DNA from: an uncultured Clostridia bacterium
GTDB lineage: Bacteria > Bacillota > Clostridia > Christensenellales > UBA1242
Assembly (NCBI GenBank): GCA_930990515.1
Contig: CAKNPS010000003.1
Span: 122,903-186,902 of the forward strand
Direction of reading: 5' to 3'
DNA length: 64,000 bases
How positions within the stretch are numbered: position 1 is the stretch's first letter; each line of letters opens with the position of its first letter. The notes beneath the pieces were generated by a model that ran no database searches, was not told the origin of the DNA, and was given only the letters and a program-made list of their open reading frames with translations. Shown here piece after piece: positions 1 to 64,000 of the stretch. The position numbers were made by a program, and so were the translations under genes.

Positions 1-2
1 TC

Positions 3-3000
3 TATTTATCAGTAAATAGAGAAAGTGAGGCTTATCAAAATAAAGGTGTGGAAAACATTTACGGCACTTATAAGATTGTTTTCTATGCTAATGAACTTGA
101 AAATGGGGTTTTCTGTGAATATATTTTCAACTTAAGTGAAGCAAAAATCACTAATTTGGTGGTGGATAACTATTCAAATATCAATGACATTTCTATTGCT
201 GACCAAGTGATTGTTCCTTCTCAATATGGAATTTTGGAAATTAGTGTTGACCCAGTTGATGCTGAATTTGAAAGCTTCACAATTTCAAATAATACGATAA
301 ACTATAATGAAGGTGCTGGAGAGGCTGTTTTCACATTTGTTTATCAAACATCGACAAATGGCGTTCCTCAATTTGTTCCTGATATTGAATTTGGAAATTA
401 TCGAAATGGAACATTTACCTTCACATATGATGAAATGATTGACTATTTTAATGAATTAAACACTGCATTAGGACTTACTGGTTCTGATAGAATTGAATAC
501 AATGGTAGAATTTATATTCGCTATCTATTGTCATCTAGTGGAGTGGAAGATGGTATGCCAATAACCTTTGACATTTCTATGGATTATATGGATAACGGCT
601 TAACAAGTTATGAAACTCAAATTAATTTAACAACAAAACTTGCTAATTATGTTAATTTGTCGTTTGATGACAGAAATGAAAGTGATGTTTATTATGTTGC
701 AAGGGGACTAAGTTATGGAATGACACTTGATTACTATGGCTTTGGTCTTAGCGACATTCAAATCACTGTTTCAAACCCTGACATTGCGACTTTAACTGGA
801 GAAAACAGAAATTATAATCTTAACATCACTTCAAATGAAATTTCTTACACTGGTGATGTAGGGTATAGACTTGTTATTAATGTTTATGCTAGCCGTATAG
901 TAGACAATGTTACCATTGAATATTCTCAAGAAATTGTTGTATATGTCATGGAATATGTTTTCAATTATCAATATGTAGAGGGAGTCAATGAAGATTTGGT
1001 TAGGGGCATGAATGACGGCGTTATTTCAACTGCAATCGGAAATGCTTATACCTTGTCGTTTGATGTTTGGGATTTTATGGAATATGATTCTTCAAATGCA
1101 CAGGTTGTGGCAAGTGTTGAAAACTTCATAAATAACTTAACTAACTCTGTAGTCTTCCAAGTTCATAATAACGTTACAGGGATAACAGAAACTCTTGAAA
1201 CTGGAAAGGGCTTACGAGATGACTATTATATTATTAATGGTTATACGTTTACTGCGATAAGATTGTATGAACCAGCGCAAGATATATATTACTTTACAGC
1301 CAGCGGACAATATGCAATGAGTAATGGGGTATACATTTGTGAAGATAATTCAAATTATGAACAACACGAAATATACACTGTATTTACTTTCTCAATTCAT
1401 CAACAAAGCACTGACGAAAGTCCTTTGCCTATTGAAAGTTATGAAGACTTCTTAAATATGGAAGATGGAGAGTATTACATTTTACTTAACGATATTACAC
1501 TTCCTAATGAAGATAGTTTAGAATATGACCAATTTACTCCACTTGATGTTCAAATTGCTGGCTTTGATGGAAATGGCTATTCAATCATGATTGGTGGAAA
1601 TTATTCATTTGATAGCACAGTTCTAAATGCGGGTGTATTCACAACAATCGGTAATGCAACATTAACAAATGATGTTGTCTTTAAAAATGTCACTATTGAT
1701 ATTGTTTCCACAACCAATTTTGTTATGGCTGCAAATTCATTTACGGTTGGACTTCTTGCTGCAACAAATGATGCAATAATAACAAATTGCCAAGTTATTT
1801 CGTCAAACAATTCAGCAATTTCCATAACATACACAAACACTGTTTCTGGCTCGTATGTGGCTGGACTTGTGGGAAATAATAATGGAATAATCACAAATTC
1901 AATGACATCAATTGACATTTTGACAAGTGTAAACTTGGCTGGGTTTGTAGGAACGAATACGGGAACAATTTCGTCTTCGACATTTAGAGGAGGAAGCTTA
2001 ACAAACGATACAAACCTTTCAACTGAATACACTGCTGGGTTTGTTCTTCAAAATTCTGGAGAAATTTACACTTCTTATGTGTCTGGAGTGGAAGAAAATA
2101 TTGTTAGACCAAATAATGTTTATTATCAAGGAGATGATGATTTTATTCAATCTAGAAATACAATTGCTGGCTTTGTTTTCTTAAATTCTGGACTTGTTAG
2201 AGATTGTTATACAAATATCAATATGCAAGAAGCAGGTTCATTCTCTGCAGGATTCGTCTTTATGAATGAAACTGAAGGAGAAATTAGATCTTCTTTCTCA
2301 ACGAGCATATTATCAAGTTACAACACGCAAAGTTTTGGTTTTGCTAGAGCAAATAGTGGCTATATTTGGGATAGTTATTATCTTTCACAATTCTCTACAA
2401 TTTCTGAATCTAATATAGATACTCCAATTGTGTTAACAAATGTTAATGGAATTTATGGCAATGATATTAGTGTTACTGTTCCAGAAGATGTCAATGTGTC
2501 CATTTCAACACTTGATGCAAATCCTGATAGACATAATGTCAGAGCGTTGTCTTTAAGAGAATTTACAATTAGTGATGGTAGTAATTTTGAAGAAAACTTT
2601 AAAAATTTCACTCATACAACTTCAAGAAACTATAATTCAGTTTGGTTCTATAATTATGAAAATTCTTCTTCCACTTTCAATGGCAAAGTCTTTAATGTGA
2701 ATAGGTTAGAACTTGTTGCTCCAAACATTACTGCTTTCTCTCAAAGATATTTATATTCAACTGAAGAAATTGTGGATAGCGAAACTGGTGTAGTCACGGT
2801 TAGATACAATTATGCTAACACCGAGGCCGCAGGAGAAACAGGTAGTGCTTACAATCCTATCTTGCTTGACAGGGCGGAAACTTTTGAAAGTTATATCCTT
2901 AATGAGAATGACAGAAATAATTATAACTTTGCTTATTATAGAATTATTAATAACATTGATTATAGTGAATTTACATCTAATAGTCAGTTGTATACCACTC

Positions 3001-4709
3001 GATTTATGGGCTATATAGAAGGAAACTTCTTGACTGTTAGCAATATGCACATGGTTTCAAGTTCAAGTTTGCAACTCGCAGGTTTGTTTGCCGAAGTTGG
3101 AAGTTCGTCAAGAGTTGATGCAATTGGAACACTTTTAAATTTCAACTTTGAACCTGTGGAAATGGTATTCACTAATTCTCAAGCGGTCGGAGCGATTGCT
3201 GGAAGACTTGATAGTGGAACAATAGCAAATGTTAATGTTTTAAGCAACAATAACATGATGATTACTGGTAGAAATATTGTTGGTGGACTTGTTGGTGTGG
3301 CAATTGGAAATTATTTAATTTCAAATGTTGAATCATCACTTTCTGCAAGAGCAACTTATATTGCAGGAGAAAACAACAACTTTAACAGCAGTTCTACTGT
3401 TTATAGATATTATTCATTTGCAGGTTCTGTAATTGGTGTGGCAAGTGGTTCGGGACAATTAAATCAAATTGAAGTTAATTCAGGTGTTTCAATTATAGGT
3501 GCAAAAGTAGGTGGTTTGGTTGGATTTATTGACCAAAATGTGACTGCAAGAGAATTAACATTAACAATCACAGACGAATTTGTTATTAATGCCTTTAACT
3601 ATGGTGGACTTGTTGCTGGTGAAAGTGCAGGAACTGTGTCTGAAGTAAATGTTGTTGGAACAGGTAGTTTTATGCAAATCTTTTCAATGCTTCCATACAC
3701 GCCATCTGCGGTTGGTGGGTTTGCTGGACTTGTAAGTGGTGGAATTTATGATAATATTAACATTTCTCAAAGTCTTGACTTGAGCGACACGACATCAACA
3801 ACAGGAATTTTAAGCGTTGGTGGATTTGCTGGACTAGTAAACGATAACACTGAAATGAATGATATTCACATTAATGCAAGTTTTACAGCATTTATGACGC
3901 TTGGTGGACTTATTGGAACACTAGATGGCGAACTTGTTAGTTTGAGCATCACAAACTTTAGTTATAATGGCAACTTAAACATTCTTAGCACATCTGTTTC
4001 TGAAGTAAATATTGGTGGTGTTATAGGTCTTGTTGATTCTCAAGCGAGCATAACGATTGATGCAACTTTAAGTGAAAATGCTCAAAGTGATATACAAACA
4101 GCGATAGATAACCATGCTAATTATGAAAATGTTGAAAGTTCAATAACAAATCTTAGCACTCTTTCTACAGATTTTGCAGTAGACACAAATGGTGTGCTTT
4201 CTGAAAGTTATAGAAATTCTGCAAATACTATTAATATAAATTCAGAAATAACTATTTATGTTTATAATGCTAATTCAATTATCAACTATGGCGAAATTGT
4301 AGGAACATTAGGAGCAGGTTCTATTGATGTTAAAAACACAATTTCAACTTCAACTGTTGTTGCTGGAATTTATGATATGGTTTCTTCTTCATTTGAAGAA
4401 AATGTGGCAACTTTGGCTGTGGTAAGCGGGGAATATAAATATTCTGATGGTGTAAGTGAAGATCCTTTAACAGCAATAGGTTTTACAAATGAATTAGAAG
4501 GCAATATTAGTCATAGGATTTTAAGTAACGGCGGATATGTAAAGGAGAGTTTTGCAGGAGATGTTAGTCATTTGGCTCCTGTATATAGTCAAAATATTAC
4601 TTTTACAACTTACACATCAACTTCATCAGTCGGTGGAGTTAGTTATAGAATGAATGTAAACAACATTGGAGCATGTGTTGACAATACATTTTTAGGAATT
4701 GTAGCATAA
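3..4709 (+). CDS. Very large surface/secreted protein with GLUG-type repeats; 5' end probably truncated by the window edge
   Basis: The reading frame is open from nt 3. There is no in-frame stop upstream of the GTG at 48 used by the ORF track, and no SD or signal peptide at that GTG. The product has many degenerate units such as VAGLVGNNNGIITNS, LAGFVGTNTGTISSS, IAGFVFLNSGLVRDCY and VGGLVGVAIGNYLISN, which I recognise as GLUG-motif repeats of bacterial surface proteins. Confidence 0.6.
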   Translation, partial: YLSVNRESEAYQNKGVENIYGTYKIVFYANELENGVFCEYIFNLSEAKITNLVVDNYSNINDISIADQVIVPSQYGILEISVDPVDAEFESFTISNNTINYNEGAGEAVFTFVYQTSTNGVPQFVPDIEFGNYRNGTFTFTYDEMIDYFNELNTALGLTGSDRIEYNGRIYIRYLLSSSGVEDGMPITFDISMDYMDNGLTSYETQINLTTKLANYVNLSFDDRNESDVYYVARGLSYGMTLDYYGFGLSDIQITVSNPDIATLTGENRNYNLNITSNEISYTGDVGYRLVINVYASRIVDNVTIEYSQEIVVYVMEYVFNYQYVEGVNEDLVRGMNDGVISTAIGNAYTLSFDVWDFMEYDSSNAQVVASVENFINNLTNSVVFQVHNNVTGITETLETGKGLRDDYYIINGYTFTAIRLYEPAQDIYYFTASGQYAMSNGVYICEDNSNYEQHEIYTVFTFSIHQQSTDESPLPIESYEDFLNMEDGEYYILLNDITLPNEDSLEYDQFTPLDVQIAGFDGNGYSIMIGGNYSFDSTVLNAGVFTTIGNATLTNDVVFKNVTIDIVSTTNFVMAANSFTVGLLAATNDAIITNCQVISSNNSAISITYTNTVSGSYVAGLVGNNNGIITNSMTSIDILTSVNLAGFVGTNTGTISSSTFRGGSLTNDTNLSTEYTAGFVLQNSGEIYTSYVSGVEENIVRPNNVYYQGDDDFIQSRNTIAGFVFLNSGLVRDCYTNINMQEAGSFSAGFVFMNETEGEIRSSFSTSILSSYNTQSFGFARANSGYIWDSYYLSQFSTISESNIDTPIVLTNVNGIYGNDISVTVPEDVNVSISTLDANPDRHNVRALSLREFTISDGSNFEENFKNFTHTTSRNYNSVWFYNYENSSSTFNGKVFNVNRLELVAPNITAFSQRYLYSTEEIVDSETGVVTVRYNYANTEAAGETGSAYNPILLDRAETFESYILNENDRNNYNFAYYRIINNIDYSEFTSNSQLYTTRFMGYIEGNFLTVSNMHMVSSSSLQLAGLFAEVGSSSRVDAIGTLLNFNFEPVEMVFTNSQAVGAIAGRLDSGTIANVNVLSNNNMMITGRNIVGGLVGVAIGNYLISNVESSLSARATYIAGENNNFNSSSTVYRYYSFAGSVIGVASGSGQLNQIEVNSGVSIIGAKVGGLVGFIDQNVTARELTLTITDEFVINAFNYGGLVAGESAGTVSEVNVVGTGSFMQIFSMLPYTPSAVGGFAGLVSGGIYDNINISQSLDLSDTTSTTGILSVGGFAGLVNDNTEMNDIHINASFTAFMTLGGLIGTLDGELVSLSITNFSYNGNLNILSTSVSEVNIGGVIGLVDSQASITIDATLSENAQSDIQTAIDNHANYENVESSITNLSTLSTDFAVDTNGVLSESYRNSANTININSEITIYVYNANSIINYGEIVGTLGAGSIDVKNTISTSTVVAGIYDMVSSSFEENVATLAVVSGEYKYSDGVSEDPLTAIGFTNELEGNISHRILSNGGYVKESFAGDVSHLAPVYSQNITFTTYTSTSSVGGVSYRMNVNNIGACVDNTFLGIVA

Positions 4710-4716
4710 TGACTTT

Positions 4717-4752
4717 AAAAAGCGGGGAATTATTTTCTCGCTTTTTTGTTTT
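4717..4752 (+). terminator. Rho-independent terminator after the GLUG protein gene
   Basis: Stem agcgggga (4721-4728) pairs with ttctcgct (4735-4742), including two G-U pairs. It is followed by tttttt g ttttt. Confidence 0.55.
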
Positions 4753-4967
4753 TATTGTTTAAAATTTTTAAATTTGGTAAAAATTTAACTATTGAAGAAT
4801 AAAATTAAATTTAAAAATGTTTTGATTTTAGTTGCTTTTTATTTTTAAATGTGGTATTTTTAATTATGCTTAAGATTAAATCTATCCACATTTAATGCAA
4901 AAAATTCAATTTATGTGAGTGTTTTGACAAAAATTTTGAAAATTGTAAAAAATTTTTAAAAAAAGTG

Positions 4968-4997
4968 TTGACAAATGCGGAATAAAATTGATATAAT
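4968..4997 (+). promoter_or_regulatory. Sigma-70-type promoter of rpoB
   Basis: TTGACA (4968-4973), 18-nt spacer, TGaTATAAT with the -10 hexamer at 4992-4997. Confidence 0.6.
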
Positions 4998-5054
4998 AAA
5001 GTGGTTAATAATCTAATGTGGAAGAAAAGCGCTATTTTTTAACTAAATAATTGG

Positions 5055-5096
5055 GGAAATGAGACGGCAGATTTGCTTTCTTATTTCCTTTTTTTA
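5055..5096 (+). promoter_or_regulatory. Terminator-like hairpin plus T-run inside the rpoB leader (putative attenuator)
   Basis: ggaaatgaga (5055-5064) pairs with tcttatttcc (5079-5088): 10 bp with one G-U. Seven T residues follow directly (5089-5095). The element ends 22 nt before the rpoB ATG. Confidence 0.5.
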
Positions 5097-5117
5097 ATCT
5101 AATTTTAGGGGTGTTTT

Positions 5118-8100
5118 ATGTCAGTTGCAATTAAAAAACAAAAATTCGGAAACGCTGAGAGATATACTTTTTCTCAACTTAAAAGTTACATTGATATTCC
5201 ACCTCTTCTTGAAATTCAAAGAAACTCTTTCCAAGATTTCTTGAAGAATGGTATTAGAGAAGTTTTAGACGAGTTTTCGCCTATCGTAGATTACAGCGGT
5301 AAGGCTAAACTTTATTTTCTCGATATTGTTATGGATAAAGAACCTAAATATTCTAAAAAGGAATGCAAGAGAAGAAGTGCAACTTATTCTATTCCTTTGA
5401 ATGTTAAGGCTCGTTTTGTTGTTGAAGAAACCGGACAAGCAGTTGAAGATGTTGTTTTCCTTGGGGATATTCCTTATATGACTGAGGACTGCTCTTTCAT
5501 TTTCAATGGCGTTGAAAGAGTTGTTGTAAATCAAATTATCAAATCTCCAAACTACTACCTTCTTCGTGACAATAATCAAGACAATTCCACACTTGTTGGA
5601 CAAATCATTCCAAAGCGTGGTATGTATATTGAAGTTAAACAAGGGGCTAATGAAGTCCTTAACATCGTTCTCGACAGAAGAAACAGAATAACTCTTGGAC
5701 TTTTCCTTAAATGCTTTGGTTATACTGCTGATGAAATCTGCAAACTTTTTGGTGACCATAGACTTGTTAAACATGTTCTTGAAAAAGAAACTCAACAAAC
5801 ACAAGAAGAAGCACTTTTGGAATTTGCAAGAAAGACTCGTCCTGCTGATGTTCCTTCTGCAGAAACAACAAGAAGCTATTTGAACCTTTGGTTCTTCTCT
5901 GACCAATATTACAACCTTTCTCGTGTTGGTAGATATAACTTAAACAAAAAACTTTCCATCGCAAAGCGTATCACAGGACAACAAGCTGCTGAAGACATTG
6001 TGACCGAAGATGGCGAAATCTTGGTTAGAAAGGGTATGGAAATTGATGCCGAAACTGCAAACAAGATTAAAGCAAGTGGTATCAATGAAGTTTGGCTTCA
6101 ACTTCCTGACAAAAAATATCTTGTTCGTGGAAATAACAGAGTTAGACTTTCTGATGTTTTCCCTTGCGATGAAAAAGAACTTGGAATTTTGGAAGAAGTT
6201 TACTATCCAGTTTTAAAAGAAATCTTAAAAGAAAACAAAACCAAAGAAAAGAGATTGCAAGCAATTAAGGAAAGAGCAAAAGACTTAATGATTACAACTC
6301 TTACAATGGACGATATTTTAGCATCTATTAGTATGTATCTTGATGTTTTGGAAGGAATTGCTAAAACAGATAAGATTGAACACTTGTCAAATAAGAGAAT
6401 TGCCACTGTTGGCGAACTCTTCTATGACCACTTCCGTTCTGGAATTACTAAACTTGTTTCTAATGTTAGAGAAACACTTCAAGGTAAGGAATTAAGCGAA
6501 GTTACTCCAAGACAAATCGTAAATCCAAAGGCTGTAAATAGAGCACTCCGTGACTTCGTGGCTTCTTCTCAACTTTCTCAACTTATGGACCAAGTAAATC
6601 CACTTTCAGGTATCACACAAAAACGCCGTGTTTCCGCTGTTGGACCTGGTGGTATTAGAAAGGAAAGAGCAAATGCTGAAATCCGTGATATTCACTACAC
6701 AAACTACGGACGTATTTGTCCTATTGAAACTCCAGAAGGTCAAGCAATCGGGCTTGTTAACACATTAACAAGTTACGCAAAAGTGAACGAATATGGTTTC
6801 CTTGAAACTCCATATAGAAAAGTTGATAAGGAAACAGGTGTTGTTTCTGACAAATGTGAATACTATATGGCTGATATTGAAGATACAGCATATATTGCAC
6901 AAGCAACTGAACCACTTGACGAACAAGGAAGATTTATCAACAAGAGAATTATTTGCCGTCACAAAGACTATGTTATCGATGTTCCAGCAAAACAAGTTGA
7001 CCTTGTTGATGCTTCTCCAAGACAATTTATCTCTGTTGCAACATCACTCATTCCATTCCTTAACTCAAACGAAGCAAACCGTGCACTTATGGGTGCAAAC
7101 ATGCAACGTCAGGCAGTTCCACTTTTGAGACCTGAATCTCCAGTTGTTGGAACTGGTATGGAAGAAATTGTTGCTCGCGACTGTGGTCACTGTTTAATCT
7201 GCAAAAATGATGGTGTTGTAAGTTATGTTAGTGCTGATGAAGTTAGAGTTAAAAATTCTGACGGCGACGAAGATATCTACACACTTACTAAATTTGAAAA
7301 AACAAATGATGAAACTTGTGTTAACCAAAAACCTTGCGTTAAGAAAGGCGATAAAGTTAAGAAAGGTCAAGTCATTGTTGATGGCTATTCTTGTGAAAAT
7401 GGCGAACTTGCTCTCGGTAAAAATGTCCTTATCGGATATATGAACTGGGAAGGTTACAACTTCGAAGACGCTATCATTATTAATGAAAGACTTGTTAAAG
7501 AAGATGTTTACACTTCTATCTGTCTTAAAGTTGAAGAACTCAAATGTCGAACAACAAAACTTGGTGACGAACAAATCACTCGTGATATTCCAAACCTTGG
7601 CGAAGAAGCACTTAAGAACCTTGACGAAAATGGTATTATTAGAATTGGTGCTGAAGTAAGACCAGGGGACATCTTGGTTGGTAAAGTTTCTCCTAAGGGC
7701 GAAACAGAACTTAGCCCAGAAGAAAGACTTCTTCGTGCTATCTTTGGTGAAAAAGCAAGAGAAGTTAGAGATACTTCACTTCGTGTTCAACACGGTAAAG
7801 GTGGTGTCGTTGTTGATGTTCAAGTATTCTCAAGAAAGAACAAAGACGAACTTGAACCAGGTGTTAACGAACTTGTTAAAGTTTTCATTGCTCAAAAGAG
7901 AAAACTCTCTGTCGGCGACAAAATGTCAGGTCGTTATGGTAACAAAGGTGTTGTTTCCATTGTTATGCCTGAAGCTGATATGCCATTCATGGCAAATGGT
8001 AAACCACTTGATATCATTTTAAACCCATTGGGCGTTCCTGCTCGTATGAACTTAGGACAAGTTCTCGAAGTTCACTTAGGTCTTGTTGCTGGTTCTCTTG

Positions 8101-8831
8101 GTTGGAAAGTGGCAACTCCAGCATTCGATGGTGCTGATGTTGGCAAAATCCAAGAACTTCTCAAAGAAAACAACTTCCCAGAAGATGGAAAAGTTCAACT
8201 TTATGACGGAAGAACAGGTGAACCATTTGAAAACAAGACAACTATTGGTATTAAGTATATGCTTAAACTTAACCACATGGTTGACAGCAAAATTCACGCT
8301 CGTTCAATTGGGCCTTACTCACTTATCACTCAACAACCACTTGGTGGTAAAGCACTCTTCGGTGGTCAAAGATTTGGTGAAATGGAAGTTTGGGCTCTTG
8401 AAGCTTATGGTGCTTCTCATGTTCTTCAAGAAATGCTCACTGTTAAATCTGATGATGTTGTTGGACGTGTTAAGACATTTGAAGCAATTGTTAAGGGCGA
8501 ACCTATTTCTGAACCTGGAATCCCAGAGTCATTCAAGGTTCTTGTGAAAGAACTTCAAGCTCTTGCTCTTGATGTTAAGATTTTGACTGAAAATGACGAA
8601 GAAATTGACTTGCCAGAACTTTCACAAGACGAACACGATAAACCAAGTCTTGAAAATGAAGTGGAAAATGACCTTAAGAATGTCACTCTTGACCTTGACG
8701 AAATTGTCAACTCAAATGGTGATGAAGAAGAAAAGAAGAGTGATATTGAAGAAGCAATCGAAGAACAAACTTCAACAGCAGGACTTGACGATATTGACTT
8801 GTTTGACGACTTTGGAGATTTTGACGAATAA
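5118..8831 (+). CDS. rpoB: DNA-directed RNA polymerase subunit beta
   Basis: 1237-aa ORF with unmistakable RpoB blocks (RRSATYSIPL, GPGGIRKERA, NMQRQAVPL, GDKMSGRYGNKGV, GGQRFGEMEVWALEAYGA). SD aggggtg lies upstream. The C-terminal tail is long and acidic. Confidence 0.98.
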   Translation: MSVAIKKQKFGNAERYTFSQLKSYIDIPPLLEIQRNSFQDFLKNGIREVLDEFSPIVDYSGKAKLYFLDIVMDKEPKYSKKECKRRSATYSIPLNVKARFVVEETGQAVEDVVFLGDIPYMTEDCSFIFNGVERVVVNQIIKSPNYYLLRDNNQDNSTLVGQIIPKRGMYIEVKQGANEVLNIVLDRRNRITLGLFLKCFGYTADEICKLFGDHRLVKHVLEKETQQTQEEALLEFARKTRPADVPSAETTRSYLNLWFFSDQYYNLSRVGRYNLNKKLSIAKRITGQQAAEDIVTEDGEILVRKGMEIDAETANKIKASGINEVWLQLPDKKYLVRGNNRVRLSDVFPCDEKELGILEEVYYPVLKEILKENKTKEKRLQAIKERAKDLMITTLTMDDILASISMYLDVLEGIAKTDKIEHLSNKRIATVGELFYDHFRSGITKLVSNVRETLQGKELSEVTPRQIVNPKAVNRALRDFVASSQLSQLMDQVNPLSGITQKRRVSAVGPGGIRKERANAEIRDIHYTNYGRICPIETPEGQAIGLVNTLTSYAKVNEYGFLETPYRKVDKETGVVSDKCEYYMADIEDTAYIAQATEPLDEQGRFINKRIICRHKDYVIDVPAKQVDLVDASPRQFISVATSLIPFLNSNEANRALMGANMQRQAVPLLRPESPVVGTGMEEIVARDCGHCLICKNDGVVSYVSADEVRVKNSDGDEDIYTLTKFEKTNDETCVNQKPCVKKGDKVKKGQVIVDGYSCENGELALGKNVLIGYMNWEGYNFEDAIIINERLVKEDVYTSICLKVEELKCRTTKLGDEQITRDIPNLGEEALKNLDENGIIRIGAEVRPGDILVGKVSPKGETELSPEERLLRAIFGEKAREVRDTSLRVQHGKGGVVVDVQVFSRKNKDELEPGVNELVKVFIAQKRKLSVGDKMSGRYGNKGVVSIVMPEADMPFMANGKPLDIILNPLGVPARMNLGQVLEVHLGLVAGSLGWKVATPAFDGADVGKIQELLKENNFPEDGKVQLYDGRTGEPFENKTTIGIKYMLKLNHMVDSKIHARSIGPYSLITQQPLGGKALFGGQRFGEMEVWALEAYGASHVLQEMLTVKSDDVVGRVKTFEAIVKGEPISEPGIPESFKVLVKELQALALDVKILTENDEEIDLPELSQDEHDKPSLENEVENDLKNVTLDLDEIVNSNGDEEEKKSDIEEAIEEQTSTAGLDDIDLFDDFGDFDE

Positions 8832-8833
8832 TT

Positions 8834-8957
8834 CTGGGGTGGCACCAATAGTTTTTAACGCGGACACGGCTTTGCCTAACCGCTAAACTCTCGGTTCCCC
8901 GTCCCACCTACCCCTCCATTAGAGGGGCGAAAATGAAAATAAGATTTCCATTTTCGC
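8834..8957 (+). other. GC-rich structured element in the rpoB-rpoC spacer (possible small RNA or processing/regulatory structure)
   Basis: About 58% G+C by hand count over 8834-8930, in a genome of roughly 32% G+C. Hairpins: cccctc (8911-8916)/gagggg (8922-8927); cgaaaatg (8928-8935)/cattttcg (8949-8956); gcgg..ggc ttt gcc..ccgc (about 8859-8883). ggtgg (8838-8842) can pair with ccacc (8904-8908). Confidence 0.4.
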
Positions 8958-9070
8958 AATTAAGACAATTAAATTAAATAGAAAATGGTGCTTTATACAA
9001 ATACTAAAAATGAAAGAGAATTATAAACTTACAAAAGAGAATATATAGAAATTAATTTTAGGGGATTGTT

Positions 9071-12000
9071 ATGTTTGAACTTAATAACTTTGAAAAAATT
9101 AAAATTGGTATCGCTTCACCTGAAAAAATTAGGGAATGGTCTCATGGTGAAGTGACTAAACCAGAAACTATCAACTATAGAACACAAAAACCAGAAAAAG
9201 ACGGTCTTTTCTGCGAAAGAATTTTCGGACCTAAAAAGGACTGGGAATGTCACTGCGGAAAATATAAGAAAATCCGTTATCGTGGTGTTATCTGCGATAA
9301 GTGCGGTGTTGAAGTCACAAGAAGCAAGGTGCGTCGTGAAAGAATGGGGCACATCGAACTTGCTTGTCCTGTCACACACCTTTGGTATTTCAGAACCGTT
9401 CCTTCTCGTATTGGTATGCTTTTAGACCTTACTCCAAAAACTTTGGAGCAAGTGGTTTATTATATCAATTACATCGTAACAGACCCTAAAAACACAGATT
9501 TAGAATATAAACAAATTTTAACTGATAAAGAATATCGTGATGCTATTGAAAAATTTGGTTATGGCAGTTTTGATGCTGGCATGGGCGCAGAAGCAATTAA
9601 AAAACTTCTCGGCGATGTTGACCTTGAAAAAGAAGCAAAAGATTTGAAAGAAGAACTTAAAACTTCTAAAGGTCAAAGAAAAATTAAGGCAGCAAAGAAA
9701 CTTGACATCGTGGAATCATTTAGAAAGAGTGGAAACAACCCAACTTGGATGGTTCTTGATGTTATTCCAGTTCTTCCACCAGATCTTCGTCCTATGGTTC
9801 CATTGGACGGTGGTAGATATGCAACAAGTGACTTAAACGATTTGTATCGTCGTGTTATCAACAGAAACAATCGTTTGAAGAAACTTATGGAACTTGGTGC
9901 TCCTGATGTTATTATTAGAAATGAAAAGAGAATGCTCCAAGAAGCAGTTGACAACCTTATTGATAATGGTAAACGAGGAAAGGCTGTTCAAGGTTCTAAA
10001 CAAAGAGATTTAAAATCACTTTCTGCAATGCTTGGTGGTAAACAAGGACGTTTCAGACAAAACCTTCTTGGAAAGCGTGTTGACTATTCTGGTCGTTCGG
10101 TTATCGTTGTTGGCCCAGAACTTAAGATTTATCAATGTGGTCTTCCAAAAGAAATGGCTCTTGAACTTTTCAAACCATTCATTATGAACAGACTTGTTGA
10201 AATGAATTTGACAAACAACATAAAAACTGCAAAACGTATGATTGAAAGAGAAAAACCTGTTGTTTGGGATATTTTGGCTGATGTCATTAAAGACCACCCA
10301 GTTCTTTTGAACCGTGCTCCAACTCTTCACAGACTTTCTGTTCAAGCATTTGAGCCTGTTCTTGTTGAAGGAAAGGCAATCAAACTTCACCCATCTGCCT
10401 GCGCTGCTTTCAACGCTGACTTCGATGGTGACCAAATGCCTGTTCACATTCCACTTTCAATTGATGCTAGAACTGAAGCAAGAACTTTAATGCTCGCTTC
10501 AAACAACATTTTGAAACTTTCTGACGGCGAACCAATTGTTACTCCATCTCAAGACGTTGTTCTTGGTTGCTACTACTTAACTCTTGTTAGACCTGGTGCT
10601 AAGGGAGAAGGTAGCATTTTCGCTTCAAGAAATGAAATGATTTATGCTTATCAAACAAAAAATCTTGACCTTCAAGCAGAATGTCAAGTTAGACTTACAA
10701 AAGAATATAACGGAAAAACTTATACAAAGCGTGTAACAACAACTGTTGGTCGTGTGTTATTTAACAACATTATTCCACAAGATTTAGGGTATGTAGATAG
10801 AACAATTGAAGATAATATCTGCGAACTTGAAATCAATAAACCTGTTAAGAAAGGAGAACTTAAAAATCTTGTTGGTGATGTTTATAATAAGTATGGCACA
10901 ACTGAAACTGCTACACTTGTAGATAAACTTAAGGAAATTGGTTATAAATATTCCACTCTTGCTTCAATTTCTGTCAACATCTATGATATTGACGAACCAA
11001 AGGAAAAGGCAGAAATTTTGAAGGAAGCAGAAGACCAAGTTTTAGAAAACGAAAAACTTCTTCGTCGTGGTCTTATCACTTTAAATGAAAAACTTGATGC
11101 CAACATTGAAATTTGGAACCACGCAGTAAACAAGGTGCAAGATGCTGTTGTTAAGTCAATTGACGACTTCAACCCATTCAGCCTTATGGTTCTTTCTGGT
11201 GCTCGTGGTAATAAAGTGCAATTGAACAGTGACTGTGGTATGATTGGTATTAAAGCTACTGCATCTGCAACAAAGAATGATACTGCAATTAAATCTTCCT
11301 TTAGACAAGGTTTAACTCCAATTGAATACTTCATTAACTCTCGTGGTTCAAGAAAAGGTCTTTCCGATACCGCTCTTAAAACCGCTGACTCTGGTTACCT
11401 TACTCGTCGTCTTGTTGATGTATCTCAAGATGTTGTCATTACAACTGAAGACTGCTTTGCTGATAATGGCGAAAAAGTTAAAGGAGTTACTGTTTCCGAA
11501 CTCGTTTCTGACGGATTTGTTCAAGAAACTCTTGACGAAAGAATTTATGGTCGTGTTGCTGTTGAAGATATTGTCAATCCAAAGACTGGCGAAATCATTG
11601 TTAAAGCAAACGAAATGATAACAAAAGAACAATCAAAAGCAGTTGTTGATGCTGGAATTAAGGAAGTTCAAATTCGTTCTCTTATCACTTGCCGTTGCAA
11701 ACATGGTGTTTGTGCTAAGTGTTATGGAAGAAATATGGCTGGCAAAGATATGGTTACTCTTGGCGAAGCAGTTGGAATTATTGCTGCTCAATCAATCGGT
11801 GAACCTGGTACACAGCTTACTATGAGAACCTTCCACACTGGTGGTTCTGCAGTTGCTGCCGATATCACTCAAGGTCTTCCTAGAGTTGAAGAAATCTTTG
11901 AAGCAAGAAAACCAAAAGGTGAATGCTTGCTTTCTGAAGTTGCTGGACGCGTTAAGATTAAGGAAGATGCTAAGAACTATGTTATCACAATCATTACTGG

Positions 12001-12601
12001 CGAAGGCGATGTTGACTATGAAGTTAGAAAACCTGCTGTTCTTCGTGTTAAAGATGGCGAAAAGGTAGAACCAGGAACACAACTTACCGCTGGGGCAATC
12101 AACCCATCTGACCTTCTTAGAACTAAAGGTCTTAAAGGACTTGAACAATATCTTCTTTCTGAAGTTATCAAAGTTTATCGTGGACAAGATGTTAAGGTTA
12201 ATGATAAACACGTTGAAATCATCATTCGTCAAATGCTTAAGAAAGTTAAGATTGAAGATGCTGGAGACACAAATCTTCTTACTGGCGAAATTGTTGATAT
12301 TTCAAGATGTGATGAAGAAAATGAAAAGACACTTCGTGAAGGTGGCAGACCTGCAATTGCAAGAAGAATGCTTCTTGGAATTACAAGAGCTGCTCTTATG
12401 ACAGAATCATTCTTATCATCTTCATCATTCCAAGAGACATCAAGAGTTCTTACTGATGCTGCTTTAAAAGGCAAAGTTGATAATCTTGTTGGTATTAAGG
12501 AAAATGTCATCATTGGAAAACTTATTCCTGCTGGAACTGGACTTAAGAAATATCGTTCAGTTGTTCCTGTTAAAGTGGAAAAAGAGGAAGAAGCAATTTA
12601 A
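9071..12601 (+). CDS. rpoC: DNA-directed RNA polymerase subunit beta'
   Basis: 1176-aa ORF with a zinc-finger [23 protein letters not shown], the catalytic NADFDGDQM motif and the conserved C-terminal GKLIPAGTG. Confidence 0.98.
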
Positions 12602-12610
12602 TAAATTAAA

Positions 12611-12640
12611 AATAACTCTTGAAAAAGAGTTATTTTTTTG
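12611..12640 (+). terminator. Rho-independent terminator after rpoC
   Basis: ataactctt (12612-12620), loop gaaa, aagagttat (12625-12633), followed by a T-run. Confidence 0.8.
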
Positions 12641-12743
12641 TTTATATTTCTTATGAAAAATTGGGGATATGTGCAATAAAACATTGTATTTTTAATCTTG
12701 ACATCAGAGTATTTTAATGTTAAAATAATATAAAGGAGAAAAA

Positions 12744-13142
12744 ATGGATATATTTCTTAATAATAGTCAAGAAAATTTATTAGAATTTTTGGTTAAATAT
12801 TATGATTTAATTAAAGATAAAAATATTTTTATTTCTGGTGGTGTGGCATCTAATTTTTCTGCTATGTATAGAAGAATGTTTATGAATAGAGAACCAAAAA
12901 TTGAACAAAAGAACAATGGTTTATATTATTCTTATGACTTAACTGAAGTTTTTGATGAAAATTTAAAAAATGAAGGTTCGATAAAAATTTTTGATGATTT
13001 GACGCATAGAGGTCGTTTTAAAATTATGGCATTTAATTATAAAGATGTGAAGTATAGAACGAGTATTTATAATACAGAAACAATTTGCTTTTATGAGAAT
13101 ATAAACGAAAAAAATTGGATTAAAGGAAAAAGCAAGGATTAA
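12744..13142 (+). CDS. Hypothetical protein (132 aa), first gene of an AT-rich two-gene cassette
   Basis: ORF with SD aaaggag and an upstream TTGACA-17-TAAAAT promoter. I recognise no motif. Its stop lies 2 nt before the next ATG. Confidence 0.5.
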   Translation: MDIFLNNSQENLLEFLVKYYDLIKDKNIFISGGVASNFSAMYRRMFMNREPKIEQKNNGLYYSYDLTEVFDENLKNEGSIKIFDDLTHRGRFKIMAFNYKDVKYRTSIYNTETICFYENINEKNWIKGKSKD

Positions 13143-13144
13143 TT

Positions 13145-14209
13145 ATGGAAAATAATAATATAAATGCTACTTTTGATGATGATTTTGCAAAAAGATTAGA
13201 TAAAAGACTTTTTGAGATAAAGGCTTACGATTTTTATTATAGTATAAAAAATTATTTACCACTTCTTTCTCAAAGCATTAGGGGATATAAATCGCAGGAT
13301 ATATATATTTCAAAATGCGATACAAGCACTGAAGAAATGATTATGACAGCACTATTATTTTACAAAGATTTTGACAAAGAATTATATAATAAATTAAACA
13401 AGACTTTGACGGAAAAAGTTTATTTTATAGAATCTCCAACTCCTTTCATTTCCAAATTTTCTTTGGAATTTTATGATGAGCATATAAAAGAATTAGAAAA
13501 TAAAGAAACAATATTACAAATTTCTGAGCCAACAAATAAAAAAGGTTTAGTAAATGCTGTAGGCAACAATCTTATTAAAAAATATAACCGCGTGTTTAGA
13601 GAGATTAATTTAAATCCTAGTGATGATATTTTAGGTTTTGTTACTATTGCTCACGAATTTGCACATATTTTAACACAAAGCGTGCAAGAAATGAAAAAAG
13701 AAAAAGACAAAAATGCAGGTGAGATTGAAAGCCTTTTCATTGAAAAAGTTTTTATTGACTGGGCTTGCAAAAATGGAATTTTTTCAGAAAAAGAGCATCA
13801 AAGTTGTGAGAATCTTAATAGAGAACAATATTTGGGAAATGTTATTTTGTTGCTGGAAGAACAAGATATTTTATCTCGTTTAAAACCACCAATCACAAAA
13901 GAAAAATTGAATGATTTTGAAGAAAATTTGCGTGGTGATAGAAATTATAAACCACTTATGCGAAGACTTAGAATTATGGCTGACGGCGATAGAAATGGAC
14001 AAAGAATTTTTAGATATGTTGTAGGTAAGATTATTGCAAGCGAACTTTTTAAAGATTATCAAGAAAATAGAGAAGTGACAACACAAAAGTTAAAAAACTT
14101 CTTAAATCATAACACAGAGATTACACTTGAAAAATCAGCACAATTATTATTGGGAGATAACTACAAAGACAGAATTAAAAATGCTTGTTACAGAGGAATT
14201 TCAAAATAA
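13145..14209 (+). CDS. Putative zinc metallopeptidase (HExxH gluzincin-like), 354 aa
   Basis: The motif VTIAHEFAHILTQS (HEFAH) is followed about 20 residues later by GEIES, a possible third ligand Glu. Otherwise no recognisable family. Confidence 0.45.
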   Translation: MENNNINATFDDDFAKRLDKRLFEIKAYDFYYSIKNYLPLLSQSIRGYKSQDIYISKCDTSTEEMIMTALLFYKDFDKELYNKLNKTLTEKVYFIESPTPFISKFSLEFYDEHIKELENKETILQISEPTNKKGLVNAVGNNLIKKYNRVFREINLNPSDDILGFVTIAHEFAHILTQSVQEMKKEKDKNAGEIESLFIEKVFIDWACKNGIFSEKEHQSCENLNREQYLGNVILLLEEQDILSRLKPPITKEKLNDFEENLRGDRNYKPLMRRLRIMADGDRNGQRIFRYVVGKIIASELFKDYQENREVTTQKLKNFLNHNTEITLEKSAQLLLGDNYKDRIKNACYRGISK

Positions 14210-14239
14210 AATGCATACAAAATCTGTATGCATTTTTTA
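14207..14239 (+). terminator. Rho-independent terminator
   Basis: atgcataca (14211-14219)/tgtatgcat (14225-14233), followed by tttttt. Confidence 0.8.
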
Positions 14240-14351
14240 AAAAATTAGATATTTTTAATGTTTTTTAGATTTTTTGTGCAAAAAAATCAATTTTTTCATT
14301 TTTTATAACTTTTTTGCTAAATTTATCATATTTAAAAGAGTAAAATATTAA

Positions 14352-14540
14352 ATTAAAGAAGAATGTTTTGAGTGGCTTGAAAGTGGAGAAATTGAAAAAT
14401 TAGCAGATTTAGAAGAAGTTATAAGATCAATCTTAGATGCAAAAATTGTTTCTTATAAGGATTTTGAAACTATTAGAAAAGGAAAACAGAAAAAGCGTGG
14501 CGTGTTTAAAAAGAAAATTTTTCTTTATGTTGTTGAGTAA
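14352..14540 (+). pseudogene. C-terminal remnant of a MazG/HisE-like NTP pyrophosphohydrolase gene (no start codon)
   Basis: 62 in-frame codons directly after a TAA, with no ATG or SD. Translation: IKEECFEWLESGEIEKLADLEEVIRSILDAKIVSYKDFETIRKGKQKKRGVFKKKIFLYVVE. The ending KRG.F.K.IFL matches my memory of all-alpha NTP-PPase C-termini. Confidence 0.35.
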
Positions 14541-14590
14541 TTAATTTAGTTTCAAAATATTTAGATAAATTAGTTTTTTTGAAAAAAGTA

Positions 14591-14619
14591 TTGCAAGATT
14601 AATTATAATATGATATAAT
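14591..14619 (+). promoter_or_regulatory. Promoter of the 14734 gene
   Basis: TTGCAA (14591-14596), 17-nt spacer, TGaTATAAT (hexamer 14614-14619). The leader contains an 11-bp hairpin, aagtgaaaaca/tgttttcactt. Confidence 0.6.
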
Positions 14620-14733
14620 ATTACCATGAAAAGTGAAAAACAATTATATAAGTAAATTATCTGTTTTCACTTCTTATAACTTTATTGGTTTGCGCCTATA
14701 AAGTAAAAAATAAAAAGAAAAGGAGAAGAAAAA

Positions 14734-15300
14734 ATGGCTACAAAAACATTAAAATTATCATCATTAAATCCAGCTGAATATCCAGACGTTGAAGTTGAAT
14801 GCGAAGTAATTGGTGATATGAAGGCTTATGCCGAAGCACTTATTGAATATCAAAAATCACAAGGTGTTAAAGTTGAAAGTGCTAAAAAAACTGCAAGAGT
14901 TTCTGCTAGACTTGGAAAAATTGGTGAAGAAGTTGACACTAGACCAAGAGTTAGAAGAGATGGTAAGGTTTATGTTATTGGTGAGACAAAAGGTAAAGTT
15001 AAAGTTGAAGGAAGTATGATAGTTCAAAATCCAGATGGTGAAGAATATATTGTAAAACCTGATAAATTTGATGCTAAATATAAAGCAACTGAAACTCCTG
15101 GTGTTTATGAACCAAAGGACCAACCAATTAAATATATCCCAATAACAAAAGATATAACTTTCTTAGCTCCTTGGGGAGAAGAAATGTTTGGTGTTAAAGG
15201 TGCAGTTTTAAATGTTTCAAATTTAGATGATATCTATGCAATTCAAAATGAAGCATTTGAAAAAACTTATACACCTGTAAAACAAGAAAAAACTAAGTGA
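14734..15300 (+). CDS. Conserved-looking hypothetical protein (188 aa)
   Basis: ORF with a strong SD (aaaggagaag) and its own promoter and terminator. No family recognised with confidence. Confidence 0.6.
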   Translation: MATKTLKLSSLNPAEYPDVEVECEVIGDMKAYAEALIEYQKSQGVKVESAKKTARVSARLGKIGEEVDTRPRVRRDGKVYVIGETKGKVKVEGSMIVQNPDGEEYIVKPDKFDAKYKATETPGVYEPKDQPIKYIPITKDITFLAPWGEEMFGVKGAVLNVSNLDDIYAIQNEAFEKTYTPVKQEKTK

Positions 15301-15310
15301 TAATACAAAT

Positions 15311-15341
15311 AAAAACACATACTTACTGTATGTGTTTTTTG
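15311..15341. terminator. Bidirectional rho-independent terminator
   Basis: acacatac (15315-15322)/gtatgtgt (15328-15335), with an A-run on the left and a T-run on the right. It can serve both the + gene and the minus-strand tRNA transcript. Confidence 0.7.
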
Positions 15342-15451
15342 TTAATAGTTGTGTTTATAAAATTTGTCTATTTTAGCATTTAAAAAGATATGTTAAAAGA
15401 TAAAGAATGCCCACAATTTAGACATCCCTTATCTTAATTTTATTTATGTAT

Positions 15452-15537
15452 TGGTGCAGGTGGAGGGGGTCGAACCCTCATGAAGTCGCCTTCGCGGGAT
15501 TTTGAGTCCCGTGCGTCTGCCATTCCGCCACACCTGC
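15452..15537 (-). tRNA. tRNA-Leu (anticodon CAA), CCA encoded
   Basis: Reverse complement: GCAGGTG TG GCGGAATGGCAGACGC A CGGGA CTCAAAA TCCCG, long variable arm, GAGGG TTCGACC CCCTC CACCTGC A CCA. This is a class II cloverleaf with anticodon loop CU-CAA-AA. Confidence 0.93.
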
Positions 15538-15551
15538 TTACGTCGCAAACT

Positions 15552-16075
15552 GCACTTCATTTCGACTTTTGCCTAATGCCAAAAGTCTTACCATTCGCTT
15601 GTTTGCTCCTTTTTCCCAAAAATGACAAGCATTTTCGGGAACCCTATTGTGAGTGCACTTCATTTCGACTTTTGCCTAATGCCAAAAGTCTTACCATTCG
15701 TTTGTTTGCTCCTTTTTCCCAAAAATGACAAGCATTTTCGGGAGCCCTGATAGTTCTGCACTTCATTTCGACTTTTGCCTAGGATTTTATCAAGTTAAAT
15801 AAAACTTATAAAATCTTAAAAACAGTCGTTGACTGTCCCAAAAATGACAAACATTTTTGGGAACCCTGATAGTTCTGCACTTCATTTCGACTTTTGCCTA
15901 GGATTTTATCAAGTTAAATAAAACTTATAAAATCTTAAAAATAGTCGTTGACTGTCCCAAAAATGACAAACATTTTCGGGAATCCTGTTGTGAGTGCGCT
16001 TCATTTCAACTTTTGCCTAGGATTTTATAAAGTTAAACTAAACTTAAAAATCTTAAATGCAGTCTAGACTAGCAA
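15552..16075. repeat. Five tandem hairpin-rich repeat units: A1 15552-15654, A2 15655-15757, B1 15758-15876, B2 15877-15994, and a diverged B3 from 15995 to about 16075
   Basis: The block gcacttcatttcgacttttgcct recurs at 15552, 15655, 15758, 15877 and 15995 (periods 103, 103, 119, 118). The block cccaaaaatgacaaRcattttYggga recurs four times. Type A and type B units differ in their central 40 versus 56 nt. Confidence 0.9.
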
Positions 16076-16118
16076 ATGTTTAATCATAACGAAACGGGGT
16101 GTTTCGTTAACGCTTTTA

Positions 16119-16147
16119 ATATTACCACATTTTATTAAGATTTGCAA
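16119..16147 (-). promoter_or_regulatory. Minus-strand promoter reading into the repeat array and tRNA-Leu(CAA)
   Basis: On the minus strand: TTGCAA (16147-16142), 17-nt spacer, TGgTAATAT (hexamer 16124-16119). No terminator lies between it and the tRNA. Confidence 0.5.
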
Positions 16148-16185
16148 GTAATTTTCTTTATTTTTTATTTTTACTTCAATTTTTC

Positions 16186-16214
16186 TTGCAAATTTTTCTT
16201 TTTCTAGATATAAT
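16186..16214 (+). promoter_or_regulatory. Promoter of recJ
   Basis: TTGCAA (16186-16191), 17-nt spacer, TATAAT (16209-16214). Confidence 0.6.
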
Positions 16215-16247
16215 ATATATGAAAGTATTTTTTAAGGTAAAACGACA

Positions 16248-18593
16248 ATGATTTTTAAGAAATTTTTTAACCAAAACTCCGCACTCGTAAAGGAGTATGC
16301 GGAAAAATTCCAAGTTTTACCATCAACAATGTATCTTATTTTATCTCGTGGATTTAAGACTGAAGAGGAAATTGCTGATTTTCTTTCAATACCAAAACTT
16401 TTGGACCCTTTCCTTATTAAAGGTATGAAAGAACTTTGTGAAAGAATTGATTTAGCGAAAAAATTAGGCGACAGAGTTTTAATTTTTGGTGACTATGATG
16501 TTGACGGCATAAGTGCCACGGCGATAATGCTAAAAACCTTGAAAAAACTTGGAATTCAAGCAGATTTTTATTTACCAAACCGCTATGTTGACGGTTATGG
16601 TTTATCATGCGATGTGATTGACAAAATTGAAAAGAAGTTTTGTTCTGACCTTATCATCACAGTTGACTGTGGTATTTCTTGCTATGAAGAAGTGGAATAT
16701 GCCAAGAAAAAAGGGATTGACATCATTATAACTGACCACCACGAAATTCCAGAAAAAATTCCTGACACTTTGGTTTTAAATGCAAAAATAAAGGGACAAG
16801 ATTATCCGTTTACGGAAATTTGCGGAACTGGTATGGCATACAAAATTTCTGAAGCACTTTTAGGGCAAAAAAAGGCGGAAGAATTTTTACCTATTGCGAC
16901 CATTGCAACCATTGCTGACATTGTTTCTCTCACTGGAGAAAACCGAAACATTGTTAAACGCGGATTTCAGTGTTTTGACAAGTTGCCAACCGGGCTTAAA
17001 CAACTTTTCAAAGATAACAAAGTTTCACTTTCAAATCCAAGTGCCACTGACATTGCTTTTAAGATTTCGCCAAAAATCAACTCATCTGGAAGAATGGGAC
17101 ATGCGGAAGACAGTTTGATGTTATATTTAAGCGAAGACCCTGTTGAAATTAGGAAATATCTTAATAAGATTTCTGAACATAACTCAAAACGCCAAGAACT
17201 TTCTGCAAAGATTATGGAAGATTGCGAAAAAGCAATTAAGAAAATGGATTTATCTAAAATTCGTGTGATTACACTTGCATCTAAAAAGTGGGACCAAGGA
17301 GTTTTGGGGATTGCTTGTGCAAGGCTTGTGGAAGAATATAACAGACCAGTCTTCTTATTCTCTCAAGTAGGCGACACCTTACACGGCTCTGGGCGAAGTA
17401 TTGACGACATCAATATACATGAGTTATTGTCATCAATGAGTGACATTTTGGAAACTTTTGGCGGGCACACAATGGCAGCGGGACTAACACTCAAAAGAGC
17501 AAAATATGAAGAATTTTCGAATCGTGTTAATGCTTTTGTTTTTGAGCATATAAATGATAAAGTGTTCATACCTATAAAATATTACGACCTTGACATCAAG
17601 TTAGAAGAAATTGACGAAAGATTTTTGAAAGAATTAAAACTTTTAGAACCTTTTGGTTGTGACAATCCAAAACCAAAATTCAAAATCACGGCAGAAAATG
17701 TCGACATTCAACCTATGCGATTTAATGGGCTTCACGCAAACATCAAGATTGGAGATTTAGAACTTGCATATTTTAATTTTTACAAAAACTTTAATCCACT
17801 TTTCTTTTCAAGATATAAATCATTTATTTTCGAATTTCAAGAAAATGGAAAGAAGGGTATGGTTTCCGATTTCGATGCGGGAAGTTTCATAATCGACAAT
17901 GCACATACTTACACATATCCAATTCAACTTGAGCATTACTTGTATGACGAAGGGGAAGCAAATTTTGCATACTATCCAGAGAGTGAACTTTTAAACTTTG
18001 TGGCAAGCACGCAAAGTGGAGTTTATGGCACTTGTTTTGTGACTTATTCTGCTTATGATTTTGTCAATTTTCTCAAAAATTACACCAAAGATAATTTATA
18101 CCATATTGGCATTTATGACGAAAACTGCATAGGTTATAACAGTCTTCTTCTTGCGCCTCGTGGAACTGCTTGGGCACAAAATTTCAGTAAAATCATCTTT
18201 TTGTCACCGGTTTTGGACAGTGGGTTTATTAGTGAAATTCAAAAGATTTCTAATGCTGAAATATATTTGCCAATGGGTGCTAAAGAAGACAAAAATAGAT
18301 ATAATAATATCAACTTGTCAAGGGAAAGTTTTGGCAGAGTGTTTAAGGCTCTTACATCTAAAACTGGGAATTTTTACTCGCCAGCAGATTTTTATGAGCA
18401 TAGGCTTAAATGTAAAGTTTCTTTCGACACATTTTATGTTGCCTTTCTCACTTTTAAGGAACTTGGGCTTATCAAAAAGGCAGACGACAATTATTTTAAC
18501 TATTTTGAAGTAAAAAATGTTAAAAAACCTTTGACAGATTCGAAATTTTATAATAAATTATTATTGATTAAAAATTCTTGGGGTAAAAAATGA
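16248..18593 (+). CDS. recJ: Single-stranded-DNA-specific exonuclease RecJ
   Basis: DHH-family motifs FGDYDVDGISA, TVDCGIS, ITDHHE and FGGHTMAAG. 781 aa. Confidence 0.9.
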   Translation: MIFKKFFNQNSALVKEYAEKFQVLPSTMYLILSRGFKTEEEIADFLSIPKLLDPFLIKGMKELCERIDLAKKLGDRVLIFGDYDVDGISATAIMLKTLKKLGIQADFYLPNRYVDGYGLSCDVIDKIEKKFCSDLIITVDCGISCYEEVEYAKKKGIDIIITDHHEIPEKIPDTLVLNAKIKGQDYPFTEICGTGMAYKISEALLGQKKAEEFLPIATIATIADIVSLTGENRNIVKRGFQCFDKLPTGLKQLFKDNKVSLSNPSATDIAFKISPKINSSGRMGHAEDSLMLYLSEDPVEIRKYLNKISEHNSKRQELSAKIMEDCEKAIKKMDLSKIRVITLASKKWDQGVLGIACARLVEEYNRPVFLFSQVGDTLHGSGRSIDDINIHELLSSMSDILETFGGHTMAAGLTLKRAKYEEFSNRVNAFVFEHINDKVFIPIKYYDLDIKLEEIDERFLKELKLLEPFGCDNPKPKFKITAENVDIQPMRFNGLHANIKIGDLELAYFNFYKNFNPLFFSRYKSFIFEFQENGKKGMVSDFDAGSFIIDNAHTYTYPIQLEHYLYDEGEANFAYYPESELLNFVASTQSGVYGTCFVTYSAYDFVNFLKNYTKDNLYHIGIYDENCIGYNSLLLAPRGTAWAQNFSKIIFLSPVLDSGFISEIQKISNAEIYLPMGAKEDKNRYNNINLSRESFGRVFKALTSKTGNFYSPADFYEHRLKCKVSFDTFYVAFLTFKELGLIKKADDNYFNYFEVKNVKKPLTDSKFYNKLLLIKNSWGKK

Positions 18594-20671
18594 GAGAAGT
18601 AACCATTGAAAAAATAAATAAAAATTTCCACTTAAGTCCGCACGAACATAAGTTGATGGAAAAAATTGTGGTTGAAGAAGAAAATCTTGACCGACTAAAT
18701 TATGTCATTGACATTATGGCGGAATATTATATGGAAAATGAAGTCCTAATGGGATATCTTCTTTTTCAATATTCCAAAGTTTTTGAAGAAGATGCTAAAA
18801 ACTATGAAAAGGAACTCTCTAACAACCAACATAAACTTTATGAAACCTTTAAACTTCTTCGCAATGTGAACACAATTTCAAAAAGTGGGGAAGCGGAAGA
18901 TATCAAGCGTATGTTTGTGGCAATTTGCCAAGATATGCGTGTGGTTATCATTAAGTTTGCTACCATTGATTATGATTTAAAACGCGTTACACTTCCAATG
19001 GAAGAAGAAACTCGAAAGTTTGTTAAAATGGTTGCTGATATTTTTGCTCCACTTGCTGAAAGTTTAGGCCTAAGTAAATTTAAAAATTCGTTTGAAGAAA
19101 ACACATTTAGATTATTAGAATCAAAAGCTTACAATGAACTTAAAAACAATGTTCTTCTTAAAACAGAAGACAATATGAAACAAATGGAGATTGTGGAGCG
19201 AAAACTCTACAAAATTTTGCGTGAATTAAACATTGATGGGGAAATACAAAAAAGGCAAAAACACCTTTATAGCGTCTATAAAAAGTTGAAAATGAAGAAC
19301 ATCACACTTGGAAAAGTCTATGACCTTCTTGCTATGCGTGTTATAGTGCCAACTGTTGAAGACTGTTATGCAGTTTTTGGAAAAATTCATTCTTTATATA
19401 AACCTATGGCGGGGCGTGTTAAAGACTATATTGCCAATCCTAAACCAAACGGATATCAAAGTTTGCATACCACAATCATTGCTGATAACAACAGACCACT
19501 TGAAATTCAAATTCGAACTTTTGATATGCATAAGCACGCCGAATATGGTATTGCTGCTCACTGGATATATAAAGAAAGACGAACATCTAATAAGTTTGAC
19601 AACAAATTTGCTAGAATCAAGCAAATTCTTGATAATTCTGACGAACTTTCTCCACAAGAATTTTTGGAAACATTGAAAAGCGATTTGTATGGCGAAAGTA
19701 TTTTTGTGCAAACTCCAAAAGGAAAGGTTTTGGAACTTCCACTTCATTCCACAGTGATTGACTTTGCTTATGCCATTCACAGCGAAATAGGAAATAAGTG
19801 TGTGGGTGGCAAAATCAATGGCAAACTTTTTCCTATTACTACTGAATTAAATAATGGCGACACTGTGGAGATTATTACCAATCAAAACAGTAAAGGACCA
19901 TCGCGAGACTGGCTCAAACACGTCAAGACTTCTTCTGCAAGAAGCAAAATCCGTTCTTTCTTTAAAAGTGAGTTTAAAGAAGAAAACACTCGTATGGGGA
20001 AGAGCATTTTTGAGCAAGCCTTAAAGAACAAAAACCTAAATCTAACAAAAGCGGATAAGGATAAATATTTGAATGAAATTGCTTTGTCGCTTATGATGGA
20101 AACTCCAGACATGCTTTTTGCGGAACTTGGTGGCGGAACTTTGTCCATAAATTCTGTTATGGGCAGACTTTTAAATCTTTACTACAAAGAAAATGCACAA
20201 GAAATTAAAACTCAAGTGATTGAAGTTAAAAAGAGCAAGGACGGCGTGTTGATTGATGGCGACAGCGGTCTTCTTATTCGATATGCTGGGTGTTGTTCGC
20301 CAGTCATTGGGGACGATATTATTGGTTATATCTCTCGTGGGAAAGGTGTGACCATACATAGAAAAGAATGTCCAAATTTAAAATATCTTGAAAAAGAGCG
20401 TCTTGTTGATGCAAAGTGGGAAGACGATATTACAGCAAAATTTGTGACAACAATTAAGGTTGTGGCTGATGATGACAACACTTCTGCTGAATATATCAAT
20501 AATGTTGCCAAGAATTTGAAAATTGGACTTCGTGGTTTCTCATACAAAAAGGCGAAAAATGACATTATTTTTGATATTAAATTTGAAGTTAAAGGCAAAG
20601 ACGAGTTAGACAGTGTGATTAAAACTTTTGAAGGTGTGAAAGGAGTGCAAAAAGTTTATAGGAGTGAATGA
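18590..20671 (+). CDS. relA: RelA/SpoT-homolog (p)ppGpp synthetase with a degenerate N-terminal HD (hydrolase) region
   Basis: Synthetase blocks RVKDYIANPKPNGYQSLHTTI and EIQIRTFDMHKHAEYGIAAHWIYKE. TGS block VQTPKGKVLELPLHSTVIDFAYAIHSEIG. ACT-like C-terminus. The N-terminal 190 aa align in layout to the HD domain but lack the H..HD residues. Confidence 0.85.
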   Translation: MREVTIEKINKNFHLSPHEHKLMEKIVVEEENLDRLNYVIDIMAEYYMENEVLMGYLLFQYSKVFEEDAKNYEKELSNNQHKLYETFKLLRNVNTISKSGEAEDIKRMFVAICQDMRVVIIKFATIDYDLKRVTLPMEEETRKFVKMVADIFAPLAESLGLSKFKNSFEENTFRLLESKAYNELKNNVLLKTEDNMKQMEIVERKLYKILRELNIDGEIQKRQKHLYSVYKKLKMKNITLGKVYDLLAMRVIVPTVEDCYAVFGKIHSLYKPMAGRVKDYIANPKPNGYQSLHTTIIADNNRPLEIQIRTFDMHKHAEYGIAAHWIYKERRTSNKFDNKFARIKQILDNSDELSPQEFLETLKSDLYGESIFVQTPKGKVLELPLHSTVIDFAYAIHSEIGNKCVGGKINGKLFPITTELNNGDTVEIITNQNSKGPSRDWLKHVKTSSARSKIRSFFKSEFKEENTRMGKSIFEQALKNKNLNLTKADKDKYLNEIALSLMMETPDMLFAELGGGTLSINSVMGRLLNLYYKENAQEIKTQVIEVKKSKDGVLIDGDSGLLIRYAGCCSPVIGDDIIGYISRGKGVTIHRKECPNLKYLEKERLVDAKWEDDITAKFVTTIKVVADDDNTSAEYINNVAKNLKIGLRGFSYKKAKNDIIFDIKFEVKGKDELDSVIKTFEGVKGVQKVYRSE

Positions 20672-22080
20672 TGAAAATTGTCTGTGAAAATATAGATTAC
20701 GAAAAAGATATGCAAGACCTTGTCAATCTCTTTTATCGTGAGACTGATAATCCTTTTTCTATTCATCACAGCGATGTCACAATTGGCGGGACAACCACAA
20801 GTAAAATTGAAATAATAAATGGCGAAGAAAAAAAAGAATATGTTAAATTTTTCTCGCTTCCACCAAATCTCACTCCACTTCGCGAAAAAAGTTTAAGAAA
20901 AAGCAATTTTAAAAATCACCTATATCAAGTGCTGTCTTCAATAACAAAAAAATCTTTGCCTTGGGGCTCACTCACAGGGGTTAGACCTTGCAAGTTTGTG
21001 AGAGAAATGGTGGAAAGGGGAGAAGTTAAAGAACATCTTATTCCTGAAATGCTTATGAAAGAATATTATGTCGAAGAAGATAAGGCAAGACTTGTTTTGG
21101 ACATACTCCGAAATCAAAAATGCATCATTAAAAATGATAAACTTGTTGACCTTTTCATTAACATTCCAATTTGCCCAACAAGGTGCAACTATTGCTCCTT
21201 TATCTCTAATGAACTATGCAAAGTTGCTGACAAAGTGGATACATATCTTGATTGTCTTTTAAAAGAACTTAGAGCAGTTAAAAAACTCATTGCGGACAAG
21301 TCATATGTTATTCGAACGATATACATTGGTGGTGGAACTCCAACGGTTTTAACAAATTTACAACTTGAAAGACTTTTGAGTGAAATAAATTATCCAGTTA
21401 CAGAATTTACTGTGGAATGTGGCAGGGCAGACACAATAACAAGAGAAAAACTTGAGATTTTGAAAAGATATAACGTCAGTCGAATTTCCATAAATCCACA
21501 AACCTTTTGCGAAAGCACTTTAAAGCGAATTGGAAGAAAACAAACCAACAAGCAAATTCTAGAAGCATATATGATGGCTATGGAATATGATTTTGTGGTA
21601 AATATGGACATAATTGCAGGACTTCCAGGAGAAAAGTTTGGAATTTTCAAAAGGACAATAAACACTCTTTTGGAACTTTCACCACATAATATCACAGTTC
21701 ACACTTTGACCTATAAAAATGGAACTGATTTAAAAGACGACAATTCTCAAGTGTTTGAAAAAGAAGTTCCAAGAATGGTGGACTATGCAGAAAAAACACT
21801 TATTGAAAATGACTATAAACCATATTACATTTATCGTCAAAAAAATCAAATTGGTGGATTAGAGAATGTCGGCTACTACCGAGATGGGAATGTGTGCATA
21901 TTCAACATTGACAGTATGGAAGATGTATCGTCGGTCATCGGTATTGGTGCTGGAGCAATTTCAAAACGAGTTTTCAACCTTGAAAATCGAATTGAAAGAG
22001 AACCAAATTGCAAATTTATTACCGACTATATTGACCGCATAGATGAAATGATAGCAAAAAAAGTGAAATTTTTTAGTTAA
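20668..22080 (+). CDS. Radical SAM protein, HemN/HemZ-like oxygen-independent coproporphyrinogen oxidase family
   Basis: CxxxCxxC motif in PICPTRCNYCSF, then GGGTP. The 470-aa length and long N-terminal extension are typical of HemZ-type proteins. Confidence 0.7.
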   Translation: MMKIVCENIDYEKDMQDLVNLFYRETDNPFSIHHSDVTIGGTTTSKIEIINGEEKKEYVKFFSLPPNLTPLREKSLRKSNFKNHLYQVLSSITKKSLPWGSLTGVRPCKFVREMVERGEVKEHLIPEMLMKEYYVEEDKARLVLDILRNQKCIIKNDKLVDLFINIPICPTRCNYCSFISNELCKVADKVDTYLDCLLKELRAVKKLIADKSYVIRTIYIGGGTPTVLTNLQLERLLSEINYPVTEFTVECGRADTITREKLEILKRYNVSRISINPQTFCESTLKRIGRKQTNKQILEAYMMAMEYDFVVNMDIIAGLPGEKFGIFKRTINTLLELSPHNITVHTLTYKNGTDLKDDNSQVFEKEVPRMVDYAEKTLIENDYKPYYIYRQKNQIGGLENVGYYRDGNVCIFNIDSMEDVSSVIGIGAGAISKRVFNLENRIEREPNCKFITDYIDRIDEMIAKKVKFFS

Positions 22081-22090
22081 ATTTTTATAT

Positions 22091-22336
22091 TTATTCTATT
22101 TCGAGATTTTCAAAATTAAAAAATGGACTATCTAAAAATTCAATTAGAGATATATTAAAACCTTGTGCAATTAACATTACTGTTGATAATGTTACTGTTT
22201 TATTTTTTTCTTTTAGGATACATCCAAGACGACTGTGAGACAAACCACTATTTTGTTCAAGTCTATATTGCGTCATATGTTTTTCATTTAGCAATTCACA
22301 AGTTCGCATTGCAACGGCTTTATTTACAGTCATCAT
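22091..22336 (-). CDS. XRE-family helix-turn-helix transcriptional regulator
   Basis: MMTVNKAVAMRTCELLNEKHMTQYRLEQNSGLSHSRLGCILKEKNKTVTLSTVMLIAQGFNISLIEFL is a classic Cro/C1-type HTH. I moved the start to the ATGATG at 22336 downstream of aaaggag; the longer ORF-track start has no SD. Confidence 0.75.
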   Translation of the reverse strand: MMTVNKAVAMRTCELLNEKHMTQYRLEQNSGLSHSRLGCILKEKNKTVTLSTVMLIAQGFNISLIEFLDSPFFNFENLEIE

Positions 22337-22391
22337 AATTAATATTATTCTCCTTTTTAATAATATTAACAATTTATGTAAATATATTTAG

Positions 22392-22405
22392 GCAAGTATA
22401 CTTGC
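22392..22405. promoter_or_regulatory. Perfect 14-bp palindrome, candidate operator in the divergent XRE/22451 promoter region
   Basis: GCAAGTATACTTGC overlaps the -35 (TTGCAT 22402-22407) of a TTGCAT-17-TGtTATAAT promoter for the 22451 gene. Confidence 0.5.
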
Positions 22406-22450
22406 ATATTTAAAGATAATATGTTATAATTAACAATAGGAGAGTGATTT

Positions 22451-23470
22451 ATGTTATCTTTAAAAATTAGTATTCATAGAAGATTGAAACTAGTGGCTTA
22501 TAGTGGTGTATTAAATTTGGACAATGATTATATTACTATTTCAACTAGTTCTTTATTATCTGGGGAAACTGAATTAGCTATTATTCCTTATGATGAAATA
22601 AAAGATGTGGAAATAAATTCATATTCAATTATTTTCAATTTAAAAAATGGTAATAAGATCCCACAAGATAATTATTGGGTTTGGTTTACAATAAATTCAA
22701 AATATGTTCATTTTTTAAAAGATTATATTAAAGCCAAAATTGAAAATAATCAAGAAGAAATTAAGATATTAGAAAATGTATATATTAATAATCAATTTGA
22801 AACTTATTTCATGAATGATGAGAAAAAAGAAAAATGGAAACAAAGGAAGAAAACAAGTAAAATAATCTCAATTGTTCTCTTATGTGTTTTGATAATGTTA
22901 ATTGTAGGGACAATAATATTGGTATTAATTAAAAATAATGATACATCTAGTATGCCTAATTATTATGAAAGTAATGAATATAAAAATTTAAGTCCTAAAA
23001 ATAAAGCAATTTCCATTTTAGAAAGAGAAGGGGAATATGATTTAGAAGAAAACTTATACACTTTATATAGAGAGGATTATTATTCTTCTTCTATTTTTGA
23101 AGTTGGTTCTACTTATTATATTAATGAAGATGAGTTAATTATTTATTTTATTCAAATAGATGTAGATAATGATAATACAAAAATAGTTACTCAAATATGG
23201 TTAGATGATTATTCAAATGAGTTTTTATTTGGAATTAAAATATTAGACCATACTGATAGTGTGGTGTTTGCAGAAATGGGAACAATAAATTCAACAACTT
23301 TCAGTCCATATAGTTATATTCCAGTGGATGACATAACTTATCCTGAAAGTTTAAAAACAGAGCTTGAAGTTTTTTGCTCAAGCTATATTACAACACTATT
23401 AGAAATCTCTAACAATAACTTTAAAAATTATAATTTAGCATTGAATGATTTTGGTTTTATTTATTTTTAA
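22451..23470 (+). CDS. Hypothetical single-pass membrane protein (339 aa)
   Basis: SD aggag. One central TM helix (IISIVLLCVLIMLIVGTIILVLI). The N-terminal cytoplasmic domain of about 110 aa looks PH/GRAM-like. Very AT-rich. Confidence 0.55.
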   Translation: MLSLKISIHRRLKLVAYSGVLNLDNDYITISTSSLLSGETELAIIPYDEIKDVEINSYSIIFNLKNGNKIPQDNYWVWFTINSKYVHFLKDYIKAKIENNQEEIKILENVYINNQFETYFMNDEKKEKWKQRKKTSKIISIVLLCVLIMLIVGTIILVLIKNNDTSSMPNYYESNEYKNLSPKNKAISILEREGEYDLEENLYTLYREDYYSSSIFEVGSTYYINEDELIIYFIQIDVDNDNTKIVTQIWLDDYSNEFLFGIKILDHTDSVVFAEMGTINSTTFSPYSYIPVDDITYPESLKTELEVFCSSYITTLLEISNNNFKNYNLALNDFGFIYF

Positions 23471-23514
23471 TATGCCATTTAATGAAATTTTATCAAAATA
23501 ATTTGTTAAAATTC

Positions 23515-23543
23515 TTTACATTTGAAGATTTTTGTGTTAAAAT
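23515..23543 (+). promoter_or_regulatory. Promoter of rpsO, followed by a leader of about 85 nt
   Basis: TTTACA (23515-23520), 17-nt spacer, TGtTAAAAT (hexamer 23538-23543). The leader has a GC-richer segment, ggtggagaccttcaacccc, that could be an S15 autoregulatory structure; this is not verified. Confidence 0.5.
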
Positions 23544-23634
23544 AAAAAAGTCGATAATACTTTTGCACAGTTTGGTGGAGACCTTCAACCCCTTGCTTTG
23601 TGAATGTAGTTAAATTTTAAAGAAGGAGATTTAT

Positions 23635-23898
23635 ATGGAAAACAAAAGTGAAATCATTGCAAAGTTTAAACAATCTGAGAATGATACAGGTTCTGTTCAA
23701 GTGCAAGTTGCTCTTCTCACTGAAAGAATCAACCACTTAACTGAACACTTAAAGAAAAATCCAAAAGATAACCATTCAAGACGTGGACTTTTGCAAATGG
23801 TTGGTAAAAGAAAAGGTTTCTTGCAATATCTTAAAGATAAAGATATCGAAGCATACAGAAAACTTATCAAAGAATTGAACATTAGAGAAGTTAAATAA
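23635..23898 (+). CDS. rpsO: 30S ribosomal protein S15
   Basis: 87 aa, with [42 protein letters not shown]. Confidence 0.97.
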
Positions 23899-23951
23899 GA
23901 AAAGGGGGAGCGTGTTTTTTTGCTCTCTTTTTTTCAATAATAGGAGTATTT

Positions 23952-26054
23952 ATGAAAACTGAATTATCTAAGAAATTTGAAATTGAAATCGCTGGCAAAA
24001 AAGTTATTTTTGAAACAGGAGCATTATGTGGGCAATCTAACGGCTCTTGTCTTGTTACTTGTGGTGAAACTGTTATTATGGTCAATGTCACAATGAGTGA
24101 AGAACCAAAACCGGGGATTGATTTCTTCCCATTATCTGTCGAATATCAAGAAAAAATGTATTCTGTTGGAAAAATTCCAGGTGGATTTAAGAAAAGAGAA
24201 GGTCGTCCTTCTGATAAGGCAATTCTCGTTTCTCGTCTTATTGATAGACCACTTCGTCCACTTTTCCCAAAAGGATTCTATAATGATGTTGTTGTTGTGG
24301 CAACAGCACTTTCCATTGACCCAGATGTAAGCCCAGAGCCACTTGCAATGCTTGGTTCTTCTTTTGCTCTTTCCATTTCTGACATTCCTTTCCTTGGACC
24401 TACAGGTTCAGTTTTGGTTGGACTTGTTGATGGTAAATTTATTATCAATCCTAACCAAGAAGAAAGAGAAAAAAGCGACCTTCATCTTACTGTTTCTGGA
24501 ACAGAAGAAGCTGTTTTAATGGTGGAAGCAGGTGCAAATGAAGTGCCAGAAGAACAAATTCTTGATGCTATTATGTTTGCACACGAAGAAATTAAGAAAA
24601 TTGTTAACTTCATTAAGGGTGTTAAGGCGGAAATTGGCAAGCCTGTAAATCCTAACATTCCATACTACACAATTCCTGAAGAAATTGACAGTGAAGTAAG
24701 AAAGTTTGCTAGTGAAAAACTTGACTATGCATTAGATACTTTTGTTCGTCACGAACGCCAAGAAAGACAAGATGCTGTTGACAAGGAAACAAAAGAACAT
24801 TTTGCGGAAATTTTCCCAGACAAAGAAAGAGAAATTGGCGATGTTCTCTATAAAATGACAAAGGAAAAGGTTAGAGCAAAAATTTTAGAGAAAGGTATTC
24901 GTCCAGACGGAAGAACCTTAGAGCAAATTCGTCCTATTTGGTGTGAAGTTGGAGTTCTTCCAAGAGTTCACGGAAGTGCTGTGTTTACTCGTGGCGAAAC
25001 ACAAGTTTTGTCTTGCTTGACACTTGGAACAGTCAGTGATGTTCAACAACTTGACGGACTTGACGATGAAGAAGTAAATCGTTATGTTCATCATTATAAT
25101 ATGCCACCTTATGCAACAGGTGAAGCAAAAATGATTAAATCAACAGGCCGTCGTGAAATCGGTCACGGGGCACTTGCAGAAAGGGCATTGGAACCAGTTG
25201 TTCCAAAAGAAGACGTTTTCCCTTATGCTCTAAGAATTGTGAGCGAAGTTTTATCTTCAAATGGTTCTTCTTCAATGGCAAGCGTTTGTGGTTCAACTCT
25301 TGCACTTATGGACGGCGGTGTGCCAATTTCTGCTCCTGTTGCAGGAATTGCTATGGGACTTATCAAAGACGAAAATTCTAAGAAAGTGGCAGTTTTATCT
25401 GATATTCAAGGTCTTGAAGATTTCCTTGGCGATATGGATTTTAAAGTTACAGGAACTGCAAAAGGTGTGACTGCCATTCAAATGGATATTAAGATTAAAG
25501 GAATTGACAAAGCTATTCTTTCTGAAGCATTAGGGAGAGCAAAAATTGGAAGAATGTACATTATGGACAAACTTCTTGCTTGCATTAAAGAACCTAGAAA
25601 AGAAATTTCAAAATATGCTCCTAAAATTATTACTTTCGAAATTGACCCAGAGAAAATTAAAGATGTTATTGGTTCTGGTGGAAAAACAATCAACAAAATC
25701 ATTGCAGAAACTGGTGTTAAGATTGACATTGAAGATGACGGAACCGTTTTCATTGCGTCTGTTGATAGCGAAATGAACGAAAAAGCAAAGAAAATCATTC
25801 TTTCAATTGTGGAAGAAATTGAAGTTGGCGATGTTTATGACGGAAAAGTTACAAGAACAACCGCTTTTGGTGCTTTTGTGGAACTTGGGATGGGAAAAGA
25901 AGGTATGATTCACATCTCTAAACTTTCTTCAAAACGAGTAAACAAAGTGGAAGATGTTGTCAAAGTTGGCGATACTGTCGAAGTTGAAGTTATCAAAATT
26001 GACGACAAAGGAAGAATTGACCTAAAACGCCTTGAAAAGAAAGAAGAAAAATAA
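23952..26054 (+). CDS. pnp: Polyribonucleotide nucleotidyltransferase (PNPase)
   Basis: 700 aa with two RNase PH domains, a KH segment (GSGGKTINKI) and an S1 domain (GDVYDGKVTRTTAFGAFVEL). Canonical rpsO-pnp order. Confidence 0.97.
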   Translation: MKTELSKKFEIEIAGKKVIFETGALCGQSNGSCLVTCGETVIMVNVTMSEEPKPGIDFFPLSVEYQEKMYSVGKIPGGFKKREGRPSDKAILVSRLIDRPLRPLFPKGFYNDVVVVATALSIDPDVSPEPLAMLGSSFALSISDIPFLGPTGSVLVGLVDGKFIINPNQEEREKSDLHLTVSGTEEAVLMVEAGANEVPEEQILDAIMFAHEEIKKIVNFIKGVKAEIGKPVNPNIPYYTIPEEIDSEVRKFASEKLDYALDTFVRHERQERQDAVDKETKEHFAEIFPDKEREIGDVLYKMTKEKVRAKILEKGIRPDGRTLEQIRPIWCEVGVLPRVHGSAVFTRGETQVLSCLTLGTVSDVQQLDGLDDEEVNRYVHHYNMPPYATGEAKMIKSTGRREIGHGALAERALEPVVPKEDVFPYALRIVSEVLSSNGSSSMASVCGSTLALMDGGVPISAPVAGIAMGLIKDENSKKVAVLSDIQGLEDFLGDMDFKVTGTAKGVTAIQMDIKIKGIDKAILSEALGRAKIGRMYIMDKLLACIKEPRKEISKYAPKIITFEIDPEKIKDVIGSGGKTINKIIAETGVKIDIEDDGTVFIASVDSEMNEKAKKIILSIVEEIEVGDVYDGKVTRTTAFGAFVELGMGKEGMIHISKLSSKRVNKVEDVVKVGDTVEVEVIKIDDKGRIDLKRLEKKEEK

Positions 26055-26069
26055 TTTTGTAGGAATTTT

Positions 26070-26921
26070 ATGAAAAGACATTGTGTGAAATTCTCGGAAC
26101 TTTCAAAAACGAGCAAGATTTACCGTATTGTTAATTTATGCTTGACCGGAGCAATCTTTTTGCTGATGGTTGGGCTCGGAATTTATAATGCTGTGATTGG
26201 CGACCCTAACAATCGTGTCGCATCTGCATTTATGCTTGCGGTTGTGACAATTCTTCCACTTCTTGTGGAACTAATTTTTCGCTGGCGTTTTTCTAACACG
26301 ATGTATTTATTATATTTAATATATTTACTTCTTGCAGGTCTTGGTTCAGTTTTGAGTATTTATAAGAATATTCCTTATTATGATAAAATTATTCACGTGC
26401 TTGCAGGCTATACTTTTGCACTTCTAGGAATTTACATTTTTTCATTACTTGAAGATTACTACAAATTCAAACCTATCACAATTGCCTTTATGGCTCTATG
26501 CTTTACACTCGGAGTTGCACTTGTTTGGGAGTTAATGGAGTGGTTTAGTGATGTGTTTATGGGTATGGATGCTCAAGGTATTCCACCAGAAGGGTTTGAT
26601 GTTCCACTTGTTACAGATACAGATGGAGATATGCTTTGCAATTTATGTGGTGGACTTGTCTTTTTTGCACATTACTTAATTGGTAAATATTCTAAATGTT
26701 CACTTGGAATTAAGTATTACGAAAAAGAGTTTATTTTTCTAAAAAAGAATTCAGTTAAGTTTCAAGAAAATAAATTTGAGCATATTGAAAATGCTAAATT
26801 AGAAGAAAATGTTGAAAATTTTGATAAAAATGATGAAAAAAATCAAAATTTAAGCGAAAATTTAGAAAATAAGCAAAAAAAAATGAGAATAAAAAGAGTG
26901 AATAATGCTTGCAACCTATGA
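26070..26921 (+). CDS. Polytopic membrane protein (possibly YjdF/DUF2238-like)
   Basis: Five or six hydrophobic helices, a WELMEWFSD motif and a low-complexity K/E/N tail. The family assignment is tentative. Confidence 0.5.
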   Translation: MKRHCVKFSELSKTSKIYRIVNLCLTGAIFLLMVGLGIYNAVIGDPNNRVASAFMLAVVTILPLLVELIFRWRFSNTMYLLYLIYLLLAGLGSVLSIYKNIPYYDKIIHVLAGYTFALLGIYIFSLLEDYYKFKPITIAFMALCFTLGVALVWELMEWFSDVFMGMDAQGIPPEGFDVPLVTDTDGDMLCNLCGGLVFFAHYLIGKYSKCSLGIKYYEKEFIFLKKNSVKFQENKFEHIENAKLEENVENFDKNDEKNQNLSENLENKQKKMRIKRVNNACNL

Positions 26922-27201
26922 AAATAAAAGTTAGCGACAAATTGATGTTTGCTATCTTTTTTTATTATTTTATTTGTTTTAAACTATCTTAGAAATATCT
27001 TTTTTAAATCAAATTTTTAATAATTTATTTAAAAAAGTGTTTAATTTTAAATGACAAATTTTTTTTAATATTTTATAATAATAGTGAAAAAGAAATATGA
27101 AATGGCATTTTGATATTTCTTGACAAACTCATATTTTTACATAATCTCGCTTGAACAAGAAATTTGCTGTTTCTTTTCTTTAAGATAAAAGGGGGATATT
27201 T

Positions 27202-28371
27202 ATGAAAGCATTAACTGGCTATAGCATAAATAAAAAAGCTTATGAAGCAGGACTTGAAGCCGCAAAGAAAGCGGGTAAGTCAAAAGATGCAAAAATTGTT
27301 TTTGCTTATATGAGTTGTGATTATAAAATCAAAGATGTCATTAAAGGTATTAAGGAAATTTATGACTGTCCAGTGATTGGAAACACAAGTTTCACTGGCG
27401 TTGTTATGCCAGAAGGTTACATAGGTGGGGACAAACCATTTGTTGGAATTATGGTTTTATGTGACCCTAATATGATTGTTGGTGTTGGTTTTGCTGATAG
27501 AAAAGCATATCAATCTGCTCGTGATGCTGGTGAAGCAGCAACAAAAGCAGCAAGAACAATGACTAAAATGCCATATAATGATGAACCTGATTTGATGTAT
27601 ATGGCTGCAAGTCCAACAGAGGAAGAATTTTTCTTGAAAGGTGCAAATCGTGTTGTTGGTCGTGTTCCACTTTTTGGCGGTTCGGCTGCTGATAACACAA
27701 TCGAAGGGAATTGGAGTTTATATCTTGACAATAAAGTGACAGGAGAAGGCGTTGCTGTTGCTTTATTCTATCTTAAAGGTGGATTTGTTAATGAATTCAC
27801 TGGGGCATATCGCGAAACAAGTGATATGGGCATTATCACAAAAGTTGAAGGAACAAGACAACTTGTCACTATTGATAATGTCCCTGCAGTTAAGAAATAT
27901 GCAAAATGGCGTGGAATTAAAACTTCTGAACTTATGGGAAATAAACTTTTGTCAGCAACAATCACAAGCCCACTTGGTGTTAAAGATAGGCTTGGTGATT
28001 TGATTGCTATTCGCCACCCTATGTTTGCAAATGATGACTATTCAATGAATATCGGTGCAAATCTTTCAGAAGGAACAACCGTAATCCGTATGGAAGCGTC
28101 AGTTGACGAACTTATTAAATCAGTTGGTGACACTCTTATGGCATTGAAATCTAAACTTAAAAAACCTGCAGTTTGCTATCATCTTGTTCATTGTGGCGGA
28201 AGAAGGGCTGGAATTGATGCTAGAGTTAATGAAATTTATGACCAAATCAAAAAGGTTATTGGTGATACTCCTTTCATTATGGAATTCACATTTGGTGAAT
28301 ATGGTTATGTTGATGACGGCAGAAACACAACAGGTGGTTTGATGCTTTCTTTTACAGCCTTCACCAAGTGA
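27202..28371 (+). CDS. FIST-domain-like protein (389 aa)
   Basis: SD aaggggg. The overall layout and the C-terminal FTFGEYGYV...GG segment resemble FIST_N/FIST_C sensory proteins as I remember them. Confidence 0.45.
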   Translation: MKALTGYSINKKAYEAGLEAAKKAGKSKDAKIVFAYMSCDYKIKDVIKGIKEIYDCPVIGNTSFTGVVMPEGYIGGDKPFVGIMVLCDPNMIVGVGFADRKAYQSARDAGEAATKAARTMTKMPYNDEPDLMYMAASPTEEEFFLKGANRVVGRVPLFGGSAADNTIEGNWSLYLDNKVTGEGVAVALFYLKGGFVNEFTGAYRETSDMGIITKVEGTRQLVTIDNVPAVKKYAKWRGIKTSELMGNKLLSATITSPLGVKDRLGDLIAIRHPMFANDDYSMNIGANLSEGTTVIRMEASVDELIKSVGDTLMALKSKLKKPAVCYHLVHCGGRRAGIDARVNEIYDQIKKVIGDTPFIMEFTFGEYGYVDDGRNTTGGLMLSFTAFTK

Positions 28372-28549
28372 CATTGTCACTTTCTAGATTTTAACAAAGC
28401 TTAATTTAAAATAAAGCAAATTTAGAGAAGAAACTGAAGTAAAAAAACAATTACGAATTGGTGATGTTGTTACTTTCTGGATTTTAGCAAGGTTATAATT
28501 AGGTTAATTAATACATGAAGAATTAGTCATAAACTAAAAGGAGAAAAAT

Positions 28550-29986
28550 ATGCAAGCAATTATAAATGGTAAGTTTGTTGATGCAAGTGATAAATCAACA
28601 CTTGATATAATCAATCCTTACACACAAAAAGTGGTTAGCAAAGTGCCAAACTGCACACCAAAAGATGTCAATAAGGCGGTTGAATATGCTGTTAAGACCC
28701 AGAAAAAATGGGCAAAAGTTCCTGTTTATCAAAAAGTGGAAATTCTTAACAAATTTCTTGATTTAGTTGATGAAAATAGACAAGATATTGCTAAAACTCT
28801 AACTCTTGAAATGGGGAGACCAATAACACAATCTCTTGCTGAAGTTGACAATATTCGAATTGCCTTTTCTGCATTTTCTGAAAAAGCAAAGCATTTGTAT
28901 GGTAATGTTATTCCTGCGGGGACAGAAGCAGGACAAGACAACACCATTCAACTCACAGTCAGAGAACCTTTGGGAGTGATGGTGGCAATCATACCATTCA
29001 ATTTTCCACTTGATTTATTTGACCAAAAAGTTGCACCGGCAATTCTTGCTGGTAATACTGTCATTGTTAAGCCACCACATCAAAATCCAACTGCAATCAT
29101 CAAACTTGTTAAACTTATGCATGATGCTGGACTTCCAAATGGTGTTGTTCAAGTTTTGACAGGAGATGGTGCAAAAACCGGTGATGCTCTTGCAAAGCAT
29201 CCACAAGTCCATGGAATTTCATTCACAGGTTCTGTTCCAGTTGGGAAAAGTGTTTATATGAACGGTGCAACACATCTTGCTCACACAACTTTGGAACTTG
29301 GTGCAAATGATGCTTTCATTGTGCTTGATGATGCTGACCTTGACCTTGCAGCAGAAGAAATTGTTTGGGGAAGAATGTATAATGCTGGTCAAGTTTGTGT
29401 TGCAAGCAAGCGTTTTATTGTCGATAAAAAAGTTTTGAAAGAGTTTGAAGAAAAAGTTGTGGCAAGATTGCAAAAAGTTGTTGTTGGAAATCCACTTGAT
29501 AAGAAAACTTATGTTGGAACACTTGTAACAAAATTTGCTTGTGATAAAGTTGAAAAACAGGTTGCTAAAATTATTGAACAAGGTGGAAAACTTATTTATG
29601 GTGGCAAGAGAGACGGAGCAATTTATTATCCAACAGTAATTACAAACATTCCGAAAACTGCGGATGTTGCTATTGACGAAGAAGTTTTTGGACCTGTTGT
29701 TTCCATCATTCCTTGTGATGGGGTGGAAGAAGCAGTCGAAATTGCAAATCAAACAAGTTATGGACTCGGAAGTTGCGTTTTCACAAGAGATATGAATACT
29801 GCATTTAAAGTTGCAAGTGCTCTTGAAGCGGGTGGTTGTGTTATTAATGGTGCAAGTTTCCATAGAAGTTTTGAAATGCCTTTTGGTGGATACAAAATTT
29901 CAGGGATTGGCACTGAAGGTGTTATGAGCACATTTGACCAAGTGACCAAAACAAAAACAATAACATTGAAAAATATTTTAAAATAA
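28550..29986 (+). CDS. NAD(P)-dependent aldehyde dehydrogenase family protein
   Basis: ALDH signatures LELGANDAFIV and the catalytic Cys context GQVCVASKRF, plus EEVFGPV. 478 aa. Confidence 0.88.
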   Translation: MQAIINGKFVDASDKSTLDIINPYTQKVVSKVPNCTPKDVNKAVEYAVKTQKKWAKVPVYQKVEILNKFLDLVDENRQDIAKTLTLEMGRPITQSLAEVDNIRIAFSAFSEKAKHLYGNVIPAGTEAGQDNTIQLTVREPLGVMVAIIPFNFPLDLFDQKVAPAILAGNTVIVKPPHQNPTAIIKLVKLMHDAGLPNGVVQVLTGDGAKTGDALAKHPQVHGISFTGSVPVGKSVYMNGATHLAHTTLELGANDAFIVLDDADLDLAAEEIVWGRMYNAGQVCVASKRFIVDKKVLKEFEEKVVARLQKVVVGNPLDKKTYVGTLVTKFACDKVEKQVAKIIEQGGKLIYGGKRDGAIYYPTVITNIPKTADVAIDEEVFGPVVSIIPCDGVEEAVEIANQTSYGLGSCVFTRDMNTAFKVASALEAGGCVINGASFHRSFEMPFGGYKISGIGTEGVMSTFDQVTKTKTITLKNILK

Positions 29987-30091
29987 TTGAAAATTAATAT
30001 TTACTTTAAATTTTGTGATTTGTTATTAATTTAAAAGAGAATTGCACAAAACAAGAAATATAATCATATAAAAGTTTAGGAGTGTAAAAAA

Positions 30092-30436
30092 ATGAATAAT
30101 ATGTGGAAAAAGATTTTTATCTTACTTAGTGGATATGTGAATTTTATAGCCTTTGCTGTTGTTGGAGGAATTGTATGCTATAAAACTGAAGACGAAGAAT
30201 TGAAAAAAACTGTGAAACTAACATTAATTGTTTCTCTTATATTCCTTGGGCTTTTAGCAATTTTGGCAATATATAACTATATTGGTGGAATGTTCAATGG
30301 CTATATTTCTTCTGCTGCGTATGATGCATATTCTATTATGAAAAGTATAATTCTTATTGCAGAAATTGTTGTTTATGCAGTTTTGATTATTATGGAACTT
30401 GTTAAAGGTTTATCTAAAAAAGAAGAAAATAATTAA
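30092..30436 (+). CDS. Small membrane protein (114 aa, 3 TM)
   Basis: SD aggag; three hydrophobic helices; no family recognised. Confidence 0.55.
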   Translation: MNNMWKKIFILLSGYVNFIAFAVVGGIVCYKTEDEELKKTVKLTLIVSLIFLGLLAILAIYNYIGGMFNGYISSAAYDAYSIMKSIILIAEIVVYAVLIIMELVKGLSKKEENN

Positions 30437-30472
30437 TTATAAAGTTTTATATTGAATAATAATTAAAATAAT

Positions 30473-30505
30473 AAAAAAATCTGCTAAAAAATGCAGATTT
30501 TTTTA
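30473..30505. terminator. Bidirectional terminator between convergent genes
   Basis: aaaaatctgc / gcagattttt, with flanking A- and T-runs. Confidence 0.7.
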
Positions 30506-30580
30506 ATTTTTAATGAATTTTTTGTGCGATTTTATAATATTTTTAATTTTTTATGTGTTTTTTATTAATTTTTAATTAAT

Positions 30581-31192
30581 TTAAATTTTGTAATTTTCAA
30601 TAATTTTTGGTTTTCTTGTTGTATCAAGTTCGTAAAATTCATCACTTAATTCCATTAATTTATAGCGATTATGATTTGACCTTTCAAATTGTTCATGGAG
30701 TTCCTCGTTAGAAAATTTATAACCACCTTCTTTAACTCTTCGTTCCACTCTTTCAACATTTATTTGATTAAAAGTTGGAGATAAAAAGAAAGAAACAATT
30801 TTATAACCTCTTTGTTTAAACATTTCAACAAGTTCAAGTTTTGTTGTTTTTGCGATTGATGTTTCAAGCACAAGAGCATCATTTTTATTCATTATATCTT
30901 TTGAAAGTTTAAAGATAAATTGATTTGATTCTTCCAGTCTTTTTTCTCTTGGTTTAATCTCTTGAAAATACATTCTTGCAAAGACTTCCGCTCCAACATA
31001 GCGAATACCATTTAATTTTCCTTGTTTGTATAAACTTGCGATTAATGTTGATTTTCCGCTTCCGTTTGGACCAGCAAAAACATATAAAATTCCTTTTTTA
31101 CCTTTGATATTGACATTTTCGCTTAAAATTTTGTAAGTTTCAGAATATGGCAAAACTTCAAATCCTTTTAACCCTTCTCTTATTTCTTCCAT
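30581..31192 (-). CDS. Zeta-toxin/COG4185-like P-loop kinase (203 aa)
   Basis: Walker A in VFAGPNGSGKSTLIASL, in a small kinase of about 200 aa. I moved the start to MEEIREG (31192), which follows SD aagaggt and a TTGACA-17-TATACT promoter. The ORF-track start lies inside the -35 box. Confidence 0.6.
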   Translation of the reverse strand: MEEIREGLKGFEVLPYSETYKILSENVNIKGKKGILYVFAGPNGSGKSTLIASLYKQGKLNGIRYVGAEVFARMYFQEIKPREKRLEESNQFIFKLSKDIMNKNDALVLETSIAKTTKLELVEMFKQRGYKIVSFFLSPTFNQINVERVERRVKEGGYKFSNEELHEQFERSNHNRYKLMELSDEFYELDTTRKPKIIENYKI

Positions 31193-31322
31193 TTTATACC
31201 TCTTTTTTAGTATAACATAGGAAAATGTTGGTGTCAATATAAATTTTGTTTACTTTCATATTATTTTGCTTAAATTAGTTGATTAATTATCAATTTTTTG
31301 CTATTCTTTAAAAGAGGTTAAA

Positions 31323-31949
31323 ATGTTAAAAATAAACTTAGAAAAGTATTATCGTGTTATGCCATTTTCAATTGGAACGCATTGTACGAAAACTAAAGAT
31401 ATAGCAGAAAAAATTTTGAAAGAAGGCTTGAAAGAATATTGTAGCAGGGCATTGGAAGGCACATTATTTATGCATGGTGATTTTGTAAATGCTAAAGAAA
31501 ATGATTTAACCGCTTCTTTTTTAAATAATAATTTTATTATTGTTGTTGCTGTTCCTATGCAAATTGGTTTTGAAGCAAAACCAGATGGTGTTGTTGGCGG
31601 TGATACTATTACAAATGAGTTTTCGGCTTTATTTACAATCTCAAAATGGGTACCTAAAGTTTTTCCAGAATTTATTGCAAAAGATTGTGTTAGAGTTTTG
31701 CCCTCAAAATTTATTTTAGGATATTATGATAAAAATAATAATGAGTTTTTTGAAAATCCAAATTCTATGTATAAAAATTTGAATAAACAAGAAATTGAAA
31801 CAGAAATTAGACCGTATATTCAGTTTTTGAATGAAAATATGAGAAGTAAAAATGGAAAATATTCAGTTTTTATGCAATTAAACAAAGAATTAAATGGCAA
31901 TAAATATATAAAATGGAAAACTTCAAATACACCTGAGTTAGGGAAATAA
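31323..31949 (+). CDS. Hypothetical protein (208 aa)
   Basis: ORF with SD aagagg, divergent from the zeta-like kinase. No motif recognised. Confidence 0.5.
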   Translation: MLKINLEKYYRVMPFSIGTHCTKTKDIAEKILKEGLKEYCSRALEGTLFMHGDFVNAKENDLTASFLNNNFIIVVAVPMQIGFEAKPDGVVGGDTITNEFSALFTISKWVPKVFPEFIAKDCVRVLPSKFILGYYDKNNNEFFENPNSMYKNLNKQEIETEIRPYIQFLNENMRSKNGKYSVFMQLNKELNGNKYIKWKTSNTPELGK

Positions 31950-31962
31950 AAGGAGATTTTAT

Positions 31963-33849
31963 ATGTTCAAAGATAAAAAAGTTGTTTTGATAAATTTGGC
32001 TTTATTTTTTGTTACTTTAGCATTTGATATTTGTTTGTTAATGCTTGGCGAGCCATATATTTATAAGACAATTGCAAGTGTTTTGTTTGTTATTACTGGC
32101 ATTATAAATATGATTTTTGTTTGGAAAATGGAACAACGAAACAGAATTTTCAAATTTATTATGCTTACAGGTCTTGTTTTTGCTTGTCTAGGCGACATTG
32201 TTTTGATTGACTATTTTATTTATGGGGCAATATTGTTTGCAATTGGACATATTTTCTTTTTTGCATCTTATTGTCTTTTAGAAAAAATTTGTTGGAGAGA
32301 TTTATTTATTTCTATCGTAATTTTTGGAATTTCTCTTATTGTAATTTTAGTTCCACAAATTTTTGATTTTGGTTCAATGTTGCCAATTGTCATTGTTTAC
32401 GCACTAATTATTTCTTTTATGCTTGGAAAATCAATCTCTAATGTGTTTAAAAAGGAAAATCAGGGTGGAAATTTCCTTATTATGCTGGGAAGTTTATTCT
32501 TCTTCCTATCCGATTTAATGCTTCTTTTCAATGTTTTTGCCGATGTTTCTCGTGCATTTGATATTGCTTGTCTTTTACTTTACTATCCCGCTGAAATTAT
32601 TCTTGCAACTTCAATTTATTATGCTAATCTTAAAATTGAAGAAAAAATGCCTTTCTTTAAGAGAGTTTATTGCCGAGTTTTCCAAGTTTGCTTTAGACTT
32701 ATGATTCCATTTATGCCATATCGTCAACCAAAAATTTTGGAAGGAATGGATGAAATTGTTAAAGTTTTGAAAGAAAAAAATATCAAAAGTTTATTCCTTG
32801 CAACAGACAAACAAATTCGCGGACTCGGACTTACAAAGGAACTTGAAGACAAAGTGCAAGATGCTGGGATTAAACTTACTGTGTTTGATGAAGTTTTACC
32901 TAATCCTACAATAAGCATGGTAGAAAAGGCCCTTGTGGTTTATAATGAAAATGAATGTGAAGCATTGGTCGCTTTTGGCGGTGGTTCTGTTATGGATTTA
33001 GGAAAAGTTGTTCTTGCAAGAAAAGTTAAGCCTAAAAAGAGTGTTTCAAAAATGAAAGAACTTTTAAAGATTTGTCACAAGTTGCCACCACTTTTTGCTG
33101 TTCCAACAACTGCTGGGACAGGAAGTGAAACAACTCTTGCTGCAGTTATTACTGACGATAAAACTCACTATAAATATGCCATAAACGACTTTTCGCTTAT
33201 TCCACATTATGCAGTATTAGATTATAAGGTAACACTCAATCTTCCACCTTTTGTTACAGCAACAACTGGAATGGATGCTCTTACTCATGCAGTTGAAGCA
33301 TACATTGGAAGAAGCACAACAAAACTAACTCGCAAAATGGCGGAAGATGCTGTGAAACTTATTGTTTCAAATCTTAAAATTGCTTATGACGAGCCACATA
33401 ATGCTGAAGCACGACAAAATATGCTTAAGGCTTCCTATTATGCGGGAGTGGCATTCACAATCTCTTATGTTGGATATGTTCATGCCATCGCTCATTCGCT
33501 AGGTGGACAGTATGGTGTGGCTCATGGTTTTGCTAATGCTGTTATTTTGCCACATATGTTAAAAGTGTATGGGGAAAGTGTGTATAAAAAATTATCAAAA
33601 CTTGCAAAACTTTCTGGTGTGGCAAATAAAAATGATAGTGAGAAAGTTGCAAATGAAAAGTTTATTAAATTTATTGAAGATTTAAATAAGCATTTTGAAA
33701 TTCCAAAATATATTAAAGAACTTAAGGAAGAAGATTTTGAAATTCTTGCAACACACGCTGAAAATGAAGGAAATCCACTTTATCCAGTGCCAGTTTTAAT
33801 GGATAAAGAAGCACTAATAGATTGTTATAAATTATTGGAAAAGAAATAA
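31963..33849 (+). CDS. Fusion protein: N-terminal YhhN-family (lysoplasmalogenase-like) membrane domain and C-terminal iron-containing alcohol dehydrogenase
   Basis: Residues 1 to about 225 form about 8 TM helices with YhhN-type motifs (CLGDIVLI, AIGHIFFFASY, FFFLSDLMLLF). Residues from about 240 to 628 carry Fe-ADH blocks (AFGGGSVMDLGK, PTTAGTGSE, HAIAHSLGGQYGVAHG). It is a single uninterrupted ORF. Confidence 0.75.
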   Translation: MFKDKKVVLINLALFFVTLAFDICLLMLGEPYIYKTIASVLFVITGIINMIFVWKMEQRNRIFKFIMLTGLVFACLGDIVLIDYFIYGAILFAIGHIFFFASYCLLEKICWRDLFISIVIFGISLIVILVPQIFDFGSMLPIVIVYALIISFMLGKSISNVFKKENQGGNFLIMLGSLFFFLSDLMLLFNVFADVSRAFDIACLLLYYPAEIILATSIYYANLKIEEKMPFFKRVYCRVFQVCFRLMIPFMPYRQPKILEGMDEIVKVLKEKNIKSLFLATDKQIRGLGLTKELEDKVQDAGIKLTVFDEVLPNPTISMVEKALVVYNENECEALVAFGGGSVMDLGKVVLARKVKPKKSVSKMKELLKICHKLPPLFAVPTTAGTGSETTLAAVITDDKTHYKYAINDFSLIPHYAVLDYKVTLNLPPFVTATTGMDALTHAVEAYIGRSTTKLTRKMAEDAVKLIVSNLKIAYDEPHNAEARQNMLKASYYAGVAFTISYVGYVHAIAHSLGGQYGVAHGFANAVILPHMLKVYGESVYKKLSKLAKLSGVANKNDSEKVANEKFIKFIEDLNKHFEIPKYIKELKEEDFEILATHAENEGNPLYPVPVLMDKEALIDCYKLLEKK

Positions 33850-33868
33850 CAGGCATTGCCTGTTTTTT
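33848..33868 (+). terminator. Rho-independent terminator
   Basis: aacaggc att gcctgtt, followed by tttt. Confidence 0.7.
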
Positions 33869-33982
33869 ATATTTGCAAGATCATTACAAAAAATGTGTGT
33901 TTTTATTTTATTAATAAAATAAATTTTGTTTTTTATAGAGAATTTGCTTGTAAAAAAATTAAAAAATATATATAATAAAAAT

Positions 33983-36900
33983 ATGAAAAAGTTTATTATC
34001 ACATTTTTTTCAATATTATTAATTGCACTGACATCGGTCGGCGGAGGTTTATTATTGTCGGCTTGTGATAACTCTTCTTACTCAGAAAATATTGATAGTG
34101 GCTCTAGTGACTCCACAAATGAAGATGTGAACACTCCGAGTGATGAAACTCCTACTGATGATCCTAATGGCGAGAATGAAAACTTAGGGAGTGAAGAAAA
34201 TAATGATGAAAACCAAGACGACATTGAAGCACAAAGCGTAAATTTTTCAGTTAGAGTTCAAGCGTATTTGACTACTGGAGAAATTTTATCATACTCAACT
34301 CTTAATAGTAGGGGGATTTATGCTGGTCGCTTTTCTATATATTGGTATGAAGGTGATGGAAAATCTGGACATGGGGATGCAAAAACTTGGGGAAACACTC
34401 CAACAAAAACAGCGGCTTATGGATATTCCATAGGTGCTGGAAATTCAAATTCAACTTATGCAAATGGGCTCGCATATTTTTCATATTCTTATGGAATGGG
34501 TGTGCAACGATATGCAAGGCTCTATAGTTATACTAGTTCACGTTTTACTCGTTGGAGTGTGAGTACAAGTTCTTCATTTGAAAGTTCAAGGCAATCAACG
34601 GGAACGACTTCAACAACTTATCTTTATGGAAGGGGAATAACTTCAACCTCAAAACCAACTTCGTCAGTTGGAACAACTATGTCTGGGACATGGTATGTTA
34701 AGTATAGACAAAATATAACGATAAGTTATAATGCTAATGGCGGAAGTGGTGCTCCAAGTTCGACAACTGCCTATGCTGGAGTTGATGCTACATTGTCAAG
34801 TTCAACACCAACTCGTTCAGGATATATATTTAATGGGTGGCTTTTAAATGGATTACTATATGGCCCAGGAGATGAAATTCCTTATGAAACTTTAGAAGGG
34901 AGTACATCTTATACTGCTTATGCTCAATGGATTCCAAATGAATCATGGACAGATTCTGGAAATTATGCAACTTCGTTTGCTGATGGAAGTGGATCACAAG
35001 AAGACCCATATCGAATTTCAAATGAAAGAGAACTTGCAAGAGTCGCATATCTTGTCAACAGTTCATCATATAATTCTTCTTACGCTTCAGATTATTATCT
35101 TCAAACCACAAATCTTGATATGTCTGATTTTTATTGGGTTCCAATAGGAACATCTTCTTATTCATTTAAAGGTCACTATGATGGTGCAGGTTATACTGTT
35201 TCTGGATTATATACCAAATATAATGAAGATTATCAAGGACTTTTTGGATACATTGAAGGGACTTCGAGTAATCGAGTCGAGATAAAAAATATCGGGATAA
35301 CTAGTTCTCAAGTATTTGGATCTAACTATGTCGGCGGTGTTGTTGGATATGGAAAATATGTAGATATTGAGAATTGTTTTAATTCTGGAAATGTTTTAAA
35401 TACAAATTATAATGTAGGTGGTATTATTGGAGAAGCAAGTTATTATTCTGCTACCACAAATTGTTATAACATGGGACTAATAAGTGGAGATTTTAATGTA
35501 GGTGGTATTATAGGTTATAAAACTAAGTATTCAAATATGTATTATTGTTATAATGTAGGAAACATAATTGGTCGTTCAAATATAGGTGGAATATGTGGTG
35601 GCGTATATGGTAGCCATGGTGATGCCATAAAAAATTGCTTTAATGTTGGTAATGTTTTTGGTTATTCAGATGATTATATAGGTGGAGTTTTAGGTTACGA
35701 TGGTGGCGGTGGCATTAGTGGTGAAGTAGTAAAATGTTATTATGGTGGTGATTGTACTTTAAGTTATGGTATTGGAGGAATTAATGGTTCTGGTTCAAAT
35801 ACAGGAACAACAAGAATTTCAAGATTAAATTCAACAAGTTATGCAAAAAATAATAGTTGGTACACAAATTCTTCCAACTGGACAGGTGGAGCATGGGATT
35901 TTACTTATACATGGACAAGAAGTAGTTCAGTGAATGATGGTTATCCAACATTTAGGAAAATCACTGTAACATACTATTCAAATTTTGGAAACAACACCAC
36001 TTATAGTCAACAATATGTCGCAAGTTCAGTTAGTATTCTTTCATATATGCTTTCTTCAAGAACTGGATATACATTTTCACATTGGAACTCAAATTCAAGT
36101 GGAACTGGGACAACATATACAGTTGGGACAACATATAACCGTTCATCTAATTTGAGTTTGTATGCAATTTGGGATCCAAATGAATATACAAACAGATATC
36201 GCTATCGAATCACAAGTGGAACAGTTACAACATACTCTGACCAGACACGAACTTATGGGCAAAGTTTTACAACACTTTCAACATCGAACATACCAGAATA
36301 TGTTTCAAATGGTTGGAGTTTGTATGGTTGGGGAACAAGCTCATCAACAACGACAAGAAGTTATGGCGTAAGTACAAGTGTAACATCAACAACTTACACA
36401 AATAGCACATCAACTTTATATTGGTATGCGATTTCGTCAAGAACAATAACAATAAATTACAATGCAAATGGCGGATCAAATGCTCCGAGTGCAACAACAG
36501 GGACACAGCGGTGGAATCAATATGGGAATACATATAATATTTCTAGTCTATCAGTAACAAGCAGTGAGCCGACACGAACGGGATATACATTCTTAGGCTG
36601 GTCAACAAGTTCAACAGCGACAACTCCGACTTATGAAGCTGGAGATAGAATAAGTTTTACATATAGTTCTTCTAACAGCAGAACATTGTATGCAGTTTGG
36701 GAAGTAAATCAGTATCAATTTGATTCTTCTGTTTGGGTTGATGGGACAAAATATAGTTCTTCAAATAGTTATATAACTTTTGATGTGTTGGTAGATGGAA
36801 CAAGAGTTTCAACAGGAATAAGTGATTTTTATAAAATGGTAAATTATGGAAGTATTGTTGAATTTACAAACTTTAAAGTTGCCACTGGTTACACTTATTC

Positions 36901-38008
36901 TTCATATTACACAACTCCTACATCAATAGAAACTAGTGATAGTACAAAAAATGATATAAAGATAAATATGCAGGCAAAAACGACATATTTAAATATTGTT
37001 CTTACTGCGAATGTTTACACAATAACTCTTAATAAACAAAGTGGAAGTGGTGGAACAAGCACAATATATTTGAAATATAATACGGGTTGGTATTCAAATT
37101 CAGGTGCGACAACGAGCATATCAACAGTGGTACTTCCAACTAGAGCAGGATTTACATTCCAAGGGTATTACACGGGAACTAATGGCTCAGGCACGCAAGT
37201 TATAAATTCAAGTGGGCAAATAATTTCAGGAAGAACAACAATAACAACAAGTAATATTTCTTTGCATGCTTATTGGACTGCAAAAAATCCAGCAAGGTAT
37301 GATAGTGAAAAAGGCTATTGGTATGTTGAAATGGGATATTATCCACAAACTAGAGCAACTGAGACAGAGATAAATGGAATAACAAACACAAATGGAGCAG
37401 TATATACCATAAATGGCACTGATGTTACATCAAAAATAGGAGCAAATAACATTGAGTATTGCCAGTATAACGGAGTATGGTATAAGGTTGAGCCAGTGAG
37501 ATATGTGTTATCTGGAAATTATTCGTCAGGCTATGGAACAGAAAGTGGAAATGTTGTGGCTGTGACGGAACAAATTGTGTTTGCAAGTGCGTGGAGTAGC
37601 ACAAAACTAAGTTTAGGCGATGGCTATACATCATCAACACTAAGAACAAACATATCAGACTTTATAAGTGACACTCAAATGAATATAGATTATACTGGAG
37701 CAAGGTCATACACAATAAAGAACTTCAGAAATGTGAATGGAGCAAGTGCTGACACAACATTATCTGTAGATATAATTGCATCAAATGAAAGTGAAATTGA
37801 GAGTGTTTTTGGAGATTTAAGTGCCGAGTTTTCCGATTTAGTATCTGACATATTAGGAAATAATTTAATGTATTGGACACGAGATGTTGGTTCTAATTTA
37901 AACACTGCAGAATGTATCACAAGGTTAGGCTCGCCAGCACAACCAATAATGCAAAAATTATATGGCGTAAGACTTACTGCTAATGTTTCAATTTTTGGGT
38001 GTGTATAG
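33983..38008 (+). CDS. Very large surface lipoprotein with Listeria-Bacteroides (Flg_new) repeats and GLUG motifs
   Basis: I chose the start at MKKFIITFFSILLIALTSVGGGLLLSAC, a signal peptide with lipobox LSAC. It has several units of the type YNANGGSGAPS...TRSGYIFNGW and TRTGYTFLGWST. GLUG-like units include VGGVVGYGKYVDIENCFNSGNV and VGGIIGEASYY. No SD; a -10 box lies just upstream of the ATG. Confidence 0.8.
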   Translation: MKKFIITFFSILLIALTSVGGGLLLSACDNSSYSENIDSGSSDSTNEDVNTPSDETPTDDPNGENENLGSEENNDENQDDIEAQSVNFSVRVQAYLTTGEILSYSTLNSRGIYAGRFSIYWYEGDGKSGHGDAKTWGNTPTKTAAYGYSIGAGNSNSTYANGLAYFSYSYGMGVQRYARLYSYTSSRFTRWSVSTSSSFESSRQSTGTTSTTYLYGRGITSTSKPTSSVGTTMSGTWYVKYRQNITISYNANGGSGAPSSTTAYAGVDATLSSSTPTRSGYIFNGWLLNGLLYGPGDEIPYETLEGSTSYTAYAQWIPNESWTDSGNYATSFADGSGSQEDPYRISNERELARVAYLVNSSSYNSSYASDYYLQTTNLDMSDFYWVPIGTSSYSFKGHYDGAGYTVSGLYTKYNEDYQGLFGYIEGTSSNRVEIKNIGITSSQVFGSNYVGGVVGYGKYVDIENCFNSGNVLNTNYNVGGIIGEASYYSATTNCYNMGLISGDFNVGGIIGYKTKYSNMYYCYNVGNIIGRSNIGGICGGVYGSHGDAIKNCFNVGNVFGYSDDYIGGVLGYDGGGGISGEVVKCYYGGDCTLSYGIGGINGSGSNTGTTRISRLNSTSYAKNNSWYTNSSNWTGGAWDFTYTWTRSSSVNDGYPTFRKITVTYYSNFGNNTTYSQQYVASSVSILSYMLSSRTGYTFSHWNSNSSGTGTTYTVGTTYNRSSNLSLYAIWDPNEYTNRYRYRITSGTVTTYSDQTRTYGQSFTTLSTSNIPEYVSNGWSLYGWGTSSSTTTRSYGVSTSVTSTTYTNSTSTLYWYAISSRTITINYNANGGSNAPSATTGTQRWNQYGNTYNISSLSVTSSEPTRTGYTFLGWSTSSTATTPTYEAGDRISFTYSSSNSRTLYAVWEVNQYQFDSSVWVDGTKYSSSNSYITFDVLVDGTRVSTGISDFYKMVNYGSIVEFTNFKVATGYTYSSYYTTPTSIETSDSTKNDIKINMQAKTTYLNIVLTANVYTITLNKQSGSGGTSTIYLKYNTGWYSNSGATTSISTVVLPTRAGFTFQGYYTGTNGSGTQVINSSGQIISGRTTITTSNISLHAYWTAKNPARYDSEKGYWYVEMGYYPQTRATETEINGITNTNGAVYTINGTDVTSKIGANNIEYCQYNGVWYKVEPVRYVLSGNYSSGYGTESGNVVAVTEQIVFASAWSSTKLSLGDGYTSSTLRTNISDFISDTQMNIDYTGARSYTIKNFRNVNGASADTTLSVDIIASNESEIESVFGDLSAEFSDLVSDILGNNLMYWTRDVGSNLNTAECITRLGSPAQPIMQKLYGVRLTANVSIFGCV

Positions 38009-38035
38009 ATGATTATATTTTAGATAATAAAAAAA

Positions 38036-38066
38036 TAAAAAAGAGATTTGCATCTCTTTTTTTTGT
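38036..38066. terminator. Bidirectional terminator between convergent genes
   Basis: aagagat ttgc atctctt, flanked by an A-run and a T-run. Confidence 0.75.
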
Positions 38067-38118
38067 TGTATAGATAGGTTTTATAATTTTGATTTTGCTT
38101 TTTGTTTTCTATTAATTC

Positions 38119-39147
38119 TTATGCAACGCTTTCAAGCAAACCTTCGGCAAGAGAATTATCAACAACATCACTGAATACTGATTTTTCTGTGATTACGCCA
38201 GCATTAATCATAACATTCATAAGTGTGTCAAAACTTGCACTATCCATAACCATATCATTATCCCACGCATTGATAGCAATATATTGTTCTACTGCAATTT
38301 GAAGTTCCTGAGCCGTATTGCCGTTAAATGAAGGTAAAAGTGCTTGAGCAACTGCTAAAGAACTATTGCTAACAATATAGTTATAGCCCTTTTTAACAGC
38401 ATTTAAAAATTTTTCAGCAACATCACTATGGTCGCTTAAATAATTTTCACGAGCAATAAAGCAGGTGTATGGAATTGAACCAGAAAGTTCTCCAACATTC
38501 GTCACAATTTCTGAGCCTGGAACCGCATTCACTATATTTGTTGCTGTAGGTTCAAAAAGGGTGCAATATTTTACGCTGGAATCATTTTCCCAAACACTTG
38601 CTGTTAAATCGAAAGCAACATCTGTTCTTAAATTTATTTGGTCAGCACCTTCGCCTATTTCATATTCGCCAAGGACTTCTATAATGTATTGAAGTGTCAT
38701 TGCTGGAAGTCCGCCTGCACGACCACCAATAATTGTTTCGCCAACCATATCTTCAAGGCTAAAATCTTCCACACTTTCTTTTGAAACAATGAAAGAACCA
38801 TCACACTGTGTGAGTTGACCGAAAACGACTGGAGCATTGCTAACTCCTTCTTGGTCGGTATAAACTGCTGTTTCTGGACCTGCCAAAATTATATCCGCAG
38901 AGCCTGTCAAAAGTGCACTCATTGAAGTGTCAGAGCCACCGCCATTTGTAAGATTAACTGTCAAGCCTTCATCTTCAAAATAACCATTATTTATCGCAAC
39001 ATAAAGTGGGGCATAGAAAATGCTGTGTGTAACTTCATTGAGTTCAATGACATTATAATCTTTTTTGTTACAACCAAAAAGTAGCCCTGTGGAAAGAGCG
39101 AGTGTCAAAGCAAGAGCACATACTGTCAGTTTTTTCCAAATTTTCAT
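38119..39147 (-). CDS. ABC-transporter substrate-binding lipoprotein, NMT1/THI5 (nitrate/sulfonate/bicarbonate-type) family
   Basis: Signal peptide with lipobox LLFGC. N-terminal HSIFYAPLYVAINNGYFEDEGL..GGGS...ALLTGSADI is typical of NMT1/SsuA-like binding proteins. No permease or ATPase gene is adjacent. Confidence 0.7.
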   Translation of the reverse strand: MKIWKKLTVCALALTLALSTGLLFGCNKKDYNVIELNEVTHSIFYAPLYVAINNGYFEDEGLTVNLTNGGGSDTSMSALLTGSADIILAGPETAVYTDQEGVSNAPVVFGQLTQCDGSFIVSKESVEDFSLEDMVGETIIGGRAGGLPAMTLQYIIEVLGEYEIGEGADQINLRTDVAFDLTASVWENDSSVKYCTLFEPTATNIVNAVPGSEIVTNVGELSGSIPYTCFIARENYLSDHSDVAEKFLNAVKKGYNYIVSNSSLAVAQALLPSFNGNTAQELQIAVEQYIAINAWDNDMVMDSASFDTLMNVMINAGVITEKSVFSDVVDNSLAEGLLESVA

Positions 39148-39281
39148 TTTTCCTCCTTACAAATTAATTGTATGTTTTATCCTAAAATTATGTTTTTGAA
39201 AATTGATTTAATTTTTCTTGCTTTTTTGAGCGTGCTATTATATAATTAATATGTTATTATTTATTTAAGTGAGGCTATAAA

Positions 39282-41702
39282 ATGTTAGATAAAAAATATA
39301 ATGCAACGGAAAAAGAAGAAAAATGGTTAAATTATTGGCGAGAAAAGGGTGTTTATAAATTTGTGCCAGATGAAAGAAAGGTTTACTCTATTGACACTCC
39401 ACCTCCAACCGTAAGTGGCAAAATTCATATTGGACATATTTTTTCATATTCTCAAACAGAAATGATGGCAAGATATAAAAGACTTAGGGGATATAATGTT
39501 TTCTATCCTTTTGGTTTTGACGATAACGGGCTTCCAAGCGAAAGATTGGTTGAAAAGGAACAAGGAAAGAAAGCAAGTGAAATTGGTAGAGAAGAATTTT
39601 CAAAACTCTGCTACAATACAACTGATAAATATGAAGCAGAGTTTAAGGAACTTTTTAGCAAGATGGGTGTCAGCACTGATTGGAATATGGCATATAAGAC
39701 TGTCAGTCCTTCAACAATTAAAATTAGCCAAACATCTTTTCTTGATTTAGTTAAAAAGGGTCACTGCTACCATAAAGAAGCACCAGCACTTTGGTGCAAT
39801 GAATGTTTGACTTCAATTGCGCAAGCGGAACTTGAAACAAAGACAATTAAGACGACATTTAACTATGTCAACTTTGAAACAGTGGAAGATAAAGAAAAAT
39901 TTACCATTGCAACAACTCGTCCAGAACTTCTTCCTGCCATTGTGTGTGTTTTTGTTAATCCAGAAGATGAAAAACATAAACATTTGATTGGGAAAACCGC
40001 ACATATTCCTATTATTAATGTTAATGTTCCTATTATGGCTGATGAAAAGGTTGCTGTTGATAAAGGAACTGGTGTGGTTATGTGCTGTACTTTTGGTGAC
40101 CAAACCGACATTGAATGGTGGAAAAAATATAATTTGCCACTTAAAAATATTTTTACAAGCGATGGTAGAATTGCAAGTAGTGTGCCAAACTATGGCGGTA
40201 TGAAGATTAAAGAAGCAAGAAAACAAATTGTTGAAGATTTGCAAAATGGTGGCTATATCGTCAAAATTGAAGAACTTGAACACGAAGTTCAAACACACGA
40301 GCGTTGTGGCAAAGAAGTTGAATATGCTGTTATGAATCAATGGTTTATTGACATTATGAACCATAAAGAAGATTTCATTAAAATTGGTAATGAAATTAAA
40401 TGGCACCCAGAACACATGCACTCTCGCTACAATGATTGGGTTAAAAATGTGCTTTGGGATTGGTGTATTTCTCGTCAAAGATATTTTGGTGTTCCATTTC
40501 CTGTTTGGTATTGCAAGGATTGCAACGAACCTATTTTTGCTGATGTTAATGATTTACCTGTTAATCCATTAACTGATAAACCAAAAATTTCAAAATGTCC
40601 AAAATGTGGGTGCACAGAATTTAGACCAGAAACTGATGTTATGGACACTTGGGCAACATCTTCTGTTACTCCACTTATCAATATGAAATATGGCGAAAAA
40701 GATAACTATGAAAACATCTTGAAGCCTATGAGTTTAAGAGCAAATGCATCTGAAATCATCAGAACTTGGGATTTCTATACTATTGTTAAAAGTTTTTACC
40801 ACTTTGGAATGCGTCCTTGGGACAATGTTATGATTTCTGGTTTTGTTATGGCATCTAAAGGCGAAAAGATAAGTAAGAGTAAGGGGAATAGTAAGGTTGA
40901 ACCTATTGATCTTATCAAACAATATTCTGCCGATGTAATTCGCTATTGGGCAGGTTCAGGCAGACTTGGAACGGACATTGTTTTTAGTGAAGAAACTTTG
41001 CAACGCGGAAGAAAACTTGTCAATAAAATTTGGAATGTGGCAAAATTCATTGAAATGCATTTACAAGACTTTGTAGATAGTGATTTCCAAAATTATGAAT
41101 ATATCGATAAGTGGATACTTGGAAAATATCAAGAAATGGAAGCGGGCTTTATTAAATATCTTGACGAATATGAAGTTGGGCTTGCTCTCAACCATCTTGA
41201 AAAATTCTTCTGGAATTTCTGCGATAATTATGTTGAAATTGTTAAACATAGACTTTATAGACCGGAAGAATTTGGTGCTGAACCAAGATATTCTGGGCAA
41301 AAAACTGTTTATATGATTTTATATAAACTTCTTCAAGATTTTTCAATTTTCTTCCCATTTATAACAGAAGAAATATATCAAGAACTTTATCATAAAGAAA
41401 AATCTATTCATTTGACCACAATCAAAGAATTTGATTTTGATTTTAAAGATGAAGCAAAACTTGGCGATTTGATGGTGGAAATTATAAGTGCTGCAAGGGG
41501 AGAAAAGACAATCAATAATGTTTCTCTTAAAACTCCAATCAAAAATTTAGATTTATGTGTGAGTGAAGAACTTAAAAAAGCAATTGAGAAAAGCATTAAA
41601 GATTTCAAGGCGACACTCTTCATTGAAAACCTTAATTTTGTTGGAACGGCTGAAAATTATGAAATTAAGAAAATTGAACTCAATTTGGAAGCAGGGGAGT
41701 AA
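39282..41702 (+). CDS. valS: Valine--tRNA ligase (short form, 806 aa)
   Basis: Class I aaRS with PPTVSGKIHIGH (HIGH) and KISKSKGN (KMSKS), a CP1 editing insertion and a ValRS-like N-terminus (EEKWLNYWREKGVYKF). It lacks the long C-terminal coiled coil. Confidence 0.8.
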   Translation: MLDKKYNATEKEEKWLNYWREKGVYKFVPDERKVYSIDTPPPTVSGKIHIGHIFSYSQTEMMARYKRLRGYNVFYPFGFDDNGLPSERLVEKEQGKKASEIGREEFSKLCYNTTDKYEAEFKELFSKMGVSTDWNMAYKTVSPSTIKISQTSFLDLVKKGHCYHKEAPALWCNECLTSIAQAELETKTIKTTFNYVNFETVEDKEKFTIATTRPELLPAIVCVFVNPEDEKHKHLIGKTAHIPIINVNVPIMADEKVAVDKGTGVVMCCTFGDQTDIEWWKKYNLPLKNIFTSDGRIASSVPNYGGMKIKEARKQIVEDLQNGGYIVKIEELEHEVQTHERCGKEVEYAVMNQWFIDIMNHKEDFIKIGNEIKWHPEHMHSRYNDWVKNVLWDWCISRQRYFGVPFPVWYCKDCNEPIFADVNDLPVNPLTDKPKISKCPKCGCTEFRPETDVMDTWATSSVTPLINMKYGEKDNYENILKPMSLRANASEIIRTWDFYTIVKSFYHFGMRPWDNVMISGFVMASKGEKISKSKGNSKVEPIDLIKQYSADVIRYWAGSGRLGTDIVFSEETLQRGRKLVNKIWNVAKFIEMHLQDFVDSDFQNYEYIDKWILGKYQEMEAGFIKYLDEYEVGLALNHLEKFFWNFCDNYVEIVKHRLYRPEEFGAEPRYSGQKTVYMILYKLLQDFSIFFPFITEEIYQELYHKEKSIHLTTIKEFDFDFKDEAKLGDLMVEIISAARGEKTINNVSLKTPIKNLDLCVSEELKKAIEKSIKDFKATLFIENLNFVGTAENYEIKKIELNLEAGE

Positions 41703-41733
41703 CTTAAAAATTTATATAAATTATAAAAAATAA

Positions 41734-41766
41734 AAAAAGTTCACGCAAAATGTGAACTTTTTTTGC
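41734..41766. terminator. Bidirectional terminator between valS and folA
   Basis: aaagttcac (41736-41744)/gtgaacttt (41752-41760), with flanking A- and T-runs. Confidence 0.75.
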
Positions 41767-41769
41767 TTT

Positions 41770-42270
41770 TTATAGGTCTTTTTCGCAATTTTTATGAGAA
41801 AGTTCTCTTTCAAGGACTAAAAATTTAAACGATGGATTGGCAGTTTTTTCATAAACTGTTTCAGCACGACTTAAATCTATTTTTGGAAAAAATGTATCGC
41901 CGTTTTTAATTTCAGTGTTGATTAAAGTTAGATAAAACTTTTTGGCATAAGGGAGAGCTTGTCTATATATGCTTTCGCCACCACAAACAAAAATTTCTTC
42001 TTTTGAGTTTTTATTTTCTTCTAAAAATTCTTGAAGATTTTGAATGGTGTGACAATTTTTTTCTTCAATTTTGAGAGAATTGCTAACCAAAATTGTTTTT
42101 CTATTTGGAAGAATTTTTCCAATTGAAAGAAAAGTGTTTTTGCCCATGACAATGGTGTGGTTTAATGTTCGTTCTTTAAACCATTTTAAGTCTTCTTTGA
42201 TATGCCAAGGCAATTTTCCATCTTTACCTATGCAAAAATTTTTATCAAATGCCACAATAATTGAAATCAT
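41770..42270 (-). CDS. folA: Dihydrofolate reductase
   Basis: Start at MISIIVAFDKNFCIGKDGKLPWHIKEDLKWFKERT...VMGKNTF...GGESIY. The longer ORF in the track runs through a terminator and the tRNA gene. A TTGACA-17-TACCAT promoter lies at 42321-42293 on the minus strand. Confidence 0.9.
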   Translation of the reverse strand: MISIIVAFDKNFCIGKDGKLPWHIKEDLKWFKERTLNHTIVMGKNTFLSIGKILPNRKTILVSNSLKIEEKNCHTIQNLQEFLEENKNSKEEIFVCGGESIYRQALPYAKKFYLTLINTEIKNGDTFFPKIDLSRAETVYEKTANPSFKFLVLERELSHKNCEKDL

Positions 42271-42321
42271 TTTTTTATCCTTTAATGTAAAAATGGTACC
42301 ATACATAAAAATATTTGTCAA

Positions 42322-42348
42322 TAAAAAATAGCGACTAATTATCGCTAT
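42322..42348 (-). terminator. Terminator after tRNA-Leu(AAG)
   Basis: On the minus strand: tagcga taattag tcgcta, followed by tttttt. Confidence 0.6.
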
Positions 42349-42359
42349 TACTTTATTGT

Positions 42360-42441
42360 TGGTGCGAGCGGTGGGACTTGAACCCACACTCTTTCGAACA
42401 TGCCCCTTAAACATGCGCGTCTGCCATTCCGCCACGCTCGC
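42360..42441 (-). tRNA. tRNA-Leu with anticodon AAG (A34), CCA encoded
   Basis: Reverse complement: GCGAGCG TG GCGGAATGGCAGACGC G CATGT TTAAGGG GCATG TTCGAAAGAGT GTGGG TTCAAGT CCCAC CGCTCGC A CCA. The D-arm is identical to that of the CAA isoacceptor, which fixes the register. The anticodon loop is UU-AAG-GG with G37. Confidence 0.8.
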
Positions 42442-42458
42442 ATTTATTCGACTTTTAT

Positions 42459-42487
42459 ATTATAGTTAAATCATTTAGGTTTGTCAA
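42459..42487 (-). promoter_or_regulatory. Promoter of tRNA-Leu(AAG)
   Basis: On the minus strand: TTGACA (42487-42482), 17-nt spacer, TATAAT (42464-42459), about 18 nt before the mature 5' end. Confidence 0.65.
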
Positions 42488-42660
42488 CAATTTTTCTAAT
42501 ATTTTTTAAATTTTATGATTTTTTAACCTTTTACATCAAAAATTTGGTAAATTATGTTTTTTTCAACATATTGAAAAATGTGAAAATAAAATTGAAAAAA
42601 TATCTTAATGATAAGAAATTTATTTGATTTTTTTTAATATATAGTGATATACTATTAAAT

Positions 42661-45600
42661 ATGAGAAATAATATATTAAATAAAAAATTATTTTTTGTTT
42701 GCATAATTTTGTTTGCATTTGTTTTTTGCCTTGTTTCTTTGTTTTCTTTTGACTTTTCATTAGCAAAAGCAGAAAATTCTGAAACAAACACTGTTGGCTC
42801 TTACGAAGATTTAGAAAGCGGACTATTTCGTTTATTTAACCAATTTGGCGTTACTCAAGATGGTGAAAAGATTGTTATTGATAAAGAAAGTGTTGAAGTT
42901 GAAAACGAGGAAGAATATGTTTCTTCTTCGGCTTTAAATTTAGATACCGGAATCTCTACTTTTTCTATGGAAAATAATACTCAAGAGTTGATTTCATTAT
43001 CTTCACTTGAAGAAAAATATGATATTACAGAAGAAGATGATGCTTATGTTTTGTCTAAAAGCGATTATACAAACCGTATTATTGTTTCTTATGATGGCGA
43101 ACTTGAGCCCTATAATACAGAATACTATGCTGAAGGGTTAGGTTATCATATTTATCAATATGAAACTCAAGAAGATACGAGAGAAGCATTTGAATATTAT
43201 TCCAACATTTCTTATGTGGAAAGTGTAGAATATGATTATGTTGTCACAGTTGATACAATTTCAGATCACACCATTTTTTCATCATCAAGCTACTTATCTT
43301 GGGGTGCAGATGTTACGGGTGTTGCTGATTATATGGCTTATCTTGACTATTTATTTACTGACGAAGAATTGAACACGGTTTATGTTCCTGTTTTGGATAG
43401 TGGGGTGGACACTAATCATAACCTTTTAAAGGATAGAATAGATTTTGAACATTCGAAAGATTTTACTGGCACAGGCTCAAGTGAGAATGGGAAATACGCT
43501 TTTGAAGATGATAATGGACACGGCACTCATACTGCGGGCATTATTGCAGACCAAACAAAAGATAATGTTAAAATTATTTCTTTGAAAGTTTTAAAAGCGA
43601 ATGGTAAGGGGTCAGTAGCGAACATTTTGCTTGCATTTGAATATATTCAAAATTTAAATGACTCAGAGTATATGCGAGAAGAATTTGAAGAAGATGCTCT
43701 AGGAATTCGTGTTATTAATATGAGTTTAGGACTTGAAGATGAAGATGGTAATATCGTTCATAGTCCTAATTTGGAAAATAAAGTCAGAGAAATTTATAGA
43801 GATAACACTTCAACTGGGCAAAATGGTATTTTATCTGTTGTTGCTGCGGGGAATAGTGGAAGAAGCACTATGACTTGTTCGCCTGCAAATGTTTCTGAAG
43901 CTATTGTTGTTTCTGCTCTATCTTCTCGTAATAATGATGAAGAAGAAAAAACTGAAGTTGAAGATTTATTTTTTGCTTCATATTCAAATTATGGCTCTAC
44001 TGTTGACTTTTCCGCTCCTGGGACATGGGTAGTAAGTTCTTATGTAAGAGTTATTAATGGAATTGTGATTGATGATCCAAATTTTTGCTGTGAACAAAGC
44101 GGAACATCAATGGCTGCACCACATGTTACTGCTTGTATTGCACTTATTCTTTCTAGTCCAACTCTTGCTGAGATGTCTAATGCTGAGATAATTTCAAACC
44201 TTAAGGCAAATTCGATTGACCTTGGAGATGAAGGTTTTGACCAATATTATGGAAATGGCTTAATTAATATTTCAAACTTAGGAATTATAACCAAAGGTGT
44301 TGTTGATTTTAGCGTTTCAGAATTACATCACACTAAAGAATTTGAAGTGGAACTTTCTTATGATTTAACTCTTAATGGTGGAGAATCTTACACAATTTAT
44401 TATACAACTGATGGAACAGAGCCTGGGATAAATTCTCAAGTTTATTCTGCTCCTATAACAATTTCAGAAACCACTCAAATTCGTGCGATTGCGTATGCAA
44501 CTTCACAAATTGAGGAAAATAATCTAATAAAGAGTAAAATATCAACAATAACATATTACCTTAATAATATTGACCTAGACAGCAATTTTGAAATAAATGA
44601 ATTAACGGGCACAATTGTTAAATATAACGGAAATCTTACAACTTTAAATATTCAAGATGTCATTTCTAATACAAGAATAACAAGAATTGGAGAAAGTGCT
44701 TTTTCAAATTCTAATGTGGAAAATGTCATTTTACCAAATTCTTGCTTATACATTGATAATTATGCCTTTTATAACGCTACAAATTTAGAAAGTATAACTT
44801 TGAACAATGTTTACTATATTAGAAACTATGCTTTTGCAAATTGTATAAATTTAAAAGAATTATATTTGCCTTATGCTATGTCAATCGGAACTGGGGCATT
44901 TAATAATGTGAAACTGGACAGTATGACTTTGGGTGGTCAGGTTTCTACTTTTGGAGAAATGAGCAATTTTAGTGTTGGAACTTTGGAATGTTATACTGGT
45001 ATGGGCTTAGATGAAACTTATAATCTTTATGCAGATACAATTATTTCCATAAATTTACATGTTGTAAATGTCACTGGCACAACAAAATTGATTGGCAAAA
45101 GTGGAGACGAAATTGTTTTACAATATGATGTGTATGGAAAATTTTCAAGTTCATCTTATAGGTCAGATGACGAAAATGCTTCAATTTATGTTGATAATAG
45201 CGAATTTGAAACAAAAAATGTTCGACATATAACATTCACATTTTCTGGTCTTAGTGTAGATAGCGATCAGCCATATTCATATTATTTGAATTTCTATGAT
45301 ATTTTTGGCAACCAAATTCAAGACAATATTGAGATTACAATTTTACCTTCAGTAACTCAAGAATATGCTCTTAACATTGAAGGCGAAAATTTTGAGATTT
45401 ATGTAAATGGTCAGTTAGTAAATAGCGGTTTTGTGCTTTATGCTGGTATAAGCGACTATGAAATCAAAATTGAAGCAGAAAAAGGTTATGGGCTTTCTTC
45501 AATTAATGTTAATGGAGAAACTCAAACAGAGACATATTTTACCCTTCCAACAATAAATGGCGATGTTACTATTAATTGTGTGTCTTATGAAATTCCAAAT

Positions 45601-46218
45601 TTTTCTATTCAATTTAGTCATTCTGAAAATGTAGATATTTTAGTTAATGAAACACCTATTGAAGACACTATAACAGTTGACAGAAATGGGAACCTTACTT
45701 TCAAAGTTCAAGTGAAAGAAGGTTATAGAATAAGTCAAGTGTCTATTAATGGAGAAATTGTAACTCTAGATGAAAATAACTCTTTCACTCTTACAAATGT
45801 TTTAGAAAATTTTAATGTTGAAATTGTTGATAAACAAATAACTTTCAATTTATATATTTCCTATGGTAACGGTGGAGATGTTTCTGCAGCAAATATCGAA
45901 CAAGTATTTTACGGAGCTAATAAAGTTTTAGACATTATTCCAAATGAAGGATATGAAGTTGATAGTGTGTTTGTGAATGGGGAAGAAGTTGAAGTTATAA
46001 ATAACCAGCTTGACCTTCAAAATATTACAAGTGATATGGAAATTGTTGTATCATTTAGACCAATAAACACTGGTCTGACAGAAAGTGAACTTGCTTTAAT
46101 TATTTTATTCTCAATACTTATTGGGGCGACATTTATTTGGGGTATTACTGAATTAATTTTAAAGATTAGAAGAGATAAGAAATATAATTATAAAAAAAAT
46201 TATTCTAAACATTTTTAA
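42661..46218 (+). CDS. Cell-surface subtilisin-like (S8) serine protease with BspA-type leucine-rich repeats and a C-terminal TM anchor
   Basis: Signal peptide, then the catalytic triad contexts VLDSGVDTNH, HGTHTAGIIA and GTSMAAPHVTA. A YTIYYTTDGTEPG module follows, then LRR units (ITRIGESAFSNSNVENVILPNS..IDNYAFYNATNLESITL), repeated Ig-like modules of about 90 aa, and a terminal TM helix with a KIRRDKKYNYKK tail. No LPXTG. Confidence 0.85.
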   Translation: MRNNILNKKLFFVCIILFAFVFCLVSLFSFDFSLAKAENSETNTVGSYEDLESGLFRLFNQFGVTQDGEKIVIDKESVEVENEEEYVSSSALNLDTGISTFSMENNTQELISLSSLEEKYDITEEDDAYVLSKSDYTNRIIVSYDGELEPYNTEYYAEGLGYHIYQYETQEDTREAFEYYSNISYVESVEYDYVVTVDTISDHTIFSSSSYLSWGADVTGVADYMAYLDYLFTDEELNTVYVPVLDSGVDTNHNLLKDRIDFEHSKDFTGTGSSENGKYAFEDDNGHGTHTAGIIADQTKDNVKIISLKVLKANGKGSVANILLAFEYIQNLNDSEYMREEFEEDALGIRVINMSLGLEDEDGNIVHSPNLENKVREIYRDNTSTGQNGILSVVAAGNSGRSTMTCSPANVSEAIVVSALSSRNNDEEEKTEVEDLFFASYSNYGSTVDFSAPGTWVVSSYVRVINGIVIDDPNFCCEQSGTSMAAPHVTACIALILSSPTLAEMSNAEIISNLKANSIDLGDEGFDQYYGNGLINISNLGIITKGVVDFSVSELHHTKEFEVELSYDLTLNGGESYTIYYTTDGTEPGINSQVYSAPITISETTQIRAIAYATSQIEENNLIKSKISTITYYLNNIDLDSNFEINELTGTIVKYNGNLTTLNIQDVISNTRITRIGESAFSNSNVENVILPNSCLYIDNYAFYNATNLESITLNNVYYIRNYAFANCINLKELYLPYAMSIGTGAFNNVKLDSMTLGGQVSTFGEMSNFSVGTLECYTGMGLDETYNLYADTIISINLHVVNVTGTTKLIGKSGDEIVLQYDVYGKFSSSSYRSDDENASIYVDNSEFETKNVRHITFTFSGLSVDSDQPYSYYLNFYDIFGNQIQDNIEITILPSVTQEYALNIEGENFEIYVNGQLVNSGFVLYAGISDYEIKIEAEKGYGLSSINVNGETQTETYFTLPTINGDVTINCVSYEIPNFSIQFSHSENVDILVNETPIEDTITVDRNGNLTFKVQVKEGYRISQVSINGEIVTLDENNSFTLTNVLENFNVEIVDKQITFNLYISYGNGGDVSAANIEQVFYGANKVLDIIPNEGYEVDSVFVNGEEVEVINNQLDLQNITSDMEIVVSFRPINTGLTESELALIILFSILIGATFIWGITELILKIRRDKKYNYKKNYSKHF

Positions 46219-46283
46219 TTTTCATATTATTATGTTATAATGTTTTTAGGAAATTGTGTTCCAATTTAAAAAGGAGGTAAAAA

Positions 46284-46868
46284 ATGAGTCCAGGATTAAT
46301 TGCTGTGCTTGTTGTTGCAGGTATTATCGTTCTTCTTGCAATTATTCTCATAATTTGGATTTGGGCGACTTATAATGCTTTTGTAAGACTCAAAAATAAT
46401 GTTGATGAAAGTTATTCAACAATGGATGTTTACATGAAAAAGCGTTATGACCTTATTCCAAACTTGGTGGAAACTGTGAAAGGTTATGCAAAGCACGAAG
46501 AAAAAACTTTGGAAGGTGTTATGCAGGCAAGATATTCTTGTATGTCAGCAAACAACATTGAAGAAAAAGCAAAATATGAGAATATGCTCACTGGCACACT
46601 TAAATCTTTGTTTGCAGTTTCTGAAAACTATCCAAACTTGAAGGCAGACCAAAACTTTATTGATCTTCAAAATTCTTTAAAAACTTTGGAAGAAGAAATT
46701 GCAACTTCAAGAAAATATTATAATGGCTGTGTTAAGACTTATAATATTAAAAGAGAAAGTTTCCCTTCAAATATGATTGCAAAATGGTTTAAGTTTGAAA
46801 AACGTGACCTTTTTGAAATCACTGAAGCGGAAGAAAGAGTTGCACCAAAAGTTGATTTCAGTAAATAA
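46284..46868 (+). CDS. lemA: LemA family protein
   Basis: N-terminal TM helix, then YNAFVRLKNNVDESYSTMDVYMKKRYDLIPNLVETVKGYAKHE, which is typical of LemA. Confidence 0.85.
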   Translation: MSPGLIAVLVVAGIIVLLAIILIIWIWATYNAFVRLKNNVDESYSTMDVYMKKRYDLIPNLVETVKGYAKHEEKTLEGVMQARYSCMSANNIEEKAKYENMLTGTLKSLFAVSENYPNLKADQNFIDLQNSLKTLEEEIATSRKYYNGCVKTYNIKRESFPSNMIAKWFKFEKRDLFEITEAEERVAPKVDFSK

Positions 46869-46900
46869 AAAAAAGCACATAAATTTGTGTGCTTTTTTTT
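46867..46900. terminator. Bidirectional terminator
   Basis: aaaagcacat aaattt gtgtgctttt, with an A-run and a T-run. Confidence 0.75.
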
Positions 46901-47502
46901 TAAACTTCAGTTTTAACAAAATATCTTGCATCGTGTAAACATAATGGGCAAACAAAATCTTCTGGCAATGGGTCGCTTTCGTAGACATAACCACAAACAG
47001 AACAAATATAAACAACCTTTTTCTGTGGAATGGTGTTTTTTGGTTTTATGTTTGCTTGGTAGTAAGCATAAGTGATTGAAGGAATTTCGTTCAAAACCAC
47101 TTCTTCGGTAACATCTGCTAAAAATTCAATATGTGTTCCTAAATCACGAACTTCCACAACTTCTGCAGAAATGTATGAGTTTGTTCCTTGTGTGATATAT
47201 GGTATTTCATTTTCAGCGATTTCGTAATTTGAAAAATTCTCAAACTTATTCGTGTTCTTACCACTTGCAAAACCAAATCTTTTTATTAAATCAAAGTCTG
47301 CTTTTTCATTTAAAATGGAAATATTAAATTTCTTTGTTTTTAAAATTTGCTCGGTTGTAAAATTGTTTTTATTTACAGCAATCATAATTCTGTTTGGGGT
47401 TGAAGTGACTTGTGAAAGGGCATTAATAACACAGCCATTTATTTTTTCAGTCTTTGCTGTTAATATGTATAAGCCGTAAGAAATATTAAACATTGCATTC
47501 AT
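46900..47502 (-). CDS. Flavin reductase-like domain fused to rubredoxin (high-molecular-weight rubredoxin type)
   Basis: N-terminal FMN-binding split-barrel-like region (YGLYILTAK..INGCVINALSQVTS). C-terminal rubredoxin with YICSVCGYVY...FVCPLCLH (two CxxC pairs). Confidence 0.8.
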   Translation of the reverse strand: MNAMFNISYGLYILTAKTEKINGCVINALSQVTSTPNRIMIAVNKNNFTTEQILKTKKFNISILNEKADFDLIKRFGFASGKNTNKFENFSNYEIAENEIPYITQGTNSYISAEVVEVRDLGTHIEFLADVTEEVVLNEIPSITYAYYQANIKPKNTIPQKKVVYICSVCGYVYESDPLPEDFVCPLCLHDARYFVKTEV

Positions 47503-47723
47503 AAGTTTCTCCTTTTAAAATATATTATCATAAATAAAGTTTTTGGTCAAATATTTTATGAATTAAAAAGATAAGGAAAATGGACTTATAATTAATAATT
47601 TAAGAGAAGGTGTTATATTTTAAATTATCTTGTTTTGAAATTTTCTAAAGATTATAATTATTTTAAGTTTTTAATTTTTATTATTAAAAAAGTATGCTAG
47701 AATCTAAAGACACACAACGTGTG

Positions 47724-47752
47724 TTGCATTTTTGGCTAAATTATGATATAAT
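47724..47752 (+). promoter_or_regulatory. Promoter of the large non-coding RNA
   Basis: TTGCAT (47724-47729), 17-nt spacer, TGaTATAAT (hexamer 47747-47752). A second possible extended -10 (TGcTAGAAT) lies near 47694-47702. Confidence 0.6.
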
Positions 47753-47758
47753 ATATAT

Positions 47759-48308
47759 TGAAGGTGCAGTATTCTAGTCATTTTCCATATTTTAGGAAGA
47801 TGAAGTAATGGCATCGACGGGCATATCTGTGAAGTTTCTGGTGCTTGCCTTGGTTGCCCAAACTGGGGTAGGTGCTGGAAGTTAAGATTTTTGGGCGAGT
47901 TATAACGGCATATAACATCCGTCCCAATTTTCGTGGAGACCTAGCAGGGTGAGAAATCACTCTATAGGTATGAACCTGCATTGCGGTAAAAGTCGTGTGC
48001 AGCGTAGCCTAGCCTGAGTGGACATTTTGGGATTAAGTTTAAACGCGAATTCTTTCTTGGCCATGAGAGTTTACGCCTGCTTATGAAATTATGTTTGCAA
48101 AACGGAAGAATAATTTATGGAAAATGTTAAGGAAAACTTCTAGACTGTTGCGTTTGCAGGCAGAGTAAGGATTATAGTGTGTTCTAAGTGGCGATTCGGT
48201 GTTATGTTCTGCTTAAAAGGAAACTGCTCTAAAGCGGTGACGCGGAGTGCGGAAATGGGAAATCCGACCGAACCTATGACACAAGGTTTACTTACTTTGT
48301 CACCTTCA
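47759..48308 (+). ncRNA. Large (about 550 nt) structured non-coding RNA of uncertain class (OLE-like by context; ROOL-like by size)
   Basis: No plausible ORF on either strand, and visibly GC-richer than its flanks. The 5' end tgaaggtg (47759-47766), at the predicted TSS, pairs perfectly with caccttca (48301-48308) immediately before the terminator. Internal hairpins include gttata acggca tataac (47899-47916) and gcg GTGA cgc (48234-48243). Confidence 0.75.
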
Positions 48309-48339
48309 TATAGAGCCTAAAAAGGCTCTATATTTTTTT
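48308..48339 (+). terminator. Rho-independent terminator of the large ncRNA
   Basis: atatagagcc taaaaa ggctctatat, followed by ttttttt. Confidence 0.85.
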
Positions 48340-48537
48340 GCCTAAAAATTTATTAAATTGTTTGTAAAATTTTATAAATTACTATCAAATATGCATGGAT
48401 ATATTTTATATATCCTACATTTTTGTTTTATTTATCGTTTTTATATAGTGTAATAAAAAACTAATTTAATCAATTTAGAACTCCATTTTGAATTATTTTG
48501 ATATTGTGCTATAATAGTTGTTATTAAGGAGATTTAA

Positions 48538-49302
48538 ATGGAAAAATCTAAAAAGAAAGGGAAGAAAAAACAATCTAAATTTGCACTATGGTTCAAGTGG
48601 CCACTTATTGTTTTGGTAGTGTCTTTCTCTCTTTCAATGGCTTTTGGAATTTTGAGTGAAATCGCTCTTACAAATGCCAATATCATTGTGGCGATTGTGG
48701 TTGTTCTAGTCTTTTTGGTTATTGCAATTATCACTGATATGATTGGAGTGGCGATTGCCGCTTGTGATACAACCCCTTTTAGGGCTATGGCAGCAAAGAA
48801 AATTCGCGGAGCAAAAGAAGCAATCATATTGGTCAAAAATGCCGACAGAGTTTCCAGCATTATCGCAGACATTTTAGGTGATGTATGCAGTATTTTGAGT
48901 GGTGCTGCTGGAACAACAATCGCGGTTGCACTTATTTCTGCAAGTATGTCATCAATTGTGCAAGTTATCATATCTTCTTTGGTTTCCGCTGTTATTGCTG
49001 CTCTCATCATTTCCGGCAAAGCATTTATGAAGAGATATTCTTTAATTCATTGTGAAAAGATTATTCTAATTTTAGGAAAATTTATTAGCATTTTTCATAT
49101 TTCCAAAAAATCTAAAAAGAAAGTTGATAAACAATATGCTCAAATTAAAGATAAAGAAAAAAGTGATGCGGAAGTTGTAGAAAATAACAAAAACCCCGTT
49201 GAAAATCAAGAAGAACAAGAAAAAACCGTTGAAATTGTCGAAAATAATGATACTATTAAAGATAAACAAGAAGAAAACGATAATCAAAATGAAGAGAAAT
49301 GA
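48538..49302 (+). CDS. Four-TM membrane protein with a basic N-terminus and an acidic low-complexity tail (DUF21/CNNM-TM-like; possible OapA analogue)
   Basis: SD aaggag and its own TGcTATAAT promoter. Four helices, with a basic loop TPFRAMAAKKIRGAKEAIILVKNADRVSS between TM2 and TM3. The C-terminal 80 aa are K/E/N-rich. Confidence 0.6.
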   Translation: MEKSKKKGKKKQSKFALWFKWPLIVLVVSFSLSMAFGILSEIALTNANIIVAIVVVLVFLVIAIITDMIGVAIAACDTTPFRAMAAKKIRGAKEAIILVKNADRVSSIIADILGDVCSILSGAAGTTIAVALISASMSSIVQVIISSLVSAVIAALIISGKAFMKRYSLIHCEKIILILGKFISIFHISKKSKKKVDKQYAQIKDKEKSDAEVVENNKNPVENQEEQEKTVEIVENNDTIKDKQEENDNQNEEK

Positions 49303-49366
49303 TTTAAATTATAAAAGTCGGTTAAATTGATTGGTATTTATTTTATAATATGTTATAATTATGTTT

Positions 49367-50521
49367 ATGAAAAGGAAGATAAAAGTTTTAATTACATTTA
49401 TTGAAGCAGGTATGGGGCACATGGTTACGGCACAAGCCATACTTGATGCATTAAAATTAAGAAATGATGAAAATGTTGAAGTTATAAAATCACAAATTTT
49501 GCAAAGGACCCCACTTCTTCAAAAATATGAAAAATTTTTGGTGGAACAAACAAAAATGGCAAGCAGAGCAAAAGGGTATAGTGGAACCCAATTCTTTTTT
49601 ATGAAAATTTTTGGGCCACAAACATCGTTAAGGTTTGTTCATAGCACTGTTTATCGAAAGCAAAGAAAGGAATATGTCAATGAATTAAGAAAGATAAACC
49701 CAGATATAATCATTGATACACATTATTTTGCTTCTCATTGTTCTTGCTATTTTCGTGACCATTTTAAGAAGAATTGCAAGGTTATAACTTACAATCCTGA
49801 TAATAATGTTCATGGTTGGTGGGACACTCGTGTTGATTATTTTATTACTAATAATGAACTTGCGACAGAAGAAGCAATCAATGTTCGTAAATTTCCAAAA
49901 GAAAAAGTTAAGCAAGTTTTCTTTATTACAAGACAATCTTTAGTTGATGATGAAAACACGAAAGAGTTTTATCGAGAAAAATACAACATTCCAAAAGACC
50001 AATTTACTGTTAAAATTGCAGATGGGGTTTATGCCGAAGCAAAACTTGAAGAATTTGTGAAGGAACTTGTAAAATCTAAGAAGAATATGACTATCATTGC
50101 TATTGCAGGCAAAAATAAAAAACTATATGAAGAGTTGAAGGAATTGAAAGTTCCAAAGAATATTCAACTTTTGCCATTTGAATTTGTTAAAGATATTCAT
50201 GAACTTTTCAAGGCAAGTGATTTGTTTATCACAAAAGCAGGGCCAAATGCTATTTTAGATAGTGTTTTCTTGAGAGTGCCAATCTTAGTCAATTATTCCG
50301 CTTCTACAATTGAAAAGCGAACAAAAGAACTTTTTGTTGACAGATTAAAATGCGGAGTAGATATTTCTGACAAGAAAAAAGCAAGAAAATTTGTTGAACA
50401 ATGCATTGATAATCCACACATTTTAGATAAATACATTAAAAATGAAGAGAAATTAGACAAACATCGCAACGGAGCAACAGAAATTGCAGAATTTGTTTCT
50501 CAAATTGCAAACAAAATGTAA
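49367..50521 (+). CDS. Glycosyltransferase of the MGDG-synthase/UgtP (GT28-like) family, probable glycolipid synthase
   Basis: N-terminal KVLITFIEAGMGHMVTAQAILDAL and C-terminal ITKAGPNAILDS resemble diacylglycerol glycosyltransferases. Start ambiguous: ATG at 49361 or at 49367. I chose 49367 because it lies 7 nt after a TGtTATAAT box. Confidence 0.6.
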   Translation: MKRKIKVLITFIEAGMGHMVTAQAILDALKLRNDENVEVIKSQILQRTPLLQKYEKFLVEQTKMASRAKGYSGTQFFFMKIFGPQTSLRFVHSTVYRKQRKEYVNELRKINPDIIIDTHYFASHCSCYFRDHFKKNCKVITYNPDNNVHGWWDTRVDYFITNNELATEEAINVRKFPKEKVKQVFFITRQSLVDDENTKEFYREKYNIPKDQFTVKIADGVYAEAKLEEFVKELVKSKKNMTIIAIAGKNKKLYEELKELKVPKNIQLLPFEFVKDIHELFKASDLFITKAGPNAILDSVFLRVPILVNYSASTIEKRTKELFVDRLKCGVDISDKKKARKFVEQCIDNPHILDKYIKNEEKLDKHRNGATEIAEFVSQIANKM

Positions 50522-50550
50522 AAATAGGTGAAAATTTTACCTATTTTTTT
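50522..50550 (+). terminator. Rho-independent terminator
   Basis: aataggt (50523-50529)/acctatt (50539-50545), followed by tttttt. It contains the GTG that the ORF track used as the start of the next ORF. Confidence 0.7.
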
Positions 50551-50572
50551 ATTTTTATGTTATAATCAAGCT

Positions 50573-51160
50573 ATGAATTTTATAATTTCACAAGTGATGG
50601 GCGGAATTGCTCTAATTTTAGTTTTTATTTCCTATTTTTTAAATAATAAGATTCATTTTCTTATATTTTATATTATTGGAAATATTTTTTATGCACTTTC
50701 TTATATTTTTATCAATGCTTTAGTTGCGGGAATAAATAGTTGTTTCAGCATTATTAGATGTATTATTATATACATATATGATAGGCAAGAAAAGAAAATC
50801 CCGTGGTTTTATTTGCCGATTTTTTCATTTTTATATATAGCGGTAGGAATAGTATTTTTTGAAAATTATTATGACATTATTGTGATGATAACACCAATTT
50901 TATTTACTCTTGCAATGATGATGGAAAATATGGAACTTTTACGCTATTTTATGATAATACCTAATTTAATGCTGGTTTTTTATGGTATTTTGAATGGGGT
51001 TTATACTTCAGCAGTGTTAGACTTTATTGAAGTTATTGTAATTTCAATATCTATTGTTAGTTTTTATGTTGGAATTATGAGAAAAAAGCATTTTGATAAG
51101 GAATATGAAAAAAGTTATAAAATAATTAAAAATGTTTTATTTAAAGAAAGAATAAATTAA
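50573..51160 (+). CDS. Polytopic membrane protein (YgjV-like)
   Basis: Start at MNFIISQVMGGIALILVF. Six hydrophobic helices. The ATG lies 6 nt after a TGtTATAAT box (50561-50566) and there is no SD. Confidence 0.5.
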   Translation: MNFIISQVMGGIALILVFISYFLNNKIHFLIFYIIGNIFYALSYIFINALVAGINSCFSIIRCIIIYIYDRQEKKIPWFYLPIFSFLYIAVGIVFFENYYDIIVMITPILFTLAMMMENMELLRYFMIIPNLMLVFYGILNGVYTSAVLDFIEVIVISISIVSFYVGIMRKKHFDKEYEKSYKIIKNVLFKERIN

Positions 51161-51238
51161 CACCTTTTATGCTTTAAACACTTGCATTTTTATTGTCTGT
51201 TTGGTAAAATATTAAGGTAAATTTTTAGTGAGGTTTTT

Positions 51239-53056
51239 ATGATTACTGACATAGAATTAAAAAATAAATGGTTTGAATTTTTTGAAAGTAAGGGATTTAA
51301 AAGGATTGCAGGTTATTCAATAATTCCTGAAAACGACCCTACTGTTCTTTTCACAACTGCTGGAATGCATCCGCTTGTTCCATATCTTCTTGGCGAGCCA
51401 CACCCAGAAGGAAATAAAATTTGTGATATTCAAAGGTGTATTAGAACAACTGATATTGATGAAGTAGGAGATAATTCACACTTAACATCTTTTGAAATGC
51501 TTGGAAATTGGTTTTTGGGTGAATGTGACAAGGAAAAAATGATTGAATATTCTTATGAATTTTTGACAAGTCCAAAATATTTAAATCTGCCAAAAGAAAG
51601 ACTTGCCACAACTGTTTTTGCAGGTGACGAAGTTGCTCCAAAAGATGAAGTTGCATATAACGCTTGGAAAAAATGTGGGATTAAAGATGTTTTCTATCTA
51701 GGAAAAGATAACAACTGGTGGGCTCTTGGTGGCGGAGTTGGACCATGTGGACCTGATACTGAAATGTTCTTTGATACTGGCAAACCAAAATGCTCAGAAA
51801 ATTGTTCTCCTGCCTGTGATTGCGGAAAATATGTTGAAATTTGGAACGATGTTTTTATGCAATATGTTGTTGAAAAAGAAGGCGAAAAAGTTAAACCGCT
51901 TAAAAAACCAAACATCGACACTGGAATGGGCTTAGAGAGAACCGTCATGGTTCTTAATGGACTTAAATCAATTTATGAATGTGGAATTTTGAAAGATGTT
52001 ATTGATTTTATTTCATCAAAAGCAGAAAAAAGATATGATGAAGATGAAAAATCCACTCGTTCATACCGCATTATTGCTGACCATTTACGTTCATCAATGT
52101 TTATTTTAGGAGATGAAAGGGGTGTTGTTCCTTCTAATGTTGGGCAAGGGTATATCTTAAGAAGATTTATTCGCCGTGCTGTTAATTGTGCAAGAAATAT
52201 TGGTTTTGATACCAAGTATTTTGAAAATATAATTGACCTATTTGTTGATAGACATGGGGAAGATTATGCCGATATTAAGAGAAATCGCGAATTTATTAAA
52301 AGCGAACTTAATAAAGAAGTAGAGAAATTCTCAAAGGCTCTTGAAGAAGGGCATAAAGAGTTTGAAAAGGTAATTCTTGGAATTGAAAAACACAAACAAT
52401 TTGCTGCTCTTAAGGGAGAGGTTGTTCCAAATATTATTTCTGGCAAGGCTTGTTTTAGACTTTATGACACATTTGGTTTTCCTTTTGAACTTACAAAAGA
52501 ACTTGCTTTAGAACGCGGATATCAAGTTGATGAAGAGGGATACAAAAAAGCCTTTGAAGAACATCAAGAAAAAAGCAGAACGGCATCAGCAGGGACTTTC
52601 AAAGGTGGACTTGCTGACACTTCAATGGCAAGTGCACATCTTCACACTGCGACACATCTTCTTATGGCAGGACTCAGAAAAATGTTTGGAAATCAAGTTC
52701 AACAAAAAGGTTCAAACATCACTCCTGAAAGACTTAGACTTGATTTCAATGTTGACCATAAATTGACACAAGAAGAACTTAAGGAATTAGAAAATTTTGT
52801 TAACGATGCCATAAAGAAAGCAATTCCAGTTACTTATGAAGAAATGTCAATTAGTGATGCCAAGAAAAGTGGGGCTGTTGGCGTTTTTGAAAACAAATAT
52901 GGCGAAGTTGTAAAAGTTTATACTATTGGTGATGTAAGTAAAGAAATTTGTGGTGGTCCACACGCTAAAAATACAGCTGATTTACATCACTTAAAGATTG
53001 TTAAAGAAGAAAGTTCTTCTGCAGGAATTAGAAGAATCAAGGCAATTTTGGACTAA
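51239..53056 (+). CDS. alaS: Alanine--tRNA ligase, unusually short (605 aa; no C-Ala domain)
   Basis: Class II AlaRS catalytic core (FTTAGMHPLVPYLLG, QRCIRTTDIDEVGD, FEMLGNWF, IDTGMGLERT). Editing-site motifs HTATHLL (HxxxH) and CGGPHAKNT (CxxxH). The ORF ends about 30 aa after the latter. Confidence 0.8.
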   Translation: MITDIELKNKWFEFFESKGFKRIAGYSIIPENDPTVLFTTAGMHPLVPYLLGEPHPEGNKICDIQRCIRTTDIDEVGDNSHLTSFEMLGNWFLGECDKEKMIEYSYEFLTSPKYLNLPKERLATTVFAGDEVAPKDEVAYNAWKKCGIKDVFYLGKDNNWWALGGGVGPCGPDTEMFFDTGKPKCSENCSPACDCGKYVEIWNDVFMQYVVEKEGEKVKPLKKPNIDTGMGLERTVMVLNGLKSIYECGILKDVIDFISSKAEKRYDEDEKSTRSYRIIADHLRSSMFILGDERGVVPSNVGQGYILRRFIRRAVNCARNIGFDTKYFENIIDLFVDRHGEDYADIKRNREFIKSELNKEVEKFSKALEEGHKEFEKVILGIEKHKQFAALKGEVVPNIISGKACFRLYDTFGFPFELTKELALERGYQVDEEGYKKAFEEHQEKSRTASAGTFKGGLADTSMASAHLHTATHLLMAGLRKMFGNQVQQKGSNITPERLRLDFNVDHKLTQEELKELENFVNDAIKKAIPVTYEEMSISDAKKSGAVGVFENKYGEVVKVYTIGDVSKEICGGPHAKNTADLHHLKIVKEESSSAGIRRIKAILD

Positions 53057-53068
53057 TATTTATTCTTC

Positions 53069-53097
53069 TTGACAAGATATTAATTAAATGTTATAAT
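53069..53097 (+). promoter_or_regulatory. Promoter of the 53169 gene
   Basis: TTGACA (53069-53074), 17-nt spacer, TGtTATAAT (hexamer 53092-53097). Confidence 0.6.
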
Positions 53098-53168
53098 ACT
53101 TTTAAAGTAAGCAAGATTACATTTATCAATAAATAGTTCTTGCAAAATAAAATTGAAAGGAGGAATTT

Positions 53169-54683
53169 ATGCCTCAAGGAAAGATTAAAAAAGGGTTTTT
53201 CTTCTATTTTGGACTTTTTGTGCTTTTACTTATTGCAATATTTTTAATCATACTTGTAATTTTAATGTTTAATCCAGGAAAAACAATTTTATGGTTTAAA
53301 TATTTCACATCAAGTCCAGAACCTTATGTGATTACACAAACGACAGAAGAAGATGAGAGTTTAAGAAAGGATATTGATTTGTCCAGTGGTTCTAGCATTG
53401 AAACAATCGAAATTGAAGCAACTTATGCAGATGTTTTAATTCAGAAAAATACTGGATATGCTGAAGACTGTATTATTATAGAAAATAATGCGAAAGGATT
53501 TGCAACCTCTGAGCAACCAACAGAATTTTCTTATGAAGTTCTTTTAGAAGGGACAACACTTTCTATTTCAGTTGTTGAACCAGAAGGATTTATTTATCTT
53601 TCAAAGAATATAACAATCACGATTAATATTGCATATCTTGTTGATTATGATGAATCAGATGGAAATTTCTCAAATTTCGCATTTAATATTTCAACAACAG
53701 ATGGAACCATTGACGTTGGTGGCAAAACTTATGTTGGACAAACAATTGCTCCAAAAGCATTGACTGCAACAACGACATCTGGCGATGTAATTTTAAGAAC
53801 AAGTGCTAATATTTTAAGAATGCAAGGGCTTAGTTTTACAACTCAAAGTGGTGAAATGTTAACTTCTGGCAATAATGTGACATATAATGGAGCACCTGCA
53901 AGTGGAATTGTTTTAAATGAAGGGACAATCAATTTGAGAACAACAAATGGAACAATTGATTTTGATGTTGTCAAAATTAATAATGGTGGCACTTTAAACA
54001 TCTCTAATGATAGAGGTAACATTGTTATTGATAATCTTGAAGTAGATAGAATTAATGTAAATTGTTATGAAGGAAACTATTTAATCGAAAATGTAATTTG
54101 TGATGAATTTACCTTTACTCCATCAGAAGATAGAATTGCATCTCCTAACATTCAAATTCAAGAAATGACAGGTGATTTCGTAATATCTTCAAGCAACAAC
54201 GCAAATCCAGATATTATTATTAATAAATTAAATGGTAGTGCCAATATTCAAGATATAAGTGGTTCCACTTCAATTAATGAACTTGATGGATATGTATATG
54301 CAATAGTTAGAAATGGTAGTTTAAATGTTACATTTGCTGACCAAACAACTAGCACAAACAGCAATTATTTGAGAGCAAATGGTGGGGCTTCTATTTCAGT
54401 TAAATTCTTAGGTGCTTATATAAATAACTTAAAAGTTATCACAGATAATGGAAAAATTAATTTTAATCTGACTGGAGAAGCAAGTTTTACAGCGAACCAT
54501 TTTGTTAACGATGGTGTCAACTATGGGGATACGGGAACAACTCCAGAATCTCTTGCCCCTAATAGAATTTCAACAAACATTGGGGAAGTTACAGGAAGTC
54601 AATTAATTGTTAGAGGGAATTCTTCAGAATCTGCAACAATAAATGTTTACACAAATTCAAATGTGGCTTATACTGTAAGTTAA
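53169..54683 (+). CDS. N-terminally anchored extracytoplasmic beta-repeat protein (DUF4097/putative adhesin-like)
   Basis: One N-terminal TM helix, then repeated short beta-strand units containing GDV/GTI/GNI (TTSGDVILRTSA, TTNGTIDFDVV, NDRGNIVIDNL, DNGKINFNL). Confidence 0.45.
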   Translation: MPQGKIKKGFFFYFGLFVLLLIAIFLIILVILMFNPGKTILWFKYFTSSPEPYVITQTTEEDESLRKDIDLSSGSSIETIEIEATYADVLIQKNTGYAEDCIIIENNAKGFATSEQPTEFSYEVLLEGTTLSISVVEPEGFIYLSKNITITINIAYLVDYDESDGNFSNFAFNISTTDGTIDVGGKTYVGQTIAPKALTATTTSGDVILRTSANILRMQGLSFTTQSGEMLTSGNNVTYNGAPASGIVLNEGTINLRTTNGTIDFDVVKINNGGTLNISNDRGNIVIDNLEVDRINVNCYEGNYLIENVICDEFTFTPSEDRIASPNIQIQEMTGDFVISSSNNANPDIIINKLNGSANIQDISGSTSINELDGYVYAIVRNGSLNVTFADQTTSTNSNYLRANGGASISVKFLGAYINNLKVITDNGKINFNLTGEASFTANHFVNDGVNYGDTGTTPESLAPNRISTNIGEVTGSQLIVRGNSSESATINVYTNSNVAYTVS

Positions 54684-54708
54684 TGAATTAAAATTAAGGT
54701 AAATTATT

Positions 54709-54738
54709 AAAGCATTAGTTAAATCTAATGCTTTTTTA
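54709..54738 (+). terminator. Rho-independent terminator
   Basis: agcattag (54711-54718)/ctaatgct (54725-54732), followed by tttttt. Confidence 0.75.
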
Positions 54739-54808
54739 TTTTAATTAATGATTTTAATAATGCTTAAATTATTTTGTTTTTAATTATTTATTTGATATAA
54801 TATTAAGT

Positions 54809-55903
54809 ATGAAAATAATTCATTGTGCAGATTTGCACTTAGATTTAAAAATGTTAAGTGGGCTTGATGCCGAAAAGCGAAAGATAAAAAGAACTCAACT
54901 TTTGCAAAATTTTTTTAATCTTTTAGATTATGCTAATAAAAATGGCGTTGATGCTATGCTTCTTTGCGGAGATATATTTGATACGCAAGAACCAACAAAA
55001 AAAACGCTTAGTCTTTTTAAAAATGCCATTTTAAACCATAATAATATAAAATTTTTCTATATTTGGGGAAATCACGACAAGAAAGTTATGCCATTTTCTT
55101 CTGACGAAATGCCGGAAAATTTCTATGTTTTTAAGGAAGATTTTTCAGCTATAGATTTAGATGAAAATGTTACCATTGGTGGAGCAAGTCTTGATAGATT
55201 TGTTAAAGATAATTTTTACTCTACAATAAATTTTGATAAAAATAGAGTTAATATTTTAATGTTGCATCAGCCGATAAACACCTCTGACCAATATTTTAAT
55301 GGTGTTTACACATATAATCTTGCTGGGAAATATATAGATTATTTGGCACTTGGTCATATTCATCAGTCACTTTCTGGGAAGATTGATGATAGGGGAGTTT
55401 GGCAATATAGTGGGGCTTTGGAAGGAAAATCTTTTAATGATGCTGTGCCTATTGGAAGTAAGAAAGGATTTTTCCTTTTAAACATTAAAAATGGAAAACT
55501 TGATTTTCAATTTGTGCCATTCAGTCTGTATGATTATCGAATTGTGGAAATTCCAGTTGACTTACAAGACGACCATTTTAAAGTGCTTGAAAAAATGGAA
55601 AATGTTTTGAAGTATCTTGGTAAAACCGATATTGTGAGAGTGATTTTGAAAGGAAAACATAAGGAAGAAAATGTTTTTCAACTTGATTTAATGTATCAAA
55701 AATTTAACAATAATTTTTTCAATTTTGAAATTGTAGATAACACAGAAACTGAGTTTGATTTTGAGAAGTATAGTCTTGAAACTTTTTCACTTAAAGGCGA
55801 GTTTTTAAGAACAGTAAGAGATAGCGAATTGTCACAAAGTGAAAAAGACAAAATTTCGCTCATTGGAATCGAAGCTCTTAAAGGGGAGGATATAACGTTA
55901 TGA
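54809..55903 (+). CDS. Mre11/SbcD-family metallophosphoesterase (YhaO-like DNA exonuclease)
   Basis: Motifs IIHCADLHLD, LLCGDIFD, WGNHD and GHIH. The ATG lies 7 nt after a TGaTATAAT box, with no SD. Confidence 0.8.
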   Translation: MKIIHCADLHLDLKMLSGLDAEKRKIKRTQLLQNFFNLLDYANKNGVDAMLLCGDIFDTQEPTKKTLSLFKNAILNHNNIKFFYIWGNHDKKVMPFSSDEMPENFYVFKEDFSAIDLDENVTIGGASLDRFVKDNFYSTINFDKNRVNILMLHQPINTSDQYFNGVYTYNLAGKYIDYLALGHIHQSLSGKIDDRGVWQYSGALEGKSFNDAVPIGSKKGFFLLNIKNGKLDFQFVPFSLYDYRIVEIPVDLQDDHFKVLEKMENVLKYLGKTDIVRVILKGKHKEENVFQLDLMYQKFNNNFFNFEIVDNTETEFDFEKYSLETFSLKGEFLRTVRDSELSQSEKDKISLIGIEALKGEDITL

Positions 55904-57702
55904 AAATTATATCTTGCCATATTGATGCTTTTGGAAAACTTAATAATGTTGATGTTAAATTTAATGAGAACTTAAACTCTGTTTGTCAAGAGAATGGCTT
56001 TGGAAAAACCACACTTGCAATGTTTATTAAGGCGATGTTTTTTGGTTTTGATAATTCTCGCAAAAAAATGAATGATAGAGTTCAATATCAACCACTATCT
56101 CAAGGGAACTATGGTGGAACTCTTACTTTTGAAACTGAGAAAGGTAAGTTTAAGATTATTAGAAGTTTTAAGAGCACTTTGACAAAAGATACTTTTGAAA
56201 TTTTTAATGCGGAAACAAATTTACCTTCTAAAATTTATTCTGAAAATTTAGGTGAAGAAATTTTTGGTGTGGGGAAAGAAACTTTCGATGCCACAATTTT
56301 CTTTGCACAAAATGACCTTGCAAGCGAAGTTAATGATGGAATTAAAGCATCGCTTGTTGGGAATATTTCTTCAGATGATATGGGGGCTTATTCAGTTGCT
56401 ATAAGAAAATTAAAAGAGAAAAAATTAGAACTTAATAGAGAATTAAAAACTATCAATTTAGAATATGACCAACGCCTCTTGAGAGAAAATAAGTTAAGAG
56501 AAGAAAACATAAAAGAGAAAATAAATTTTTCAAATGAAGATATAAAAGTTTGCGAAGAAAATATCGTAAAGATAAATGTAAATAAAGAAAATTTAAAAGA
56601 GTTGCAAAATAAGTTAGATAACTATCGAAGTGAGAAAAAGGCTTTAGAAATTTTAATAGATGATAAGAAAAATGAACTTGAAAAATTAAAAGAAAATATT
56701 GAAAAGCAAAAATTAATTGTTGAACAAAAAAATAACAATAAAAAACAAAAAATTCAAGAAAATAATGAAAAAATAAATAAAAATAAGAAAAAAAATAATT
56801 ATTTTTTAATTATTTCAATTATTATGCTTATTTTATCAATTATTTCTATGAGTGTTTATTTTGCAGTAAATAATATTATTTTAATTGTTATTTTTGCAAT
56901 TTTTCTTGTTTCATTTGGAATTTTGTTTACCTTATATTTTGTTAAAAGAAATAAAAATGGAATAAATGAATTTATAGAAAATGATAATTTTGTGGAAGAA
57001 GAACTATTAAAAAACTTAAAAAAAGATGAAGTCTTAAAACTTGGAGAAATAAAAGATAAAGAGCAAGACTTACAAAATCTAAACAGACAATTTCAAAATG
57101 AATTTGGTTTGACAGAAAGGGAATTTATTGAAAGATTAGAACATAATGACAACATATTAAAAAGATATGAAAGCCAAAAAGTTACTTCGGAGACCAATTT
57201 AAAACATTATCAAAATGAATTTGAGAAAGTTGAAACTTATGTTCAAGAACTTGAAGATAAACTCAATGAAGATACAGAAAATTATGATAAATTGAAGAAA
57301 AATTTGGACATAATTGAAAAAACAGAAGAATTTTTGCAAATTTCAAGTGAAAACTTGTCAAAAAGATATGTCGAGCCTGTGCAGAAAAAATTTGATGAAT
57401 TTTATAAAAAATTCTTTGTCAACGATAAAATTGTTTTTAACACAAACTTAAATTCTTTAATAGAACAATCGCTTCAAGAAGACGGATATTTAAGTGCGGG
57501 GACTTTAGATTTGGTGAATATCTGCAAGCGTTTTGCCCTTATTGATTTGCTTTATAAAAAGGAAAAGCCTTTTATCATTTTAGATGACCCTTTCATAAAT
57601 TTAGATGATAAGAATTTGAAAGTGGCAAAAGAAATTGTTATGGAAGAATCGAAAAAATATCAAATCATTTTCCTAACTTGTCACTCATCAAGGCAATTGT
57701 AA
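55900..57702 (+). CDS. Rad50/SbcC-like AAA ATPase (YhaN-like) with a transmembrane hairpin in the coiled-coil region
   Basis: Overlaps the sbcD-like stop (ATGA). N-terminal P-loop QENGFGKTT, long K/E-rich coiled coils, two adjacent hydrophobic helices (YFLIISIIMLILSIISMSVYFAV and IILIVIFAIFLVSFGILFTLYFV), and a C-terminal Walker B in PFIILDDPFINLDD. Confidence 0.75.
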   Translation: MKIISCHIDAFGKLNNVDVKFNENLNSVCQENGFGKTTLAMFIKAMFFGFDNSRKKMNDRVQYQPLSQGNYGGTLTFETEKGKFKIIRSFKSTLTKDTFEIFNAETNLPSKIYSENLGEEIFGVGKETFDATIFFAQNDLASEVNDGIKASLVGNISSDDMGAYSVAIRKLKEKKLELNRELKTINLEYDQRLLRENKLREENIKEKINFSNEDIKVCEENIVKINVNKENLKELQNKLDNYRSEKKALEILIDDKKNELEKLKENIEKQKLIVEQKNNNKKQKIQENNEKINKNKKKNNYFLIISIIMLILSIISMSVYFAVNNIILIVIFAIFLVSFGILFTLYFVKRNKNGINEFIENDNFVEEELLKNLKKDEVLKLGEIKDKEQDLQNLNRQFQNEFGLTEREFIERLEHNDNILKRYESQKVTSETNLKHYQNEFEKVETYVQELEDKLNEDTENYDKLKKNLDIIEKTEEFLQISSENLSKRYVEPVQKKFDEFYKKFFVNDKIVFNTNLNSLIEQSLQEDGYLSAGTLDLVNICKRFALIDLLYKKEKPFIILDDPFINLDDKNLKVAKEIVMEESKKYQIIFLTCHSSRQL

Positions 57703-57819
57703 AGCATCGTCGAGCATCGTTGATGCGTTCTAAATTTATCGAATATCAGTTTTACTAAAAATTAAAAATTGGAAATATTTCACTAAAAATCTAAAAAAAT
57801 AAATAAAAAGGTGTAAAAA

Positions 57820-59355
57820 TTGGAAAAAATTAAAAAAATAGCGAAAAAACTCAATATTAAAGAGAGCAATTTAGAATGTTTTGGCGAGTATAAGGCTAAA
57901 ATCAAAAACCTTAAATTCAAAGAAAAAGGGAGTTTGATTTTGGTCACTTCTATCAATCCTACTAAAAGTGGAGAAGGAAAAACAACTGTTTCAATTGGAC
58001 TTGCTGATGCATTATCTTTATTAAAGAAAAAAGTTTGTTTAACACTTCGTGAGCCATCACTTGGTCCAGTGTTTGGACTGAAAGGTGGGGCAACTGGTGG
58101 TGGAAAAGCAGTAGTAGAGCCAAGTGAAGAAATCAATCTTCATTTCACAGGCGATTTCCACGCAATAACTTCTGCGAACAACCTTCTTTGTGCTATGATT
58201 GACAACCACATTTTTCAAGGGAATGAATTAGATTTTAATGAAGTGGTTTTTAATCGTTGTATTGATATGAATGATAGGGCGCTACGAGAAATCACTATTA
58301 ATGAAGAAAAACTTAAAAATAATAAACCTAGAAAGGAACATTTTGTGATAACTCCAGCAAGTGAAATTATGGCAATCTTTTGTCTTGCTAAAAATGAGCA
58401 AGATTTAAAAGAAAGACTTGGTAAAATTATTGTTGGCTACAACAGCAAAGAAAAACCGATTTTTGCTAGTGACTTAAAAGCAGAAAATGCTATGTTTTTA
58501 CTTTTAAAAGAAGCATTTTATCCAAATCTAGCACAGACAAGAGAAGGAACACCAGCAATTATTCACGGCGGACCATTTGCAAACATTGCCCATGGCTGTA
58601 ATTCTGTTGTTGCCACAAAAACTGCCTTATCTTATGCCGACTTTGTTGTCACTGAAGCAGGGTTTGGAGCAGACCTTGGAGCAGAAAAGTTTTTTGATTT
58701 AAAATGTCGAGAAAATAATCTTAATCCAAAATGTGTTGTTATTGTGCTGACAGTTAAAGCATTAAAAGAGCATAGTGAAGATTTAAGTTTAGGGCTGGAA
58801 AATTTAGAAAAACACATTTCAAACATTAAAAATGTTTTTAATAAATCTTGCGTTGTTGCTTTAAATTTCTTTGAAAATGATAACCAAAAAGATATTGAAA
58901 AAGTTAGAAAATTTGTGGAAAATCTTGGAGTTAATTTTGAAGTTTGCAGTCCATATCTTGAAGGTGGGGAAGGGTGCAAAAAACTTGCAAAAAAAGTTTT
59001 AGAAAATTTTAACGACAATAAATTGACTTTTGCATACAGCCTTGAAGATAATATAAATAAGAAAATTGAGGGCATTGCAAAAAATGTTTATGGAGCAAAA
59101 AGTGTAAAATTTTCTGAAAAATCGCTTAAAAATATGAAAAAAATTGAAAAAATCGCTAAAAACTATCCTGTTATCATTGCAAAAACGCAATATTCACTTT
59201 CTTGTGATGATAACCTAAAGGGCACCCCTAAAGATTTTGTTTTAGATATCGAAGATATTGAATTAAAAAATGGAGCAGGTTTTGTTCTTGCAGTTTGTGG
59301 GGAAATTATGCTAATGCCAGGACTTCCAAAGCACCCAAATGCAGAAAATATTTAG
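57820..59355 (+). CDS. fhs: Formate--tetrahydrofolate ligase
   Basis: PTKSGEGKTTVSIGLADAL, GPVFGLKGGATGGG and IHGGPFANIAHGCNS. TTG start 6 nt after aaggtg, with an in-frame TAA just upstream, so the product (511 aa) is shorter than the roughly 555 aa I expect for this family. Confidence 0.9.
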   Translation: MEKIKKIAKKLNIKESNLECFGEYKAKIKNLKFKEKGSLILVTSINPTKSGEGKTTVSIGLADALSLLKKKVCLTLREPSLGPVFGLKGGATGGGKAVVEPSEEINLHFTGDFHAITSANNLLCAMIDNHIFQGNELDFNEVVFNRCIDMNDRALREITINEEKLKNNKPRKEHFVITPASEIMAIFCLAKNEQDLKERLGKIIVGYNSKEKPIFASDLKAENAMFLLLKEAFYPNLAQTREGTPAIIHGGPFANIAHGCNSVVATKTALSYADFVVTEAGFGADLGAEKFFDLKCRENNLNPKCVVIVLTVKALKEHSEDLSLGLENLEKHISNIKNVFNKSCVVALNFFENDNQKDIEKVRKFVENLGVNFEVCSPYLEGGEGCKKLAKKVLENFNDNKLTFAYSLEDNINKKIEGIAKNVYGAKSVKFSEKSLKNMKKIEKIAKNYPVIIAKTQYSLSCDDNLKGTPKDFVLDIEDIELKNGAGFVLAVCGEIMLMPGLPKHPNAENI

Positions 59356-59445
59356 AAGTCTTATAATTTTACATTTAAAAGTTAGTAATATGTTTACTAT
59401 AATATTTTATTGACAAAATGTTTTTATAGGTGCTATAATTTTGCT

Positions 59446-60162
59446 ATGTTAAGATTAGAAAATATTTGTTTTGCCCCTGTGGACAATAAAGATAAAGAAA
59501 TTTTAAATGATGTTTCCTTAAAATTTGAAAAAGGGAAAATTTATGTTATCACTGGACCAAACGGCAGTGGTAAATCTACTCTTGTCAAAGTTATTATGGG
59601 TATTAATAATGCGACAAGTGGAAAGATATTTTTGGACGATAAAGAAATAACAAATTTGCCTATTAATGAAAGGGCAAATTTAGGGATTTCTTATGCTTTT
59701 CAACAGCCTGTTACTTTTAAAGGCTTGAAAGTGAGAGATTTACTTGATATTGCTTCTAATAAGAAAAACGACTTTAATGCTTTATGTGATTATCTATCAG
59801 AAGTGGGGTTATGTGCGAAAGAATATATAAATCGTCCACTTGATGACAAACTTTCTGGTGGGGAACTTAAGAGAATTGAACTTGCTTTAGTTCTTGCAAG
59901 GGGAAGGGAAATCAATATCTTTGACGAACCAGAGGCCGGTATTGACCTATGGAGTTTTGATAATTTGACAAACATATTTAAGAATATGAAAGATTCAACA
60001 AATATTATTGTCAGCCACCAAACAAAAATTTTGGAAATTGCAGACTATGTGATTTTGCTTAAAAATGGCAAAGTGGAGAAGATAGGAAGTTATAGCGAAG
60101 TTAAACCATATATTGAAAATACCACTTGTGGAAGATTGAGAGGTAAAGATGGACAAAATTGA
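59446..60162 (+). CDS. sufC: SufC-like ABC ATPase (Fe-S cluster assembly)
   Basis: Walker A GPNGSGKST, ABC signature LSGGELKR, Walker B IFDEPEAGID. I chose the start at MLRLENICF. The ORF-track TTG start is the -35 box of a TTGACA-18-TGcTATAAT promoter. Adjacent to a SufB/D gene. Confidence 0.8.
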   Translation: MLRLENICFAPVDNKDKEILNDVSLKFEKGKIYVITGPNGSGKSTLVKVIMGINNATSGKIFLDDKEITNLPINERANLGISYAFQQPVTFKGLKVRDLLDIASNKKNDFNALCDYLSEVGLCAKEYINRPLDDKLSGGELKRIELALVLARGREINIFDEPEAGIDLWSFDNLTNIFKNMKDSTNIIVSHQTKILEIADYVILLKNGKVEKIGSYSEVKPYIENTTCGRLRGKDGQN

Positions 60163-61069
60163 TAGAGAACTCTTGGAAAAAATTACAGACCTGCACAAGA
60201 TTGAACTTGGGGCTTTTAATATTAGGAAAAATGGGCAAGCGGTAGACAGAAAAAATACTAAAGAAATTGAAATTGTTCCTAAAAAAGACAAAAGTGGAAT
60301 TGATGTTTACATTAAACCAAATGTGAAGAACAAGGCTGTTCATATTCCAGTCATTATCACAATGGGTGGACTTAACGACCTTGTTTATAATGATTTCTAT
60401 ATTGGCGAAAACTCTTCAGTCACGATTGTGGCTGGCTGTGGCATTCATAATAACACAAGCGAAAATTCTGTTCACAATGGCATTCACTCTTTCCATTTAG
60501 CGAAAAATTCTTATGTAAAATATGTGGAAAGACATATAGGTATGGGAGACGGAACGGGCGGAAAAATTTTAAATCCTATTACAAAGATTTATCAAAAAGA
60601 GAATTCTCATCTTGACATTGAAACATTGCAAATTGGCGGGGTGACTTCTTCTGTTAGAAAAACTTTTGCTCGTTTAGGTGAAAATGCCAAACTTGAAATT
60701 CAAGAAAACATTTTAACCACAGACGAACAAACCGCAACCACACTTTTCAAAGTCAATTTGAAGGGCAAAAAATCAAGTGTGGAAGTTGTCAGTCACAGTG
60801 TGGCAAGGGGAAAATCTTATCAAGAATTTAAGTCCAATCTTATTGGCGAAAATGAATGTTTTGGTCACGTCGAGTGTGATGGAATATTGCTTGATAATGC
60901 TCGCATTGTTTCTGTTCCTATGATAGACGCCAAAGACAATAATTCATCTTTAGTTCATGAAGCAGCCATTGGCAAAATTGCAGGAGATGAGCTTATTAAA
61001 CTTATGACGCTTGGACTTAGTCAAGAAGAAGCAGAAAACACCATTATCAAAGGTTTTTTAATGGGCTGA
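60149..61069 (+). CDS. SufB/SufD-family Fe-S cluster assembly protein (short, 306 aa)
   Basis: Beta-helix-type sequence with the typical C-terminus HEAAIGKIAGDELIKLMTLGLSQEEAENTIIKGFL. Overlaps sufC by 14 nt. Confidence 0.7.
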   Translation: MDKIDRELLEKITDLHKIELGAFNIRKNGQAVDRKNTKEIEIVPKKDKSGIDVYIKPNVKNKAVHIPVIITMGGLNDLVYNDFYIGENSSVTIVAGCGIHNNTSENSVHNGIHSFHLAKNSYVKYVERHIGMGDGTGGKILNPITKIYQKENSHLDIETLQIGGVTSSVRKTFARLGENAKLEIQENILTTDEQTATTLFKVNLKGKKSSVEVVSHSVARGKSYQEFKSNLIGENECFGHVECDGILLDNARIVSVPMIDAKDNNSSLVHEAAIGKIAGDELIKLMTLGLSQEEAENTIIKGFLMG

Positions 61070-61286
61070 CGAGTGATTTAGTTATGTTTTAATAATTATT
61101 TATGAATTAGGATATATCGAAATTGATATACCTTTTTTGTAACAATATATATAACTGTTTTTAAGATGAAAGACAGATAAGAGTTGTTATTTGTTTAGTC
61201 AAACTAATTTAAAATTTTTCTATATAATTTCATAAATTATTTTGTGGACATTTTCCTATTGTGTTAAAATGTTTATAGGAGATTTT

Positions 61287-61691
61287 ATGGCTAAAAAAAG
61301 TAAAGTTGAAAAAGCGATTGATAAACAAAAGAAAAGTCATCCTGTGGCTTTTTTACTTGTTGTTATTTTTCTTGTTATTGGAGCGCTGGGTGGTTATTTC
61401 ACTTTAAGATACATAACAAAAGATGATGTTTTTGAAGTTTTGGGAGAGCAGATCATCACTTTAAATGTCGGGGAAGAATTTGTTGATGAAGGTGTCAACA
61501 TCGTAGCCTTTGGTAAGGATATTTCCGATAGTGTTAAAGTTGAGAATAACATTAATAACACGGTGGCTGGGCGTTATTATGTGAAATATACTGTTGACAA
61601 CTTTAGATATAATGGTGTGGTGAAATATCGCTATGTTATTTTTGTTGATGAAGAAAGTGAAAATGGTGATACGGAAATATTAAATGTTTAG
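61287..61691 (+). CDS. Small membrane-anchored protein with an Ig-like (DUF5011-type) domain
   Basis: Start moved to MAKKSK after SD aggag. One TM helix, then ITLNVGEEFVDEGVNIVAFGKDISDSVKVENNINNTVAGRYYVKYTV. Confidence 0.5.
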   Translation: MAKKSKVEKAIDKQKKSHPVAFLLVVIFLVIGALGGYFTLRYITKDDVFEVLGEQIITLNVGEEFVDEGVNIVAFGKDISDSVKVENNINNTVAGRYYVKYTVDNFRYNGVVKYRYVIFVDEESENGDTEILNV

Positions 61692-61701
61692 TGTTTGAAA
61701 G

Positions 61702-61784
61702 GGCGAGAAAGTGGCAAAGTGTCACTTTGCCGAAAACGAAGTTTTCGCAAATTTTTAACTTGTTAAAAATTTGACTTTCTCGCC
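61702..61784. other. Perfect 83-nt four-way-junction (cloverleaf-shaped) palindromic element
   Basis: Outer stem ggcgagaaagt (61702-61712)/actttctcgcc (61774-61784). It encloses three abutting hairpins: ggcaaagtg/cactttgcc (61713-61731), gaaaac gaa gttttc (61732-61746) and caaatttttaa cttg ttaaaaatttg (61748-61773). All 37 bp are Watson-Crick and only one junction nucleotide is unpaired. Confidence 0.85.
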
Positions 61785-61852
61785 GAACAAGCATACGATT
61801 TTATTCAAGAATAAACACTAATTTTTAAAACTAAATAGGAGAAAAAGAAAGT

Positions 61853-62983
61853 ATGGCAAAAGCAAAAAGCACAAAAAGTGTGAAAATAACGACATCAATT
61901 TTATGTATAATTGCAATAATAATCGGTTTTTTAGCAGGTGGTTTTGTTTATCTATACCTAAATCAAGAAGAAAGTGATGTTTTTGTTAGTGGAGATTTTG
62001 AAGCACATTTTTTAGAATTAGGAAACAAATATGTTGGAGATAGCATCTATATTCGTAGTGGAGAAACTGACATTTTGATAGATGCAGGCTCCCGTAATGA
62101 TTCTGCAGATGATATTATTTCATACGTTGACCAATATGTGACAGACGGAGTTTTAGAATTTGTTATTGCAACACACGCAGACCAAGACCATATTTCTGCT
62201 TTTTATTCCACATCAACTAGAGTTGGTATCTTTGAACATTATGAAGTTGAAACAATTATTGATTTTCCGTTGACTGATAAAGATACAGAAACATATCAAA
62301 ATTATGTTTCAGCACGCGATGAAGAAGTTTTAAATGGAGCAAAACATTACACCGCGCTTGAATGTTATAACAATGAAAACGGAGCAAGCAGAACATATCA
62401 AATTTCAGAATCTGTAGAAATGGAAATACTTTATAATTATTACTATGAAAACTCATCTAGCGATGAAAATAATTATTCTGTATGTATTATGTTTAATCAA
62501 GGTGATAATCACTATCTTTTTACAGGAGATTTGGAAGAAGATGGTGAAAAACATCTTGTTGAATATTATGAAAGCATTGGTGAACCATTACCAGAGTGTG
62601 TTCTATTTAAAGCAGGGCATCATGGTTCAGGGACTTCTTCAAATGATTTTCTTCTTGAAGTTATTAAACCAAAATATATTATTATTTGCACTTGTGCAGG
62701 TTCAAGTCAATATACAGATAACAATGATAATCAATTTCCATATCAAGCATTGATAGATAGAATTGCTCAATATACAGACCAAGTGTATATCACATCAGTT
62801 GTTGATAATTATGTTGATCACAATGAATGGAACTCAAGTGGAACAATTAAATCAATGAATGGTAATATTGTTTTCAGTGTTTCTAACGGCGAAGTTAGTA
62901 TTGAATGTAGTAATAATAATTTAATTTTAAAAAATACTGAATGGTTCAAGGATCACCGAATTTGTCCTGTTGAATGGGTGTAA
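61853..62983 (+). CDS. Membrane-anchored MBL-fold hydrolase of the ComEC/Rec2 C-terminal-domain type
   Basis: N-terminal TM helix, then DAGS, ATHADQDH (HxHxDH variant) and KAGHHGSGTSS, as in the ComEC beta-lactamase-like domain. Confidence 0.7.
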   Translation: MAKAKSTKSVKITTSILCIIAIIIGFLAGGFVYLYLNQEESDVFVSGDFEAHFLELGNKYVGDSIYIRSGETDILIDAGSRNDSADDIISYVDQYVTDGVLEFVIATHADQDHISAFYSTSTRVGIFEHYEVETIIDFPLTDKDTETYQNYVSARDEEVLNGAKHYTALECYNNENGASRTYQISESVEMEILYNYYYENSSSDENNYSVCIMFNQGDNHYLFTGDLEEDGEKHLVEYYESIGEPLPECVLFKAGHHGSGTSSNDFLLEVIKPKYIIICTCAGSSQYTDNNDNQFPYQALIDRIAQYTDQVYITSVVDNYVDHNEWNSSGTIKSMNGNIVFSVSNGEVSIECSNNNLILKNTEWFKDHRICPVEWV

Positions 62984-63001
62984 TATTATCAAGAGGGGAA
63001 A

Positions 63002-63050
63002 TTTGTAATATTATTTGCTTAAAAATTTTGTAATATTATTTGCTTAAAAA
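63002..63050 (+). repeat. Tandem 24/25-bp duplication carrying the -35 element of the downstream lipoprotein promoter
   Basis: tttgtaatattatttgcttaaaaa (63002-63025) is followed by ttttgtaatattatttgcttaaaaa (63026-63050). TTGCTT of copy 2 (63040-63045) lies 17 nt from TATAAT (63063-63068). Confidence 0.85.
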
Positions 63051-63183
63051 TAAAGAATTAGTTATAATATAACATATGAGGAAATATCGCAAATCATTTT
63101 TATTGTTTTATATTGTTACATTTGCAATTTTTAGTTGTGCTATTTTATTAGTAGGATGTATAAATTCTTCTTCATCTGAAAAT

Positions 63184-63193
63184 GGGGGGGGGG
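63184..63193 (+). repeat. Homopolymeric G10 tract at the first frameshift
   Basis: Ten consecutive G residues counted directly. G9 or G12 would join the signal peptide to the downstream frame. Confidence 0.95.
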
Positions 63194-63628
63194 AATTTTG
63201 AATTTAGTGAAGATCAACCTTTAGAAGATGATGAAATTTCAACCCAATCAATTGATTTTTCTGTTCAGGTTTCAATTTATACTAGTTCTGGAATAATCAC
63301 TTATCAAGAGGTTGCGGAAAAAGAAGATTATTCAAGAAATTATTTTAATATATATTGGTGTGAAGGAGATAATGGAAGTCAACATGGTATTGCTAAATCA
63401 TGGGGGAATATTCCTGCTTATACAAATTCGTATGGACATTCAAATGTTGTTAAAGAAAATAATACAAATGCCCATTATTTAACATATTTTAGTTATTCTT
63501 GGTGGTTTGGAGTTCAACGATTTGCAATGTTAGAGATCAATAATAGCAATGATGATTATCAACTTTGGACAGTTAACAATTCTTCATCATTTGAAGACAC
63601 TACAGATAATTTAGGTACTTCTTCAGCA

Positions 63629-63644
63629 ATATATATATATATAT
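63629..63644 (+). repeat. (AT)8 dinucleotide repeat at the second frameshift
   Basis: at x 8 counted directly. (AT)9 or (AT)6 would restore the frame, giving ..AIYIY(IY)GNGETSNN.. Confidence 0.9.
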
Positions 63645-64000
63645 GGAAATGGAGAAACTTCTAATAATATTCCCGATTTTGCAGTTGGAACAAATATGTC
63701 TGGTGATTGGTATATTAAATATCGTGAAAATATGAATTTAGAATATGATTTAAATGGTGGGACTTCAGGACCTAATACAACGAATTTCTATGCCGGTTTT
63801 GATTGTTCTCTTTCATTAACGAAACCTTATCGTCCCGGTTATACTTTTACTGGTTGGAAATTAGGAAATAATATCTATAACCCTGGAGATATAATTGAAT
63901 GGGAAAAACTTTCAGGTGATAGTAATACAATAACTATAGAAGCACAATGGACTCAAGATGAATATGAAAATATTTATCATTATCGTGATTCTAATGGTAC

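Follow-up and report, generated by a model that had tools for sequence, protein, structure and literature searches.

A strain-variable tandem array of structured repeats directly upstream of tRNA-Leu(CAA) in an uncultured Clostridia bacterium

The 64,000-nt stretch of DNA from an uncultured Clostridia bacterium that was analysed here (the window) carries an intact tRNA-Leu(CAA) gene on the minus strand at 15452-15537 (ARAGORN; Rfam tRNA model, 56.4 bits), and directly 5' of this gene lies an array of tandem repeats spanning 15552-16073. On the far side of the array, a minus-strand promoter was read directly from the sequence at 16147-16119, with a −35 hexamer of TTGCAA (16147-16142), a 17-nt spacer and an extended −10 region of TGgTAATAT (16127-16119). 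This architecture is common to the orthologous loci of at least six related species (including L090-L094 and L001-L010), and this is the ancestral promoter of tRNA-Leu(CAA). The arrangement is as given in a preliminary description of this DNA, namely an array between a genuine minus-strand promoter and a tRNA gene on the same strand. Judged by position, with the promoter upstream and the mature 5' end downstream, the array would form the 5' leader of the tRNA precursor. The predicted transcript would begin with a stem-loop, AACGAAAC-ACCCC-GTTTCGTT (16088-16108, minus strand), the pairing of which is kept by two-sided changes in two relatives (GGGAC/GTCCC in L007 and GCAAC/GTTGC in L057), with L009 showing two uncompensated changes. 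At the edge of the spacer and outside of the array, a divergent promoter was predicted on the plus strand (TTGCAA-17-TATAAT, 16186-16214; promoter scan, 10 of 12 matches) for recJ, the RecJ domains being encoded by the ORF at 16248-18593.

Five units make up the array: two of 103 bp, two of 119 bp and a fifth that has diverged. Tandem Repeats Finder reported periods of 103 bp (2.3 copies at 15549-15781, 93% matches) and 119 bp (2.9 copies at 15717-16064, 91% matches), and a repeat search returned the 103-nt unit in two copies with 91% identity and the 119-nt unit in three (100, 97 and 71%). A 23-mer common to the units, GCACTTCATTTCGACTTTTGCCT, occurs five times (at 15552, 15655, 15758, 15877 and, with two mismatches, 15996) and the hairpin CCCAAAAATGACAARCATTTTYGGGA four times; no occurrence of either is expected by chance, and none was found in the window outside the array. 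These counts bear out the five hairpin-rich units with conserved ends of the preliminary description; only the lengths of the B units, given there as 119 and 118 bp, are amended, both being 119 bp by the present parsing. Identity stretches of 23-26 nt are common to the units. A CRISPR array was rejected, as it had been before, with the would-be spacers between the conserved 23-mer and 26-mer being themselves duplicated at 91-97% identity.

All five units are placed on the minus strand. Unit A1 (15552-15654) is the sole complete copy in the window of a structured element, matched over its full length by a covariance model (15529-15618, 101.4 bits) and with a fold z-score of −5.0. The complete element is modelled as a 12-bp hairpin, hp2, followed by a core of 75-90 nt (a helix P1, a purine-rich internal loop of 9/8 nt and a second helix P2 with a cap that is mostly of the GNRA type) and then by a tail. 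Within A1, hp2 is located at 15639-15615, the 5' strand of P1 (GCAAAC) at 15606-15601 and P2 at 15587-15564, the last being flanked by the internal loop strands AAGCGAAUGGUAA and GAAAUGAAGUGC. The 3' strand of P1, GTTTGC at 15550-15545, is predicted to pair with GCAAAC at 15606-15601, and P1 covaries across the family. The tail, AGTTTGCGACGTAA (15538-15551, minus strand; read from sequence), stops 3 nt short of the mature tRNA 5' end; it resembles the first ~16 nt of a tRNA-Leu, having the length of the tRNA-Leu 5' part with partial identity.

Unit A2 (15655-15757) is a partial copy in which hp2 (15742-15718) and P2 (15690-15667) are present without the 3' strand of P1 (covariance model match at 15638-15721, 67.7 bits). 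Unit B1 (15758-15876), defined by its sequence and a promoter scan and scoring ~16 bits with the covariance model, is a rearranged copy with hp2 at 15862-15837, a weak terminator-like hairpin (ACAGTCAACGACTGT followed by T5, 15836-15818), a promoter-like site TTTATA-17-TGaTAAAAT at 15812-15784 and a core reduced to its 3' half (GGCAAAAGTCGAAATGAAGTGC). Unit B2 (15877-15995) has the same organisation, with its promoter-like site at 15931-15903, and is 97% identical to B1; it too scores ~16 bits with the covariance model. The diverged fifth unit (15996-16087) is made up of a half-core (AGGCAAAAGTTGAAATGAAGCGC), a central segment of the B kind and then spacer, and is 71% identical to the B units. 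The G+C content of the A units is 40.9%, compared with 32.1% for the window and 25.1% for its non-ORF DNA, which fits inserted or constrained sequence.

The preliminary description had read the array from the promoter at 16147-16119 alone; that promoter stands, but the promoter scan added the further minus-strand sites in the B units. This raises the question of whether the B units are tandem sRNA genes with their own promoters and terminators, each giving an RNA of ~80 nt from near GGCAAAAGUCG to the hairpin ACAGUCAACGACUGU plus U5. Each B unit has an extended −10 site with 9 of 12 matches plus the TG, a hairpin and T-run lie upstream of each promoter-like site, and L057 retains TTGATAAAAT in its B units and L007 in its last unit. 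The putative 5' end also matches the leader start of the separately promoted tRNA-Leu(AAG), a likeness that had been noticed previously and is real: there, aAAAGTCGAAtaAATg comes after TTGACA-17-TATAAT. However, the terminator hairpin is weak (5-6 bp), a terminator scan found none in the array, the hairpin is absent from the minimum-free-energy fold of the putative 79-nt RNA (z = −2.2), and both L007 and the fifth unit have it in degenerate form. Promoter-like hexamers are moreover common at 32% G+C, with 10 found in the region against 4.6 expected, and there are strains with no B unit (L007) or a single one (L009). Tandem sRNA genes are thus considered highly improbable.

It had been suggested in the preliminary description that the hairpins be examined for covariation, and both P1 and P2 were found to covary. 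In an alignment of 29 complete cores, which was defined by hand and predates any model fitting, 91.7% of cells are paired and two-sided change occurs in 6 of 20 pairs; neither the covariation score nor the percentage paired was matched in any of 500 shuffles. In a second alignment of 61 matches, which was fitted to the covariance model and is biased towards its structure, two-sided change was seen in 11 of 20 pairs (114 cells), with 89.8% of cells paired against 30-45% when partners were slid. The P2 hairpin is maintained by at least six unrelated sequences, and its loops are GAAA (15), GUAA (10), GCAA (3) and GUGA (1). The internal loop, CGAAUGGUAA / GAAAUGAAG, is almost invariant while the sequences of P1 and P2 change, and the innermost pairs of P1, AAC/GTT, never vary. 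When read on the tRNA strand, the helices of the family hold 65 G-U pairs against 9 A-C mismatches, so the folded strand is the tRNA strand; this agrees with the minus strand favoured earlier, as does hp2, for which G-U is the commonest state in the lineage of the window. A functional RNA would be expected to show such a near-invariant internal loop, GNRA loops and a bias towards G-U, which typical MITE interiors would not. Compensatory variants within arrays could spread by gene conversion, and they neither prove nor disprove selection.

Two other structural signals were assessed. Folding energy was uninformative as to the strand (z = −4.9 for minus and −6.1 for plus). An extra helix pairing GCACTCATTTC, upstream of hp2, with GAAATGAAGYGC was rejected, with the Y position covarying with an internal R instead (24 G-C, 25 A-U, 10 G-U).

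The same family alignment bears on a coding role for the type A units, for which a peptide of 17-18 residues (MVRLLALGKSRNEV..) had been suggested. Both A units do present AAGGAG 11 nt before an ATG, with ORFs of 17 and 18 codons. Across the 61 family members, however, the frame runs for 2, 6, 10, 17-21 or more than 24 codons to different stops, the ATG is missing in 6, and many copies have AAGCGAAG or GGCGAAAAC in place of AAGGAG. Furthermore, a compensatory change that preserves P2 (G-C to A-U) creates a stop codon. As neither frame nor length is conserved, the likelihood of an encoded peptide is regarded as negligible.

Comparison of the unit with related genomes, also suggested beforehand, showed that the type A unit is a copy of an element of ~75-90 nt that is scattered in related uncultured Clostridia, the 20-nt head motif matching ~30 loci in ~12 related Clostridia metagenome-assembled genomes (MAGs). 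Copy-rich relatives are BRZ_EH__bin128 with ~10 loci and E14__bin171 and Ca. Caccovivens faecavium with 4-6, and the covariance model recognised 61 copies with E < 1e-10 among the collected loci. A scatter of units in the manner of a MITE or IS end had been named earlier as a possible outcome; the type A unit does belong to a dispersed family, some copies of which have ends resembling terminal inverted repeats (TIRs), but over the 64-kb window the array locus is the sole match to the covariance model. At the pattern-matched loci for which context was checked, all copies are intergenic and in either orientation relative to their neighbours, and no recognisable promoter or terminator belonging to the dispersed copies was found. 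Inverted copies of GTCGCGACTTAAAGAGGTTTTGATTA flank or terminate many copies in relatives and form the TIR-like ends; this inverted module is absent from the window, L026 and L057. As regards a target-site duplication, TA follows several right-hand ends of the element and precedes one left end.

The same rpoB-rpoC spacer is occupied by different repeats in sister genomes, the second insert having no blast match among the collected loci. No empty site was found, this being the only comparable spacer and carrying another insert, and for this reason the mobility of the element is something we infer. A partner transposase or recombinase was not found next to copies when ORFs of at least 90 aa were clustered at 36 loci and the recurrent family and a few others were compared with Pfam; the sole recurrent neighbour family consisted of large surface proteins, and nothing but surface and housekeeping proteins was identified. 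An enzyme encoded once elsewhere in the genome would escape such a search.

Scanning of the window against Rfam 15 at gathering thresholds yielded only OLE and two tRNAs, a permissive scan of 15300-16300 gave sub-threshold chance matches only, and nothing relevant was returned for six relatives' loci with complete elements. The absence of any matching Rfam family is in line with the earlier statement that no described element has this organisation, and literature searches brought up no relevant report of MITEs linked to tRNA-Leu or of tRNA leaders made of repeats. The element is described here as a previously undescribed repeat family. With regard to a phage origin, a distant blastn search of a phage collection was without match; two loci on viral contigs from a scan with the core pattern were dismissed as chance, being unrecognised by the covariance model.

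To follow the array within the species, nine metagenome contigs were compared which encode an identical 188-aa neighbouring protein and carry the tRNA-recJ spacer. The number of units in these conspecific contigs is 2, 3, 4 or 6, compared with 5 in the window, and the A and B modules vary in number and order; the fifth unit was found in all strains compared, including those with two units. In a tenth conspecific contig, L005, the tRNA is interrupted by an element bearing a serine recombinase, and for this reason the stretch compared contains no array. The sister species L057 and L026 also carry arrays, with a different unit order, and the array is retained across at least three species-level lineages. 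In more distant relatives with a RecJ that is 70-81% identical (L090-L094), tRNA-Leu(CAA) is still found next to recJ, directly adjacent and divergent in L090, L091, L092 and L094 and with one intervening gene in L093. The core element was not found upstream of tRNA-Leu(CAA) in any of these five; their leaders are of ~24-190 nt, and the promoter is retained as CTTG(C/T)(A/C)A-17-TGnTA(A/T)A(A/C)T.

This variation in unit number, the array-free spacers of distant relatives and the dispersal of the type A unit speak against the special-purpose, locus-specific leader that had been envisaged. A neutral minisatellite, with units variable or absent in relatives and no compensation, had also been considered; the array is indeed hypervariable, and absent in distant relatives, but compensatory changes exist and the array is thus not a structureless minisatellite.

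The junctions of the element with tRNA genes were found to be recurrent. Immediately 5' of tRNA-Leu genes or gene remnants, among which four anticodons are represented, the element is found in sense orientation: its tail ends 1-3 nt before intact tRNA-Leu(CAA), and in three further tRNA-Leu bodies, each with another anticodon, it takes the place of positions 1 to ~16 and joins the tRNA at the D-loop. Copies of a variant class are antisense to tmRNA, tRNA-Trp and tRNA-Thr genes and come within 0-4 nt of the CCA end. The element is specifically tied to tRNA genes; random insertion would not give such a tie, and this counts against reading the array as an inserted repeat. One proposal built on this tie is that the core is a new class of structured nucleic acid mechanistically linked to tRNA genes. 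It would be either mobile, with acceptor-stem DNA as the site recognised, or an RNA by which the 5' part of tRNA-Leu precursors is controlled or replaced. The tail would then mimic the 5' acceptor and D region of tRNA-Leu, P1 would pair a leader segment with the mimic, and, on the RNA alternative, the window's tandem array would be a form with variable dosage. It is our view that such a class is distinctly unlikely.

The junctions could also be explained at the level of DNA, with the element serving as a strand-specific hairpin substrate for a recombinase or single-strand transposase which targets tRNA gene ends, and the array growing by serial insertion, each time at the tRNA-like tail of the copy before, in place of unequal crossing-over. 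The abutment of the tail on tRNA termini in three kinds of junction, the match of its length to the tRNA-Leu 5' part with partial identity, the invariant AAC/GTT and the unbiased orientation with respect to transcription are in agreement with this, as is the serine-recombinase element inside tRNA-Leu(CAA) in one strain. It is nevertheless improbable: no recombinase or transposase was linked at any locus examined, the junctions inside the array fall at shared homologies, as for recombination between units, and the array-internal units are truncated rather than complete insertions.

It is possible, if unlikely, that the units are functional structured RNA modules, with the core as a novel non-coding motif whose partner would be a protein or another RNA; cleavage of the tRNA precursor by RNase P would release it, and tandem copies would raise its dose. 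The complete copy adjacent to the tRNA could also govern 5' maturation or stability of pre-tRNA-Leu. Such modules are suggested by the strong covariation around a near-invariant internal loop, the mostly GNRA loops of P2, the excess of G-U over A-C on the tRNA strand, the sense position 5' of tRNA-Leu genes and remnants, the G+C content of the A units far above that of intergenic DNA and the retention of the array in at least three species. Yet the dispersed copies lie in either orientation without a recognisable promoter or terminator, one array unit alone can form P1 and the B units are without half of the core, unit number is free to vary from 2 to 6, and the orthologous tRNA-Leu(CAA) genes of relatives work without the element. 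The strand-biased tolerance of G-T is also expected of a single-stranded DNA hairpin.

The account which is favoured here, and which we hold to be somewhat probable, is that of a BOX/ERIC/MITE-like structured repeat which, once inserted, gained copies through unequal recombination and is transcribed together with the tRNA as part of a long leader. According to this account, a structured interspersed element would have been inserted, in one lineage, between the ancestral promoter and tRNA-Leu(CAA), and the most likely source of the array, and of its continuing changes in length, is replication slippage or unequal recombination between the stretches of identity. Transcription from the conserved promoter (16147-16119) would run through the array to give a leader of ~575 nt on the tRNA-Leu(CAA) precursor, in which the local hairpins may fold and which RNase P would remove by its cut at the tRNA 5' end, and the weak terminator-like hairpins of the B units could interrupt read-through to the tRNA. 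A dedicated function of the array would not be required, with conservation of the core presumably reflecting whatever propagates or maintains the family. The history of the array stands on firmer ground than its function.

From this array it can be seen how a tRNA gene may come to have a repetitive leader of several hundred nucleotides that differs from strain to strain, and the array offers a ready typing marker for an abundant lineage of uncultured gut Clostridia. It also brings to light a repeat family that had not been catalogued, in which the covariation is unusually clean and the purine-rich internal loop near-invariant; the family may represent a new motif, of RNA or of single-stranded DNA, that is recognised by a protein. 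The recurrent junctions at tRNA and tmRNA ends provide a handle on target choice by small bacterial repeats.

Among known systems, the LhrC1-5 sRNAs of Listeria and the Qrr sRNAs of Vibrio are head-to-tail hairpin units of ~100-120 nt, each with a strong promoter, an intrinsic terminator and a conserved seed, whereas the candidate signals here are weak and confined to the B units, and unit number is not conserved. The 3'ETS of Escherichia coli glyW-cysT-leuZ is a short, single-copy spacer of a tRNA precursor that acts as an sRNA sponge through demonstrated base-pairing. The present array is similar in being, by position, a transcribed spacer of a tRNA-Leu precursor from which RNase processing would release structured RNA, but differs as a long, repetitive, length-variable 5' leader without known target. 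Integron attC sites have R''(RYYYAAC) and R'(GTTRRRY) boxes with a short unpaired spacer and are complete in every cassette. Despite the invariant AAC/GTT at P1, an attC site was rejected: the other box positions misfit, the internal loop is much too large, and units inside the array are without an R'-like strand.

REP sequences are palindromes of ~20-40 nt with a conserved GTAG-type 5' tetranucleotide that are mobilised by a RAYT transposase, and strand-asymmetric mismatches occur in them. The core of the present element, at 75-90 nt with a large conserved internal loop (9/8 nt), is unlike REP and REPIN sequences. In common with the present family, REP, BIME and REPIN sequences are hairpin-forming extragenic repeats, found singly, as inverted pairs or in clusters and persisting vertically within a lineage (PMC3116915, PMC3337134).

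The family resembles MITEs (Correia, Nezha) and ERIC/IRU sequences in being shorter than 200 bp, multi-copy, intergenic, highly base-paired and present in either orientation. The enterobacterial ERIC/IRU sequences are imperfect palindromes. The criteria for MITEs comprise a length below 200 bp, multiple copies, an intergenic location, base-pairing, TIRs and either orientation (PMC3049150). Some family copies have TIR-like ends and several right ends are followed by TA, which may be MITE-like traits, and, as with MITEs, there are many dispersed copies per genome, as seen in relatives. Unlike in MITEs, which are typically AT-rich, it is the interior rather than the termini that is conserved, the element is richer in G+C than the genome, the copies in the window are without terminal inverted repeats and no partner IS was found in the loci examined.

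Pneumococcal BOX elements (boxA, a variable number of boxB, boxC) are small composite intergenic repeats with an internal module that is tandem and strain-variable in number; they are predicted to form stem-loops when co-transcribed with adjacent genes and are often clustered with other repeats (PMC3049150). The array differs from BOX in its modules of 103-119 bp instead of the 45 bp of boxB, in the few loci of the window's lineage compared with ~100, in having a core of two covarying helices around a conserved internal loop, and in its tie to tRNA gene ends. By its behaviour it is like BOX: it is modular, conspecific contigs carry 2-6 units, and its A and B modules vary in number and order.

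The tandem array reported 5' of tRNA-Leu(CAA) was borne out, at levels far above chance, by Tandem Repeats Finder and by repeat and motif counts. The tRNA gene occupies 15452–15537 on the minus strand, which places the array immediately 5' of it. Tandem Repeats Finder detected a period of 103 bp at 15549–15781 (2.3 copies, 93% matches) and one of 119 bp at 15717–16064 (2.9 copies, 91% matches), and a repeat search returned a 103-nt repeat in two copies and a 119-nt repeat in three, the latter at 100, 97 and 71% identity. Five occurrences of a 23-mer common to the units and four of a 26-nt hairpin were counted where chance would give none, and neither is found elsewhere in the 64-kb window. Our own parsing gave, on the minus strand, two A units (A1, 15552–15654, adjoining the tRNA; A2, 15655–15757), two B units (B1, 15758–15876; B2, 15877–15995) and a diverged unit from 15996. 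All units have identity blocks of 23–26 nt in common, on which unequal recombination or slippage would naturally act.

The units are built from a core element (a P1 helix, a purine-rich internal loop, a P2 hairpin and a tail) and a 12-bp hairpin, hp2, which in relatives faces either way with respect to the core and is thus a separate module. Unit A1 is the sole complete element in the window (101 bits with the family covariance model), its P1 being closed by GTTTGC (15550–15545) 8 nt ahead of the tRNA. A2 has hp2 and P2 and is missing the 3' strand of P1 (68 bits), and the B units retain only hp2 and the 3' half of the core (approximately 16 bits). Where the 5' half of the core would be, the B units have a weak hairpin with a T-run, plus an AT-rich hairpin containing an extended −10-like TGaTAAAAT. 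That they represent independent sRNA genes is highly improbable, the promoter and terminator evidence being weak. A small ORF had also been claimed for the type A units; its reading frame is not conserved, and an encoded peptide was rejected on this ground and is given almost no credence.

Outside the window, a scan with the head motif of one genome per species identified approximately 30 loci in approximately 12 related uncultured Clostridia MAGs, including Candidatus Caccovivens faecavium, with only single chance matches in unrelated phyla. One genome had approximately ten loci, although per-genome numbers are lower bounds as the relatives are fragmented MAGs examined in 1–15-kb pieces. On the minus strand of the window, the consensus comprises P1 (variants GCAAAC/GTTTGC, ACAAAC/GTTTGT, GGCGAAAAC/GTTTTCGCC, AGGCTAAAAC/GTTTTAGCCT and GGAAGAAAC/GTTTCTTCC), a helix of two pairs (R-Y, C-G), an internal loop whose two sides are GAAUGGUAA and GAAAUGAA, P2 (GACUUUUGgC, tetraloop, GaCAAAAGUY) and the tail GYGCRGUUUGYGACGC. 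A hand-defined alignment of 29 complete copies has 91.7% of its cells paired and six pairs with two-sided changes; the observed covariation score and percentage paired were reached by none of 500 shuffles. These copies were used to build a covariance model, which found 61 copies in the loci examined, 14 of these loci coming from a metagenome scan. In the resulting alignment 11 of 20 pairs covary (114 cells) and 89.8% of cells pair, versus 30–45% with slid partners; being fitted to the model, this alignment leans to the model's structure, and the hand-defined one gives the same picture. The P2 hairpin is kept by at least six unrelated sequences, with GNRA the commonest loop type, and the internal loop is nearly constant. 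The helices contain 65 G-U pairs versus 9 A-C mismatches, so the folded strand is that of the tRNA, in agreement with the minus-strand RNA weakly favoured in the preliminary description. No Rfam family matches the element.

Other repeats were also observed. In BRZ_EH__bin128 (L025, L039, L046, L066, L068 and L069), intergenic arrays of differing short hairpins spaced by a constant motif, CAGTGAAGG, often directly follow the tail of the core element and represent another repeat family. The window itself contains a perfect 25-bp direct repeat in two copies at 63002–63051 (TTTGTAATATTATTTGCTTAAAAAT) and further AT-rich short tandem repeats at 14239–14316 and 30500–30594.

The minus-strand promoter suggested for the array is legible in the sequence, with TTGCAA at 16147–16142, a 17-nt spacer and TG-g-TAATAT. 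Of the contigs fetched through RecJ homologues (70–81% identity), five, from more distant relatives, still have tRNA-Leu(CAA) beside recJ, directly adjacent and divergent in four (L090, L091, L092 and L094) and separated from it by another gene in L093. All five have CTTG(C/T)(A/C)A, 17 nt and TGnTA(A/T)A(A/C)T ahead of the tRNA, which indicates that the promoter in the window is the tRNA's ancestral promoter. Directly after it, a stem-loop (16108–16088, minus strand) has its pairing kept by two-sided changes in L007 (same species) and L057 (sister species), with two uncompensated changes in L009 (same species). The leaders in the five distant contigs are approximately 24, 60, 80, 170 and 190 nt long, and the covariance model found no core upstream of their tRNA-Leu(CAA); those with an array measure approximately 275 nt (L007), 575 nt (window) and 665 nt (L001). 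The short leaders and absence of the core suggest that, in the window's lineage, the repeats entered the interval separating the ancestral promoter from the tRNA and then expanded.

Contigs of the same species, recognised by an identical 188-aa protein encoded beside the tRNA, are many in metagenomes; ten were fetched, nine of which contain the tRNA–recJ spacer. Unit number was two in L007, three in L009, four in L002, L003, L004, L006, L008 and L010, five in the window and six in L001, with differing mixes of A and B units. Constant in every array were one A unit by the tRNA and a diverged last unit by the promoter. A functional RNA motif, with its dose set by copy number or acting on pre-tRNA-Leu, is a rather unlikely explanation; the covariation counts in its favour. 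Compensatory variants within arrays may spread by gene conversion. On balance, we lean towards a BOX/ERIC/MITE-like structured repeat that would have entered the leader and amplified in tandem, the array being co-transcribed with tRNA-Leu(CAA) from the conserved promoter and cut off with the leader by RNase P, and itself needing no function. The rpoB–rpoC spacer, which has different repeats in different sister genomes, fits turnover of intergenic elements.

In that spacer, the window has a relatively G+C-rich insert of approximately 130 nt (8831–8960, plus strand; GGGGTGGCACC...TTAACGCGGACACGG...CTAACCGCTAAACTC...); the same position in the sister genome L026 is occupied by a complete core element. 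The insert loosely resembles a repeat beside surface-protein genes in BRZ_EH__bin128, gave no blast match among the relatives' loci collected and matched no Rfam family at gathering thresholds. L003, L006, L008 and L009 have a minus-strand gene for a 249-aa methyltransferase (approximately 2790–3540; window equivalent between 14209 and 14734) which is missing from the window and other strains. In L005, the tenth of the same-species contigs, a large serine recombinase element lies in the 3' end of tRNA-Leu(CAA) (4568–6600; window equivalent approximately 15452), encoding a 509-aa recombinase with Resolvase, Recombinase and Zn_ribbon_recom domains. The sequence leaves the tRNA after TGGTGC, and the available stretch does not extend to the other end of the insertion or to the array.

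In the window, L007, L026 and L057, the tail ends 1–3 nt 5' of an intact tRNA-Leu(CAA). In chimeric genes, the tail leads directly into a tRNA-Leu body at its D-loop (GGCAGACGC), the anticodon being TAG (L049 777–924; L055 7380–7560), CAG (L013 5860–6011) or TAA-like (L042 6200–6413; L054 7780–7968; L085 4403–4650). Here the core with its tail takes over from tRNA-Leu positions 1 to approximately 16; the tail segment standing in for them is of equal length and cannot form the D-stem. ARAGORN still calls two of the chimeras as tRNAs, and the Rfam tRNA model gave no hit in either of the two that were scanned (L013 and L049). Of the TAA-like chimeras, L042 and L085 have an insert of approximately 75 nt after the anticodon and L054 ends in other repeat modules. 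A variant core class (P1 GGCGAAAAC/GTTTTCGCC, P2 CTTTTCGAA/TTCGAAAAG) lies antisense, 0–4 nt from the CCA end of tmRNA, tRNA-Trp and tRNA-Thr genes (L061 7372–7463; L068 2514–2605; L051 5267–5358; L086 5496–5586; L031 115–206). Random insertion would not produce such a pattern, which may reflect either the targeting of acceptor-stem DNA or derivation from the leader of a tRNA-Leu. On its strength, a new structured class mechanistically tied to tRNA genes might be proposed, which we regard as distinctly unlikely; a DNA-level element targeting tRNA gene ends, with the array grown by serial insertion, is more doubtful still.

The second tRNA-Leu gene of the window, tRNA-Leu(AAG) (42442–42496, minus strand), is preceded by a textbook TTGACA-17-TATAAT promoter, and 10 consecutive bases of its short leader, ataAAAGTCGAAtaAATg, recur in the 3' half of the core. 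In L016 the orthologous leader, agaaaagcaaatatgttgt, shows loose similarity only. A full-length OLE (ornate, large, extremophilic) RNA was also found at 47745–48322 on the plus strand (351 bits versus a threshold of 50), placing the organism among the anaerobic Firmicutes carrying OLE.

Compared with known systems, the element lies outside the definitions of REP/REPIN and attC, and the array outside that of CRISPR, as had been stated. The resemblance to MITEs is partial: the element is multi-copy in relatives, some copies have terminal-inverted-repeat-like ends and TA flanks several element ends, but it is not AT-rich and no target duplication was demonstrated. No partner transposase was found beside copies in the 1–15-kb pieces, a search that distant single-copy genes would escape. 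Pneumococcal BOX elements are composite, with an internal module in tandem arrays varying between strains; they form folded structures on transcription and occur in clusters with other repeats (PMC3049150), and the behaviour of the array matches theirs. We class the element with the known ‘small interspersed structured repeats’ and assign it to no named family.

Follow-up and report, generated by a model that had tools for sequence, protein, structure and literature searches.

The stretch at positions 47724-49302 of the window (the whole 64-kb piece of DNA analysed here) raises the question of whether a long, apparently non-coding and folded RNA, followed on the same strand by a membrane-protein gene, belongs to a known family of giant bacterial RNAs or stands for a class of its own. 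Among the non-coding RNAs of bacteria whose biochemical function is still unknown, OLE (ornate, large, extremophilic) RNAs rank with the largest and best conserved. The original prediction for this locus had described a discrete RNA, folded and about 550 nt long, that matched OLE and ROOL in size class, had called it an orphan, and had held a new large ornate RNA class in reserve. It can be stated with little room for doubt that the stretch is an ole-oapA pair, encoding the OLE ribonucleoprotein of a low-GC, uncultured member of the gut Clostridia. The RNA is a member of the known OLE family, an assignment that no finding speaks against, and it has the shortened form on record from uncultured gut Clostridia. 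The features of the locus are collected in Table 1.

Table 1. Coordinates of the features of the ole-oapA locus, given as positions in the window.
Feature	Position	Strand	Description
ole promoter, sigma-70-type	47724..47752	+	-35 TTGCAT 47724-47729, 17-nt spacer, extended -10 TGaTATAAT 47744-47752
ole gene	47759..48339	+	about 580 nt from inferred start to end of terminator T-run; RF01071 match and covariation
End-closing helix P1, 5' strand	47759..47766	+	tgaaggtg, pairs with 48301-48308
Conserved 5' block GCAGUAUUCUAG	47767..47777	+	long-range helix with CUAGACUG at 48139-48146
Variable-sequence helix, 5' strand	47780..47794	+	pairs with about 48110-48124
Long hairpin P5/P5.1 (named by position)	47835..47881	+	loop UGCCCA, invariant in 66-sequence alignment
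Hairpin P6/P6.1 (named by position)	47891..47927	+	loop AAYGGCAUA, invariant
P7 hairpin	47940..47968	+	GAAA cap; 15 nt shorter than Rfam consensus
Long P9 arm	48012..48105	+	palindromic loop GGCC at 48059-48062
P12.2 / P14 / P15 junction	48195..48272	+	P13 site reduced to about 5 nt, GUUAU 48201-48205
End-closing helix P1, 3' strand	48301..48308	+	caccttca, exact reverse complement of 47759-47766
ole intrinsic terminator	48308..48339	+	stem 48308-48333, 11 bp, 4-nt loop, then T7
oapA promoter-like site (putative)	48488..48515	+	TTGAAT, 16-nt spacer, TGcTATAAT; 10/12 bases match, TG upstream of -10
oapA ribosome-binding site AAGGAG (putative)	48527..48532	+	read in sequence
oapA	48538..49302	+	254-aa membrane protein, four transmembrane (TM) helices

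Identity of the RNA

When the window was scanned with cmscan against the covariance-model library of Rfam 15, the OLE model (RF01071; gathering score 50 bits) gave an end-to-end match on the forward strand at 47745-48322, scoring 351.4 bits (E = 1.3e-99) and covering model positions 1-616 of 616 without truncation. The match settles the choice that the predicted size class had left between OLE and ROOL, and the word 'orphan' does not apply to the RNA. OLE is also the sole large-RNA family matched among those that the original prediction had listed for comparison, as ROOL, GOLLD, raiA, RNase P, and tmRNA have no matches at gathering score anywhere in the 64-kb window; the original reading that RNase P and tmRNA signatures were lacking agrees with the silence of both Rfam models. 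None of the other large-RNA families in Rfam 15 reaches its own gathering score in the ole region.

Homologues support the fold as well as the name. In an alignment of the window RNA with 65 homologues (66 sequences), RNAalifold predicts 132 pairs, 95 of which carry compensatory changes. Many columns of this alignment are invariant, and the conserved OLE blocks are unchanged across the window RNA and all 65 homologues, some of which are full-length OLEs with scores of 470-485 bits. The related loci (80 of 80) come from Bacillota, mostly from metagenome-assembled genomes (MAGs) of uncultured gut Clostridia and Bacilli. Because a standard Rfam scan labels the RNA, and because both the shortened form and its host group were described in 2024, the locus brings no new kind of evidence for the OLE family; its practical value is a clean annotation of the ole boundaries, a conserved promoter, a covarying closing helix, a terminator, and oapA.

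The ole transcription unit

The region had been described as poor in ORFs and richer in GC than its surroundings, and both the ORF list and the base composition agree: there are no ORFs of at least 50 aa on the forward strand between 47503 and 48537, and GC is 0.41-0.45 within the ole region vs 0.20-0.28 in the flanks. On the reverse strand, the single ORF of at least 50 aa in the ole region (67 aa, 47778-47981) was rejected as a real gene, since it overlaps covarying helices and conserved RNA blocks.

The promoter of the original prediction, with transcription starting near 47759, can be read in the sequence, and the start is placed at about 47759-47760. Upstream sequence was readable in 16 related loci, and in most of them the arrangement TTGCAT-17-TGnTATAAT keeps its distance from the start of the RNA (a few carry a variant hexamer); this conservation of both arrangement and distance argues that the promoter is not a chance match. 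It escapes a consensus promoter scanner, since only 3 of the 6 bases in its -35 hexamer agree with the consensus.

Between the outer ends of helix P1, the RNA measures 550 nt. The pairing of its two ends, originally noted as perfect, is matched by evolution as well as by exact complementarity, as the P1 columns (3-10 with 717-724) covary in the 66-sequence alignment, with examples such as A-U 46 / U-A 14, G-C 56 / A-U 10, and C-G 24 / U-A 19 / U-G 17. This end-closing helix is unmarked in the Rfam consensus structure. The strong intrinsic terminator predicted directly past the helix was likewise found, and an equivalent hairpin followed by a T-run occurs in eight of the closest relatives (L001, L002, L005, L007, L008, L011, L013, and L014). 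With its own promoter and terminator, both read from sequence and its conservation, ole seems to be transcribed independently.

Architecture of the RNA and loss of P13

The long-range helix formed by GCAGUAUUCUAG and CUAGACUG corresponds to RNAalifold columns 12-22 paired with 506-513, of which columns 18/510 covary (U-A 50 / C-G 12). Its palindromic CUAG motif probably corresponds to a region known from published work to bind OapA; the OapA sites have been mapped to palindromes near P2 and P4a (PMC12265935). The helix that follows, which probably corresponds to P3 of the published model, keeps its pairing in the 66 OLEs without conservation of sequence: it forms a 13-bp duplex of -12.0 kcal/mol in the window RNA, and across the 66 OLEs the mean is -10.0 kcal/mol vs -5.2 kcal/mol for shuffled partners, with a median of 12 bp.

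The loops associated with dimerisation are also retained. UGCC in the P5.1 loop (47855-47858) is complementary to GGCA in the P6.1 loop (47907-47910), which agrees with the intermolecular kissing loops of OLE dimers (PMC12265935), and in cryo-EM models of OLE the dimer is also held together at the symmetrical P9 loop (PMC12265935). The dimerisation-loop bases of P5.1, P6.1, and P9, the helices being named by position, vary little or not at all among the aligned RNAs.

In the cmscan alignment, a 15-position deletion in P7 falls at model positions 213-227, and a 19-position model hairpin is matched by 1 nt of the window RNA. The latter hairpin is P13, located directly 3' of the P12.2 5' strand and carrying the GNRA loop that is bound by OapB (PMC7936274). 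The window RNA lacks P13, the docking site of OapB, as do about 42 of the 65 relatives in the alignment, and 23 more distant ones have it; with the hairpin missing, the junction that is four-way in the Halalkalibacterium halodurans OLE has only three arms in the window RNA. P8 and P9 each fall 2 nt short of the Rfam consensus, a marginal difference vs the clear shortening of P7 and P13.

Compared with full-length OLE (RF01071; H. halodurans, Clostridium acetobutylicum, and C. botulinum), the window RNA shares the closing helix, the long-range CUAG helix, P4 to P12, P14, P15, the P5.1/P6.1 complementarity, the P9 GGCC loop, and the neighbouring oapA. It differs in lacking the P13 hairpin and the OapB site, a mark of full-length OLE rather than of the entire family, in its shortened P7, and in the promoter and terminator that ole has of its own. 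The missing P13 together with the short P7 leads to its assignment to OLE variant 1, a form known from gut Clostridia of reduced genome and lacking the P13 nucleotides of the OapB site (Fernando and Breaker, 2024, mSphere; PMC11332333). As judged from its sequence, the window RNA fits this form. Variant 1 was delimited by an untruncated Infernal bit score of 310-390 (PMC11332333), and the 351.4 bits of the window OLE fall within that band, a fit that is only approximate because the published limits refer to a covariance model built by the authors and the score here is that of the Rfam model. The shorter P7, the loss of the OapB-site nucleotides with the other conserved blocks kept, the uncultured low-GC gut Bacillota hosts, and the downstream oapA are likewise shared with variant 1, from which nothing substantive sets the window RNA apart, P8 and P9 being shortened only marginally.

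The downstream gene and its product

The original prediction of a downstream, same-strand protein with four TM helices and a basic inter-helix loop holds in each part. A hydropathy scan of the 254-aa product finds four hydrophobic segments (residues ~22-40, 47-73, 108-134, and 140-158), and an AlphaFold2 model, of moderate confidence (mean pLDDT 68; core 70-87), places helices at residues 14-45, 49-75, 102-133, and 139-170. The loop between the second and third helices (residues 76-104) contains seven K/R residues; across 61 homologues K88 never varies, and conservation of R82, R90, and K93 is 90% or higher. A DxxxD motif is formed by D111-I-L-G-D115; D111, D115, and also D67 are invariant in the same 61 homologues. 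This motif has been described as distinctive of OapA, with CNNM domains lacking it (PMC11332333).

At default thresholds, Pfam and NCBIfam return nothing meaningful for the protein, and there is no match to CBS or CorC domains. The search against DUF21/CNNM models upheld a resemblance, at 12.8 bits (PF01595, E 0.094), which lies under the Pfam cutoff of 28.4; the original label 'DUF21-like' is therefore a fair one in the sense that OapA is a distant, sub-threshold relative of CNNM/DUF21. Structural comparison points the same way, as the six best PDB fold matches of the model in Foldseek, with probabilities of 0.97-1.0 and E values of 8e-3 to 0.6, are all TM domains of CNNM/CorB/CorC proteins (7M1T, 7M1U, 7CFF, and 7CFG), and 7M1U (MtCorB) is also the published top fold match of the H. 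halodurans OapA (PMC11332333). The predicted fold of the TM domain is thus shared with the CNNM/CorB/CorC/MpfA Mg2+ transporters (PF01595, formerly DUF21); the window protein differs from them in its score under the Pfam cutoff, the lack of CBS/CorC domains, the presence of four rather than three TM helices, and the DxxxD motif. It is CNNM-like in predicted fold, yet no member of PF01595 by the Pfam criterion.

Since Pfam and NCBIfam hold no curated OapA model, membership was judged from the individual features of the protein and from its genomic association. The position immediately 3' of ole, the four TM helices, the invariant DxxxD, the basic loop, the CNNM-like predicted fold, and the PF01595 similarity that stays below threshold are all shared with OapA; a Lys-rich N-terminus and a C-terminal tail of ~65 residues, disordered, acidic, of low complexity, and variable among relatives, are points of difference. 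On these sequence features, the 254-aa protein is OapA, the known membrane partner of OLE, as the proposal of an oapA-like gene next to the RNA had anticipated.

The two genes are also associated in other genomes. Of 74 loci in which 700 nt or more of sequence precede the OapA homologue, 67 have OLE directly upstream of it, and the other seven have no OLE within 4 kb upstream, so that the link between the protein family and ole is not a strict one. At least one of the seven (L068) is an additional copy, its MAG having an ole-oapA pair (L024) as well.

Alternatives to a functional OLE RNA

It is very unlikely that the RNA is a decaying, non-functional OLE remnant, eroded in a reduced genome, even though its 351 bits are well under the 470-485 bits of full-length OLEs, its OapB site is gone, and its P7 is shortened. 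About 42 related genomes share the P13-less architecture despite their sequence divergence, and in these relatives compensatory changes preserve the helices and the conserved blocks are invariant; promoter and terminator are conserved, an intact and conserved oapA lies downstream, and at least 22 metagenome contigs carry an identical OapA protein with the gene order unchanged. The recurrent architecture, the compensatory changes, and the conservation of promoter, terminator, and oapA therefore indicate purifying selection and not decay.

Still less probable is that the RNA does not stand alone but serves the membrane-protein gene in cis, as a regulator or a long structured 5' leader. The RNA does lie directly upstream of this ORF on the same strand, and in several relatives the spacer between the two is merely 30-70 nt, such that read-through of the terminator could yield a joint transcript. 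In the window, however, the closing helix is followed at once by the strong intrinsic terminator and then by an AT-rich spacer of about 200 nt with its own ribosome-binding site and promoter-like site, the latter 150-180 nt past ole, and the H. halodurans OLE works in trans as a stable, abundant component of a ribonucleoprotein (PMC9723947; PMC12265935). A new large ornate RNA class, or a giant RNA of the ROOL, GOLLD, or raiA type that resembles OLE merely in size and context, is just as improbable as the leader: a length of about 550-580 nt and the lack of any signature visible by eye in the original reading are outweighed by the match to all 616 OLE model positions, which rules out the new class that had been held in reserve, by the lack of any other Rfam 15 family at gathering score in the region, and by the OLE blocks held invariant with full-length OLEs. 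ROOL and GOLLD resemble OLE in being large, ornate non-coding RNAs of bacteria that assemble into homo-oligomers and whose function is unknown, but they have no sequence or structure match to the window RNA and occur in other genomic contexts.

A proposed OLE ribonucleoprotein

With the RNA taken as a functional OLE, a model of its particle may be drawn by analogy with the OLE RNAs of H. halodurans and Clostridium. The RNA would fold into two domains and form homodimers, with the P5.1/P6.1 kissing loops and the palindromic P9 loop, the sequences of which are all found in the window, as the likely contacts. Dimers of the CNNM-like membrane protein OapA would bind the RNA cooperatively, and the RNA would be held at, or possibly through, the cell membrane, where the particle may help the cell against cold, short-chain alcohols, excess Mg2+, and poor carbon sources.

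The composition of the particle may be simpler here. Within the 64-kb window, which is a fragment of the genome, there are no small ORFs resembling OapB (KOW) or OapC (L7Ae); going by the lost RNA site and the literature, in which variant 1 goes with genomes that lack oapB and often oapC, oapB is presumably missing from the genome, and the particle of this locus would work without OapB. It may be that the P13-less OLE RNAs of reduced-genome gut Clostridia, with their own promoter and terminator and an adjacent oapA, form a minimal two-component particle of RNA and OapA that dispenses with OapB, a proposal for which the chances seem evenly balanced. If true, the core function of OLE would be separable from accessory proteins that are essential in H. 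halodurans, and structural work on domain 2 would gain a simpler object. The idea of a minimal particle has already been raised by Fernando and Breaker (2024; PMC11332333), and even if true it would thus be a refinement rather than a discovery. The locus provides a further example of the OapB docking hairpin being dispensable in a whole clade.

Identity of the RNA

The large RNA encoded upstream of oapA (see Table) belongs to a family that has already been described. When the entire window was scanned against Rfam 15 at gathering thresholds (cmscan), OLE (RF01071) was matched at 47745-48322 of the plus strand with 351.4 bits (gathering score 50; E 1.3e-99), over model positions 1-616 of 616 and without truncation. 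OLE was the sole large-RNA match; ROOL, GOLLD, raiA, RNase P, and tmRNA gave no match at these thresholds in the whole window, and the remaining matches were two tRNAs only. Because the match is full length and to the only large-RNA family found, the RNA is OLE RNA and not an orphan. The original prediction thus erred in calling it an orphan, while its leading guess, OLE, and its dismissal of RNase P and tmRNA were correct. The RNA family, its structural variant, and the partner gene are all previously known.

Boundaries of the Transcription Unit

From the flavin-reductase-like gene to the ORF at 48538, the plus strand contains no ORF of 50 aa or more and the minus strand a single ORF of 67 aa, and the GC content within 47800-48250 is 0.41-0.45 versus 0.20-0.28 in both flanks, as expected of the ORF-poor, comparatively GC-rich region originally described. 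The ole promoter, read in the sequence, was unlisted by a consensus scanner because TTGCAT shares only three positions with TTGACA. In most of 16 relatives compared, the 55 nt 5′ of the RNA contain TTGCAT (or TTGCTT, TTGAAT, TTGACA), then a spacer of approximately 17 nt and TGnTATAAT; in these loci the -10 element ends 6-9 nt ahead of the point where the closing helix begins. The proposed promoter thus keeps its position among relatives, and a transcription start near 47759 is well supported by these sequence comparisons. A short perfect palindrome, ACACAC-AAC-GTGTGT (47709-47725), which the scanner also flagged as terminator-like, lies against the -35 hexamer and partly overlaps it. The upstream regions of the closest relatives do not preserve it, so it is possibly an operator specific to this strain, or else a coincidence.

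The predicted intrinsic terminator was likewise found, and a TAGAGCC...GGCTCTA hairpin and T-run follow the closing helix in the eight closest relatives. The ole-oapA spacer in the window is AT-rich and approximately 200 nt long. In several relatives it is just 30-70 nt, and ole and oapA may therefore be co-transcribed by read-through.

Table. Features of the ole-oapA region (window coordinates)
Feature	Position	Strand	Description
flavin-reductase-like gene	46900-47502	minus	oriented divergently to the ole region
ole promoter	47724-47729; 47744-47752	plus	TTGCAT, 17-nt spacer, TGaTATAAT
ole	47759-48339	plus	OLE RNA gene
end-closing helix (P1)	47759-47766 with 48301-48308	plus	tgaaggtg with caccttca, exact reverse complement
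long-range helix	47767-47777 with 48139-48146	plus	GCAGUAUUCUAG with CUAGACUG; covaries
variable helix	47780-47794 with about 48110-48124	plus	13 bp in the window
ole terminator	48308-48339	plus	11-bp hairpin, 4-nt loop, then T7; directly 3′ of the closing helix
promoter-like site 5′ of oapA	48488-48515	plus	TTGAAT-16-TGcTATAAT; 10/12 bases match, TG upstream of -10
oapA ribosome-binding site		plus	AAGGAG ahead of ATG at 48538
oapA	48538-49302	plus	254 aa

Relatives and Covariation

Related loci were fetched by their downstream protein from a genome collection in which each species is represented once. All 80 derive from Bacillota, nearly all being metagenome-assembled genomes (MAGs) of uncultured gut Clostridia or Bacilli with labels such as Catabacter, Christensenella, and Candidatus Onthoplasma; protein identity reaches 72-84% in the best cases. 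Searching with the window RNA alone as query, nhmmer located an OLE homologue immediately 5′ of the protein match in 67 of 74 loci whose upstream sequence extends for 700 nt or more, and truncated copies at two contig ends besides. Seven loci (L017, L042, L056, L068, L070, L077, and L078) truly have no OLE within 4 kb upstream of the OapA homologue, in agreement with Rfam. One of these, L068, shares a MAG with L024, which has an ole-oapA locus; at least some of the unlinked loci are therefore second copies of the OapA homologue. OLE RNAs of close relatives score 357-389 bits with the Rfam model; those of more remote relatives, a Tissierellaceae MAG and Guopingia tenuis, are full length and score 470-485 bits.

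Alignment of the window RNA with 65 relatives and folding with RNAalifold gave 132 pairs, of which 95 show at least one compensatory double change. The end-closing helix, an element of the original prediction whose positions are unpaired in the Rfam consensus structure, is a genuine covarying helix: its columns in the 66 sequences include G-C 42/A-U 12, A-U 50/G-C 9, A-U 46/U-A 14, G-C 56/A-U 10, and C-G 24/U-A 19/U-G 17. The variable helix is unconserved in sequence yet kept in all 66 (median 12 bp), with a mean duplex energy of -10.0 versus -5.2 kcal/mol with shuffled partners; by position it is probably P3.

Anatomy and Variant Assignment

Every conserved OLE block is seen in the cmscan alignment of the window RNA, which departs from the Rfam consensus at two places, P7 and P13. 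The hairpin assigned to P7 is 15 nt shorter than the consensus and capped by GAAA, and a 19-position model hairpin directly after the P12.2 5′ strand is reduced to one nucleotide. The hairpin at that place is P13, whose bulged stem and GNRA loop form the primary OapB docking site; in the OapB-OLE crystal structure it meets P12.2, P14, and P15 in a four-way junction (PMC7936274). In the window its place is taken by about five nucleotides, GUUAU (48201-48205), and a three-way junction remains. P13 is present in 23 more distant sequences of the alignment and absent from the window RNA and about 42 relatives.

Variant 1 OLE RNAs (Fernando and Breaker, 2024; PMC11332333) are marked by bit scores of 310-390 and by shortened P7-P9 stems, and in many of them the P13 nucleotides of the OapB site are missing; the variant is commonest in TANB77, an uncultured gut clade with reduced genomes whose members are also largely without OapB and OapC (PMC11332333). 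Whereas full-length OLE retains P13 and a longer P7, the window RNA shares with variant 1 the loss of P13, the short P7, and the bit-score band, its 351 bits having been obtained with the Rfam model and the band with the authors' own. The structure is exactly what variant 1 describes.

The Downstream Protein

At the usual thresholds, neither Pfam nor NCBIfam assigns the 254-aa product to a family. Since both lack an OapA model, the published features of OapA (PMC12265935, PMC11332333) were examined one by one. A hydropathy scan detected four hydrophobic segments (22-40, 47-73, 108-134, and 140-158), in agreement with the long helices of an AlphaFold2 model built with 61 homologues (mean pLDDT 68, core 70-87). 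The DxxxD motif is D111-ILG-D115, both aspartates being invariant among the 61 homologues, and seven K/R residues lie in the loop joining helices 2 and 3, with K88 invariant and R82, R90, and K93 at least 90% conserved. The Lys-rich N-terminus and a disordered acidic tail of approximately 65 residues vary among relatives. The four helices and the basic loop bear out the original prediction; with the DxxxD motif, the CNNM-like fold described below, and the association with OLE in 67/74 loci, they identify the gene as oapA.

The protein had also been called DUF21-like, which is apt for its fold. The six best Foldseek matches in the PDB are CNNM/CorB/CorC transmembrane domains (7M1T, 7M1U, 7CFF, and 7CFG; probability 0.97-1.0, E 8e-3 to 0.6), lower matches being noise, and 7M1U is also the reported top match for the predicted Halalkalibacterium halodurans OapA (PMC11332333). 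The term does not extend to family membership: Pfam CNNM (PF01595) reached 12.8 bits at a relaxed E-value limit against a cutoff of 28.4, and the protein has no CBS or CorC domains. Many OapA homologues carry a precomputed PF01595 match.

Proposed Assembly of the Particle

The results presented here concern the family membership of RNA and protein, the transcription-unit boundaries, and the structural variant; the mechanism is carried over from the literature. OLE is bound cooperatively by OapA dimers, which carry it to the membrane, OLE homodimers make contact through an A-rich P4 loop, P5.1-P6.1 kissing loops, and a palindromic P9 loop, and recent cryo-EM models suggest a possible passage of part of the RNA through the bilayer; H. 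halodurans without the particle is sensitive to cold, short-chain alcohols, Mg2+, and some carbon sources (PMC12265935, PMC9723947, PMC10898510). By analogy, the window RNA would be recruited to the membrane through cooperative binding of OapA dimers. The window RNA keeps complementary loops (UGCC, 47855-47858; GGCA, 47907-47910) and a GGCC loop (48059-48062), from which it is reasonable to infer that dimerization is retained. OapB presumably has no part in this particle because P13 is gone.

In a subset of relatives in the alignment of OLE homologues, the P9 loop is AGUACA/GUAC or GCGC, not GGCC (e.g., loci L025, L039, L043, L044, L050, L057, and L073; L012, L032, L038, L045, and L060). The loop sequence thus shifts while self-complementarity stays, as would be expected of a homodimer kissing loop. 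The L024 homologue (2811-3467) is about 60 nt longer than the others, an insertion at the P9 tip supplanting the usual GGCC palindromic loop.

Host and Neighboring Genes

An identical OapA protein occurs on at least 22 metagenome contigs in the same gene order: flavin reductase, a gap of approximately 1 kb with no called gene (the place of ole), oapA, a glycosyltransferase, and a YgjV-family membrane protein. The host is thus an uncultured bacterium that recurs in communities of the gut type. Alanine-tRNA ligase (51239-53056, plus; NCBIfam PRK01584, 822 bits) is a short form of 605 aa without the C-terminal part of the canonical enzyme of approximately 870 aa, in keeping with a reduced genome. 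The two tRNA genes, at 15455-15537 (minus, 83 nt) and 42363-42441 (minus, 79 nt), have long variable arms, and an ORF overlapping the latter (41770-42435, minus) is probably spurious. Several ORFs are very large, including those of 1176-1553 aa at 48-12601 and 33926-38008; another, just upstream of the ole-oapA region (42661-46218, plus), carries a subtilase S8 domain together with BspA-type leucine-rich repeats and Fn3-associated domains, so its product is probably a protease that is secreted or exposed on the surface. At 23635-26054 (plus), the gene for ribosomal protein S15 precedes a 700-aa ORF in the usual position of polynucleotide phosphorylase, an enzyme considered a candidate OLE partner (PMC12265935).
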